Of a DNA stretch of 32,606 nucleotides, positions 1-32,606 are shown piece by piece. The notes under the pieces were generated by a model, which saw only the letters and a list, made by a program, of their open reading frames with translations, was not told the origin of the DNA and did no database searches. This DNA comes from Thermoplasmata archaeon (GTDB lineage Archaea; Thermoplasmatota; SW-10-69-26; JACQPN01; JAJPHT01). Numbering within the stretch: position 1 is the first letter of the stretch; every line of letters begins with the position of its first letter. The position numbers were made by a program, and so were the translations under genes. Location: the NCBI GenBank assembly GCA_034667685.1, contig JAXDQU010000056.1, positions 1 to 32,606 on the forward strand, written 5' to 3'.

Positions 1-82
1 ATCGCGGGGGAAGAAGGGCACCTCGTTTGGGACCCTTCTTCCCCCGCGATTCCCGTCTTCCCCTCTTCCCTCGCTTCCCTTC
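1..82. repeat. GGGAAG-type purine/pyrimidine hairpin repeat, copy 1 (truncated by window start)
   Basis: Perfect 18-bp inverted repeat at 1-18 (atcgcgggggaagaaggg) and 33-50. The pyrimidine tract continues to 82. The 18-mer cttccctcgcttcccttc at 65-82 recurs at 5998-6015 and as its reverse complement at 32577-32594. Confidence 0.85.
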
Positions 83-1376
83 AGCGCGCGAGCAGCTTGT
101 ACGCGAGCCCGATCGCGGCCCCGCCCACGATCACGGGAATGATGTCGAGGTCGAAGATCGTGAGGACCCCGAACGCCACCGCGGCGAGCCCGGCCGCGAA
201 CCAGTCGACGCCCGCGCCGTTCCAGAGGACGTGCTGGCCGAAGAAGACGGCGAGGTTGAGGATGACGCCCACGACGGCGGCGGTGATGGCGCCCAGCGCG
301 GCGGAGAGGGTGGCGTTGCCGCGCAGCTTCTCGACGTAGGGCGCGCCCAGGAAGATGAAGAGAAAGCTGAAGAGGAACGTGAAGTAGGTCGCGACGAGGC
401 CGCCCAGGATGCCGCTGAGCGTGGGATCGAGCGCGCCAGGAAAATGATAGCCGGCGAGGAAGCCCACGAAGCAGACGACCATGATGAGCGGGCCGGGCGT
501 GCTCTCGGCGAGGCCCAGCCCCGCGATCATCTGCGGCGTGGTGAGCCAGTGGTGGCCCTGGACGGCCTGCTGCGCCATGTAGGCGAGCACGGCGTACGCG
601 CCGCCGAACGTGACGAGCGCGAGCTTGCTGAAGAAGAGGCCGTCGTCCAGGTAGACGCCGTTGACGCCGCGGAAGGCCAGGAGCAGCCCAATGGGGACGA
701 GCCAGAGCAGCGCGCCCGCGGCGAGGACGACCAGCGCGCGGCGGGCATTGGGCAGCGCGTGCGGCGGCGTGGGATCGTCGTCGCCCAGCACGGCGGAGGC
801 GGGCTTGCCGTGCGGCGCCGGCGCGACGAGGAGCCGCGGCGCGAGGCGATGGGCCCCGACGCCCACGAGCGCGGCGCCCAGGACCACGAGCGGGAAGGGG
901 ACCGCGAGGAAGAAGAGCGCGACGAAGGCGACCGCCGCGATCGCGGCCATCAGCGGCGTGCGCAGCGCGCGCTTGCCGATGCGGAGCACCGCGTGCGCGA
1001 CGACCGCCAGGATGACGGCCGCAAGGCCGTAGAAGAGCGCGGCGACGAGCGGCACGCTCCCGAACGTGACGTAGAGCCACGCCAGGAAGAGGAGGATGAA
1101 GACGCTGGGCAGCACGAAGAGGAAGCCCGCGACGAAGCCCCCCTTCGCGCGGTGGAGCAGCCAGCCCACGTAGATCGCGAGCTGCTGCGCCTCGGGGCCC
1201 GGCAGGAGCATGCAGTAGTTGAGCGCGTGCAGGAAGCGCTCCTCGCTGATCCAGCGCTTCCTCTCGACGAGGTCGCGGTGCATCATCGCGATCTGCCCCG
1301 TCGGGCCGCCGAAGTTGACGAAGCCCAGCTTGAGCCAGTAGAGGAAGGCCTCGCGGAAGCTGGGGTGCGAGGCCAC
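81..1376 (-). CDS. chrA: Chromate efflux transporter, long-chain CHR family
   Basis: 431-aa polytopic membrane protein with two CHR half-domains: GFVNFGG...LPGP and TFGG...STPGP. Confidence 0.9.
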   Translation of the reverse strand: MASHPSFREAFLYWLKLGFVNFGGPTGQIAMMHRDLVERKRWISEERFLHALNYCMLLPGPEAQQLAIYVGWLLHRAKGGFVAGFLFVLPSVFILLFLAWLYVTFGSVPLVAALFYGLAAVILAVVAHAVLRIGKRALRTPLMAAIAAVAFVALFFLAVPFPLVVLGAALVGVGAHRLAPRLLVAPAPHGKPASAVLGDDDPTPPHALPNARRALVVLAAGALLWLVPIGLLLAFRGVNGVYLDDGLFFSKLALVTFGGAYAVLAYMAQQAVQGHHWLTTPQMIAGLGLAESTPGPLIMVVCFVGFLAGYHFPGALDPTLSGILGGLVATYFTFLFSFLFIFLGAPYVEKLRGNATLSAALGAITAAVVGVILNLAVFFGQHVLWNGAGVDWFAAGLAAVAFGVLTIFDLDIIPVIVGGAAIGLAYKLLAR

Positions 1377-1394
1377 GCGGGCTTCAGCGCCGCT

Positions 1395-1841
1395 TCAGCG
1401 GATGAAGCTGTACTTGTCGATCAGGCGGCCCAGGATGATCGCCTGCTCGTGCGTGACGTCGCCGTCGTTCACCTTCTGCTCGAGGAACTCCTGCGCGTCC
1501 TGCGTGCTGCCGCGGGCGCCGCGCGCGAAGAGGCCTTCGAGGAACGCGCGATTGTCCTTCGCGTCCATGCCGCCGGGGATCGAGGCGATGGCCTCCCTGG
1601 CGTCGAAGAGGAAGTGCGTCTTGCGTCCCTGCGCCATCATGCGCTTGCGGGTGCCGGGGACGTTCACGCGCGGGCGCGGCGGCGCGTCGCTGGCGTACGA
1701 GGACTGCGGCGAGCGCGCCGGCGCCTTGGCGAAGCAGGCGCGGCAGAGCACGGGGCGGCCCGGCGTGGGCGTGAAGGGAACGCTGGCGGAGGCGCCGCAG
1801 CGGGAGCAGGTGATGGTGGTTCGGGTGGTGATGGAGTTCAT
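1395..1841 (-). CDS. CxxC-x17-CxxC zinc-ribbon protein fused to an uncharacterised helical C-terminal domain
   Basis: ATG at 1841 (MNSITT...). CSRC-GASASVPFTPTPGRPVL-CRAC has exactly 17 residues between the Cys pairs and the typical VPF-P...RPV-C pattern. 148 aa. Confidence 0.85.
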   Translation of the reverse strand: MNSITTRTTITCSRCGASASVPFTPTPGRPVLCRACFAKAPARSPQSSYASDAPPRPRVNVPGTRKRMMAQGRKTHFLFDAREAIASIPGGMDAKDNRAFLEGLFARGARGSTQDAQEFLEQKVNDGDVTHEQAIILGRLIDKYSFIR

Positions 1842-1860
1842 GGTCTTCTCGGGTCGGTTG

Positions 1861-1972
1861 GTTGCATGCTTCGGTCCGGCAGAAAGGGAGCGGCTCGCGC
1901 GCCAGGGCGGGGAACCCGGCGGAGCTGGACGCCCGTCGACGCCACGCGGGGCGCCTGGACCGATCATGCAAC
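1861..1972 (-). promoter_or_regulatory. Putative structured 5' leader of the CxxC-x17-CxxC gene
   Basis: gttgcatgcttcggtcc (1861-1877) pairs almost perfectly with ggaccgatcatgcaac (1957-1972). A TATA-like ttatcta lies on the minus strand at about 2007-2013. Confidence 0.45.
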
Positions 1973-2086
1973 AGGAGAAGGCACGACCCCCACTGGACGC
2001 TCCTCGTAGATAAGCTCATGGGCCCTCTGCCGGGGAGGCGTCGCCCGGGAGAAGCTTCTTCCCCCAACGGACCTCAGTCCGGGACG

Positions 2087-2905
2087 ATGGCGCAGCGCCC
2101 GATCCCGCTCTTCGGCGAGCGCGCGCTGCACTTGCCCGAGGCGGGCGCCGTGGCGCTGGGCGACGTGCACGTGGGCCTGGAGAGCGACCTGCGCCAGGCG
2201 GGCATCCACCTGCCCAGCCAGACGGAGACCATGCGGGCCCGCATCGAGCGCATCCTGGCGCGGACCGGCGCGCGTCGCCTCATCGTCATCGGGGACCTCA
2301 AGCACAAGGTCCCCTACAGCACGAGCCAGGAGATCCGCGAGCTTCCGTGGTTCTTCCGCGGCCTTCCCGCCAAGGTGGAGCTGGTGCCGGGCAACCACGA
2401 CGTGGACCTGGGCGGCCTCCTGGACGTCGAGGCGCACGACGCGACCGGCATCCTCGCGGGCGACGTGGCGCTGCTGCACGGGCACGCGTGGCCGAACCCT
2501 GATATCATGACGGCGCGCACCGTCGTCACGTGCCACAACCACCCGGCCGTCCTGCTCATGGACGAGCTGGGCCACCGCCACAAGGAGCCCGCGTGGATCC
2601 GCGCGACGTTCACCGACGCCGCGCGCAAGGAGTGGCCGCAGCTTCCCCCCGACGCCGAGATGGTCGTCATGCCCGCGTTCAACGAGCTCACGGGCGGCAC
2701 CGCGTTCAATGCGCTCGAAGGGCAACGCCTCCTGGGCCCGTTCTTCGGGAACGACCTGCTCGACGTCGAGGGGGCGCGCGTCTACACGCTCGACGGCGTG
2801 GAGCTGGGCACCGTCGGCTCGCTGAAGCGCTTCGGCGACGACAACGAGAAGGGGCGCAAGCGGCGCGAACGATATCAGAAGCGGAAGGCAGGATGGATCG
2901 AGTGA
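2087..2905 (+). CDS. Calcineurin-like metallophosphoesterase (Lhr-associated MPE / COG1407 type)
   Basis: Motifs GDVHVG, IGDLKH, PGNHD, LLHGH, HNHP and PAFN. ATG at 2087 is preceded at about -28 by aagcttcttccccc. Lies directly upstream of lhr. Confidence 0.88.
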   Translation: MAQRPIPLFGERALHLPEAGAVALGDVHVGLESDLRQAGIHLPSQTETMRARIERILARTGARRLIVIGDLKHKVPYSTSQEIRELPWFFRGLPAKVELVPGNHDVDLGGLLDVEAHDATGILAGDVALLHGHAWPNPDIMTARTVVTCHNHPAVLLMDELGHRHKEPAWIRATFTDAARKEWPQLPPDAEMVVMPAFNELTGGTAFNALEGQRLLGPFFGNDLLDVEGARVYTLDGVELGTVGSLKRFGDDNEKGRKRRERYQKRKAGWIE

Positions 2906-2941
2906 TCCTCGTTCCCGTCCCCACCGCGGCCGGTTTCTGGC

Positions 2942-3023
2942 TCCAGCCACAGAGGACACAGAGGCCACGGAGGACGATTGGACCATCGCCGCCTCCGTGG
3001 CCTCTGTGTCCTCTGTGGCTGGA
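2942..3023. repeat. Perfect 32-bp inverted repeat built from three 9-mers (ccacagagg/acacagagg/ccacggagg)
   Basis: The arms at 2942-2973 and 2992-3023 are exact reverse complements, with an 18-nt loop. Confidence 0.95.
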
Positions 3024-3065
3024 AAGCCGGAGCGCCGTGCCGCGATGGTCTCGCGGAGGCACGCG

Positions 3066-5915
3066 GTGACCGAGTTCGACCTGCTGCTGCCCGACTGGCG
3101 CCAATATTTGGCGGGTCGCGGCATTACGCACCCCACGCGCGCGCAGGCCGCCGCGATCCCGCCGATCCACGCCGGCGAGCACACGCTGCTGCTGGCGCCC
3201 ACGGGCATGGGCAAGACCGAGAGCGCGATCCTGCCGCTCTTCGACAACCTGCTGCGCTGGAAGCAGGTCGCGCCGCACGCGCAGTGGAAGGGCAAGATCA
3301 AGCTCCTTTACGTGACGCCGCTGCGCGCGCTCAACCGCGACCTCATGGCGCGCCTCCACGAGTGGGGCAAGGCGATCGGCCTCGACGTGCGCGTGCGCCA
3401 CGGCGACACGACCCAGGGCGAGCGCGACCGGCAGAGCCGCCATCCGCCCGACGTGCTCATCACGACGCCCGAGACGCTGCAGCTCCTCTTCCTGGGCCGC
3501 CGGCTCGTGCAGGGGCTCGCGGGCGTGCGCGCGGTGGTGCTCGACGAGGTGCACGAGCTGGCCAGCGATGAGCGCGGCGCGCAGCTTGCCGTCGCGCTGG
3601 AGCGCCTGGTCGGACACGCCGGCGAGTTCCAGCGCGTCGGCCTCTCCGCCACCGTCGGGGACCCGGCCGACGTCTCCGCGTACCTGGGCGGCGTGGGCCG
3701 GGACGTGCGCGTCGTCAAGGTCCCCGTCAGCAAGCAGCTTGACCTCCAGGTCGTGAGCCCCAAGCCCACGACGCGGGACAGGCGGACGGCCGAGAAGATC
3801 ATGGCGCGCCCCGAGGCCGCGGCGTACCTGAACGCGTGCCTCGACCGCATCCGCGAGCAGAAGCAGACGCTCCTCTTCGTCAACACGCGCGAGACGGCCG
3901 AGGTCCTGGCGGCGCGCATCCGTATCCTGCGCGAGAGCGGCGCCGAAGACTTGCCCGAGATCGCGGTGCACCACGGAAGCCTCGCGCGCGACGTGCGCAT
4001 CGCAGCGGAGCAGGCCTTCAAGAGCGGCCGCGCGCGCGGGCTCATCTGCACGAGCAGCATGGAGCTTGGCATCGACATCGGCGACGCGGACCTCGTGCTC
4101 CAGATGACGAGCCCGCGCCAGGTGACGCGCCTCGTACAGCGCGTGGGCCGCGCGGGGCACCGGCACGACCTCGTGAGCAACGGCGTCGTCGTCGCGCAGG
4201 ATCCCGACGACGTCGCCGAAGCGGCGGTGATCGTGCGCGAGACGCTGGCCGAGCGCATGGAGCGGCTGCCCGGCCCCAGGAAGCCGCTCGACGTGCTGGC
4301 CAACCAGGTCGCGGCGATGGCGCTGGAGAAGCGCAAGCTGGGCGATCTGGAATGCTATCAGGTCGTCCGGCGCGCGCACCCGTTCCGCGACCTGACGCTC
4401 GACGAGTTCATGGCCGTGGTGCGCCAGCTGCACGAGCTTTGGGTCGTCTACCACGAGGCGGGCGTGATCGGCTCCAAGAAGCGCACGCGGGACTACTTCT
4501 ACGAGAACATCTCGATGATCCCGGACGAGCAGACGTACCGCGTGATCAACCTCGTGACGCGCCGCGGCGTGGCGACGTTGAACGAGGGGTTCGTGGCGTC
4601 GTTCGCGGAGCCGGGCGCGACGTTCATCGTGCAGGGGCAGCCCTGGCGCATCGCGGAGATCAGCCAGGAGGAGCTGGAGATCCGCGTCGAGCCGATCAAG
4701 GACCCGATGGGCGCCATCCCCTCGTGGGTCGGCGAGGAGATCCCGGTGCCCTGGGCGGTTGCGCAGGGCGTGGGCGCGCTCCGCAGGCAGGTGCGCGAGA
4801 TCGTGCAGTCGGCGGGCGAGGAGGCCGCGGCGCGCTGGGTCGCGCAGGAGCACCGCGCCGAGATGGACGCAGCGTGGAGCCTCGTCGAGTACGTCGAGGA
4901 GCAGGGCCAGCACGCGTTGCCCACGGACCGGGTCGTCACGCTCGACAACGGCGCGGGCGTCGTCGTGATGAACGCCTGCTTCGGCACGCAGGTCAACGAG
5001 ACGCTGGGGCGCATCCTCGCCTCGCTGCTCACCGCGCGCCTGGGCAGCAGCGTCGGCCTCGACGTCGACCCGTACCGCATCGTGCTCACGATGCCCGCGC
5101 GCGTGCCCACGAGCATGGTCAAGGAGGTGCTGCTCGCGATCGAGCCCGAGCACGTGCCCACGATCCTCGGGCTCGTGCTCCAGGGCTCGACGTACCTGAA
5201 ATATCGGCTCTTCCACACCGCGCGCAAGTTCGGCGCGCTGGCCCGCCAGGTCGACTACCAGCGCGTGAACGTCGGGCGCATGCTCGACGTGTTCAAGGGG
5301 ACCCCCTTGCACCAGGAGGCGCTGCGCGAGGTCTTCGAGGACAAGCTGGACATTCCGCGCACGCAGGAGGTCCTGCGCGCGCTGCGGGGCGGCGAGATCG
5401 CCATCGTGGAGCAAGGCCTCTCGCCCATCGCCGCCGCGGGGCTCGACCGCAAGATCGAATTGATATCTCCGGCGCGCGCCGACAAGACGCTCCTCGCCGC
5501 CATCGAGGAGCGCCTGAAGGACGAGCGCATCGTCCTGGGCTGCCTCAACTGCCGCCAGTGGCAGGTGGAGACGCGCGTCAAGCGCGCCGCGCACTCGCGC
5601 AAGTGTCCCAAGTGCGACGGCATCCTGCTGGGCGTCACGCGCCCGTGGAACGAGGCCGCGCGTCGCGTGCTGCGCGCGAGCAGGGGCGCGACGCTCGACG
5701 AGGAAGGGCGCAAGGAGATGGCGAAGCTCGCCACGAGCGCGAACCTCCTGGCGGACCACGGCGAGCGCGCGCTCCTGGCGCTCGCGGCGCGCGGCGTCGG
5801 GCCCGAGACCGCGGGGCGCATCCTCGCCAAGCAGGCCGAGGGGCACGACGCCTTCCTGCGCGCGGTGCTGGAGGCCGAGATCACGTACGCAAGGAACCGG
5901 CAGTTCTGGGATTAA
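3066..5915 (+). CDS. lhr: Lhr-family SF2 DEAD/DEAH helicase with C-terminal Cys4 motif
   Basis: Motifs APTGMGKT, VTPLRAL, ITTPET, DEVH, SAT, HHGSL, ELGIDIG and QRVGRAGH, plus Lhr-type SMIPD and IPSWVGE. C-terminal CLNC...CPKC. GTG at 3066 follows GGAGG; an alternative ATG is at 3045. Confidence 0.92.
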   Translation: MTEFDLLLPDWRQYLAGRGITHPTRAQAAAIPPIHAGEHTLLLAPTGMGKTESAILPLFDNLLRWKQVAPHAQWKGKIKLLYVTPLRALNRDLMARLHEWGKAIGLDVRVRHGDTTQGERDRQSRHPPDVLITTPETLQLLFLGRRLVQGLAGVRAVVLDEVHELASDERGAQLAVALERLVGHAGEFQRVGLSATVGDPADVSAYLGGVGRDVRVVKVPVSKQLDLQVVSPKPTTRDRRTAEKIMARPEAAAYLNACLDRIREQKQTLLFVNTRETAEVLAARIRILRESGAEDLPEIAVHHGSLARDVRIAAEQAFKSGRARGLICTSSMELGIDIGDADLVLQMTSPRQVTRLVQRVGRAGHRHDLVSNGVVVAQDPDDVAEAAVIVRETLAERMERLPGPRKPLDVLANQVAAMALEKRKLGDLECYQVVRRAHPFRDLTLDEFMAVVRQLHELWVVYHEAGVIGSKKRTRDYFYENISMIPDEQTYRVINLVTRRGVATLNEGFVASFAEPGATFIVQGQPWRIAEISQEELEIRVEPIKDPMGAIPSWVGEEIPVPWAVAQGVGALRRQVREIVQSAGEEAAARWVAQEHRAEMDAAWSLVEYVEEQGQHALPTDRVVTLDNGAGVVVMNACFGTQVNETLGRILASLLTARLGSSVGLDVDPYRIVLTMPARVPTSMVKEVLLAIEPEHVPTILGLVLQGSTYLKYRLFHTARKFGALARQVDYQRVNVGRMLDVFKGTPLHQEALREVFEDKLDIPRTQEVLRALRGGEIAIVEQGLSPIAAAGLDRKIELISPARADKTLLAAIEERLKDERIVLGCLNCRQWQVETRVKRAAHSRKCPKCDGILLGVTRPWNEAARRVLRASRGATLDEEGRKEMAKLATSANLLADHGERALLALAARGVGPETAGRILAKQAEGHDAFLRAVLEAEITYARNRQFWD

Positions 5916-6016
5916 CGAAGGGAAGAGGGGAAGAAGGGAAACGCGGGGGAAGAAGGGAAGACGAGTCCCTTCTTCCCTGGCTTCCCTTCTTCCCCGGCTT
6001 CCCTCGCTTCCCTTCG
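5916..6016. repeat. GGGAAG-type purine/pyrimidine hairpin repeat, copy 2
   Basis: A purine arm (gaagggaagaggggaagaaggg...) is followed by a complementary pyrimidine arm. Shares cgcgggggaagaaggg (5942-5957 = 3-18) and the 18-mer at 5998-6015 with copy 1. Confidence 0.85.
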
Positions 6017-6056
6017 GCGCGAAGAGACTAAGGCTCGGGCTGAGGCTAGGGGCCGC

Positions 6057-7610
6057 ATGGCCAGCCTGGTCGTGCGCAACCCCGCCACCGGCGAGACGAT
6101 CGCCGAGCTTCCCGCCGCCACGAAGGCCGACGTCGAAGCGGCCGTCGCGCGCGCCCGCGCCGCGCAGCCCGCGTGGGCCGCGCTTCCCGTGCGCGAGCGC
6201 GCGGCGCGGCTCAAGGCGCTCCAGCTTCTGCTCGTCGAAGCGCGCGAGGAGATGGCGCGCATCGTCTCGCGCGAGACGGGCAAGCCGTTCGTCGAGGCGC
6301 TGGGCGTCGACGTGCTCGCCGCGCTCGACTCGCTCAAGTGGTGCGCGCAGCAGGGGCCCAAGGTCCTCAAGCCCGAGACGACGCGCCTCTCCAACCCGCT
6401 CTTCCTGGGCCGCGTGAGCCACGTCGAGCACGCGCCGCTGGGCGTCGTGGGCATCATCAGCCCGTGGAACTACCCGCTGGCGATCCCTGCGGGCAACGTC
6501 GCGTACGCGCTGCTGGCGGGCAACACGGTCGTGCTGAAGCCCGCGAGCTACGCGCCGCTGTGCATGCTCAAGCTGCGCGAGCTGATGACGCAGGCCGGCA
6601 TCCCCGAGGACGTCTGCCTCGTCGTGCCCGGCAGCGGCCGCGAGGCGGGCGAAGCGCTCATCGGCGCGCCGATCGACCACCTCGTCTTCACCGGCAGCGT
6701 GCCCGTCGGGCGCGAGGTCGACCAGAAGCTGATCGCGCGCGGCGTGCGCAGCACGATGGAGCTGGGCGGCAGCGACCCGGCCATTGTCATGGAGGACGCG
6801 CCCGCGTTCACCGCGCGCGGCATCGTGTGGGGCCGCTTCACGAACGCGGGCCAGACGTGCGCCGCCGTCAAGCGCGTCTACGTGCACCGCTCGCGCTACG
6901 ACGCGTTCGTCGCGGAGGTCGTGCAGATCGCCGGCGCGCTGCGCGTGGGCGACCCGCTGGACCCCATGACCGAGATCGGGATGCTCACCGACCCGCGCAG
7001 CCTCGACGACATGGCAAGCTTCGTGGACGACGCACGCAAGCGCGGCGGCCGCATCCTCTGCGGCGGCAAGGCGCGTCCCGACGCGGGCCACCAGGCGTTC
7101 GAACCCACCGTCGTCATCGACCTGCCGCCCGACGCGCGCCTGCTCACCGAGGAGTGCTTCGGCCCGATCCTCCCGATCGTGCCCTACGATGATCTCGAGG
7201 ACGCGATCCGCTGGGCCAACGGCACGCGCTTCGGCCTGTGCGCCAGCGTGTGGACGACCGACCTCGCGAAGGGCGAGGCCGTCGCGCGCAGGCTGGAGGC
7301 CGGCACCGCCATCGTCAACGACGCGGCGTACACCTTCGCGGCCAACGAGACGCCCTGGGGCGGCGTGAAGGACAGCGGCCACGGCCGCACGCACGGCCCG
7401 CTGGGCCTCCTGGAGATGACGCGCACGCGCCACGTCAACGTCGTCACGCCGCGCGCGCCCAGCGTCTGGTGGTTCCCCTACGGCCCGCAACTCCGAGACA
7501 CGTTCATGGCCGGCGCGCAGTTCCTCTACGGCCGCGCCTCCGAGAAGGCGAAGGTCGGGGCGGGGCTCACGTCGAACCTGCTGCGAAGGCTGAGGACACC
7601 CAAGCGCTGA
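6057..7610 (+). CDS. NAD(P)-dependent aldehyde dehydrogenase
   Basis: Motifs SPWNYP, LKPA, FTGS, ELGG, GQTCAA (catalytic Cys), EECFGP and GGVKDSG. 517 aa. Confidence 0.95.
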   Translation: MASLVVRNPATGETIAELPAATKADVEAAVARARAAQPAWAALPVRERAARLKALQLLLVEAREEMARIVSRETGKPFVEALGVDVLAALDSLKWCAQQGPKVLKPETTRLSNPLFLGRVSHVEHAPLGVVGIISPWNYPLAIPAGNVAYALLAGNTVVLKPASYAPLCMLKLRELMTQAGIPEDVCLVVPGSGREAGEALIGAPIDHLVFTGSVPVGREVDQKLIARGVRSTMELGGSDPAIVMEDAPAFTARGIVWGRFTNAGQTCAAVKRVYVHRSRYDAFVAEVVQIAGALRVGDPLDPMTEIGMLTDPRSLDDMASFVDDARKRGGRILCGGKARPDAGHQAFEPTVVIDLPPDARLLTEECFGPILPIVPYDDLEDAIRWANGTRFGLCASVWTTDLAKGEAVARRLEAGTAIVNDAAYTFAANETPWGGVKDSGHGRTHGPLGLLEMTRTRHVNVVTPRAPSVWWFPYGPQLRDTFMAGAQFLYGRASEKAKVGAGLTSNLLRRLRTPKR

Positions 7611-7660
7611 GTGTTATCGCAGCAGACAACTTGATCCTCCGTACTTGATCTCCAGCCCTG

Positions 7661-8794
7661 ATGAAGCGGTTCGCTCCTCCGCTGGTCTGCATGCTTGTCC
7701 TCGCCTGCTTGCCGGCAAGCATCGGGTCGAGCGCGTCCCCCACGGGCCCGACCAGGGCGCACGTGGCTTGGTCGAGCCCTTCATCCTCGACGTTCGACAA
7801 CGTCACATTCGCGGTACCCCGGGGCGTTGCGATTGCGACGGACAACGCCACCTACTTCTACGCGTCCACAGCCTCCATCGTGGAACTGTCGGGGACGGTC
7901 TCCCCAACGTGCTCGAACGGACTGCTGGGATTCGACGACCAGGCTGTTTTCCTTGGGGCGGACACGTGCATGTGGGCTGTCTTTCCTGCCATCGCCTGTT
8001 TCGGCACGCCACTTTGCCGTCAAGTCGCCCTCGGCACGGGCGTGCTGCCAGGTCTGCCTGGCCCGTGGGGCCCGACTCCTCACACCACCACGAACTACGA
8101 CTACCTTCAAGTCGGAGTGGTCACGCAACAATCTTCGAGCGTGACGTCCTATGGGATTCGGACGGGCGTGGCGATGACGGACCGGAGCGATACGTTTTCG
8201 TTGCCAAGCGAGTATCATTTCCGCTGGGCCGGAATCCAGACGGCAGCGGATTTTTTCCTGCAAATGGGAACGGCGATGTCCAATCCGTCCGGTCCGAACG
8301 TCTGGAAGACCTTCTGCGAAGGGTGGCCGGATCACCATACCACAGACTGGAGCTATTTTGATCCCTCCGCGACGTCGGACAGCAACTTCCATTATTATTC
8401 GTTCCAGGCATCGACCATTGGATCAACGACCTACCAGTGCAGGAAGGACTTCCAGGTCCTGCTGAGCGTCGATACAGGCCATTCGTCGTTCAGCGCACCC
8501 AAGTTGGATAGCATCCTTGAGGTGGCTGGCGGAGCGGTGGGTCTTGATCCAAGCTTGATCCACGCGGGGACGGACACGCTCAGCCCGGCCGTCGACTACC
8601 TCACAAGCGGGTCAAGCTGGCTCGATGCTCCGACGGAATCCTACTATGCGCAGGCCTGGAATTCGCACGTCAGCGGTAGCTCGGCCAATTCGTGCCCGAT
8701 CTTCTCGATCGGACAAACGCTTCCCTTCTCAACGACCCATGACATCACGGTGGGCTCTGGGCTCACTTGCCATTCGAGTGGGGTTGCATGGTAA
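7661..8794 (+). CDS. Secreted Ser/Thr-rich hypothetical protein, possibly with a G1 glutamic-peptidase-like C-terminal domain
   Basis: Signal peptide MKRFAPPLVCMLVLACLPASIGSSA. Pattern WAGI...FLQMG...CEGWP...SILEV. Several Cys residues. Confidence 0.7.
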   Translation: MKRFAPPLVCMLVLACLPASIGSSASPTGPTRAHVAWSSPSSSTFDNVTFAVPRGVAIATDNATYFYASTASIVELSGTVSPTCSNGLLGFDDQAVFLGADTCMWAVFPAIACFGTPLCRQVALGTGVLPGLPGPWGPTPHTTTNYDYLQVGVVTQQSSSVTSYGIRTGVAMTDRSDTFSLPSEYHFRWAGIQTAADFFLQMGTAMSNPSGPNVWKTFCEGWPDHHTTDWSYFDPSATSDSNFHYYSFQASTIGSTTYQCRKDFQVLLSVDTGHSSFSAPKLDSILEVAGGAVGLDPSLIHAGTDTLSPAVDYLTSGSSWLDAPTESYYAQAWNSHVSGSSANSCPIFSIGQTLPFSTTHDITVGSGLTCHSSGVAW

Positions 8795-9255
8795 GCGCTC
8801 TCAGGCCGCTCTTCATGGCGGCCCTCGCGTGCGGGCTCGCGGGCTGTATGGGCTCCACGGGGGACGTGTCCGACACGGGCAACCACTCGACGCTGACCGT
8901 CACCCCGTGGAACCGGACGGGCAACGATTGGCTGGAGGTGCACTTGGCTTGGACACAAGGGACCGGGCAGAACGTCACATGGAAGGGGCGCGAGTACGCG
9001 ACCGCGCCGGGCGACGAGTGGGCAACAGATGGAGAGAACTATCTCTATGCGCGGAACGCGAGCCAGGATTCCGCGCATGCGCGCTGCCTTGCGGAAAGCC
9101 CTCCCGACCTCTCTCTGACGCGGGAGAAACCCTACGTCTGGATCGGCAAGGTCCCCGGCGGTTGCCTCTGGGACGTGTTCCCGGGCGTGGACTGCCTCGA
9201 CGCGAGCTTCTGCCAATACCTGACGCGGTCTGCGGGGCCGCCCCCATCTTCCTAA
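8788..9255 (+). CDS. Putative lipoprotein
   Basis: ATG at 8788 overlaps the end of the upstream gene. MVSALRPLFMAALACGLAGC carries an LAGC lipobox. Four further Cys residues. Confidence 0.7.
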   Translation: MVSALRPLFMAALACGLAGCMGSTGDVSDTGNHSTLTVTPWNRTGNDWLEVHLAWTQGTGQNVTWKGREYATAPGDEWATDGENYLYARNASQDSAHARCLAESPPDLSLTREKPYVWIGKVPGGCLWDVFPGVDCLDASFCQYLTRSAGPPPSS

Positions 9256-9272
9256 GCTTCGAGACGCGGGTC

Positions 9273-9311
9273 AACATCCTACGGCGGCTGCGCGGGCCGA
9301 AGTCGGCCTAG
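9273..9311 (+). pseudogene. Displaced remnant of an ALDH 3' end ([12 protein letters not shown])
   Basis: 8 of 10 residues are identical to the current ALDH C-terminus. Its TAG overlaps the convergent copA TAG in the CTAG at 9308-9311. Confidence 0.55.
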
Positions 9312-11401
9312 GCGCGCCACCGTGATAGCAGCATCGAATTCCCCACCACGCTCACGCTGCTGAACGCCATCGCCCCCGCGGCCAGGATCGGGTGCAGCAG
9401 CCCCAGCGCGGCGACCGGGATGAGCACGACGTTGTAGCCGAACGCCCACGCGAGGTTCTGCTTGATCTTGCGCAGGGTGCGCCGCGAGAGGTCGAGCGCG
9501 GCCGCGACGTCGCGCAGGTCGCCGCCCACGAGCACGACGTCGCCCGCCTCGATGGCGACGTCGGCGCCAGCGCCCATGGCGATGCCGAGGTCCGCCTGCG
9601 CGAGGGCCGGCGCGTCGTTGATGCCGTCGCCCGCCATGGCGACCTTGCGCCCCTCGGATTGATAGCGCGCGACGAGCGCGGCCTTGCCTTCGGGGCGCAC
9701 GCCGGCCTCGACGCGGGAGATGCCGACCTGGGCCGCGATGGCCTGCGCGGCGCCGGGCGCGTCGCCCGTGACCATGACGACGTCGAGCCCCATGCTCCGG
9801 AGGCGCGCGACGGCCTCGCGGCTCGTGGGCTTGAGCACGTCGGCGAGCGCGATGCGCCCCACGAGCGCGCCCTCGTGCCAGACGCCCACGACGGTGCGCG
9901 GATCACCCGGCGCGTCGAGCTTCGCCACGCGGACGCGCTCGCCCGCGACGAGGGCCTCGACGCCGGCGCCGGGCTGCGCGCGGAAGCCGGTGGGCTCGGG
10001 CCACGCGAGGCCGTCGGCCTGCGCGCGCGCCACGATGGCCGCGGCGAGGGGGTGCTCGCTCCTCGACTCGACCGCGGCGGCCGCGCGCAGCACGTCGGCG
10101 GCGTCCACGCCCGGCTGCGGGACGACCTCGACGACCTCCGGGCGGCCCAGCGTGAGCGTGCCCGTCTTGTCGAGGAGCACGGTGTCGACGCGGCGCGCGC
10201 GCTCCAGCGCCTCGCCCCCCTTGAGCAGGATGCCGCGCTGCGCGCCGCGCCCCGTGCCCACCATGATCGCGGTGGGCGTCGCGAGCCCCATCGCGCAGGG
10301 GCAGGCGATGACGACGACGCTGATCGCCACGAGGAGCGCGCGCGAGAGCGGCGCGTGGCCGAAGACCATCCACGCCGCGCCCGCGAGGAGCGCGAGGGCG
10401 ACGACTGCCGGGACGAAGACGCGCGAGACGCGATCGACCAGGTCCTCGACCGGCGCGCGGCGCGTCTGCGCCTCGTCGACCAGGCGCGCGATCTGCGCGA
10501 GCGTCGTGTCGGCGCCCACGCGCGTGGCCTCGATCTCCAGGGCGCCTTCGGCCGCGACGGTGCCGCCGATCGCCTCGTCGCCGACGCGCTTCTCGACGGG
10601 CGCGCTCTCGCCGGTGACCATCGACTCGTCCACCGCGCTCTTGCCCGCGACGACGCGGCCGTCCACGGGCACGCGCTCGCCCGGGCGCACGAGCACGCGG
10701 TCGCCCACGCGCACCTCGCGCGCGTCGACGTCGGCCCACGCTTCGCCACGGCGCACGCGCGCGGTCTTGCTCGCCATCTCCAGGAGCTGGCGCACGGCGC
10801 GGCTGGCGCGGGCCTTGCTGCGCGCCTCGAAGACCTTGCCCAGGAGGATCAGCGTCACGATGGCGGCGCCCGTCTCGAAGTAGCGCGGCCCGCCCGCGAC
10901 GAGCTGCGCCACGCTGAAGAGGTACGCGCTGCCCGCGCCCAGCGCCACGAGCACGTCCATGTTGGCGTTCCGGTTGCGCAGCGCGCGCCACGCGCCCACG
11001 AAGAACGGCGCGCCGCTGTAGAGCATGACGGGCGTCGCGAGCGCAAGCTCGATCCAGCCCTGCGCGGGGACCTCGGCGCCCGCGAGCATCGCGCCCATCG
11101 CGAGCAGAAGCAGCGGCGCGGTGAGCATCGCGCCCGCGACGAAACGGCGCAGCCGCGAGCGCGCCTCCTCGTCCACCGCGACCTCCGCCCGCTCGCGAGC
11201 GACGCCATAGCCCGCGCGGGCGATGGCCTCCTCGATCCCCGGGAGGCCCGCGGCCGTCGGATCGAAGATGGTGGTCAGCTTCTCCGTGGCGAGGTTCACG
11301 CGCGCCTCGCGCACGCCCTCGACCGCCAGCACGCTCCGCTCGATCGTGCGCGCGCAGTTGGCGCACGTCATGCCGGTCACGCGGATCGTCGCGCTCTCCA
11401 C
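9308..11401 (-). CDS. copA: Cu(I)-exporting P1B-type ATPase
   Basis: HMA motif GMTCANC, then TGES, CPC in the membrane, DKTGTLT, SEHPLA, GDGIND, YN and MAFSS. GTG start at 11401. Confidence 0.95.
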
Positions 11402-11477
11402 GCGCCGGGGATGGCGCGCCGCGCTGAATGGCCTTCCCCTTGCCAAACGTTAAGCTGGAAGCGGGCGAAGGGCGCGC

Positions 11478-11849
11478 GTGGACCTGGACCCGGTCGACCA
11501 GGCGATCCTCCGCCTGCTGCGCGAGGACGCGCGCCTCTCGTTCCGCGAGCTTGCGCGCCGCGTCGGCGTCTCCACGCCCACGGCGGCCGCGAAGGTGCGC
11601 AGGCTGGAGGCGCTCGGGATCATCAAGGGCTACCGCGCCGTGCTGGCGGGCGAGGAGGACGCGGCGCCCGCGCCCACGCGCGTCGACGTGCCCTGCCACG
11701 AGTGCCGGGGCCCGATCCGCGGCGCGCCGGTGCGCGGAGCGTGGGAGCAGGACGGCGGGCGCGAGCACGTCTTCTGCTGCCGCGGCTGCGCCTCGTCCTT
11801 CGAAGCGCGGCTCCTGAAGGCGGCGCAGCGACGACGCGGCCAGCGTTAG
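11478..11849 (+). CDS. copR: Lrp/AsnC-type HTH plus TRASH-domain copper regulator (CopR/CopT-like)
   Basis: N-terminal HTH DQAILRLLREDARLSFRELARRVGVS. C-terminal CHEC...FCCRGC TRASH motif. Divergent from copA. Confidence 0.85.
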   Translation: MDLDPVDQAILRLLREDARLSFRELARRVGVSTPTAAAKVRRLEALGIIKGYRAVLAGEEDAAPAPTRVDVPCHECRGPIRGAPVRGAWEQDGGREHVFCCRGCASSFEARLLKAAQRRRGQR

Positions 11850-11877
11850 CTTGCTCCGCACGCGCGACGCGCCCCTT

Positions 11878-12309
11878 GTGGTCCGCGAGGCCTACCTGCA
11901 GCGCCAGCCGCCCCCGCGCCGCCGCGTGCGCACCGCCGGCTGGCTGCTGGGCGTCTCGCTCGCCGGCCTGCTCGACGGCATCGTGCTGCCCGCGGGCGGC
12001 TCGGGCGCCACGCTCGCGGGGCTGGCCTTCTGGGCGCTCGCGCTCGTGGCCGTCGCGACGCTCTGGCGCGCGCGGGCGCGCTTCGCCGAGCCCGCGGGAG
12101 GGCGCGTCCTCGCGGGGAGCGCGCTCGCGGGCGCCGGGGCGGTCGACGTGGCCGTCGCGCTCGCGTGGCCGGGCCTCGCCCCGACGTGGCGCGCGCTCCT
12201 CGCGGGCGTCTCGGTCCTTCTCGTCCTCGTGGGCGCCCGGGCCCTGGCGAGCGCGACGAAGGCGCGGCGCAAGGTGGGCGCGCGGGCGGGGCGCGGACGC
12301 GTGGCGTGA
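11878..12309 (+). CDS. Small membrane protein, DUF2243-like
   Basis: About four hydrophobic segments. LLGVSLAGLLDGIVL resembles the DUF2243 GxxDGIV segment. Start is uncertain (TTG 11851 or GTG 11878). Confidence 0.55.
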   Translation: MVREAYLQRQPPPRRRVRTAGWLLGVSLAGLLDGIVLPAGGSGATLAGLAFWALALVAVATLWRARARFAEPAGGRVLAGSALAGAGAVDVAVALAWPGLAPTWRALLAGVSVLLVLVGARALASATKARRKVGARAGRGRVA

Positions 12310-12311
12310 CG

Positions 12312-13547
12312 CTACCCGAAGTCGATCTCTTCGAGCGCCTTGGGCGTGTGGACCTTGGCGAACTCGGAGAGCGCGGCGGCGAGCATCGTGCGGTCGTCGC
12401 TGTGGTAGAGCACGACATGCTCGGGCTTGCAGCGCTTCGCGAACTCGACGATCTCGCTGTGGCCGGCGTGGCCCGAGAAGTCGAAGCTGCGGATCTCGCA
12501 CGCCACCTTCTCGTGCTTGCCCTTGCCCAGGTCGAGGCCGCCGGTGTCGAGCAGGCTGCGCCCGCCGGAGCCGGGGACCTGATAGCCCGAGAAGAACACG
12601 GCGCTCTTCTCGTCCTCCTTGAGCTGGCTGAGATAGTAGAGCGCGGGGCCGCCTTCGAGCATGCCGCTCGTCGTGATCAGCACGTCGCCCTTGACGGCGC
12701 GCTCGCGCTGCGCGGGGTTCTTCACGAGGTTGCACTTCTCGAGGGCCTGCTGCATCTCGCGGCGGTCCTTGAGGTAGCGGTTGTCCTCGAGCATCATCTG
12801 CACGACGGCCTTGCCCATGCCGTCGACCCAGATGTCGTACCCCTGCTGCGCGAGGACGCACATCATCTCCTGGGTGCGGCCCACCGCGAAGCAGGGCATG
12901 ACGACCTTGCCACCCTGCGCGATGACGCCGTCCACCGCGTCGAGGAGCTGCTCCTCGGTCTGCTTGCGGTCGGGGTGCTCGCGGCCGCTGTACGTCGCCT
13001 CGATGGCGAGCACGTCGCAGCGCACCGGCTCGGCCTTGGCGACGAGGTGCGTGTCGATGAGGTTGATGTCGCCGGTGAACAGCAGGCGCGTGGAGCCGTC
13101 GTCCAGCTCGAACATCGTGCTGCCGGGGATGTGGCCCGCGCTGTGGAAGCGCACGTCGAACTCGCCGCTTTCGCGGACGTCGCCGTAGTGCCGCTCGTCC
13201 CACTGCGCGTTCATGGCCGCGATGTCCTCGCGCCGGAAGGGCTGCGGATAGCCTTCGAGGCGCGCGACCTTCATGCTATCATACGCGAGCAGGTCGCTCA
13301 TCGTGCGCGTCAGGCTCGTGCCCACGATGGGGCAGCCCTGCTTGCCGGCGACGAGGGGCACCATGCCGCTGTGGTCGAGGTGGGAGTGCGAGAGGAAGAG
13401 CGCCTCGACGTCGGGCGCGGGGTGGGGGTACTCGGGCGGGTCGCGCGGCGCCATGCCGTAATCGAAGAGCAGCGTCGTCCGACGCCCCTCGACGACCATG
13501 CCGAGCCGCCCGACCTCGTCCACACCTCCCAGGAAGTGGGTACGCAT
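12312..13547 (-). CDS. MBL-fold beta-CASP ribonuclease without KH domains (aCPSF2-like)
   Basis: MRTHFLGGVDEVGR, FDYG, SHSHLDH, AGHIPGS, FTGD, EATY, FSGHAG and YHSD. TATA-like tttaag 26-31 nt upstream of the ATG at 13547. Confidence 0.9.
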   Translation of the reverse strand: MRTHFLGGVDEVGRLGMVVEGRRTTLLFDYGMAPRDPPEYPHPAPDVEALFLSHSHLDHSGMVPLVAGKQGCPIVGTSLTRTMSDLLAYDSMKVARLEGYPQPFRREDIAAMNAQWDERHYGDVRESGEFDVRFHSAGHIPGSTMFELDDGSTRLLFTGDINLIDTHLVAKAEPVRCDVLAIEATYSGREHPDRKQTEEQLLDAVDGVIAQGGKVVMPCFAVGRTQEMMCVLAQQGYDIWVDGMGKAVVQMMLEDNRYLKDRREMQQALEKCNLVKNPAQRERAVKGDVLITTSGMLEGGPALYYLSQLKEDEKSAVFFSGYQVPGSGGRSLLDTGGLDLGKGKHEKVACEIRSFDFSGHAGHSEIVEFAKRCKPEHVVLYHSDDRTMLAAALSEFAKVHTPKALEEIDFG

Positions 13548-13616
13548 CGGCGCCGCATCCAGGTCCCTCCCACTTAAACATGCCTGGGGGCGGGCAAGAG
13601 GCGCTCCGCGCGGGGA

Positions 13617-13673
13617 AAGACGAGAAGACGGGAAGACGAGACGAGAGAAGACGTCTTCCCATCTTCTCGTCTT
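13617..13673. repeat. 22-bp inverted repeat built from 8-mer units (gacgagaa/gacgggaa)
   Basis: Arms at 13617-13638 and 13652-13673 with one mismatch, downstream of the giant surface-protein gene. Confidence 0.85.
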
Positions 13674-13690
13674 CCTCGTGGCCGAAGGCC

Positions 13691-16600
13691 CTACGGCTCG
13701 TCCTTCTTCCTGCCGCGCACGCGGACCACGATCAGGACCGCGACGATCACGACGAGCGCCAGGAACCCGAGCAGGAAGTACCAGTTGGTCGACGCGAAGT
13801 CCTTCAGGTTGGAGACGCTCGCGGCGGTCACGGTCTTCGTGGCGGGGTCGTAGTACTTGTCCGCCTTGCCGGCGTTCTTGGTGTCGAGGCCCACGAGGCC
13901 CGGGTGGTCGGGGAGCGCGAGGGTCTTCGTCGCGACGTGGTTCGTCGGGTCGGCGTAGTAGTCCGGGCTCTGGTCGGCGTTGGTGTCGACCACGTACTGC
14001 ACGGCGTCGCCGCCCAGCGCGTGGATCTCCGTCGCGGTCCAGTAGCGCTCGGTGACGGTGTCGAACGCCATGTCGACGTGCGTGTCGCGGTCGGTGTCGA
14101 GGAAGTAGTCGGGCGTGCCGTCGTTGTTGACGTCGGCGACGTCCTGCTTCGCGTCGATCTTGAACGCGTAGAGCTGGTCGGGGTCGAACCACACGTCCGC
14201 AATGCCGTCGAGCGACTTGCCGTCGATCGGGCAGTCGAGGAAGAACTTCGCGAGGCCGTTGAGGCGCGAGTTCGAGACGACGACGCACTGGCCGCCCTCG
14301 CCGCTGATCTCCTTGAAGGACTCGTAGCCGTCGGCCTTGTTCTTGTTGGCGTCGACCGCGAGCTCCTGCTGGCCGTCGCCCTCGACGTCGAGCGCGCGGT
14401 AGTCGAGCACGTTGGCCGTGGCCGCGAGCGTCGCGTTCTTCGTGACGTTGACCGCCGTGCCGCCCACGGTGCCCACGTAGAACGTGAAGCCGTAGGCGCG
14501 CGGGCTGGGGAGCGGCGAGGTGGGCGGGATGATCGTCGCGTGGACGTCCATCGACTGGCCGGGGTTGAGGAACACGTGGTCCGGCGAGATCGCCAGCGGC
14601 GCCCAGCCGAGGAAGTCGGCGGGCGGCAGGATCGCGCTGAGGTTCAGCGTGTCGTTGTCGTTGCCCGTGTTGGTGACGTGGAGGACGAAGTCCTGGGCGA
14701 GGCCCGGGGTCAGGTCCTGCGTCGCGACGGGGAGCGTGGCGGCCACGCCGTAGTCGTGGATGAGCGCGCGCAGGATGGCGCGGCTCTGCTGCGTCTGGTC
14801 CTGCGTCGAGGCCGTGACGGTGAAGCTCACGACCTTGTTCTCCGGGACCACGAGCGGCGCGACCACGGTGACGTTGACCGTGCGCAGCTCGTTGGGGCCC
14901 AGCGAGACCGAGGTGATCGCCTGGCCGCCCTGCGAGAGGAAGGCGCTCCAGCCGGCCTCCGGGGTCGCCACCGTCACGGGGAGCGTGCCCGCGGCGTTGC
15001 CGAGGTTGCGCACCTGCACCTCGAAGGACTGCTGCGCGCTTCGGTCGACCGTCTTCTGGACGACCGGCACGTAGAGCGAGGGGACGGGCGAGCCGCCCAG
15101 GATCGAGACCGAGAGCGGCACGGCGCTGAAGTCCTCGAAGGCGTCACGGTCCTCGACGGTCACGATGCTCTGGTAGGTCGAGTTGTTGATCGCGTCGAGC
15201 GGCGCCAGGAGCGTGAAGGGCACGCTGATGGTGGTCTGCGCGGCGATCGTGCCCTGCGGGGGCGAGAGGATGGCGGTCCAGTTGGGGATCTCCGAGGCGC
15301 GCAGGCGGTAGTTCACGGGGCCGTTGCCCTTGTTCTGGATGTTCAGCGTGAACTGCGCCGGCTGGCCCGGCCCGGTGGTCGTGGAGAGCACGGGCGCGGC
15401 CAGCGAGAGGGAGCCGCTGGGCACGACGTCCACGGGCACGTCGAGCGTGGTCGTCGCCATCGTCGAGGGCGCGACCTGGACGTAGGTCGCCACGACGTGC
15501 AGCCGGCCGCCCGAGGCGCCCTGCGGCGGGACGATGCTGATCGCGGAGGTGCGGTTCTTGAACGCGGCGAGGTCGAAGACCTGCGTCGCGGGCTGCACGC
15601 TCCACGCGTCGGCGTTGGGCGTCGAGGCCGGGTCCATCGTCGCGGAGAGCGTGACGGTCGTGGGCGCCGAGCCGTTGTTGTAGAGGTAGATCGCCGTGGC
15701 GCCGCCGTCGACCGGGTGCGCCAGCGCGCGGGCGTCCCCGTGGAGGTTCACGACGGCCTTGTTGCCGATGATGCTGATCAGCGAGATCTGCGTGTGGCTG
15801 TTGCCCATCTCGGCGAAGAGCGTCACCTGGTCGGAGTCGCCCCCGATCGCGGTGTGGTTGACGCCGTCGGGAGGCGAGACGTCGACGCGCAGCTCCACGT
15901 CCTCCATGCCCAGGCGGCGCGTGCCGGCCTGGCCGGTGGGCGGGGGCTGGGTCGAGGTGTCGTCGTTGGAGAGCGTGTAGTTCGCCGTGCCGGGGTTGAA
16001 CGCGTCCGCGAGGCCGTTCACGGCGCGCACGCTGACGTTCCAGCCGTCCGCGGCGCGCGGGTTGACGATCGTCAGGTTCGCCCACGCGGGCACGAGGCGG
16101 CCGTTGGAGTCGTTGTACGTGCCGAAGTCGGCGCCGTTGGTCAGCCGCACGAAGAACGTCGTGTTCTGGCCCACGGTGGCGGCCTTGGTGATGACGGGCT
16201 GCTGCGCCTGGCTGAGGTCCAGCTTCGCAATGCCGTTGTTCTCGGAGTTGGTGTAGTTGCGCGAGACGGCCGAGAGGATCACGCCGTTGGCGGCGATCGC
16301 GCCCGTGCCTTCGGTCGCGGCGGTGTTGCCGAGGGTCTCGGAGGAGTCCGCGTGCAGGACGGCCTGCGATTGCGCAAGCGCGCCGCTCGCGCCCGTCGCG
16401 ACGACGTTGAAGCGCAGGAAGTCGTGGCCCGAGCCGTCCACGCAGGGGAAGCTCGTGCGGTCGACGGCGACGAACACGTAGAGCTCGTAGCTGTCGCCGG
16501 GGCGCACGTTCTGGAGCTGGCCCGTGAACTGCGTGAGCGCGCCGGTCGGAGAGCGCGTCACGAGGCCGAAGCTCGCGGTGTTGGGCTTGTAGTCGCCGCC

Positions 16601-18742
16601 CAGGACGCTGTCGCAGCTGTTGCTGATGTGGGAGTGCGAGACCGAGTTCGGGTCGATCTTCACGTCGACGTTCTCGGTGACGTGGCCGGTGTTGGTGATC
16701 CACGTGCGCACCAGCAGGCCGTCGAGGCCGTTGAGGGAGTACGTCGTCTGGGCGTCGCAGTTCGCGCTGGGCGCGCTGGGGCTGCCGCCCGGAAGGGTGG
16801 GCAGCTGGGAGCCGCCGCCGGGCGCGGGCGAGGTCGCGGGCACCGCGCACGGGTCCACGAGCGCGGTGACGGGCACGCCGTTGACGGTGTCGAGGAGGTC
16901 GACGCGGTAGGCCGCGACCGTGTTGAGGTGCAGGCGCGTGACGCGGTCGAAGGCGTTGCCCGTCGCGTCGGTGTTGGTGACGTTGAGGTCGAGGTCGAGC
17001 TGCGTCGTCTGGCTCTGGTCGGGGCCGTGGACGCGCATGACGACGGTCGCGAGGCCGCCGGCGGGCACGTTGGCGAGGACGAGGTGGCGCAGGACCTGCG
17101 TGCCGGAGACGAAGCCGACGTTCCACGCGCCCGTGTTGGCGTTGCCCACGTCGAGCGAGAGGTTGGCCGGCGCGCCGCCGCGGTTCCACGCGTAGACCGG
17201 GACGTCGGTGTCGACGCCGGGGTCGACGCTCCTGTCGTGGGGCGCGAGGATGGCGACCTCGTGGCCCGCGGGCGGGTTGATCGACGCGACGAGGGTGAGC
17301 GGGTCGGAGACGACGTGCGAGTCGTTGACGCTCGTGGCGCGCACGAGGAACGTGCCCGAGCCGGCCGCGGCGAAGGGCGCGGCGATGGTCACGGTGAAGA
17401 CCTTCGACTCCAGGGGCGCCATCGAGACGGTGTCGCCCACGAGGTCGGGGCCGCCCAGCGTGGGCGCCCAGCCCGTCTGGGGCGAGCCGGGCACGGGGAC
17501 GAAGACCGTCGAGATGCGGAACGCCTCGGGCGCGCCGCCGGTGTTGTTCGCGGTGAGCACGAAGGTCGTGGCGCCGCCGCTCGTGACGGCGTGCGAGGCG
17601 CTCTCGAAGATCGGCGGGACCGTGGTGGAGTCGGCGAGGACGCCGAGCCGCACGCCGTGCGCGTTGATGGCGAAGTCGAACTGGTTGCCGTGGGAGAGCG
17701 TGTCCTGGCTCCAGTAGCGGAAGCTCGTCTCCAGGCGCAGGGGACCCGCGGTCCAGCCGCGGTAGTCGAGCGAGCCCTCGGGGAAGCCCCACGTCTTGAT
17801 GCCCAGCGACGGGTTGGAGAGCGACGAGGCCTCCACGCCCGTGACGGTGTTGGCCGCGTTGGGGAACGGCATGTAGAGCGAGTCGCCGCGGAAGACGCGG
17901 AACGTCGGGGGCGCCGAGCTGACGTCGGCCTGGCCCCACGCGCTCTGGATCGCGAAGAAGCCCTTCAGCAGCGGCGGCGAGGTGCTGTTGTTGTCGAGGG
18001 GCGCGTAGGTGGTCTGGAGGGTGCCGTTCTGGTCGCCCGTCCAGGTGGCCGCGCGGTACGCGTCGTCCGACTCGATGACCATGCTCGACTGCGTGTCGTC
18101 GACCGTCCAGGTGGGCGAGAGGGGCGAGGCGCCGCCGAGGTTGGGCAGCGACGAGGGGAGCTCGGTGATCTCGACGCTGACGGTGTCGCCCGCGTGGAAC
18201 CACGCGACGCCGGTGCCGTCGGCGAGCTTGAGCGTGAAGTCGAGCGCGTTCGCGGTGGTCGTGCCGCCGGCGACCTCGCCCGGGTCGAACATGTCGATCG
18301 AGCCCGCGCGCAGGTGCGCCGCGAAGCTCTGGCTGCTGGAGAAGCTGCCCGCGAGGTGGAGCTTGACGGCCTTGCTGGTGTTGAAGTCGCGCACGAGCGC
18401 GGAGCCCGCGCTGAACGTGGCGCTGGTGGCGACCGAGCCGCCCGCGGGCGCCGAGGTGCCGCTGAAGACGCACGCGGGGGCGCGCGGGTCGTCGGTGGCG
18501 GTGACGGGGTGGCCCGTGGGGTCGAGCTGGCCCGCGGTGCAGTCGGGCGTGTTGCGGGAGCCCTGCTGCGTGGCGAAGTGGAGCCAGACGGTCCGCTCGA
18601 AGCCGGGAATCGGCTGCCACGCGACGGGCGTGCCGCCCGGGATCGTGGGGACGTTGTCCGCAAGCGCGGGGCTCACCGCGAGGAGCGCGGGGACGATCAT
18701 GATGGCGGCGATCGCCACGGTGGCGAGGGTCTTCGCGGACAT
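13691..18742 (-). CDS. Giant membrane-anchored surface glycoprotein (about 1680 aa) with tandem Ig-like COG1470/NEW3-type domains and Asp-rich Ca-binding-like loops
   Basis: GGAGTGA SD then MSAKTLATVAIAAIMIVPALLAVSPALA signal peptide. Repeated V-x-N-x-G-N domain signatures. Loops DVEGDG, DVNNDGTPD and DTNADQSPD. C-terminal TM followed by RVRGRKK. Confidence 0.85.
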   Translation of the reverse strand: MSAKTLATVAIAAIMIVPALLAVSPALADNVPTIPGGTPVAWQPIPGFERTVWLHFATQQGSRNTPDCTAGQLDPTGHPVTATDDPRAPACVFSGTSAPAGGSVATSATFSAGSALVRDFNTSKAVKLHLAGSFSSSQSFAAHLRAGSIDMFDPGEVAGGTTTANALDFTLKLADGTGVAWFHAGDTVSVEITELPSSLPNLGGASPLSPTWTVDDTQSSMVIESDDAYRAATWTGDQNGTLQTTYAPLDNNSTSPPLLKGFFAIQSAWGQADVSSAPPTFRVFRGDSLYMPFPNAANTVTGVEASSLSNPSLGIKTWGFPEGSLDYRGWTAGPLRLETSFRYWSQDTLSHGNQFDFAINAHGVRLGVLADSTTVPPIFESASHAVTSGGATTFVLTANNTGGAPEAFRISTVFVPVPGSPQTGWAPTLGGPDLVGDTVSMAPLESKVFTVTIAAPFAAAGSGTFLVRATSVNDSHVVSDPLTLVASINPPAGHEVAILAPHDRSVDPGVDTDVPVYAWNRGGAPANLSLDVGNANTGAWNVGFVSGTQVLRHLVLANVPAGGLATVVMRVHGPDQSQTTQLDLDLNVTNTDATGNAFDRVTRLHLNTVAAYRVDLLDTVNGVPVTALVDPCAVPATSPAPGGGSQLPTLPGGSPSAPSANCDAQTTYSLNGLDGLLVRTWITNTGHVTENVDVKIDPNSVSHSHISNSCDSVLGGDYKPNTASFGLVTRSPTGALTQFTGQLQNVRPGDSYELYVFVAVDRTSFPCVDGSGHDFLRFNVVATGASGALAQSQAVLHADSSETLGNTAATEGTGAIAANGVILSAVSRNYTNSENNGIAKLDLSQAQQPVITKAATVGQNTTFFVRLTNGADFGTYNDSNGRLVPAWANLTIVNPRAADGWNVSVRAVNGLADAFNPGTANYTLSNDDTSTQPPPTGQAGTRRLGMEDVELRVDVSPPDGVNHTAIGGDSDQVTLFAEMGNSHTQISLISIIGNKAVVNLHGDARALAHPVDGGATAIYLYNNGSAPTTVTLSATMDPASTPNADAWSVQPATQVFDLAAFKNRTSAISIVPPQGASGGRLHVVATYVQVAPSTMATTTLDVPVDVVPSGSLSLAAPVLSTTTGPGQPAQFTLNIQNKGNGPVNYRLRASEIPNWTAILSPPQGTIAAQTTISVPFTLLAPLDAINNSTYQSIVTVEDRDAFEDFSAVPLSVSILGGSPVPSLYVPVVQKTVDRSAQQSFEVQVRNLGNAAGTLPVTVATPEAGWSAFLSQGGQAITSVSLGPNELRTVNVTVVAPLVVPENKVVSFTVTASTQDQTQQSRAILRALIHDYGVAATLPVATQDLTPGLAQDFVLHVTNTGNDNDTLNLSAILPPADFLGWAPLAISPDHVFLNPGQSMDVHATIIPPTSPLPSPRAYGFTFYVGTVGGTAVNVTKNATLAATANVLDYRALDVEGDGQQELAVDANKNKADGYESFKEISGEGGQCVVVSNSRLNGLAKFFLDCPIDGKSLDGIADVWFDPDQLYAFKIDAKQDVADVNNDGTPDYFLDTDRDTHVDMAFDTVTERYWTATEIHALGGDAVQYVVDTNADQSPDYYADPTNHVATKTLALPDHPGLVGLDTKNAGKADKYYDPATKTVTAASVSNLKDFASTNWYFLLGFLALVVIVAVLIVVRVRGRKKDEP

Positions 18743-18762
18743 GGTTTCACTCCGGGGGAAAG

Positions 18763-21219
18763 TCAAGGGGACCGCCTCCGCCGCGCGAGGGCGAGGACGA
18801 GGATGAGGGCGAGGGAAAGGGGGACCTGGGGTCCGGGCACGCCGTGCGCGGGCGTGCTGGGCGTGGGCGTGGGCGGCGCGACCGCCTGCGCGAAGAGCGT
18901 GATGTTGTCCTCCGCGACCGTCTCGTTGGGCGCCTCGGGCACGGTGCGCGCGCGCAGCAGGATCGCCGCGTGGTCGGCGGGCGTGACGCCGCCGGGCGCG
19001 CGGACGGTGACCTGGAGCGTGCGGCTCTGGCCGGGCTCAAGGCGGAACGCGTCGTGGAGGAAGTCCACGGCCCACACGAAGCCGTTGGTGGCGGTCTGGT
19101 CGGCCAGGACGAGGTAGGGGCGCGAGATGGACCCGTTGTTGGTGATGGTCACGTTGAACACTGCCGCCTGCGACGGTGCGACGTATTTGACGGAACCGGC
19201 AGCCGTCACGTGGACGCCCAGGTGCGGATTGACGCGGAAGTGCAGGACGACGGTGTCGCTGACGTTGGGCCCCTCCAGGTTGAACGTCACCGTGTCGGAG
19301 GTGCCGTTCGGCGTGCTCGGCGGAGGCGTCACGACGACGCGGATGGGCGTGATGGAGCCCTGCGGCAGGCGGAAGCTCGTCTGGTCGACCGAGAGCCCCC
19401 ACCCCGCGCTGCCGCTGACGGTCTGCGTGTAGCGCAGGCCGACCGCCGCGTCCGAGGTGCCGTTGTTGACGACGGTGATGACCGCGTCGGTGGGCTGGCC
19501 GGGCGTGACCAGGTACTCGGTCTGGTTGACCGCGAACGTGACGTTGGCCACGCCCTCGAAGGAGACGGAGAGCGTCGCGGCGTCCGAGCCCGAGAGGCCG
19601 GTCGCCACGAGGCTCACGCCGTGCGTGCCGGTGAACTGGGGCGTGGAGGAGAGCGTGACGTTGACGTGCCGCGGCGTCCCGGGCGAGACGGTGACCACGG
19701 GCGCGTCGATCGACGCGGTGAGGAACGGATCGGGCGAGACCGAGAGCGAGACGGTCTCCGGCGCCGAGCCGTTGGCCTCCACGACCATGTCGAAGACTGT
19801 GCTGGCGCCGGCGCGCAGCGGGCGCACGGGGCCGGTCTTGCCGCCCGTGGGGTGGTGGAGCAGGAAGCCGCGCGCGAGCGTCGTCGACCAGACGGTGTGC
19901 CCCTCGCGGTAGGCCATCCGGGTGCCCGCGTCGTTGAGGCGCGCGTCCTCGATCGGCCCCGTGAACGAGCTGGCGGGCAGGACCCAGATGGGGCCCGCCG
20001 CGTCGGGACCGTAGGCGTACGCGCCGTCCGCGCTGGAGTTGGTGACGCTGGCGACGAGGATGGCGCCCGTGCCGTTGTAGCTGAGCGACTGGACGCGGCC
20101 CGGCGCGCTGGCGGACCACGCGGGGGCGGGCGCGCCCGTGGCGCCCAGCGCGAAGGTGTCGAGCTTGCCGCCCGCGACGAGCGCGAGACGCGAGCCGTCG
20201 GTGGAGATCGCGAGCTGCGAGACGTTGTCGCTCCCCGCGCCGGCCTGGTAGGCGCCCTGGTACGTGGCGGTGGCGCCGTCGAGGACGACGAGGCGGCCGG
20301 TGGTGGTCCCGAGCGCGACGAGGCGGCCGTCGGGCGTCGCGGCCATCGTGGCCAGGCGCGTGCCGTTGGCGGGCTCGACGTACCGCGCGCCGAAGGGCTG
20401 GCCGTCGCGGTACGAGACGAGCGCGAGGCCGGCGCTGGTGCGGTTGCCCGGCAGCGCGAAGTCGCCGCCCACGAGGAGCCGGCTCATCGCGCCATCGGCC
20501 GCGAGCGCGCCGGGCGCTCCCGCGAACGTGGTGGAGAAGACGTGCGTGGCCGTGCCGGCCGCGTAGCCGTACGCCTCCAGGGTGAAGTTGCCGTTGCCCG
20601 CGTCGACGAGCACCGCGACGCGCGAGCCGTCGTCCGAGATGGCGAGGCCCGTGGCGGCGACGCCGGGGATCTCCAGCGCGGCGCTCTGGATCGGGCCGGC
20701 GGAGAAGTTGCCGCCCAGGGGCGCCTCGTCCACGTAGAGCTTCAGCGTGCGCGGCTCCTGCGGGTTCGGCGTGGGCGGCTGCGGGTTCATCGGATCGGGC
20801 GTGGAGGGCGCGCTCGTCTGCGTCGTGCGGTCGAGGCCCACGCTCGCGACGGAGTGCCCGTCGGGCGTGACCGCGACGAGCGTGCGGCCCAGGGGCTGCG
20901 TGTTGCCCTGCACGGCGAGGTTGCCCGTGCCGTTGTGGACCCAGCCCACGTCGCTCTGCAGGATCGAGAGGTCGGGGACCGTCGTGGGCGGCTGCGTCGG
21001 GTTCGTCGGCGGACAGACCAGCGTGCAGCCGGTGGAGACGAACGAGTAGGCGTCGAGCGCGACCGCGATCGTCGTGCCCTGGCGCGCGAAGGCGAGCGCG
21101 TGCGTCTGCGCGAGCGCGTTGTATGGGGTCCACGGCTCCGCCTGCGGCGCGTCGGCGCGCGCGAGCGGCGCGAAGGGCAGCAGCAGGAGCAGCGCGAGCG
21201 CGAGCGGCGCGACCTTCAT
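18763..21219 (-). CDS. Surface glycoprotein: beta-propeller plus Ig-like repeats, PGF-CTERM-like tail
   Basis: ATG at 21219 overlaps the upstream TGA (ATGA). Signal MKVAPLALALLLLLPFAPLARA. Blade motifs such as LAISDDGSRVAV, ATPDGRLVAL and LAISTDGSRLAL. Ends VPGP-hydrophobic-RRRR. Confidence 0.85.
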   Translation of the reverse strand: MKVAPLALALLLLLPFAPLARADAPQAEPWTPYNALAQTHALAFARQGTTIAVALDAYSFVSTGCTLVCPPTNPTQPPTTVPDLSILQSDVGWVHNGTGNLAVQGNTQPLGRTLVAVTPDGHSVASVGLDRTTQTSAPSTPDPMNPQPPTPNPQEPRTLKLYVDEAPLGGNFSAGPIQSAALEIPGVAATGLAISDDGSRVAVLVDAGNGNFTLEAYGYAAGTATHVFSTTFAGAPGALAADGAMSRLLVGGDFALPGNRTSAGLALVSYRDGQPFGARYVEPANGTRLATMAATPDGRLVALGTTTGRLVVLDGATATYQGAYQAGAGSDNVSQLAISTDGSRLALVAGGKLDTFALGATGAPAPAWSASAPGRVQSLSYNGTGAILVASVTNSSADGAYAYGPDAAGPIWVLPASSFTGPIEDARLNDAGTRMAYREGHTVWSTTLARGFLLHHPTGGKTGPVRPLRAGASTVFDMVVEANGSAPETVSLSVSPDPFLTASIDAPVVTVSPGTPRHVNVTLSSTPQFTGTHGVSLVATGLSGSDAATLSVSFEGVANVTFAVNQTEYLVTPGQPTDAVITVVNNGTSDAAVGLRYTQTVSGSAGWGLSVDQTSFRLPQGSITPIRVVVTPPPSTPNGTSDTVTFNLEGPNVSDTVVLHFRVNPHLGVHVTAAGSVKYVAPSQAAVFNVTITNNGSISRPYLVLADQTATNGFVWAVDFLHDAFRLEPGQSRTLQVTVRAPGGVTPADHAAILLRARTVPEAPNETVAEDNITLFAQAVAPPTPTPSTPAHGVPGPQVPLSLALILVLALARRRRSP

Positions 21220-23699
21220 CCGCGGCGACCTCCGAGGCGGCGCGCCACCGCGGCGAGCGCCACCATCCCCACGACCAGGAGCGGCGAGGGGCCGGGCAGG
21301 AAGTTGCCCTTGGCGCTGGGCGTCGTGACCGCGGGCTTCGCCGAGAGCGCGATGACGAAGCTCGACTGCGCCCCGGCTGGATCGCCCGTCGAGGTGGCGG
21401 TGAGCGTGATCGTCGCGTCGCGCGACTGCGTGGCGAGGTTCTTCACCGTGAACGCCACGGGCCGGATCTGGCCGATGGGAACGCTGACCTGCTGCACCGA
21501 GAGCACGACGCGCCAGTCGGTGTTGTTGGCGACGCTGGGCGCGATGCTGTAGCTGAGGTTGTAGACGTCCTCGGTGTTGCCCGTGTTGTGGACGTTGAGC
21601 ACCAGCGCGCGCTCCTCGCCCGGATAGAGCTGGAGGCTGCTGTTGGTCGCGTTGAGCTCGGAGCCGAAGAGCGCATCGACGTACGCGGTGAAGCTCTTCG
21701 ACGCGACCGCCGACTCGCCCTCCTTCGCGTAGACGGTGAGGACGTTCCGGTCGCCGCTCACGGCGTCCTTGGGCGCCGTCACGACGAGGTCGACGTTGAC
21801 CGTGGCGCCCGCCGGGACGTGGATCTGGTTGCCCGGACGGAACGACTGGGGCCAGCTCGACCCGCGCGTGAGCGTCTGCGTCACGCTGAGGTTCACGATG
21901 CCCTCCGCGTTGCCGTTGTTGGTGATCGCCAGCGGGATGTCGTCCTCCGCGCCCTGCTTGAGAAGACGCTTCTCGTCGGGACCGCCCACCGAGAGCGCGA
22001 TCGTCCGCGCCAGCGTGAGGTTGATCGACGGGCACGCCACCGTGTCCGAGGACACGCCGCCGCACGAGACGGGCTTCACGTTCGCGTTCGCGTTGGCCGC
22101 GTGCACCTCGATGACGATCGGGTACGCGCCAGGCGCCTGGCCCAGGGGCGCGGTCACCGTCAGGTTCGCCACGCCCGTCTGGTCCGGATCGAGCCGCATC
22201 GGCGGCACGCTGTTGACCGTCCAGGGCGAGGTCGTGCTGGAGAGCGGCTGCTGCACGACGAAGCTGAAGTTGTCCGTCAGGCTGCCCGCATTGCGCACCG
22301 TGAGCTGGAGCGACAAGGGCGCGCCCGGCACGATCGCGCTCCCCGCGGGCGCCAGCAACGTCGCCGCCGCCGACTCGCCCACGTCGAACGCCGCGACGTT
22401 GGTCCGGCCCGCCACCACGACGCGCGTCGCGTCCTGCGTGGGGTGATAGACGCCATCGTACCAGGCGTCCGCCACGCGCACGCTGTGCACCGGAACGCCC
22501 AGGCCCGTCGCCACCGCGTCGATCGTCCAGACCGGATCCAGCCGCCCCGGCGAGAAGCCGAGCACGCTGTTCCCCGCCGCCGCCACGAGCAGACGGCCCG
22601 AGCCGTCATACGAGAGATCCGTGACCGGCGCGCCGGCGTCATAGTCGCCATCGAACTGCGCGATCAGGCTGTTGTGAAGCGCATGGAAGAAGCTGACGCG
22701 CGTCCCGCTCGCCGAAGCGAAGCGCTCGCCATCCTGCGAAAGCGCCACCGCCACCACCGCCGCCTGCCCCGGCGTCTGGCGGCTGAACACCGGCCGCACG
22801 ATGTCGTGCGAGACCGGATCCACGCGCATGTAGTAGGTGTAACCGTTGGTCGCCGCCGCCACCACGTCGCCCGCCGCGCTGAGCGCGACCTCGTTCACCG
22901 GCGACGTGTTGTACGGATGCAGATCATCGCTCGTGGCGGGCGCATCGTCCGAAGGCACCAGCACGTCCACGCCACCGGGCGTCCCGATCGCCACCAGGCC
23001 GCCATCGCGCGCCCACGCCAACGACGTCGCGTACGTCGCGCTCTGCGCCGAGTTGACCAGCGCGTAGTTCCACTTCAGATCGCCCGCGCCGCTGTACATC
23101 GTCAACATGCCCGTGCTCGTCCCCGAGCGCGACGCGAAGAGCGCATGCTGCCCATTGGGCGCGATGCTGGCATTGAGCGCCGTCACCTGGCTCGTCACCG
23201 AGCCCAGGTTGTGCTCCCAGTGCGCCGCCGACTCCGTCGAGACCCAATACGAGACCAGATCGCCCGGACCCGCCACCGCAAAGGCCGACTGCAAGCCACC
23301 CGCCGTCGTGTACGCCGTCCCGCTCACCGACTGCGTCATCGACGTCGACCCGGACGAAGGGCTGAACTGATGGCTCGCCGTCCGACACCCCTGGTTCGAC
23401 TGCCCAAAGTCGCACACGTACACGCTGGGCTGGCTCGAAAGCTGCCCCGGCGTGCTCTGGCACGTCACGCCCGGAATGCAAGTCCCCGAAGGAATCCCCG
23501 AGCCGCTCGCCGCCGGCACGCTCTCCACCGCCAACGCCACCTGGCCCGCCGGATCAAGCGCCAAATCCGAAACCTCCAACGACCCCGTCGCCTGGACCGA
23601 ATCATGGAGCGGAGGCGCAGCACCCTCCGCCCACGGAACCAGAGGCGCGGCAAGAAGAGCCGCCAAAAGCGTGACCAAGATCGCGCGGCCGTGGGGCAT
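21216..23699 (-). CDS. Surface glycoprotein paralogue: beta-propeller plus Ig-like repeats, PGF-CTERM-like tail
   Basis: Signal MPHGRAILVTLLAALLAAPLVPWAEG. Blades LAWARDGGLVA, VALSQDGERFA and LSYDGSGRLLV. Ends LPGP-hydrophobic-RRLGGRRG. Confidence 0.85.
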   Translation of the reverse strand: MPHGRAILVTLLAALLAAPLVPWAEGAAPPLHDSVQATGSLEVSDLALDPAGQVALAVESVPAASGSGIPSGTCIPGVTCQSTPGQLSSQPSVYVCDFGQSNQGCRTASHQFSPSSGSTSMTQSVSGTAYTTAGGLQSAFAVAGPGDLVSYWVSTESAAHWEHNLGSVTSQVTALNASIAPNGQHALFASRSGTSTGMLTMYSGAGDLKWNYALVNSAQSATYATSLAWARDGGLVAIGTPGGVDVLVPSDDAPATSDDLHPYNTSPVNEVALSAAGDVVAAATNGYTYYMRVDPVSHDIVRPVFSRQTPGQAAVVAVALSQDGERFASASGTRVSFFHALHNSLIAQFDGDYDAGAPVTDLSYDGSGRLLVAAAGNSVLGFSPGRLDPVWTIDAVATGLGVPVHSVRVADAWYDGVYHPTQDATRVVVAGRTNVAAFDVGESAAATLLAPAGSAIVPGAPLSLQLTVRNAGSLTDNFSFVVQQPLSSTTSPWTVNSVPPMRLDPDQTGVANLTVTAPLGQAPGAYPIVIEVHAANANANVKPVSCGGVSSDTVACPSINLTLARTIALSVGGPDEKRLLKQGAEDDIPLAITNNGNAEGIVNLSVTQTLTRGSSWPQSFRPGNQIHVPAGATVNVDLVVTAPKDAVSGDRNVLTVYAKEGESAVASKSFTAYVDALFGSELNATNSSLQLYPGEERALVLNVHNTGNTEDVYNLSYSIAPSVANNTDWRVVLSVQQVSVPIGQIRPVAFTVKNLATQSRDATITLTATSTGDPAGAQSSFVIALSAKPAVTTPSAKGNFLPGPSPLLVVGMVALAAVARRLGGRRG

Positions 23700-23760
23700 G
23701 TGGAGGCACTCTCCCGGCGGCAACGGCCGGCGGAATCCGACGCCGCGGATTCGAGTGGCC

Positions 23761-23769
23761 CTATAAAAG
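23761..23769 (-). promoter_or_regulatory. TATA box of the surface-protein operon
   Basis: The minus strand reads cttttatag about 65 nt upstream of the ATG at 23699. This is the clearest TATA in the window. Confidence 0.65.
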
Positions 23770-23806
23770 GCCTCGGAATCGCGCGCCACGCGCACGACCA
23801 CACCCA

Positions 23807-23828
23807 TTTTCCAGGGGAAAACGCGGGG
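23807..23828. promoter_or_regulatory. Palindromic operator or ORB-like motif
   Basis: ttttcc-agg-ggaaaa palindrome at 23807-23821 followed by cgcgggg. Confidence 0.4.
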
Positions 23829-23913
23829 CAACGCCCCCCTCTCCAAACCCTCCGCGAAAGCCCTTCCGGTGACGCGCTGAAAAGACGATGCCCGCTACGT
23901 CGATCCGCGAAAG

Positions 23914-24264
23914 CTAACGACCGCCAAGAGCCGCCTGCAACTCCGTCTGAAGCGCCGTCACACGCTCACGCAGACGCGACTCCTGCCGCTTCGCGCTCTC
24001 CAACCGGACCGTCATCGTCTCCTTCTGGTCCATCAACTCCGCCACCAACGCCTCCCGATCCTGCACCCGCGCCAAGATGCTCCCCACGCTCCGATACAAC
24101 GGAGCCCCCGCCGGCACCTTCGCCAACTCCTCCAACGTCCGCTCCACCTCACGGACCTGAAGCTCCACCTGCTGCCGCTGCGACACCACCACCTGCGCCT
24201 GCTGCTGCAACTCCTGAAGCTGCGCAAGCTGATTCTGGATCTGCGGCGGAAGCTGCCCGGCCAT
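23914..24264 (-). CDS. pfdB: Prefoldin beta subunit
   Basis: MAGQLPPQIQNQLAQLQELQQQ...LYRSVGSIL... coiled coil, 116 aa. Expected position in the superoperon. Confidence 0.93.
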   Translation of the reverse strand: MAGQLPPQIQNQLAQLQELQQQAQVVVSQRQQVELQVREVERTLEELAKVPAGAPLYRSVGSILARVQDREALVAELMDQKETMTVRLESAKRQESRLRERVTALQTELQAALGGR

Positions 24265-24340
24265 CAAACGCGCAAGACGAGGACGGGGGAAGAACGTTGC
24301 GGGCAGGCCGGGCGGCGCGGGGTGGGACGGGGCCGGCAGC

Positions 24341-24448
24341 CATCTGGGCCAGGTGGGCCACGTGACCCACGTGGGCCACCTGGCACACCTGGCCCACGTG
24401 GGCCAGGTGTGCCATGTGGGCCAGATGGCGCAGATGGCCCGCGTGGGT
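24341..24448. repeat. Tandem array of twelve 9-bp units (CANNTG+3 nt) containing a perfect 34-bp palindrome
   Basis: Units: catctgggc caggtgggc cacgtgacc cacgtgggc cacctggca cacctggcc cacgtgggc caggtgtgc catgtgggc cagatggcg cagatggcc cgcgtgggt. The palindrome spans 24381-24414. Confidence 0.95.
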
Positions 24449-24496
24449 GCGCCGATTCCCGGATAACATTCCGTCTCCGAGCCCCACGCCGTCGTC

Positions 24497-24808
24497 ATGC
24501 ATCTTCGTGACGAGACGCGCCGTTCCCTTCGTCGAAGCCGGCAGCGCGAGATGGTGTTCTTGGCGTTGCGGGCGCAGCCGGGGGTGACGGCGGAGGAGTT
24601 GGCGCGGGGGACGCGGGTGCGCGTGTCGCGGGTGCAGGCGATCTTGCATGGGGAGCTTCCGGAGTTTGCGCCGGGGCGTGCGCTGTTGGCGTTGGGGTTG
24701 GCGCGGGCGACGGGGACGCCGTTCGGGCTCGTGTATGAGTTGACGGCGCAGGGGGAGCACGAGGCGGATGCGGTGACGCTGTTGCGGTTGGCGGGTCGGC
24801 CGGTGTGA
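24497..24808 (+). CDS. Winged-helix DNA-binding protein, EarA/DUF1495-like
   Basis: SLRRSRQREMVFLAL...AEELARGT...VQAILHG...LLALGLA...YELTAQG follows the EarA-family pattern (SLRRS-R...E-AR...L-LGLV...Y-LT--G). 103 aa. Confidence 0.7.
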   Translation: MHLRDETRRSLRRSRQREMVFLALRAQPGVTAEELARGTRVRVSRVQAILHGELPEFAPGRALLALGLARATGTPFGLVYELTAQGEHEADAVTLLRLAGRPV

Positions 24809-24810
24809 GC

Positions 24811-25056
24811 TCAGGGGCCGGCGAGGGCGGCGGCCTTGTGGGCGGCGTCGATCCAGCGGAGGTAGGAGTTCAGGGCGGCGCGGAGGGAGGCGGGGTCGTC
24901 GGCTTCGAGGTGGATGCGGATGCCGGTTGGCTCGCGGGTGAGGTCGGCGCGCGTCTTGGGGACTTCGCTGGCGTTGGCTTCGGGGGCGAGGGCGCGGGCG
25001 ATGGCGTCCGCTGGGCCTTCGGGGAGCTCGAAGAAAAGATCGGCCGAATGGTGCAT
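24811..25056 (-). CDS. pcc1: KEOPS complex subunit Pcc1
   Basis: ARALAPE...LEADDPASLRAALNSYLRWI. ATG at 25056, 81 aa. Confidence 0.9.
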   Translation of the reverse strand: MHHSADLFFELPEGPADAIARALAPEANASEVPKTRADLTREPTGIRIHLEADDPASLRAALNSYLRWIDAAHKAAALAGP

Positions 25057-25067
25057 CCGCGCTCGCG

Positions 25068-25205
25068 TCAGCGAGAGTGGACGCGCTTGGCGATGGTGGG
25101 GCGTTCCTTGTAGAACACCTTGGAGCCGCAGTAGGGGCAGCGCATGCCGATGTTGTTGGTGTCGAACTCGACGTTGCGCTTGCACTTGCCGCAGCGGTAG
25201 TCCAT
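25068..25205 (-). CDS. rpoP: DNA-directed RNA polymerase subunit P (Rpo12)
   Basis: Not in the ORF track. Hand translation gives MDYRCGKCKRNVEFDTNNIGMRCPYCGSKVFYKERPTIAKRVHSR* (45 aa, C4 zinc ribbon). Confidence 0.95.
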   Translation of the reverse strand: MDYRCGKCKRNVEFDTNNIGMRCPYCGSKVFYKERPTIAKRVHSR

Positions 25206-25209
25206 GCCT

Positions 25210-25503
25210 TCACTCCTGGGCGGGGGCGGGCATCTTGCCCTCGGAGAGCTCGCGGAGGACGCGCTCGTTGGCGTTGTACGCGGGCGTGTGGGGCAGGTAG
25301 GCGCCGCCGGCGAACTTGTGGCCGCACTTGCGGCATTCCCAGATGCCGGTGTCCGTGCGCTTCACGCGGGGCGCGGCGCAGGCGGGGCAGGTGTGCCACG
25401 CCTTCTGGCGCGCTTCGACCTCGCGGATGCGGCGGCGGATGCTGACGCCGTAGCGGGGGCCGAAGCGACCGACGGACTTGACCTTCTTGGTGCGGAGCGA
25501 CAT
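25210..25503 (-). CDS. rpl37ae: 50S ribosomal protein L37ae (eL43)
   Basis: [12 protein letters not shown]...GIWECRKC...FAGGAY. GGAGG SD upstream. Confidence 0.97.
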
Positions 25504-25570
25504 GGGGTTCCTCCTCCGAGGATGCGGACCCTGGGCGGGTCCGGAACAGGCGTTGGCAAGTCGGCTTCCC

Positions 25571-25583
25571 TACTTAACGATTT
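25571..25583 (-). promoter_or_regulatory. Putative BRE/TATA for rpl37ae-rpoP-pcc1
   Basis: The minus strand reads aaatcgttaagta about 70 nt upstream of rpl37ae. Confidence 0.55.
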
Positions 25584-25613
25584 GGGGGGTCCCAGCCACG
25601 CGCCTGCAAGCTC

Positions 25614-25827
25614 CCGCCAACACGCGAGCGCGCTGCGGAGTCGGGCTCGTCTGTCCGCGTGTTGGCGTGTTCGCGTGTTGGCGGCCCCGTGGAACGAGCC
25701 ACACGAGGATTCCGGGTGCAGGCCCGGGGCCTCAAGGCCAAAGCGTCGAAGCCTCCGAAGACCGCCTCGGACGGGCAGTCGCGCGCAGGCGCCGCGGCGC
25801 TCCCGATGCTCGTCTTCGGAGGCTTCG
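25614..25827. repeat. Two intergenic hairpins
   Basis: 14-bp IR at 25614-25627/25671-25684 with tandem gcgtgtt(g/c) 8-mers. 16-bp IR at 25747-25762/25812-25827. Confidence 0.75.
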
Positions 25828-25853
25828 GCCTTCGGGCTTCGGGTAATCGTGGC

Positions 25854-26990
25854 TTACGGCGCCCCCGGCACCGGCGCGGGGTACGGGATCAGCTGTCCGT
25901 TGGCCATCGTCGCGGTCACGAGCGTCGCGCGCGTGCTGGCGAGGTAGCCGATGCCCGTGTTCAGGCTGGCGTCCACGAAGATGTGGGTGTTGATGCCGGC
26001 GGCCTCGCGCTCGGCGCCCACGGCGTCGCCGGTGAGCGTGTTGGAGGCGGAGCCGCTGTCGCCGGGCGTGATGGCGCCTTCCCAGATCATCGTGCTGCTC
26101 GTCCAGTAGAACGCGGTGCCGGCGCGGGGCGTGCCGTCGGTGCCGATGCCGGCGCCGTGGCCGTAGTGGACGATGCCCTGCACGAGGAAGGGGTCGGTGT
26201 TCAGGGTCGGTCCGCTGATGAGGTTGCGGCCCAGCAGGCTCGCGGCGAGGGTGGCGCCGGTGTCCTTGTACTGGCCGATGGGGCCGCCCCAGAAGCACAT
26301 GGTGGGCGAGACGAGGCCCTGGTTGGCGGTGTTGATGCCGATGAGGGCCCAGTCCTTGCCGATGCCGGCGTCGCCGGTGCTCTTGACGAACTTGCCGAAG
26401 TCCAGGAGGATCGGCACGGAGACGGCGGGCAGGCCGAAGAAGGGGCGGTCGAAGTTGCCCACGGCGGCGATGACCGTCGCGGTGTCCCCGACGTTGCCGC
26501 AGTGGCCGGCGGTGCTGATCTGATAGCTTCCGGGCGTGCCGTAGACGTGGGCCATGCTGCACAGCGAGATCGCGTCGGGAGAGAGAAGCAGGAGCCACGC
26601 GCCGGGGCGGATGCCCAGGCAGCCCGTGCCCGCGTAGGAGGCAAGGGCTGACGCGCTGACGCCCTGCGTGGTGCCGTCAGGGAAGACGGCGGTGGGCGTG
26701 TCGTAGCGCTGCGCGAGCAGGACGTCGCGCGGGGGCAGGCCCATGAGCGCGAGGTCGTCGTCGCTGAGCGTCATCTTCATCGGCGCCCAGGTGCCGGCGG
26801 GGTAGGTCGCGAGCAGGTGGTCGACGAAGTGCTGGCGAAGCTGGCACATCGCGGTGGGGTCCACGGTGAACTCGCCGACGCTGGTCAGCGTGGGGGCTTG
26901 CGTCGCGGCGAGCGAGGTCGTCGCGACGAGGGGCAGGCTCAGCGCCGCGAGCACGAGCAGCACGGCGAGGTTTCGGGTCTTGGTCTCCAA
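25854..26990 (-). CDS. Secreted chymotrypsin-like (S1) serine protease with N-terminal pro-region
   Basis: TTG start after GGAGG. Signal peptide ...LAVLLVLAALSLPLVATTSLA. Catalytic triad motifs TAGHC, KDWALI and GDSGS. Confidence 0.85.
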   Translation of the reverse strand: METKTRNLAVLLVLAALSLPLVATTSLAATQAPTLTSVGEFTVDPTAMCQLRQHFVDHLLATYPAGTWAPMKMTLSDDDLALMGLPPRDVLLAQRYDTPTAVFPDGTTQGVSASALASYAGTGCLGIRPGAWLLLLSPDAISLCSMAHVYGTPGSYQISTAGHCGNVGDTATVIAAVGNFDRPFFGLPAVSVPILLDFGKFVKSTGDAGIGKDWALIGINTANQGLVSPTMCFWGGPIGQYKDTGATLAASLLGRNLISGPTLNTDPFLVQGIVHYGHGAGIGTDGTPRAGTAFYWTSSTMIWEGAITPGDSGSASNTLTGDAVGAEREAAGINTHIFVDASLNTGIGYLASTRATLVTATMANGQLIPYPAPVPGAP

Positions 26991-27000
26991 TCCAATCACA

Positions 27001-27020
27001 GCCTCCGGTTTCCCGGAGGC
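27001..27020 (-). promoter_or_regulatory. GAAA-tetraloop hairpin covering the protease SD
   Basis: mRNA sense gccuccgg-GAAA-ccggaggc. The GGAGG lies in the 3' arm. Confidence 0.5.
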
Positions 27021-27059
27021 CGGAAAAATCGGCGTGCGGAGTTTCAAGTCATCGCCAGC

Positions 27060-27092
27060 GCTCGTGGAGATTCACAGCGAATCTCCACGAGC
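27060..27092. repeat. 14-bp perfect hairpin downstream of rrp42 (possible terminator or processing signal)
   Basis: gctcgtggagattc-acagc-gaatctccacgagc. Confidence 0.7.
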
Positions 27093-27108
27093 ACGGGCGA
27101 GGGTCGGG

Positions 27109-27909
27109 TTAGCCGACCTGCTTGAGGAGCTGCTCGCGCAGCATGCCCGCGAGCTCGCCGCCGCGGCGGACGATGTGGCGGACCTCGTCCTTGGTGAACG
27201 AGCCGCCCAGGCCCTTCTGCATGGCGCGGATGTTGCCGGCGCGGTCGAACGAGACCGAGAGGCGCGGCCCGCCGACCTTCTCCTCGAGCGAGGTGGGGTC
27301 GAAGAGGATCTGGCCGCCCAGCTTGATCGCCGTGACCATGACTGGGATCTCCTTGACCGGCATGGGCGCGTCGGCCATCGCGGGGATCCCGTCGATGTGC
27401 ACCTTGCCGTTGGGGACGGTGGCGCTCATGAGCGCGGCGATGCAGCCCAGGCTGCACGCGTCGAACATGTTGCCGTCGTAGTCGATGGCGTGCATGTCGA
27501 GGTAGCTCATCCAGATCTTCTCGCCCGGCTTGATGCAGAGCTTGCCGAAGTCGATGCACTTGCTCTCGCGGATCCCGCGGTCGACGACGCGCGCCAGCTC
27601 GATGCTGGTCTGCGAGGGCGGGCCGACCTCGAAGTCGGCGCTCGCCAGCGGGACCAGCTCGGCGCTCGTGGTCATGGTGCCGTCGTTGGGCGCGTCCGGG
27701 TAGGGCGTGCCCACGGACATCTTGATGCCCACGATGACCTGCGTGTCGCCCAGGTGGACGCGGGCGCTGCCCTCGGCCTGCTGGATGTAGCGCGTCGTGA
27801 TCTTCACGGGGCGGTACTCGTCGAAGGCGCGCCCGTCGTGGCGCTTGCCTTCCTTGGCGAGCTGGACGAGGTAGTCCTTCTTGATGTCGGCGACGACGTC
27901 GTCGGACAT
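27109..27909 (-). CDS. rrp42: Exosome core subunit Rrp42
   Basis: RHDGRAFDEYR, AEGSARVHLGDT, FEVGPP, IELARVVDRGIRES and DPTSLEE. Confidence 0.96.
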   Translation of the reverse strand: MSDDVVADIKKDYLVQLAKEGKRHDGRAFDEYRPVKITTRYIQQAEGSARVHLGDTQVIVGIKMSVGTPYPDAPNDGTMTTSAELVPLASADFEVGPPSQTSIELARVVDRGIRESKCIDFGKLCIKPGEKIWMSYLDMHAIDYDGNMFDACSLGCIAALMSATVPNGKVHIDGIPAMADAPMPVKEIPVMVTAIKLGGQILFDPTSLEEKVGGPRLSVSFDRAGNIRAMQKGLGGSFTKDEVRHIVRRGGELAGMLREQLLKQVG

Positions 27910-28704
27910 TCAGGCTCCCTCCTCGATGGGCGCGGGCGCGGCGGCCTCGGGCTCCTTCTCCTCGTCGTCGCCCTGCGCGGCGGATTGATAGCGGCGCAGG
28001 AGCGCGGCCTTCTGGAGCTCGTAGACCTCCATCGCGGCGTTCGTCGCCAGCTCGAGGGCCTGGTCGAGCTCGTCGGGCGAGAAGTGGCCGTCCTGCTGGA
28101 GCAGGACGATCTCGCCGGTCTTGGGCACGATGGCGATGGGGAAGTCCGTCTCGCCGTAGTTGTCCTCCTCGCGCGAGAGGTCGAGGCAGACCTTGCCGTC
28201 GACCTTGCCGGCGGCCACCGCAGCCACCATGCCGCGCATGGGGATGCCAGCGTCGGCGCACGCGACGGCGGCCGCGGTCAGGCCCGCGCAGCGCGTGCCG
28301 GCCTCGGCCTCGATGATCTCGATGAAGATATCAATGGCGTTCTTCGGGTAGAGCGAGGTCAGGACGACGTGGTCGAGCGCCTCGGAGCTGATCTTCGAGA
28401 TCTCCTGGCTGCGGCGGTCGGGGCCGGGGCGCTTGCGGTCGGAGACGGAGAACGCGGCCATGTTGTAGCGCACGCGGACGCGCGCCTTGGTCGGGTCCTG
28501 GTCGTGGCGCGGGTGGCACTCGCGCGGCCCGTAGACCGCGGCCATGACCTTGTTGCCGCCCCACTCGAGATAGCACGAGCCGTCGGCCTGCTTGAGCACG
28601 CCCGCCTCGATCTTGATGTTCCTGAGCTGGTCAGGGCGACGTCCGTCCATGCGGAGGCCCTGTTCGTTGATGAGAACCATTCCTTCGGGTTTCTTTCCAC
28701 CCAT
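27910..28704 (-). CDS. rrp41: Exosome catalytic subunit Rrp41
   Basis: RMDGRRPDQLR, ADGSCY, VYGPRE, RYNMAAFS, GTRCA and EDNYGETD. ATG at 28704 follows GGAGTGA. Confidence 0.96.
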   Translation of the reverse strand: MGGKKPEGMVLINEQGLRMDGRRPDQLRNIKIEAGVLKQADGSCYLEWGGNKVMAAVYGPRECHPRHDQDPTKARVRVRYNMAAFSVSDRKRPGPDRRSQEISKISSEALDHVVLTSLYPKNAIDIFIEIIEAEAGTRCAGLTAAAVACADAGIPMRGMVAAVAAGKVDGKVCLDLSREEDNYGETDFPIAIVPKTGEIVLLQQDGHFSPDELDQALELATNAAMEVYELQKAALLRRYQSAAQGDDEEKEPEAAAPAPIEEGA

Positions 28705-28709
28705 GACAA

Positions 28710-30536
28710 TCACTCCTGTCCTCGGCCGCCGTTGCCGCGGCCGCGTCCGCCACGCCGTCCGCGCCCGCCGCGGCGGCGATCGCCGCCACCGTCCGAGTCG
28801 CGGCGCGCGGGGCGCTCGTCTTCCTCGTCCTCGTCGCTGGCCGCGAATCGTCGCGGCGAAGACGAACCCGAAGGCTCGTCGGAAGCCGCGAATCGTCGCG
28901 GCGGAGGCGAGCCCGCAGGCTCGTCCGTGAAACGGCGGGGCGCGGGCTTGCGAGGAGCATCCGTCTCCTCGTCGTCATCGAAGCGGGAGGGGCGGCGCGC
29001 GGCGGGGCGCGGCGCCTCGTCCTCCTCGTCGAAGCGTGAGATGCGGGGCGGGGCGCGGCGGGGCGCCTCCCCCTCGTCGGCCGCGAAGCGTCGCGGCGGG
29101 GGCGAGCCCGCGGCCTCGTCCGAGAAGCGGGGGCGCGGCGGCGCGCGCTCCTCGCGGCGCGGAGGGCGGTCGCCGCGCTCTTCCTCGAAGCGGCGCGGGC
29201 GCTCCTCGCGGCCGCGGGGCTCCTCGAACCGCCGCGGAGGACGCTCGCTGCGCTCCTCCTCAAAGCGGCGAGGCGGCGCGCGCTCCTCGCGGCGCGCCCG
29301 GCTGAACGGCTCGGCCTCGCCTTCGCCCCGGCTGCGGGGCTCCTCGAAGCGGCGCGCGGGGCGCTCCTCCTCGAAGCGGCGGGGCGGGGCGCCCCGGCCG
29401 AACGATTCGGCCTCGCCCTCGGCGGAGCGCCGACGGGGCTCCTCGCGGCGCGGCTCGTCGCGGCGGGCGGCGCGCTCCTCGTGGCCGTGGTGGCGCTCGC
29501 CGGCGCGGCGCTCGGAGTGGTGGCGCTCGTGGCGCACCTCCCCGCGGGGCCCGCGGCGCTCCTCCAGGTCCGCGTCGGCGGTGTCGTCCTCGGCGGCGCG
29601 CTGGTAACGGTGCTTCTCGGCCTCGCTGCGGCCGGCGCGGGGGCGCTCCTCGCGCGTCTCGCGGCGCGGCGGGCCCCGGCCGAACGATTCGGCCTCGCCC
29701 TCGGCGGAACGCCTGCGGGGCTCGGCGCGCGCGGGGGCTTCCTCCTCCTCGGCGAGGCGGCTGGGACGCTCGCGGCGTTCCGGACGCTCGCGGCGCTCGC
29801 GCGTGATCTCGCGGTCCTCCTCGGCTTCGGCCTCGACCTCGCTGGACTGCTTGTGGGTGCGCTGCGCGCTGGGGCGCTTCTCCTCGAGCCAGGCCTTCAT
29901 GCGGTCCGTGAGCCCGGTCGTGTGCGCCTCGGCCTCGATCTTCTGGAGGCCCTCGAGCGCGAGCTTGACGTCGTCGGCCTCGCCGTCGAGCCAGATCTTG
30001 CCGTTCTGCCCAACGAAGATGCGCACGTTGGTGGCGTCCTTCAGCATGGTGATCATGCTGCCCTGGCGCCCGACGATGCGCGGGACCTTGGTGGGCGCGA
30101 CCTCGAAGATGAGGCCGCCGGTGAGCTTGCGGCACTGGCGGTCCTTCATCGAGACCTGCGCCTTCTTCATCTCGTCCACGTGGACGATCTTGAGAAGGAC
30201 GGTGTCGCCCACGGCGAGGTACTTCGACGTCTCGCCGAACTCGACGCGCCAGGGCACGTCGTTGACGTGCATGCCGACGTCGTTGGCGGCGCCGATGTTG
30301 ATGTACCAGTTGGAGGGGCCGGTCTCGGCCACGGTGCCGATGACCATGTCGCCGCGGAAGGGCTCGTAGCGGCCCGAGAGGCCGATGACGTTCACGCGGT
30401 CGCCACGGACCGCCTTGACGCCCAGCCGGAGGGCGTAGATGTCGCGGCCCTCCACGTAGGTGTTCTGGCCCGGCTGCATCTCTCCGGTGCTTCCGAGGCG
30501 CTCGCCCGGGACCACGACTTGGCGCGTATCGCTCAT
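28710..30536 (-). CDS. rrp4: Exosome RNA-binding cap subunit Rrp4 with a C-terminal low-complexity extension of about 390 aa
   Basis: Residues 1-221 carry the Rrp4 N-domain, S1 and KH features (VVPGERL, YEPFRGDMVIG, KVPRIVGRQGSMI, VGQNGKIW, EAHTTGLTDR). They are followed in frame by an R/E/P-rich tail ending in RGG repeats. Confidence 0.93.
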   Translation of the reverse strand: MSDTRQVVVPGERLGSTGEMQPGQNTYVEGRDIYALRLGVKAVRGDRVNVIGLSGRYEPFRGDMVIGTVAETGPSNWYINIGAANDVGMHVNDVPWRVEFGETSKYLAVGDTVLLKIVHVDEMKKAQVSMKDRQCRKLTGGLIFEVAPTKVPRIVGRQGSMITMLKDATNVRIFVGQNGKIWLDGEADDVKLALEGLQKIEAEAHTTGLTDRMKAWLEEKRPSAQRTHKQSSEVEAEAEEDREITRERRERPERRERPSRLAEEEEAPARAEPRRRSAEGEAESFGRGPPRRETREERPRAGRSEAEKHRYQRAAEDDTADADLEERRGPRGEVRHERHHSERRAGERHHGHEERAARRDEPRREEPRRRSAEGEAESFGRGAPPRRFEEERPARRFEEPRSRGEGEAEPFSRARREERAPPRRFEEERSERPPRRFEEPRGREERPRRFEEERGDRPPRREERAPPRPRFSDEAAGSPPPRRFAADEGEAPRRAPPRISRFDEEDEAPRPAARRPSRFDDDEETDAPRKPAPRRFTDEPAGSPPPRRFAASDEPSGSSSPRRFAASDEDEEDERPARRDSDGGGDRRRGGRGRRGGRGRGNGGRGQE

Positions 30537-30554
30537 GATATCACATCTGGAATG

Positions 30555-31277
30555 TCAGGGGTTGTTGGTGGATTTCAGGATGCGCGTCTCCACGTCGCCG
30601 TGGGTGCGCTTGTTGAGCTCGTTGAAGAACTCGGTCTGCATGCCGCCCGGGATCTCGATGACGGCGATGAACGAGCCGTCGCTCTGCCAGGCCTGCTGCT
30701 TCAGCTCGCCCCATCCATGGAGGGCGCTGGTCGCCTTGCCCGCGTGCTCGGGCGGGAACTTCACCGCGATCTGGATCGTCTCGATGCGGATCGGGATGAG
30801 GGGCCGGATGGCCTTCAGCACGTCCTGCACCTGCGCGTCGACGCTCTTGAACGGGTCGAGGTGGATGCGCGCCTCGTCCATCGCGGTCTCGATGCGCTGC
30901 GGCGGGTGCGGCGCCTTCGTCTGCGGGTTGATCGCATTGCGCGCGATGTGCGCGATGATGAGGCGCTTCTTGCGCTCGACCATGCGGCGGCGCTGGTCCG
31001 TCGTGAGCTGCAGGTCGCCCTTGAGGAGGATCTGCTTGACGGCCATGGGCACGTCGGTCGTGCCGAAGATCTGCATCAGCTCGTCGTCCGCGGCGCGGGC
31101 GCCGTCGCGGGCCGGGCCCACGAAGACGCCTTCGACCGCGAGCAGCTCGTCGAGGTCGAGCTTGACGTTGCCCTTCTCCTCGCGGAAGTGGAGCGGGATC
31201 TCGGGATCGACGAGGATCTCCAGATGGAGCCCGCCCTTCTCCAGGCGGGCCACGACGGCCTCGTCGAGCGTGACCAT
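30555..31277 (-). CDS. sdo1: Ribosome maturation factor SBDS/Sdo1
   Basis: VVARLEKGGLHLEILVDP, FGTTD, GDLQLTTDQRR and INPQTKAPHPPQRIE. Confidence 0.95.
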   Translation of the reverse strand: MVTLDEAVVARLEKGGLHLEILVDPEIPLHFREEKGNVKLDLDELLAVEGVFVGPARDGARAADDELMQIFGTTDVPMAVKQILLKGDLQLTTDQRRRMVERKKRLIIAHIARNAINPQTKAPHPPQRIETAMDEARIHLDPFKSVDAQVQDVLKAIRPLIPIRIETIQIAVKFPPEHAGKATSALHGWGELKQQAWQSDGSFIAVIEIPGGMQTEFFNELNKRTHGDVETRILKSTNNP

Positions 31278-31289
31278 GCGCGTCGCTCC

Positions 31290-32009
31290 TCAGCTCGGGG
31301 GCGCCGCGCGGTCCGCGTAGGCCTTGATCTCGGCCCCGTCGAGCTTGCGGAAGGCGGCGTCCTTCGTCACGACGCCGATCTCCAGCGCGGCCGCGTTGAG
31401 CTTGCCCTCGGTGGCGCGGTAGAGCGCCTTCAGGCCCAGCGCGATCGCGTCGTCCTTGGTGACGCCCTCGCGGTACTCGTTCTCGAAGATCTCCATGACC
31501 TGGCTGCGGCCCGCGCCGATGGCGGTGGCCTTGTAGGACATGAGGGCGCCCGAGGGGTCCGTCTCGTAGAGGTGCACGCCGCCGGCGTCCTTGCCCGCGA
31601 TGAGCAGCGCCGTCCCGAAGGGGCGAACGCCGCCGTACTGCGTGTAGGTCTGCTTGAAGTCGCAGATCTTCTTGACGAGCGTCTCGACCTCGATGTTCTC
31701 GTCGTAGGTGACGCGGTTCATCTGCGCGTCGGTGCGCGCGCGGTCGACGAGCACACGCGCGTCGGCCACGAGGCCCGAGGTGGCGACGCCGAGGTGGTCG
31801 TCGACCTTGAAGATCTTCTCGATCGAGTTGGGCTCGATGAGCTGGCTGGTGATGCGCTTGTCCACGATCAGCACGACGCCGTCGTGGAACTTCAGGCCGA
31901 CCGTGGTCGTGCCGCGCTTGACGGCCTCGCGGGCATACTCCACCTGGAAAAGGCGGCCATCCGGCGAGAACACGGTGATCGCGCGGTCATACATCTGCGC
32001 TGGTTGCAA
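31290..32009 (-). CDS. psmA: 20S proteasome alpha subunit
   Basis: [28 protein letters not shown] and ETDPSG. TTG start after GGAGG. Confidence 0.97.
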
Positions 32010-32179
32010 GGGGCTCGGTTCCTCCTACGTCCACGTCAGGCTCAGGGAAAGGGAAACCAGGCGTCTGCGGGCGCGGAATGCGCAGCCCCGATCGGTGCGG
32101 GGGGCGCCAACGCGCGGCGGAAAAGGCTCCTTTTCCGGGTCCTTCTGTCGCGGCGCCATCCTGCGCACCATACTTGAAC

Positions 32180-32506
32180 CTATCTTCCTTCTGCGGCGCG
32201 CGGTCGCGGCGAAGGCTTGCTCGCCGGGCTCTCCGCCGGCAGGCTCCGCGCCGCTGCCCGGATGGTTCCCGAGGTCACGAGGCTCACGAGGTGGACATCG
32301 CGCCCTGATAGCGCGGCCGTCCCATTGAGGACTCGAACCAGCGCGTCCAGGTCACGGTGCGTGGTGCGCGCGATGCCGTGCGTGCCGTCGAAGCGCGTCA
32401 GCCGCGCGCCGGGAGGCAACGCGGCGGCGAGCGCGGCGCGCGTCGTCGCGGGGCTCGCCCGGAACGCCACGTAGCGCGTGCGCCCGACCTTCGCCTTCAC
32501 CGTCAC
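32180..32506 (-). CDS. rnp2: RNase P protein Pop5/Rpp14
   Basis: RYVAF...GIAR...TSGTIRAA. Canonical position upstream of psmA. Confidence 0.75.
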   Translation of the reverse strand: MTVKAKVGRTRYVAFRASPATTRAALAAALPPGARLTRFDGTHGIARTTHRDLDALVRVLNGTAALSGRDVHLVSLVTSGTIRAAARSLPAESPASKPSPRPRAAEGR

Positions 32507-32541
32507 GGGTGACGCGGAGCCCGACGACGGGGATGAACGTT

Positions 32542-32599
32542 GGGAGGGAAGCGGGGGAAAGAAGGGAAGAGGGGAAGAAGGGAAGCGAGGGAAGAAGGG
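32542..32599. repeat. GGGAAG-type repeat, copy 3 (left arm only, truncated by window end)
   Basis: gaagggaagcgagggaag at 32577-32594 is the reverse complement of 65-82 and 5998-6015. Confidence 0.85.
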
Positions 32600-32606
32600 C
32601 GCCCTG

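Follow-up and report, generated by a model that had tools for sequence, protein, structure and literature searches.

The window analyzed here, a 32,606-nucleotide contig of a draft Thermoplasmata genome, very probably holds at 22.0–25.1 kb a local centre from which strand-asymmetric substitution extends both ways, mutation having acted on one strand from a fixed site. The plus strand switches from C-rich to G-rich at 24.2–24.4 kb. GC skew in 500-nt windows goes from −0.296 at 23751–24250 to +0.355 at 24501–25000, and third-position skew in 300-nt windows from −0.74 (24001–24300) to +0.82 (24601–24900), the genome-wide 0.1% and 99.9% quantiles for the latter being −0.63 and +0.64 (30,061 windows). 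No jump of origin polarity in the 3.48-Mb draft genome is stronger than this flip, whether or not gene direction is corrected for. For the left/right jump over 1 kb, the position of the palindromic array described below ranks 2 of 64,203 and the genome's top peak lies at 24300; with gene-direction correction the peak is at 24400 (J = 1.04, rank 1 of 29,826 positions). Coding third-position skew exceeds 0.35 in only 27 of 26,651 confidently oriented windows of the genome, and the only cluster of at least five such windows is 23901–24800. The five spot counts on which a sequence-only reading had based its suspicion of a flip are exact (23521–23580, C29/G10; 24121–24180, C29/G11; 24661–24720, G32/C14; 24841–24900, G32/C13; 21541–21600, G23/C12). 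All of this evidence is compositional, drawn from a single draft genome plus a small number of relatives.

That reading had also expected a skew minimum near 24.3 kb. A sharp local minimum does exist, with local cumulative minima of G−C and keto skew at 24214 and 24278, but base 223 marks the contig-wide one: cumulative G minus C stands at 957 at position 22000, drops to 758 by 24330 and has climbed to 1269 when the contig ends. The flip centre lies at most about 130 bp from the array at 24341–24449, and the bias starts at or just left of it. The decay is gradual over 1–2.5 kb on both sides of the flip; past about 3 kb the asymmetry is gone, and the far-left (+0.05 to +0.12) and far-right (+0.04) residuals have the same sign. 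Amino-acid composition does not account for the bias: the skew lies at synonymous sites, with codon positions 1 and 2 near 0. Gene direction is indeed ignored, as had been proposed: right of the flip the plus strand is G-rich in a plus-strand winged-helix gene (wHTH) and in minus-strand pcc1 alike.

Four-fold G−C skew is +0.83 in pfdB (minus strand), +0.83 in wHTH and −0.83 in pcc1, and two-fold sites carry the same bias as four-fold sites (genome background at two-fold sites: A 9.6%, T 8.3%; TTG/(TTG+CTG) 9.3%). The prefoldin beta subunit gene pfdB (23914..24264, minus strand; Pfam Prefoldin_2, E 1.8e-21; codon alignment with four congeners) has a coding strand more depleted of C than any other in the genome, with four-fold sites of G42 C4 T14 A0, skews of +0.03/−0.09/+0.80 per codon position and nine TTG to one CTG among its leucine codons. 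Further left lies surf (21216..23699, minus strand), assigned by Pfam as a gene for a secreted beta-propeller/NPCBM_assoc surface-type protein. The bias fades within this single gene, in agreement with the earlier reading: coding four-fold skew, +0.57/+0.69 at the 5′ end, has dropped to −0.24/−0.12 by the 3′ end, the asymmetry being strong from 23699 to about 22400 and absent by about 21800. In bins of 40 codons, third positions change from G20 C9 T11 to G12 C27 T1, so that T drops from 11/40 to 1/40 along the gene, and two-fold pyrimidine codons ending in T number 29/77 in the 5′ part and 5/62 in the 3′ part. Upstream of the surf start is a TATA-like box (TATAAAA, 23762–23768).

To the right, wHTH (24497..24808, plus strand, 103 aa; EarA-like, Pfam EarA PF07381, 31.7 bits with a cut-off of 22) is as C-depleted on its own coding strand as pfdB (four-fold G53 C5 T8 A1; TTG 10 versus CTG 2; two-fold T 5/9), and GC1 > GC2 supports its plus-strand frame. 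Convergent with it across a 2-bp gap is pcc1 (24811..25056, minus strand; Pfam Pcc1, E 1.5e-12). Since the plus strand has a G/T excess in this region, the pcc1 coding strand is A/C-rich: four-fold sites are C44 G4, and 4 of 8 two-fold purine codons end in A, compared with 9.6% genome-wide. The pcc1 orthologues in relatives have skews of only −0.56 to +0.08. Next come the Pfam-assigned genes rpoP (25068–25205) and ribosomal protein L37ae (25210–25503), both on the minus strand, with strongly C-ending codons (four-fold skew −0.89 and −0.68) and two-fold A at 1/7 and 2/17, respectively. These skews are close to those of their orthologues (−0.25 to −0.68 for rpoP and −0.02 to −0.69 for L37ae), so the asymmetry fades at 25068..25503. 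On the best reading of these compositions, the outward 5′→3′ strands, minus leftward and plus rightward, have lost most of their silent-site C, to T and G, over 1–2.5 kb.

The array (24341..24449), read from the sequence, is a quasi-palindromic run of twelve 9-bp units over 108 bp with the consensus CANNTGGSC. It displays the hexamers CACGTG, CAGGTG/CACCTG, CATGTG and CAGATG and encloses a perfect 24-bp palindrome at 24386–24409; TRF reports period 9 and 8.8 copies at 24345–24423. As single-stranded DNA the array folds at −60.5 kcal/mol (z = −7.97), as good a value being reached by 0 of 200 shuffles. It sits in the intergenic region of the divergent pfdB and wHTH genes (24265..24496), 77 bp from the pfdB start and 48 bp from the wHTH start, and from this position both promoters probably lie within the region. 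The motif GCAACGTTCTTC, which precedes the pfdB start by about 35–40 bp, is shared with the sister species G003 and with G001. Intergenic G+C is 0.72 and falls no lower than 0.625 in any 40-nt window, hence there is no AT-rich unwinding stretch.

Searching both strands for the array pattern returned, at the same places, only this contig (C56) and contigs C35 and C79 of the genome. The two other arrays likewise lie on flips of identical polarity, one of them between inward-pointing genes, and at all three the local switch point is at most about 130 bp from the array. On C35 the plus-strand four-fold skew is −0.54/−0.59 to the left and +0.80, +0.77, +0.68, +0.49 and +0.38 to the right; the C79 flip is weaker. 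Like REP- or MITE-like palindromic repeats of the genome, the array is an intergenic hairpin with a stem of short tandem repeats; unlike the 211 other hairpins scored in the genome (mean jump 0.022, no flips), its family has only three copies, all on skew flips. After gene-direction correction, origin-type jumps outnumber opposite ones 10 to 1 at |J| ≥ 0.6 and 18 to 3 at 0.45. The genome has at least ten such centres and opposite polarity is rare. Other top centres lack a CANNTGGSC array, and arrays as a class are neither necessary nor sufficient for a flip. At GCACGGG-repeat sites in G003, where five others were examined, no flip was found at four; the fifth is a two-unit match at which the jump may stem from gene direction.

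Outward gene starts are found at the centre, on at least one side, at C56, C35, C79, C106, C65 and C110. The coding strand of the outward genes was measured to be G/T-rich at C56, C35 (PRC72) and C106 (96090–96641), and was judged so by eye only at C65 and C110. The genes affected on C35 and C106 (kinase, gatB and dnaJ) have their transcription directed towards the centre, so the G/T-rich strand is their template strand. Gradients run within surf, gatB and kinase, and in dnaJ (C106) the biased zone stops abruptly at the gene's 5′ end. By sequence comparison the zones are lineage-specific: of three loci tested, two show no conservation of the zone in the sister species. In the present genome dnaJ counts G10 C187 at four-fold sites and A 49/64 at two-fold sites; its 84% identical G003 orthologue counts G87 C121 and A 3/62. 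The G003 orthologues of gatB and kinase are likewise without the bias, and neither array nor gradient or flip was found at the gatB locus of G003.

An assembly artefact, with pieces misjoined or one flipped at the palindrome, would fit the Logan contigs of runs X1 and X2, which both end inside it (24385–24410); a difference table implies the same for X3, and no listed Logan contig crosses the palindrome with a 31-letter margin to left and right. It is nevertheless most improbable. Relatives keep the gene order rrp41-rrp42-L37ae-rpoP-pcc1-(wHTH)-pfdB-surf on independent contigs, G003 including its antisense wHTH gene, and this synteny speaks against the chimera that the earlier reading had allowed for; moreover, the decay of the bias is gradual to left and right, with no step, and the same pattern stands at two other arrays within contigs. 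It is also quite unlikely that no positional process is involved and that adjacent genes simply carry opposite gene-specific codon usage through translational selection, expression level or foreign origin. Four-fold sites on the coding strands of this genome do lean towards C (mean skew −0.137), and almost every other window with extreme skew is a C-rich coding strand, so that C-rich L37ae and rpoP are expected. Convergent pairs alone yield origin-type jumps (control mean +0.052, versus −0.056 for divergent pairs), and one paper (PMC12999951) argues that archaeal skews are mainly due to gene orientation and translation. However, the gradients inside single genes largely refute this explanation, and the flanking pair here is divergent, for which a negative jump would be expected. 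A-ending two-fold codons at 50–77% are absent from the tested ribosomal and RNA polymerase genes, the excess of positive jumps persists after gene-direction correction, and the unbiased G003 orthologues also count against it. pfdB is 93% identical to its G003 copy and therefore not foreign.

The sequence-only reading had offered two possibilities, an origin and some other fixed location of strand-asymmetric mutagenesis; the second is well supported, the classical chromosomal origin is not. The three refuting tests that this reading had named were run, and the local feature survives each of them. Such an origin, bidirectional, firing once per cycle and with G/T-rich leading strands, would account for the polarity, the sharp switch and the independence of gene direction. 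Three arrays make a plausible archaeal origin count, a winged-helix gene adjoins the centre, and the genome encodes four Orc1/Cdc6 homologues (Cdc6_C matches on C64, C103, C42 and C23). As with the GC and keto skew of bacterial oriC and some archaeal origins, the departing strands have a G+T excess at silent sites. Even so, we regard a classical origin as quite unlikely. The absence of an orc1/cdc6 gene nearby, already remarked on, holds for this contig as well as C35 and C79, and a comparable flip is missing at the orc1/cdc6 loci, where the 1-kb jump reaches at most 0.07–0.19. No replichore-scale skew was found across the genome (10-kb block sd 0.054). Together with the lack of an AT-rich stretch, this argues that the site is not a classical origin. 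Furthermore, the effect spans 1–3 kb rather than a replichore, the cumulative minimum is only local in the contig, at least 10–18 centres of this kind exist in the genome, and the zones are unconserved in the sister species at two of the three loci.

Within the reading of a fixed site, the cause would be recurrent single-strandedness of the outward strands. One possible though doubtful alternative to the transcriptional cause favoured below is short-range DNA synthesis starting at the centre, either by cryptic or abortive bidirectional initiation or in the course of repairing breaks at the hairpin-forming array. Under this model the outward strand would either be nascent and acquire G·T mispairs (nascent C>T, A>G) or serve as a lagging-strand template exposed to deamination, and tract lengths of 1–3 kb would produce the decay. 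This would explain an effect that is two-sided and symmetric in any gene arrangement, inward-pointing genes included, and a smooth distance-dependent decay across gene and promoter boundaries. The strong single-strand fold of the array, the contig ends in the palindrome and the lineage-specific zones are consistent with it; long palindromes are fragile sites. Strand-coordinated mutation clusters occur around double-strand breaks, in single strands exposed by resection, and share with our case the kilobase range, the two-sidedness and the switch of mutated strand at the site, here adjoined by a hairpin-forming palindrome. Yet simple 5′→3′ resection followed by deamination of C in the 3′ tail left behind should give, as reasoned from end-resection polarity, the opposite polarity, and the other hairpins of this genome are without effect. 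In vertebrate mitochondrial DNA a strand-asymmetry gradient tracks the time spent single-stranded; it is similarly extreme at four-fold sites and monotonic with distance from a fixed start, but it runs in one direction over the whole of a small genome, whereas ours is local, two-sided and chromosomal.

We tentatively favour transcription, at somewhat less than even chances. Divergent transcription from the array-bearing promoter region would expose the non-template strand in an R-loop-like state, and deamination would follow. The leftward transcript would be the pfdB–surf mRNA and the rightward one the wHTH mRNA continuing antisense into pcc1, with G-rich RNA on a C-rich template strengthening the putative R-loops. 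Non-template strands gain G/T via C deamination. Transcription-associated asymmetry and GC-skewed R-loop zones are known for bacterial genes and for CpG-island promoters, including bidirectional ones, which such zones flank over about 1 kb. These systems share with our region the kilobase-scale non-template G/T excess from a promoter and the sign flip across a divergent promoter, although the amplitude here (four-fold skew 0.8) is far larger. The position of the array between divergent gene starts and the outward starts at six centres speak for transcription, and the abrupt zone end at the dnaJ 5′ end suits a transcription unit better than short-range synthesis. On the other hand, the G/T-rich strand at C35 and C106 is the template of the annotated genes, so that long antisense RNAs predicted over the inward genes are required. 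The most codon-biased, presumably highly expressed genes have no coding-strand G/T gain (L37ae and rpoP, T 0/15 each), neither pfdB nor a wHTH regulator is a likely candidate for the highest transcription, and the leftward decay passes the pfdB–surf gap and the surf TATA-like box without a step up. Overall, the pattern looks like the footprint of one-strand mutation from a fixed site in a soil archaeon.

The sequence-only reading had picked out, from five 60-nt line counts that are all exact on recount, a change of the + strand from C-rich to G-rich near 24.3 kb of the window, and full computation bears out this flip. GC skew in 500-nt windows moves from -0.296 to +0.355 over 24.0-24.75 kb. 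Third-position skew in 300-nt windows reaches extremes of -0.74 and +0.82 across the flip, beyond both the 0.1% (-0.63) and the 99.9% (+0.64) quantiles of the genome (30,061 windows; 3.48 Mb in 124 contigs, 71% G+C, 99% complete by marker genes). When the jump between the left and right 1-kb flanks was scored at 64,203 positions, the top peak was 24300. After subtraction of the mean gene-direction effect the peak lies at 24400 (J = 1.04), first of 29,826 positions. Gene direction was inferred from windows in place of simple gene callers, which mis-called some strands and missed small genes; several "G-rich genes" from the crude caller were rejected as antisense frames of ordinary genes. The predicted sharp minimum of cumulative skew exists as a local dip, with G-C and keto minima at 24214 and 24278, but not as the minimum of the contig, which is base 223.

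The flip sits inside the archaeal exosome/ribosome gene neighbourhood, and gene order at this locus is conserved across the order-level relatives examined. On the - strand lie rrp41 (27910-28713), rrp42 (27109-27909), a 397-aa gene without Pfam match (25854-27047), L37ae (25210-25503), rpoP (25068-25205), pcc1 (24811-25056), the prefoldin beta gene pfdB (23914-24264) and a gene for a secreted beta-propeller/NPCBM_assoc protein (surf, 21216-23699). The + strand gene between pcc1 and pfdB (wHTH, 24497-24808) is predicted to encode a member of the EarA-like winged-helix regulator family, as its product scores 31.7 bits against Pfam PF07381 (curated cut-off 22) over residues 9-91 of 103; two more EarA-like paralogues occur elsewhere in the genome. 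In the congener G001 the EarA-like gene (L022 7520-7990) is co-directional with the operon and has inverted CCCGGGTCCCGCCTG-type motif copies on both flanks, as if it were a small cassette or a gene between its own operators. Among the relatives examined, the 397-aa gene between L37ae and rrp42 has a full-length equivalent at the same position only in the sister genome G003 (81% identity); G008 has a weak partial match beside L37ae (29% identity) on the opposite strand. Elsewhere in the window, 7500-9000 is lower in G+C (0.57-0.64 vs ~0.71), includes the minimum 40-nt G+C of the window (0.40, ~8384) and could be foreign or non-coding DNA. A 45-bp tandem repeat of 2.1 copies (28830-28925) marks the edge of a very G+C-rich stretch, 28750-29750 (0.79-0.82), with several more short repeats. 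Rfam yielded nothing in the window at or above gathering score, and CTAG is heavily under-represented across the genome (observed/expected 0.23).

The bias resides in silent positions and ignores gene direction, as the sequence-only reading had proposed: the + strand is A/C-rich left of the centre and G/T-rich right of it until pcc1, whichever strand is coding. At four-fold sites on the coding strand, pfdB (G42 C4 T14 A0) and wHTH (G53 C5 T8 A1) both have a skew of +0.83, while codon positions 1 and 2 of the two genes are near zero. With a per-gene genome mean of -0.137, a standard deviation of 0.155 and a 99th percentile of +0.31 (2,473 genes, crude caller), pfdB and wHTH fall far outside the genome range. 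The coding strand of pcc1 is skewed the other way (G4 C44, -0.83), as are those of rpoP (-0.89) and L37ae (-0.68). Two-fold sites give an independent reading. The genome-wide shares are 9.6% for A at the end of GAR/CAR/AAR codons, 8.3% for T at the end of two-fold pyrimidine codons and 9.3% for TTG among TTG and CTG together. T ends 29 of 77 two-fold codons in the 5' part of surf and 5 of 9 in wHTH; TTG outnumbers CTG by 9 to 1 in pfdB and by 10 to 2 in wHTH; and in pcc1, on the opposite strand, A ends 4 of 8. Amino-acid composition, which could have undone the observation, was rejected as the cause since the skew is one of third positions at four-fold and two-fold synonymous sites. Strands departing from the centre in the 5' to 3' direction have lost C. 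Aligned by codon with four congeners, pfdB shows CGC to CGG/CGT, CTC/CTG to CTT/TTG and GTC to GTG changes in our genome; judged from sequence comparison, C on the outward strand is lost to both T and G.

The bias decays over a few kilobases. Its fading inside surf, noted before, is real and stepless: third positions go from G20 C9 T11 in the first 40 codons to G12 C27 T1. Left of the centre the direction-corrected residual is -0.50 at 0.1-1.5 kb, -0.135 at 1.5-3 kb and +0.05 to +0.12 beyond 3 kb; the same bins on the right give +0.47, +0.21 and +0.04. pcc1 (-0.83) exceeds its orthologues (-0.56 to +0.08), unlike L37ae and rpoP, whose C-ending codons are no stronger than in orthologues, so the right-hand zone ends at about 25.1 kb. 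Beyond this point, ordinary ribosomal/polymerase codon bias adds to the apparent flip. A recent transfer or recombination block was rejected, as pfdB is 93% identical to its G003 orthologue, the decay is smooth and weaker versions occur in three of four congeners.

The 232-bp pfdB-wHTH intergenic region holds twelve contiguous 9-bp CANNTGGSC units (24341-24449), including a perfect 24-bp palindrome (24386-24409). As a single strand the array folds with -60.5 kcal/mol (z = -7.97). The region is 72% G+C, with 62.5% in its lowest 40-nt window and no AT-rich window. The cumulative minima lie 60-130 bp left of the array. A search with a 2.7-unit pattern (at most 2 mismatches) found three loci in the genome and one lone 2-mismatch site on contig C31, with 27+27 matches vs 2+2 for the reversed control. 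A four-unit pattern run on 15 genomes of the order found arrays in this genome alone, the others giving 0 or 1 two-mismatch matches, as the control did. All three arrays are intergenic; with a predicted hairpin and several related copies, the array is a palindromic intergenic repeat of the REP/MITE-like kind. Six of its positions (24352-24371) are different in a related strain (run X3); the array is therefore fast-evolving.

The two remaining arrays, on contigs C35 and C79, likewise coincide with flips, of the same polarity as in the window. Left of the C35 array (12990-13095) lie a + strand sugar kinase gene, whose 3' three-quarters read -0.45, -0.59 and -0.54 in + strand four-fold skew, and a small - strand gene with -0.33; on the right this skew falls from the 3' end of the - strand gene gatB as +0.80, +0.77, +0.68, +0.49 and +0.38. 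Two-fold A follows the same course, from 12/24 in the 3' half of the kinase gene to 3/24 in its far half and from 18/34 to 3/21 in gatB. Since both genes face the array, the G/T-rich strand is their template strand. The flip at the C79 array (68463-68568) is weaker: the left-hand residual is -0.19, and the first right-hand gene has a coding skew between +0.19 and +0.26. The three array positions rank 2 (the array in the window), 10 and 311 of 64,203 by raw jump and 1st, ~7th (J = 0.66, tied with two others) and ~21st of 36 corrected peaks with J >= 0.35, and all switch points lie within ~130 bp of the arrays. A dispersed element of ~100-140 nt with G5/C5 hairpins lies just right of the C35 (L038 6100-6240) and C79 (L039 5600-5740) arrays; it also occurs on C120, C11 and C25 and is absent from the window.

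Centres also occur without the array. Ten direction-corrected peaks with J >= 0.6 have origin-type polarity and one, where the dnaJ zone ends on its far side, has the opposite; a threshold of 0.45 gives 18 and 3. The second strongest centre of the genome lies beside dnaJ (C106 96642-98079; L054 3643-5080), whose coding strand has four-fold G10 C187 and A in 49 of 64 two-fold purine codons. The bias climbs towards the 3' end of dnaJ and stops abruptly at the gene start. The 84% identical G003 orthologue has G87 C121 and A in 3 of 62. Downstream of dnaJ, the gene beyond a 322-bp spacer has the opposite bias. Centres on C65, C105, C110, C124, C25 and C21 have other short palindromic repeats or none that we recognised; those at C65 ~1400-1700 and C105 ~3260-3293 are strong flips with 3-4 tandem 9-bp units built on another palindromic core, CGTACGGNC.

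Hairpins as such do not produce flips: a general hairpin effect was rejected because 211 scored hairpins average a jump of 0.022, about that of controls with the same gene arrangement. Arrays of 9-bp units of the CACAGAGGA family have jumps near 0, and CAGGTG/CACCTG clusters in a MITE-like family have small positive jumps only. In the window, a hairpin at 2941-3023 sets three CACAGAGGA units opposite three GCCTCTGTG units; it is one of ~20 genome copies of a dispersed family, AGCCACAGAGGACACAGAGGTCACAGAGG, and no copy lies on a skew flip. GGCC was rejected as a centre anchor in this genome, being common (11 per kb, observed/expected 0.95) and not centre-specific. Species-specific arrays do not make a general rule either, as four of five other GCACGGG-repeat sites examined in G003 have no flip; the fifth (L044, a two-unit match) has a jump possibly due to gene direction. 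The CANNTGGSC family is thus tightly linked to centres, yet, given the array-less centres, the flip-less hairpins and the flip-less sites in G003, a centre can do without an array, and arrays, taken as a structural class, are not enough to make one.

The comparison with relatives shows turnover. G003 lacks both the C35 and the dnaJ centre. Its gatB-PRC72-kinase locus, which corresponds to the C35 centre, keeps gene order and part of the intergenic sequence and has neither array nor gradient (gatB series -0.05, +0.03, -0.04, -0.12, -0.16; kinase +0.04 to +0.20). At the pfdB locus, G003 has a different long inverted repeat, with skews of +0.44 in pfdB and +0.25 in the antisense wHTH gene; G001 has other inverted repeats (pfdB +0.32); G002 has 2-3 CACCTGCGS units and lacks the wHTH gene (+0.55); and G004, where another gene lies upstream, is free of repeats (-0.10). 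In other genera pfdB skew is -0.02 to -0.66. A weaker version of the pattern at the pfdB locus is seen in three of the four congeners, G004 being the exception. As these genomes are few and related to one another, this repeat/skew comparison is suggestive only.

The sequence-only reading took the centre for an origin or another fixed site of strand-asymmetric mutagenesis and remarked that no orc1/cdc6 gene is nearby; the remark stands, but a classical chromosomal origin is not supported. Archaeal origins usually, though not universally, adjoin orc1/cdc6. A whole-genome search for Cdc6_C (PF09079) gave four matches, on C64, C103, C42 and C23, and none on the window contig, C35 or C79; the largest 1-kb jump near these four loci is 0.07-0.19. 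Where an origin would have an AT-rich unwinding element between inverted origin recognition boxes, the centre has G+C-rich DNA and contiguous 9-mers that are not spaced ORB-type boxes. Nor does skew change sign across whole replichores, the residual beyond 3 kb being positive on both sides. Skew residuals in 10-kb blocks of the genome (sd 0.054) form no long domains; replication therefore leaves no visible skew here, and none is to be expected of a classical origin. The abundance of centres, and the fact that they turn over from one sister species to the other, likewise count against this reading, which we consider very improbable. The proposal that the flip is a misjoin draws on the Logan contigs of the independent runs X1 and X2, both of which stop inside 24385-24410, at the perfect palindrome; on the difference table, which implies an X3 contig end at ~24406-24410; and on the palindrome being unbridged by any listed Logan contig. 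Assembly-graph breaks at palindromes are commonplace, gene order is conserved, even down to an antisense wHTH gene in G003, and the decay is gradual and two-sided. A chimera joined at the flip, which would have undone the earlier observation, is thereby rendered extremely unlikely.

Our preferred explanation, held tentatively, is that outward transcription or R-loops cause the bias; the outward strand would then be the non-template strand of outward transcripts or R-loops, from promoters placed by position only. We favour it because the window's centre is, by position, a divergent promoter region, because an outward-running gene starts at each centre examined and because the dnaJ zone stops at a gene boundary. 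Promoter symmetry can yield divergent transcripts. For pfdB, surf and wHTH the G/T-rich strand is the non-template one; for pcc1, gatB, the kinase gene and dnaJ, as annotated, it is the template. Two points speak against transcription: it would need long antisense RNAs across these last four genes, and genes with strong codon bias show no such footprint. Alternatively, the outward strand could be the lagging-strand template of bidirectional synthesis, or the nascent strand of synthesis that begins at the centre and carries G.T mispairs. Symmetry regardless of gene arrangement and smooth decay across transcription-unit boundaries fit these two possibilities, which even together we regard as rather unlikely. 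All three processes produce the polarity seen here. Plain 5' to 3' resection, followed by deamination of the remaining 3' tail, produces the reverse. Other rivals and unknown processes take up the remaining probability.

Among clues that can be read from sequence alone, strand compositional asymmetry is the principal one to the polarity of replication and transcription. A recent survey (PMC12999951) attributes archaeal skews to gene orientation and translation and concludes that strand-specific mutation contributes little. At small scale we see the opposite of that conclusion, namely silent sites driven to four-fold skews of 0.8-0.9 at distances of up to 1-2.5 kb from fixed points. The literature searched, supplements aside, held general skew and R-loop reviews and archaeal skew papers and yielded no account of local, kilobase-scale flips that hold whichever way the genes point. 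The silent-site pattern is independent of gene direction and specific to one lineage. If mutational, it marks sites of chronic one-strand exposure or error-prone copying and means that position alone can rewrite the codon usage of core genes (prefoldin, dnaJ, gatB), which would affect inference of expression and gene transfer from codon usage; it would also offer a testable handle on origin-independent DNA synthesis or R-loops in archaea. In a broader reading, which we think possible but doubtful, some archaea would carry sites, anchored by sequence, where the DNA opens and one strand is copied or left exposed both ways over 1-3 kb, frequently enough to rewrite nearly all silent positions, even of core genes, within the divergence time of sister species. 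DNA synthesis might start at such sites independently of Orc, or they might be persistent divergent R-loops, and the array would be a putative protein-bound nucleation site. If this reading is true, kilobase keto-skew footprints would provide a sequence-only map of such sites in uncultured archaea.

Follow-up and report, generated by a model that had tools for sequence, protein, structure and literature searches.

A phased CANNTG box array beside an EarA-like winged-helix gene of a Thermoplasmata archaeon, and the two-sided loss of cytosine around it

What does a phased array of hexamers do between the divergent starts of a prefoldin gene and a small winged-helix gene, and why does the strand composition of the DNA flip at this point? 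We examined these questions in the window, the whole stretch of 32,606 nucleotides analysed here, which is contig C56 (JAXDQU010000056.1) of a Thermoplasmata archaeon with a genome of 3.48 Mb and 71% G+C. A close strain of the organism occurs in an independent soil run (X3). The skewed flanks of the array are referred to as its halo, and the features of the locus are as follows.

22300 to 24340, minus strand: left halo, with the minus strand depleted in C; four-fold skew residuals of -1.06, -0.58, -0.54 and -0.40 going outward; outer limit approximate
23914 to 24264, minus strand: pfdB (prefoldin beta), the divergent neighbour, with 7% C at four-fold sites (gene call, skew)
24341 to 24448, no strand: array of 11 CANNTG boxes and 1 degenerate box with a 9-bp period, the likely (putative) operator of the adjoining EarA-like protein
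24381 to 24414, no strand: perfect 34-bp palindrome, the dyad of the box array (sequence)
24449 to 26500, plus strand: right halo, with the plus strand depleted in C; four-fold skew residuals of +1.02, +0.48, -0.10 and +0.39 going outward; outer limit approximate
24450 to 24467, plus strand: promoter-class motif of the G(C/T)GAYNCCGGANAA type, likely an extended BRE, upstream of the winged-helix gene (conservation)
24497 to 24808, plus strand: EarA-like winged-helix gene of 103 aa, the most skewed gene of the genome (PF07381, AlphaFold, Atlas; residual +1.12)
24811 to 25503, minus strand: pcc1, rpoP and rpl37Ae of the superoperon, pointing toward the cassette; pcc1 with mirror-image skew (gene call, skew)

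The array was found to hold 11 exact CANNTG hexamers in a strict 9-bp register (24341-24436), with a degenerate twelfth unit, CGCGTG, at 24440 and the perfect palindrome inside the run of boxes. First-order Markov simulations of the window (100 in all) yielded a longest phased run of 1 in 83 cases and of 2 in 17, compared to the observed 11. The array strand was calculated to fold at -60.5 kcal/mol (z = -7.6), and none of 200 shuffled sequences was equally stable. The boxes, degenerate copy and palindrome of the original prediction were thus all verified by position, simulation and folding. Its strict 9-bp register was real at this locus and proved specific to this genome, as the strict four-box 9-bp pattern was found in only 1 of 15 genomes of the order and the relatives use 10-12 bp. 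Because contigs of run X3, from a separate study, carry the array with flanks that are 98-99% identical, the array is not an assembly artefact; compared to the present copy, the X3 copy differs at middle and spacer bases and at one T, with gaps at 19 positions. Longer perfect palindromes of other repeat families, up to 70 bp, are present in the genome, so the 34-bp palindrome is unremarkable here by itself. A coding tripeptide repeat was considered and rejected, with the 194-aa open reading frame across the array read as a shadow and the orthologues starting at 24264. No known RNA family or tRNA was found at the array.

We then characterized the adjoining gene and the site that it occupies. 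The 103-aa protein matched Pfam family PF07381 at 31.7 bits (curated cut-off 22), and its AlphaFold model (pLDDT 97) comprised one winged-helix domain of helices and a beta-hairpin wing. The nearest Atlas structure was the EarA cluster (TM 0.76), no NCBIfam family was found for the protein, and a word-index search matched only the protein itself. The placement of the array between the divergent starts of pfdB (minus strand) and the EarA-like gene (plus strand) was borne out by the gene coordinates. It was noted that the conserved order rpl37Ae-rpoP-pcc1-pfdB is broken here by the cassette, and that the site is empty in three family-level relatives. Among members of the genus, the gene stood at the pcc1-pfdB site in opposite orientations in two and was absent from one. 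The gene was present with different arrays in G003 and in a metagenome locus (L119), it was inverted and lay between repeats in G001, and G002 carried only a short array. Across the family, EarA-like genes occurred at 1-6 per genome and at varying sites in all nine genomes, and none was found in six other genomes of the order. The small regulator cassette thus occupies different sites and orientations in related genomes, and the idea that array, winged-helix gene and skew flip form a module inserted into the superoperon held up as a recurrent one between pcc1 and pfdB. Contigs of an RNA run (X10) span rpoP and rpl37Ae and not the array or the winged-helix gene; they carry neither strand nor level.

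A central question is whether the boxes belong to the protein. Around 34 EarA-like genes from the family and class, CA..TG came out ahead of every other spaced dinucleotide-pair pattern tested (5.6-fold). At least three CANNTG boxes were present at 18 of these 34 loci, compared to 8 of 175 other genes, with boxes on both sides at 7; the other 16 loci had fewer than three. These counts omit G008:C191 (ArsR-like, a weak match), the matches in G017, G018 and G019, and a second G020 gene. The co-occurrence of CANNTG arrays with this winged-helix family, and with skew flips, was therefore recovered in relatives as had been proposed. The second EarA-like paralogue of the present genome (C124) had four to five boxes on each side. 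Several cassettes with strong flips carried other boxes, of the GTGCAC, CCCGGG and CACGGG types. We also found two further copies of the array in the genome, at C35:12990-13095 and C79:68463-68568, neither of which adjoins an EarA-like gene.

In a distant low-GC family, EarA-like genes were present in 36 of 36 genomes, and CA..TG was not enriched near them (0.98-fold). At least two YAYNTR boxes stood just upstream of the TATA element in 9 of 18 EarA-like genes of that family compared to 48 of 836 background windows, a count that omits 5 of 23 loci with no recognised TATA and is to be read with the pattern having been chosen after viewing these sequences and the loci being partly orthologous. 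The EarA site is given as TACATA in the available part of its description (bioRxiv 10.1101/2023.06.15.545098), which the YAYNTR pattern includes, and EarA sites are placed directly upstream of the BRE by the accessible text of a second paper (PMC5512572). In the window, the boxes stop shortly before the conserved promoter-class motif, which is common to most EarA-like cassettes and to many unrelated promoters with no flip. Based on the box enrichment, the coverage of TACATA by YAYNTR and the position just upstream of the likely BRE, the EarA-like protein probably binds the array boxes as its cognate sites. The suggested role as an autoregulatory operator fits the geometry, with boxes just upstream of the promoter motif of the gene itself.

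The locus resembles the EarA system of Methanococcus maripaludis and the Thermococcales (PF07381) in Pfam family, fold, fit to YAYNTR and repeated 6-bp boxes, here putative binding sites just upstream of a presumptive BRE. The two differ in that EarA boxes number 1-4 and precede archaellin genes, whereas 11 precede the regulator's own gene here, and in that the present family has several paralogues per genome at changing sites together with gene-less copies. A halo is likewise a feature of the present locus and is not described in those parts of the EarA literature that were available. Among nine archaellin-family genes, five could be counted over 300 bp upstream and had 0 or 1 CANNTG, and three of the other four lay at contig ends; from these sequences, the EarA-like protein does not look like a controller of the archaellin operon.

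We sought to measure the skew flip while removing the effect of coding strand. D was defined as the right minus left difference over 1 kb at four-fold third positions, relative to genome codon usage and oriented to the plus strand, with gene calls from our own model. The window flip ranked second in the genome by total G+T versus A+C and first at gene-strand-corrected four-fold sites (D = 1.87; genome sd 0.165), confirming the flip of the original prediction as the strongest at synonymous sites in this genome. The C35 and C79 arrays ranked fourth and fifth by D, and genome-wide there were 14 sites with D > 0.8 and one with D < -0.8. When the edges of 1655 intergenic gaps were compared, the window gap ranked first and the C35 gap third, with the wide C79 gap outside the top 12. 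A coding-strand artefact was rejected, as the flip was stronger at four-fold sites after gene-strand correction and mean D by neighbour orientation ranged from -0.003 to 0.038. No genes of the genome are more skewed than the winged-helix gene and pfdB, both of which were missed by an initial codon-based gene caller.

The halo is mainly a loss of C from whichever strand has its 5' end toward the array; it is seen on both sides and in genes of either direction. Outward genes near the three arrays had four-fold C of 0.24 compared to 0.56 expected and G of 0.68 compared to 0.41, and inward genes showed the mirror-image base change. Near the same arrays, T-ending NNY codons reached 0.17 versus 0.04, A-ending NNR codons of inward-pointing genes reached 0.53 versus 0.06, and TTG made up 20 of 32 Leu codons compared to 0.06 genome-wide; no sequence context of the C loss stood out. 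In a decay curve pooled from the three arrays and nine sites selected by their flips, the excess was 0.67 (outward genes) and 0.38 (inward genes) in the first 500 bp and 0.09 and 0.08 at 2-3 kb. Overall, outward-pointing genes were more skewed than inward-pointing genes (about 0.3 versus 0.15), the halo was of similar size on the upstream (0.20) and downstream (0.16) sides of the cassette promoter, and its decay ran smoothly across gene boundaries. Raised present-day divergence from X3 was not evident in the halo (about 1-2% throughout).

We assessed the same measure in relatives. Of 20 measurable EarA-like loci, which come from related genomes and are not independent, 19 had a positive D and nine a D above 0.4; none of 59 control gaps exceeded that level (mean -0.02, sd 0.13). 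A locus was measurable if it had enough sites on both sides, and 10 of 30 were left out. The sole exception to a positive D was an array-less paralogue (-0.04 and -0.16). In G003, gatB, a small gene and ribokinase follow the C35 order with no array, and the skew is flat; paired four-fold differences against these array-less orthologues ran in the predicted direction by 61:8 in gatB and 57:16 in ribokinase. Beside the C79 array the corresponding ratio was 94:30, also in the predicted direction, and most other orthologue pairs were near balance. Four-fold C in pfdB ranged from 0.07 to 0.36 at the five loci where an element adjoins the gene, compared to 0.45-0.76 in ten without one, the latter including the unskewed pfdB of G004, which lies about 1 kb from a cassette.

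Gene-less arrays behaved differently. Of 40 picked by pattern in relatives, 11 were omitted with too few sites on both sides, and the remaining 29 had a mean D of 0.06, with 19 positive, three above 0.4 and one below -0.4. Box number did not predict D at EarA-like loci (rho 0.16, p 0.49) or at gene-less arrays. Because of this low mean and the lack of prediction by box number, the array is not sufficient for a halo. Only gene-less arrays with at least seven boxes leaned positive, at 11 of 13 sides and by 0.20 on average, two being the same sequence, and the age and occupancy of an array probably matter. In the distant low-GC family the halo was faint (0.08 versus 0.00).

Other kinds of sites were screened for comparable flips. 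Ordinary divergent gene heads had a mean of 0.045, with none of 821 above 0.6, and no halo was found at the four cdc6 loci. A generic scan for phased hexamers recovered no other class of intergenic array with a strong flip, and none of 76 measurable 9-bp CANNTG repeats of bacterial genomes and viral contigs, many of which are coding direct repeats, had a flip above 0.25. The promoter motif was rejected as the cause, with most of its top 70 matches showing no flip. At 48 tRNA genes there was a weak outward-strand G+T excess on both sides (0.09 downstream, 0.12 upstream), which was strongest at the tRNA-Gln gene at C79:103423.

It was also noted that a second family of small orphan genes lies at skew flips. 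Its two members in this genome (C65:1230-1556 and C110:3977-4267; L256 and L257) have relatives at L386-L393, are 43% alike over 53 residues, and matched no Pfam or NCBIfam family. Each gene stands behind its own repeat array, of the CGTACG, GAACGTTC or GGTACC type. D was 0.94 and 0.91 here and 0.14-0.60 at six of six two-sided congener loci. By eye, the products look like ribbon-helix-helix proteins. Degenerate 9-bp GC-rich arrays with a common CGCTCTAGAG word were encountered at C106:96650-96760, C106:104860-104980 and C85:31180-31270; the flips there ranked second and in the top 20, with no adjoining EarA-like gene. Two further flips, at C85:39927-40990 and C111:12500-12980, fall at sites that are occupied by an EarA-like cassette in G003. 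In the present genome there is a low-GC insert at one of them and a duplicated end of a gene, with CAGGTG-type repeats, at the other, and they are possibly footprints of former cassettes or common insertion hot spots.

The sign of the halo would require a process that starts at the site, moves outward and exposes the strand whose 5' end faces the site, because a roadblock or ordinary break resection would be expected to give the opposite sign. Our preferred explanation, held tentatively and at somewhat less than an even chance, is that the array is a multi-site operator of the EarA-like protein within a mobile cassette and that the halo was left by outward transcription from the occupied array. 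Protein dimers would bind the CANNTG boxes cooperatively and recruit the transcription machinery, as EarA does by way of TFB, and transcription from the dyad-symmetric array would run both ways, through sense as well as antisense DNA. Bubbles or R-loops would keep the displaced non-template strand single-stranded, its cytosines would deaminate, and with the genome under a push toward G+C the lost C positions would mostly become G. Copies without a gene would be occupied in trans and would gain a halo only when long and old. Outward transcription would be in keeping with a geometry of the EarA type, with the reach of 1-2 kb, with the excess at tRNA genes and with the greater skew of genes that point outward. 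The halo at ordinary promoters is close to nil (the mean of 0.045 above), so this explanation needs unusually persistent antisense transcription. Against it stand the weak gene-less arrays, the independence of D from box number, the cassettes with non-CANNTG boxes, the unskewed G004 pfdB and the faint distant halo. Ribbon-helix-helix proteins are usually repressors, and the halos of the orphan genes count against it as well if their products belong to that class.

Mammalian transcription starts offer a parallel. In the accessible part of one study (PMC2927911), they and CpG islands show a local asymmetry in which C-to-T changes are in excess on the outward strand within the first 1-2 kb, with a sign that matches the halo; some asymmetries reverse upstream, and transcription and replication are both proposed as causes, as they are here. 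The present case differs from what that part describes in lying in an archaeon and inside coding genes, in being far stronger, and in having a two-sided C loss tied to the boxes of one protein family and not to promoters at large.

The array had also been considered as an atypical origin. A conventional origin does not agree with the results, as there is no AT-rich stretch, the skew is gone by 2-3 kb and the orc1/ORB locus has no such flip. With an ORB consensus and at most three mismatches allowed, there were three matches in the genome, none on the window's contig, and all four Cdc6_C matches were on other contigs. An ORB-like box and an AT-richer stretch lie upstream of the main orc1/cdc6 gene at C64:10977 (upstream of L061), which is the probable canonical origin; ORB-like boxes by the same consensus were seen in three of seven relatives. 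Over 1 kb at the orc1 locus, D was -0.08, +0.11, -0.34, +0.17, +0.35 and -0.33 in six genomes, an inconsistent flip, and in the present genome the C64 locus had a broad and slightly negative skew change (-0.18 over 10 kb).

A short-range variant of this idea fares better, and we regard it as possible but doubtful. The array would be a non-canonical replication start that the winged-helix protein marks and where helicases are loaded, with forks running outward for usually 1-3 kb and the lagging-strand template exposed on each side. The two-sidedness of the halo, its near equality about the cassette promoter and its smooth passage over gene boundaries and genes of either direction are in keeping with such forks. 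The sign matches as well, since the skew at bacterial origins has the sign of the halo. Normal forks would nevertheless give long-range skew, the orc1 locus with its ORB-like box lacks a consistent flip, and the lowest GC of any 60-bp stretch of the intergenic gap is 0.65 compared to 0.48 at the ORB locus. Single-protein queries of viral contigs, plasmids and phages, sensitive to close relatives only, returned no relative of the protein. Repeated boxes beside a winged-helix gene recall WhiP/oriC3 of Sulfolobus, as described in the available portion of PMC3607249, and iteron origins, which share the origin-type skew sign; compared to that description, the present protein has a single small winged-helix domain (103 aa) where WhiP is predicted to have two, there are no AT-rich repeats or unwinding stretch, and the skew fades in 2-3 kb. 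Third-position skew at the Haloferax origin is, in the accessible text of PMC12999951, opposite in sign to that of bacteria, so skew sign alone is a weak guide in archaea. More speculatively, and again with only a modest chance of being right, EarA-like proteins and their arrays would be minimal, mobile, Orc1-independent start sites from which DNA is opened outward for 1-3 kb. Each genome would carry about a dozen of these sites, used by small DNA-binding proteins from at least two unrelated families. As strand-specific mutators, the sites would reshape codon usage in the essential genes beside them, and they may start replication in the lineage. Local skew flips are not, as a caution, by themselves origins.

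Repeated nicking at cassette sites, by an element-moving enzyme or at folded hairpins, seems unlikely to be the cause. Strand displacement primed at the nicks, or 3'-5' excision, would then expose or resynthesise the outward strand over 1-2 kb. Such a process suits an array that folds strongly, varies between strains and turns over between species, and cassettes that switch site and orientation; the C85 and C111 flips at sites with a cassette in G003 also agree with it. However, no halo accompanied the hairpin families with the most copies in the genome (36-193 loci each; mean D between -0.03 and +0.08), the three arrays had neither a nuclease nor a recombinase gene beside them, and ordinary 5'-3' resection at a double-strand break would be expected to give the opposite sign. 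A cruciform, as had been suggested, is likewise disfavoured as the cause by the hundreds of other hairpin repeats with no flip. The window itself contains foldback repeats of other families (33-80, 2942-3023, 5914-6013, 13600-13690, 25652-25750 and 32544-32599), which have tens to about 190 genome copies each and no skew flip.

We consider it very unlikely that the array is another REP-like foldback repeat with no cognate protein, linked to the winged-helix gene and the skew only incidentally. The genome does hold many palindromic repeat families, and short gene-less arrays have no halo. The box pattern with 3-5 bp spacers was found in 7 of 15 genomes of the order, with 88 and 109 matches in the congeners G001 and G004, mostly away from EarA-like genes. 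Set against this are the enrichment beside EarA-like genes in two distant lineages, the position next to a likely BRE, the flips at 19 of 20 loci and the comparison of array-present with array-absent orthologues. REP/REPIN-RAYT systems, so far as the partial accounts at hand describe them, are alike in their dispersed palindromic copies (three in the present genome), some flanking a partner gene, and differ in that the flanked gene here encodes a regulator-type winged helix and not an HUH transposase, and in that copies are few here. A centromere-like site, on which the protein would polymerise as AspA does for segregation of chromosome copies, is highly improbable: AspA, a dimeric winged-helix protein, binds to a palindrome that lies upstream of the AspA gene and spreads (PMC5120986, available part), a likeness in protein size, fold and site placement, but the profile match (E 0.12 over about 30 residues) is weak and not significant, pfdB and pcc1 rather than parA or parB adjoin the cassette, unlike the pNOB8 arrangement in that source, and binding and spreading alone would be expected to leave no strand-specific mutation.

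A literature search, mostly without subscription papers or supplements, found nothing on EarA-like cassettes with box arrays and nothing on short-range two-sided C loss at prokaryotic regulator sites. The cassette would extend EarA-type regulation and suggests that the EarA family also acts outside the control of archaella; the surprise lies in the halo. In a housekeeping gene, silent-site C on one strand drops from about 55% to 7%; the effect extends over 2 kb in each direction and is confined to the carrier lineages. Such a halo would show, from sequence alone, which DNA of an uncultured archaeon is kept single-stranded, and halos hide genes from codon-based gene finders.

Two minor observations were made along the way. 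A C-terminal extension of about 370 residues, repetitive and of low complexity, is present in the Rrp4 exosome subunit of the window (28710-30536). Downstream of gatB, about 90 bp of non-coding sequence at C35:13270-13360 (L070) had no Rfam match and is nearly identical to its G003 counterpart (L240) with diverged flanks, and this conserved segment is a candidate small RNA.

Follow-up and report, generated by a model that had tools for sequence, protein, structure and literature searches.

An Arg-rich disordered tail on the archaeal exosome subunit Rrp4, a candidate RNA-capture arm in a soil lineage of Thermoplasmatota

In a Thermoplasmata archaeon from soil (genome G000, GCA_034667685.1), the exosome subunit Rrp4 continues past its folded core for 383 residues as a near-neutral polyampholyte predicted to be disordered, which we read, with confidence evenly balanced, as a multivalent RNA-capture arm carried by a genuine Rrp4. 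The gene lies on contig JAXDQU010000056.1, whose positions 1-32,606 were analysed and are called here the window, in an operon with the following elements, from head to end:

31290..32009 (-): proteasome alpha subunit gene (psmA), operon head, without a tail
30555..31277 (-): SBDS gene, upstream in the operon, without a tail
28710..30536 (-): Rrp4 coding sequence, 608 aa plus stop (ORF listing, translation, Pfam)
29862..30536 (-): Rrp4 core, residues 1-225, with N-terminal domain, S1 and KH (Pfam; pLDDT mostly 70-95; 46-94% identity to relatives)
28713..29861 (-): predicted disordered C-terminal tail of Rrp4, residues 226-608, 383 aa (pLDDT, composition, charge)
28702..28716 (-): coupling junction rrp4/rrp41, made of GGAG, the Rrp4 stop TGA, 5 nt and the rrp41 ATG
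27910..28704 (-): rrp41 (RNase PH), ending in an acidic tail of 25 aa
27109..27909 (-): rrp42 (RNase PH), without a tail

The core shows the domain order of archaeal Rrp4, with ECR1_N at residues 7-41 (E 1.6e-9), RRP4_S1/S1 at 56-131 and KH_6/KH_1 at 141-197, and the gene sits where an exosome operon places it, with rrp41 and rrp42 (RNase_PH and RNase_PH_C domains) directly downstream and SBDS and psmA upstream. The initial annotation had set the end of the core near residue 221 in a frame that stays open to 608 aa, which agrees with the Pfam core and with an AlphaFold2 model folded confidently to about residue 222. It had also placed the rrp4 stop inside the Shine-Dalgarno sequence of rrp41, coupling the tail tightly to the operon. 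In this regard, the TGA (28712-28710) abuts GGAG (28716-28713), with 5 nt left to the rrp41 ATG (28704-28702), and a GTG overlaps the stop codon as well. This junction, which is conserved and also found in tail-less relatives of the class, supports translational coupling to rrp41.

An open frame alone is weak evidence in this region, since the opposite strand of the same DNA also carries long meaningless ORFs, of 917 and 898 aa. These ORFs, the break of Logan unitigs within the tail repeats and the absence of one base at 29284 in one low-depth contig of the independent soil sample X2 are what speaks for an artefact, whether through faulty assembly, through an overlooked stop or frameshift, or through a spacer that codes for nothing and is merely left open in GC-rich DNA. 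Such an origin is largely refuted and we attach next to no probability to it. Comparison with DNA of another sample revealed that contigs of X2 are identical to G000 over 28630-29275, 29325-29761 and 29898-30600, and hence over most of the tail, some parts of the region being without listed cover in X2 and X3; the strain variant X3 shows substitutions and one 3-nt omission relative to G000. Moreover, the frame of the tail has the highest GC3 among the frames (0.89) and is open to the conserved stop/start junction in all five genomes of the genus, and the terminal RG box is conserved. The tail is thus real, and its frame is the coding one: basic-aromatic-acidic triplets number 9 against 3.3 expected (2 of 1000 shuffles reach 9), and the top-scoring tandem repeats have periods of 45, 27, 18 and 21 nt, all multiples of three. 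The RNA library X7 yielded short contigs only, mostly from relatives and with DNA carry-over possible, and they do not count as a sign of expression.

The composition of the tail is dominated by R (25.6%) and E (19.8%), followed by P (11.7%), A (11.0%), G (8.4%) and F (3.9%), with a charged-residue fraction of 0.52 and hydrophobics (ILVMWYC) at 1.8%. Its 101 basic and 99 acidic residues leave a net charge of +2, unlike classical polycationic RNA-binding tails, an observation that counts against the RNA-capture arm. The blocks of Arg and of Glu/Asp that the initial annotation saw alternating along the tail did not withstand analysis: the charges are instead finely mixed, alternating at a scale of 2-4 residues (kappa 0.193), with a longest positive run of 3 and a longest negative run of 7, and the net charge per 20-aa window stays mostly within +/-4 except at the C-terminal end. 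The SCD of the tail is less negative than that of most shuffles. The prediction of disorder that had been called for gave a clear outcome, with pLDDT <50 at residues 226-302 and 327-605 in the AlphaFold2 model, that is, across nearly the whole tail, which is accordingly predicted to be intrinsically disordered. Its elements, from the core to the C-terminus, are:

29670..29708 (-): acidic-Phe-Gly motif SAEGEAESFGRG, copy 1, with copy 2 at 29388-29426 and a variant at 29295-29327
29562..29627 (-): sole predicted helix of the tail (AlphaFold2, model residues 304-325, pLDDT about 60)
29475..29531 (-): residues 336-354, a stretch rich in His and Arg
28830..29384 (-): residues 385-569, holding the array of 12 Arg-Phe-acidic motifs; tandem repeats with periods of 45 and 27 nt, in frame
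28815..28838 (-): residues 567-574, an acidic patch shortly ahead of the RG box
28719..28778 (-): terminal RG/RGG box, residues 587-606, then Q-E to the protein end

The 12 RF-then-acidic motifs, located at residues 387-564, reproduce exactly the count and the list first reported (RRFEE five times, PRFSDE, RRFAADE, SRFDEE, SRFDDD, RRFTDE and RRFAASDE twice). They belong to a series of 15 Phe between residues 379 and 564 that includes the non-RF Phe379 and Phe411, spaced by 9-21 residues and each followed by 2-4 acidic residues, so that the evenly spaced aromatics with Arg partners and the low hydrophobicity typical of sticker-and-spacer sequences are all present. An RGG/RG box is defined by at least two RGG or at least three RG set 0-4 residues apart; the terminal box that had been claimed for the tail, just before the final Q-E, contains two RGG separated by 3 residues and four more RG, and 23 of the 30 C-terminal residues of Rrp4 are R or G, a value reached in 0 of 2000 shuffles. 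The helical island is conserved in the closest species (G000/G003 alignment), and an HHS-x-RRA motif related to the His/Arg-rich stretch occurs in two other species of the genus.

The acidic residues behind each Phe and the acidic patch directly preceding the RG box also allow a mainly regulatory tail to be envisaged, in which acidic-aromatic motifs would mimic nucleic acid, fold onto S1/KH or onto the tail's own RG box, and gate the access of RNA. Precedents for such mimicry and gating are the acidic tips of Hfq and SSB in bacteria, the S1 domain is an OB fold, and the Rrp41 proteins of the genus bear acidic C-terminal tails of 25-31 aa too. Nevertheless, acidic Rrp41 tails are also found where the Rrp4 tail is absent (e.g. 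L015) and the full-length AlphaFold2 model shows no confident docking of the tail on the core, its pLDDT remaining below 50, which is weak evidence; we consider this possibility quite unlikely.

Recurrence of the tail in related genomes, which the initial annotation had put forward as a check, was observed throughout the genus: five of five genomes have Rrp4 tails that close with an RG box and measure 383, 314, 265, 415 and 243 aa beyond the aligned core; the genomes compared here being kin, neither this count nor the following ones represent independent events. RG-rich Rrp4 tails occur in 10 of the 15 genomes of the order. Three others of the order (G011, G013 and G014) have tails of just 16-32 aa, and the tail is therefore dispensable in them. 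In the sister family f6 (60-66% GC) the tails measure 0-4 aa in all five matched genomes, and among the 19 more distantly related members of the phylum that were examined, no Rrp4 had an RG box at its C-terminus. Conserved as a feature, the tail is fast-evolving as a sequence, with dN/dS of 0.34-0.87 versus 0.20-0.37 in the core (six pairs) and, within the genus, identity at 48-70% of aligned tail positions amid many indels. Both this fast evolution and the dispensability of the tail in those three genomes count against the RNA-capture arm. Conservation is 90% or higher at R595, G599 and G601 across 18 long Rrp4 proteins, and the Arg-Phe-acidic context is enriched relative to shuffles in all 10 genus-like tails. 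The repeat types vary by lineage (RRFEE, GGFRGERER, REGGFERRE), and in one relative the tail is rich in Lys and Ala instead, a sign of selection for basic character in its own right.

These data bear on the idea that the tail is mostly neutral low-complexity DNA, arisen by slippage of GC-rich repeats between KH and the conserved stop junction and tolerated since it is disordered, function residing only in an ancestral short RG box. In favour of such a process are the spread of tail lengths in a single genus (243-415 aa), the evident tandem repeats with their lineage-specific types, a dN/dS of up to 0.87 and a tail GC of 0.75-0.83, above both the flanks (0.65-0.70) and the genome (0.71). It hardly accounts, however, for Phe, whose codons are AT-rich, retaining the same Arg/acidic surroundings in every genus-like tail, nor for the lack of expansion of the operon neighbours (psmA, SBDS and rrp42 have no tails in the same operons) or the existence of tail-less relatives at 60-70% GC, such as family f6 and G035. 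Moreover, long R/E stretches are limited to exosome subunits, and the two family members without an RG tail on Rrp4 carry one on Csl4 or Rrp41, as described below. Neutral expansion seems to us improbable, and the view of the tail as a by-product of high GC was rejected on account of the same tail-less relatives and neighbour genes.

The Arg-rich regions are restricted to exosome subunits, among which their position changes. In G007, the Rrp4 tail is acidic and 45 aa long and an RG tail of 113 aa is borne by Csl4, the only one of 10 Csl4 proteins examined to do so, and in G008, with an acidic Rrp4 tail of 55 aa, Rrp41 bears an acidic-plus-RG tail of 126 aa. Both genomes belong to different genera of the same family, and the placement of the RG tail on a different subunit in sister genera suggests that it is the whole complex that needs the tail. 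DnaG, another exosome subunit, has an Arg/Glu-rich linker of 138-234 aa in all nine measurable genomes of families f1 and f3, which together with the Csl4 and Rrp41 tails makes a role at the level of the exosome more likely. Within G000, seven RRF-acidic motifs fall in Rrp4, and no other frame among 21,841 has more than one. Windows rich in R/E were detected in 532 frames, which almost without exception are non-coding frames within GC-rich genes, and the five that pass the GC3 filter include Rrp4, DnaG and a third that is a second DnaG fragment; long Arg/Glu polyampholyte stretches are found in this genome only in Rrp4 and DnaG. When the tail DNA was compared by blastn with the whole genome, the best non-self match was the DnaG linker (70-78% over ~100 nt), which we read as common composition rather than gene conversion. 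Compensation for an absent Csl4 or DnaG was discarded, as both are present in G000, Csl4 being missed by a search with PF10447 (EXOSC1) and found via ECR1_N. Contig C16 encodes a 214-aa protein with an RG tail that gave no usable match in a protein database search.

A second reading, which takes up the degradosome scaffold or RNA-decay condensate of the initial annotation, is compatible with RNA capture and plausible, though we would not expect it to prevail: the tails and the DnaG linker would be to this archaeon what the RNase E scaffold is to bacteria, recruiting partner enzymes, driving RNA-dependent condensates that concentrate RNA decay, or both. The valency would be high, with three tails per cap, each having 12 evenly spaced motifs (9-21 residues) and an RG box; DnaG would add a second disordered region, such regions being confined in G000 to exosome subunits; a motif similar to the acidic-Phe-Gly one of the Rrp4 tail occurs once in the G000 DnaG linker; and the conserved helical island could serve as a partner site. 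In bacteria, RNA-decay condensates built on disordered RNase E regions offer a precedent (10.1101/690628, PMC12510024). Against this reading, long charge blocks are absent, as the kappa of 0.19 and the SCD indicate. In theory, well-mixed polyampholytes self-associate only weakly. A search with the tail only by phmmer against 1.84 billion representative proteins returned no matches at E <= 0.001 and hence no common module detectable by sequence, a null that says nothing on novelty because composition-bias correction probably drops even true relatives.

Turning back to the RNA-capture arm, there would be up to three tails per exosome, whose RG boxes and Arg/Phe motifs would make weak contacts with RNA that depend little on its sequence, while the interspersed acidic residues would keep the tail expanded and soluble and its binding reversible. 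In this manner, RNA would become locally more concentrated at the S1/KH entrance and avidity there would increase. The tail belongs to a group of Arg-rich disordered exosome regions particular to this lineage, which comprises the RG tail of Rrp4, Csl4 or Rrp41 and the DnaG linker. Binding to RNA, the gain in avidity and any assembly of higher order are what we infer from these features.

A broader and rather speculative proposal is that Arg-rich disordered regions are a constant feature of the exosome in this soil order of Thermoplasmatota, as an RG tail on Rrp4, Csl4 or Rrp41 and as the DnaG linker, and that together they would act as the scaffold of an RNA-decay condensate or degradosome. 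Such an assembly would parallel the RNase E bodies of bacteria and would have arisen independently of them, on a machine that degrades RNA phosphorolytically in the 3'-5' direction. We know of no organising scaffold in archaeal RNA decay comparable to bacterial RNase E, and to our knowledge few archaeal biomolecular condensates have been reported. Judged from the sequences, what appears to be new here is the varying placement of the RG tail among Rrp4, Csl4 and Rrp41 and the Arg/Glu-rich linker of DnaG: a conserved and well-understood machine has gained large Arg-rich disordered regions, which in G000 only exosome subunits possess. The organisms are uncultured, yet the hypothesis is directly testable with recombinant proteins, and nature supplies ready controls in the form of tail-less relatives, a Lys/Ala-rich tail, and tails on Csl4 or Rrp41. 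If true, convergent evolution would have equipped the RNA-decay machines of bacteria, archaea and eukaryotes alike with disordered modules for RNA capture or scaffolding.

Compared with known systems, the protein is in its first part a canonical archaeal Rrp4, with the identical N-terminal/S1/KH order, a psmA-SBDS-rrp4-rrp41-rrp42 operon, and Csl4 and DnaG in the genome. The studied proteins of Sulfolobus, Archaeoglobus and Thermoplasma acidophilum end with KH, the three domains being 'a common characteristic' according to PMC11201974, whereas that of G000 has 383 extra disordered residues past KH; a description of such an Rrp4 tail was not found in the literature searched. The initial annotation called the tail RNase E-like, which stands as an analogy only: with the C-terminal scaffold of RNase E it shares being an Arg-rich, disordered and multivalent extension of lineage-variable length on a component of the main RNA-decay machine. 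There is no homology, and instead of an endoribonuclease catalytic domain fused to the disordered region, the sole folded part is the S1/KH Rrp4, which is itself non-catalytic and caps a phosphorolytic 3'-5' exonuclease. The RNase E tail of Caulobacter, underlying its BR-bodies, has long alternating charge blocks, while in G000 the charges are mixed every 2-4 residues, and neither an amphipathic membrane helix nor a partner microdomain was recognised in the tail, the former being argued against by the scarcity of hydrophobics. Closer in composition are the RGG/GAR and Arg/Phe-rich regions of eukaryotic DDX4, LAF-1 and fibrillarin, which likewise combine an RG/RGG box, Arg and spaced aromatics, low hydrophobicity and predicted disorder; the G000 tail differs in its R-F-acidic rather than FG/RG context, its net charge of about zero and its location on a structural subunit of an archaeal exosome. 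Finally, the basic disordered C-terminal 'lasso' of yeast Rrp6 has been reported to bind RNA and to stimulate the nuclear exosome. Although that lasso belongs to a separate catalytic cofactor, is much shorter and lacks both repeat array and RG box, it is likewise a disordered basic region at the cap side of an exosome, with the same proposed role of feeding RNA into the complex.

Within the exosome operon of the window, which keeps the classical order psmA, SBDS, rrp4, rrp41, rrp42 with all the genes on the minus strand (Pfam), rrp4 encodes a protein that showed every feature tested for membership of the Rrp4 family, followed by a long C-terminal extension:

28710-30536, minus strand: rrp4, a single open frame of 608 aa
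residues 7-41: Rrp4 N-terminal domain (Pfam)
residues 56-131: S1 domain (Pfam)
residues 141-197: KH domain (Pfam)
28713-29861, minus strand: the tail, residues 226-608

The tail is made up of 25.6% Arg, 19.8% Glu, 11.7% Pro, 11.0% Ala, 8.4% Gly and 3.9% Phe, with 101 basic and 99 acidic residues. Twelve Arg-Phe-acidic motifs lie between residues 387 and 564, an RG box covers residues 587-606 and Gln-Glu closes the protein, whose stop TGA comes immediately after GGAG, with the ATG of rrp41 5 nt further. Re-reading of the sequence showed that the initial annotation had described the frame, the 12 motifs, the RG box and the stop junction accurately. Disorder of the tail is likewise predicted by an AlphaFold2 model built with an 18-sequence alignment, which was confident for the core and gave pLDDT values below 50 at residues 226-302 and 327-605, with only one helix in the tail (304-325, pLDDT ~60). 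The proposed charge blocks, on the other hand, were not found: the sign of the charge changes every 2-4 residues, runs of one sign reach at most +3 and -7, and kappa is 0.193 versus 0.138 +/- 0.024 in shuffles, for a fraction of charged residues of 0.52 and a net charge per residue of +0.005.

Around the operon, an ORF of 397 aa without Pfam match but with a hydrophobic N-terminus (25854-27047, minus strand) lies directly downstream of rrp42 and probably codes for a surface or secreted protein with no relation to the operon, and a 108-aa ORF, also without Pfam match (32180-32506, minus strand), lies upstream of psmA. Other genes of the window are:

84-1376, minus strand: chromate transporter
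2997-5912, plus strand: Lhr-type large helicase (DEAD, Helicase_C, WH_Lhr and DEAD_assoc domains)
6057-7607, plus strand: aldehyde dehydrogenase
9311-11446, minus strand: heavy-metal P-type ATPase
13694-18766 and 21219-23846, minus strand: two large Ig-like-domain surface proteins

An open frame at 70% GC proves little, since meaningless ORFs of 917 aa (26854-29607, plus strand) and 898 aa (29481-32177, plus strand) run on the other strand of the same region, both with non-coding codon-position GC and typical of the spurious frames of such DNA. Codon-position GC of the tail frame is 0.86/0.65/0.89 and, like that of the flanking genes, peaks at the third position. The top-scoring tandem repeats of the tail recur every 45, 27, 18 or 21 nt, other periods corresponding only to low-scoring short GC microrepeats. 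Contigs from public sequencing runs were aligned to the rrp4 region; three of these runs (X1-X3), labelled as soil metagenomes, hold a large share of the window's words. Contigs of X1, which may be the source run of the sequence, tile the full stretch without difference. Run X2, from a different sample and study, is identical over 28630-29275, 29325-29761 and 29898-30600, with a single depth-2 contig lacking one base at 29284, and X3 is a strain variant that differs only by substitutions and one 3-nt omission. An RNA library (X7) contains an identical piece across the rrp4/rrp41 junction, not taken as proof of transcription, as well as sequences of relatives, one of which differs in length by a net 60 nt while keeping the frame. 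Altogether, the tail is real coding sequence.

Rrp4 was searched in 41 related genomes and matched in 39, and each tail was measured anew from the point where the core alignment stops. The recurrence of long tails, on which the initial annotation had made its proposal depend, was found in all five genomes of the genus, the source genome included (383, 314, 265, 415 and 243 aa), each tail having Arg-Phe (or Thr-Phe)-acidic repeats and ending in an RG box. In the family's other genera the tails are either RG-rich (107 and at least 69 aa) or acidic and without RG box (55 and 45 aa), and in other families of the order they are either RG-rich (105, 126 and 128 aa) or short (32, 17 and 16 aa). The tail measures 0-4 aa in the five matched genomes of the sister family (a sixth gave no match), and an RG-box end was seen in none of 19 more distant members of the phylum, where tails span 0-132 aa. 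High GC as the cause of this pattern was ruled out, because the sister family has 60-66% GC and a further relative (G035) combines 70% GC with a 30-aa tail.

A query with the core against 5.8 billion proteins, which detects only relatives with exact 5-residue words in common, returned 22 Rrp4 proteins with lengths of 334 aa or more, 18 of them from close relatives (core 62-91% identical); the longest, of 640 aa, belongs to the related genome G001. Repeat units vary among the long proteins (RRFEE-, GGFRGERER- and REGGFERRE-type), most of which end in an RG box, and residues R595, G599 and G601 show at least 90% conservation across 18 of them. In one database protein (P0013, core 77% identical) a Lys/Ala-rich, histone-H1-like tail of ~150 aa replaces the Arg/Glu/RG tail. 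The GGAG-TGA-N5-ATG junction also occurs in tail-less relatives of the class, and thus the tail expanded within rrp4 itself, upstream of a coupling signal that stayed fixed and includes the terminal Glu codon.

Six genus pairs gave Nei-Gojobori dN/dS values of 0.34-0.87 for the tail, compared with 0.20-0.37 for the core, and the closest pair gave 0.52 (259 codons) versus 0.20, figures that are rough because the repeats must be aligned. Moreover, the Arg-Phe-acidic context exceeded shuffles in 10/10 genus-like tails (at most 3.4% of shuffles reached the observed count), which matters because Phe needs AT-rich codons and this DNA is very GC-rich.

No extensions were found on psmA, SBDS or rrp42 of the same operons. 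One genome of the family (G008; C125, L045) has a 126-aa Rrp41 tail, acidic and then with a long RG box, where the stop of rrp41 overlaps the rrp42 start and Rrp4 keeps only its 55-aa acidic tail. Another (G007; C86, L053) has a 113-aa RG-rich tail on Csl4 and the 45-aa acidic one on Rrp4, the other nine Csl4 proteins examined, that of the source genome included, being without tail. The RG tail is therefore on Rrp4 in 7/9 genomes of the family, on Csl4 in 1/9 and on Rrp41 in 1/9. Rrp41 of the window itself ends in a 25-aa acidic tail (27910-27987, minus strand), and such tails measure 25-31 aa in the four genus genomes with a complete Rrp41 end; they are only loosely tied to the Rrp4 tail, as some relatives with acidic Rrp41 tails have a tail-less Rrp4.

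DnaG has been described as an archaeal exosome subunit that binds via Csl4 (PMC3672285; PMC4227792). In the source genome (L059/L061, contig C110:19879-21637, the gene running past the contig end) a 218-aa Arg/Glu-rich linker joins its TOPRIM domain to the conserved C-terminal part, with REPREER-type repeats and one copy of an acidic-Phe-Gly motif common to the Rrp4 tail. Linker lengths were compared between families, five loci being left out for contig ends, masked bases or the two parts lying in different ORFs. The linker is Arg/Glu-rich and spans 138-234 aa in all nine measurable genomes of families f1 and f3. It has 92 aa in one genome of f2, 57 aa (Lys/Gln-rich) in one of f4, and 54-95 aa with another composition in the four genomes of the sister family f6 that could be measured.

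Two genomes with a tail-less Rrp4 (G013 and G014) have DnaG linkers of 181 and 234 aa, the longest Arg/Glu/Gly-rich ones outside the genus. Another contig of the source genome (C9:1-640, L060) begins within another DnaG-like C-terminal part, which shares 73% identity with that on C110 and has Arg/Glu repeats of its own; it may stem from a paralogue, from a strain variant or from an assembly that broke in the repeat.

Throughout the source genome (3.48 Mb, 99% complete), Rrp4 has seven copies of the RRF-acidic motif, and no other of the 21,841 frames that reach 80 aa has more than one. Polyampholyte windows (80 aa or longer, basic and acidic residues each making up at least 20% and hydrophobic ones at most 12%) were found in 532 frames, five of which passed a coding filter of GC3 >= 0.86: Rrp4, DnaG, the second DnaG C-terminal part at the beginning of its contig, a Lys/Glu-rich N-terminus and a doubtful frame. 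C-terminal RG boxes in coding-looking proteins were limited to Rrp4, a 214-aa protein and a uS4-like protein. The 214-aa protein (contig C16, L023:2327-2971, plus strand), with an RG-box end of the same kind as that of Rrp4 and no match in Pfam or Atlas, follows an ORF with a diphthamide-synthase domain; the other (C108, L024), which by eye we take to be ribosomal protein uS4, has a Gly/Arg/Pro-rich C-terminal extension.

The disordered regions thus belong to the exosome as a whole, beyond Rrp4 alone, a point that is new here. That they are confined to exosome subunits, and that the tail has moved from one subunit to another, makes a purely neutral expansion unlikely, even if such expansion could account for part of the variation in tail length. 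The most economical reading is that the Rrp4 tail would act as a disordered multivalent RNA-capture arm. RGG boxes of eukaryotes make weak, low-specificity RNA contacts, and the RG box and Arg/Phe motifs may likewise touch RNA weakly and with little sequence preference, the acidic residues, equal in number, would keep the chain expanded and binding reversible, and up to three arms per cap might act together with the DnaG linker. The same facts could describe a condensate or scaffold module, as suggested by the valency, the even spacing of Phe in the tail (9-21 residues apart), the presence of two disordered subunits sharing the acidic-Phe-Gly motif and the one conserved helical island, but the charges are well mixed and there is no known partner. 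Auto-inhibition by acidic-aromatic segments mimicking RNA is possible, although the monomer model docks no tail segment on the core, a weak argument against it. Altogether, the observation of the tail is confirmed and extended, and the interpretation first given to it is partly supported. The finding is relevant to archaeal RNA decay and to research on prokaryotic condensates.

In the available part of a 2024 paper on the structure of Thermoplasma Rrp4, three domains only are described (PMC11201974). A full-text search, with most subscription journals outside its reach, found no literature on Rrp4 tails, disordered archaeal exosome subunits or archaeal exosome condensates. As for the RNase E likeness originally proposed, two defining features of the RNase E scaffold are absent from the Rrp4 tail, and what stands is at most a functional resemblance; the nearest sequence grammar is that of eukaryotic RGG and Arg/aromatic disordered regions.
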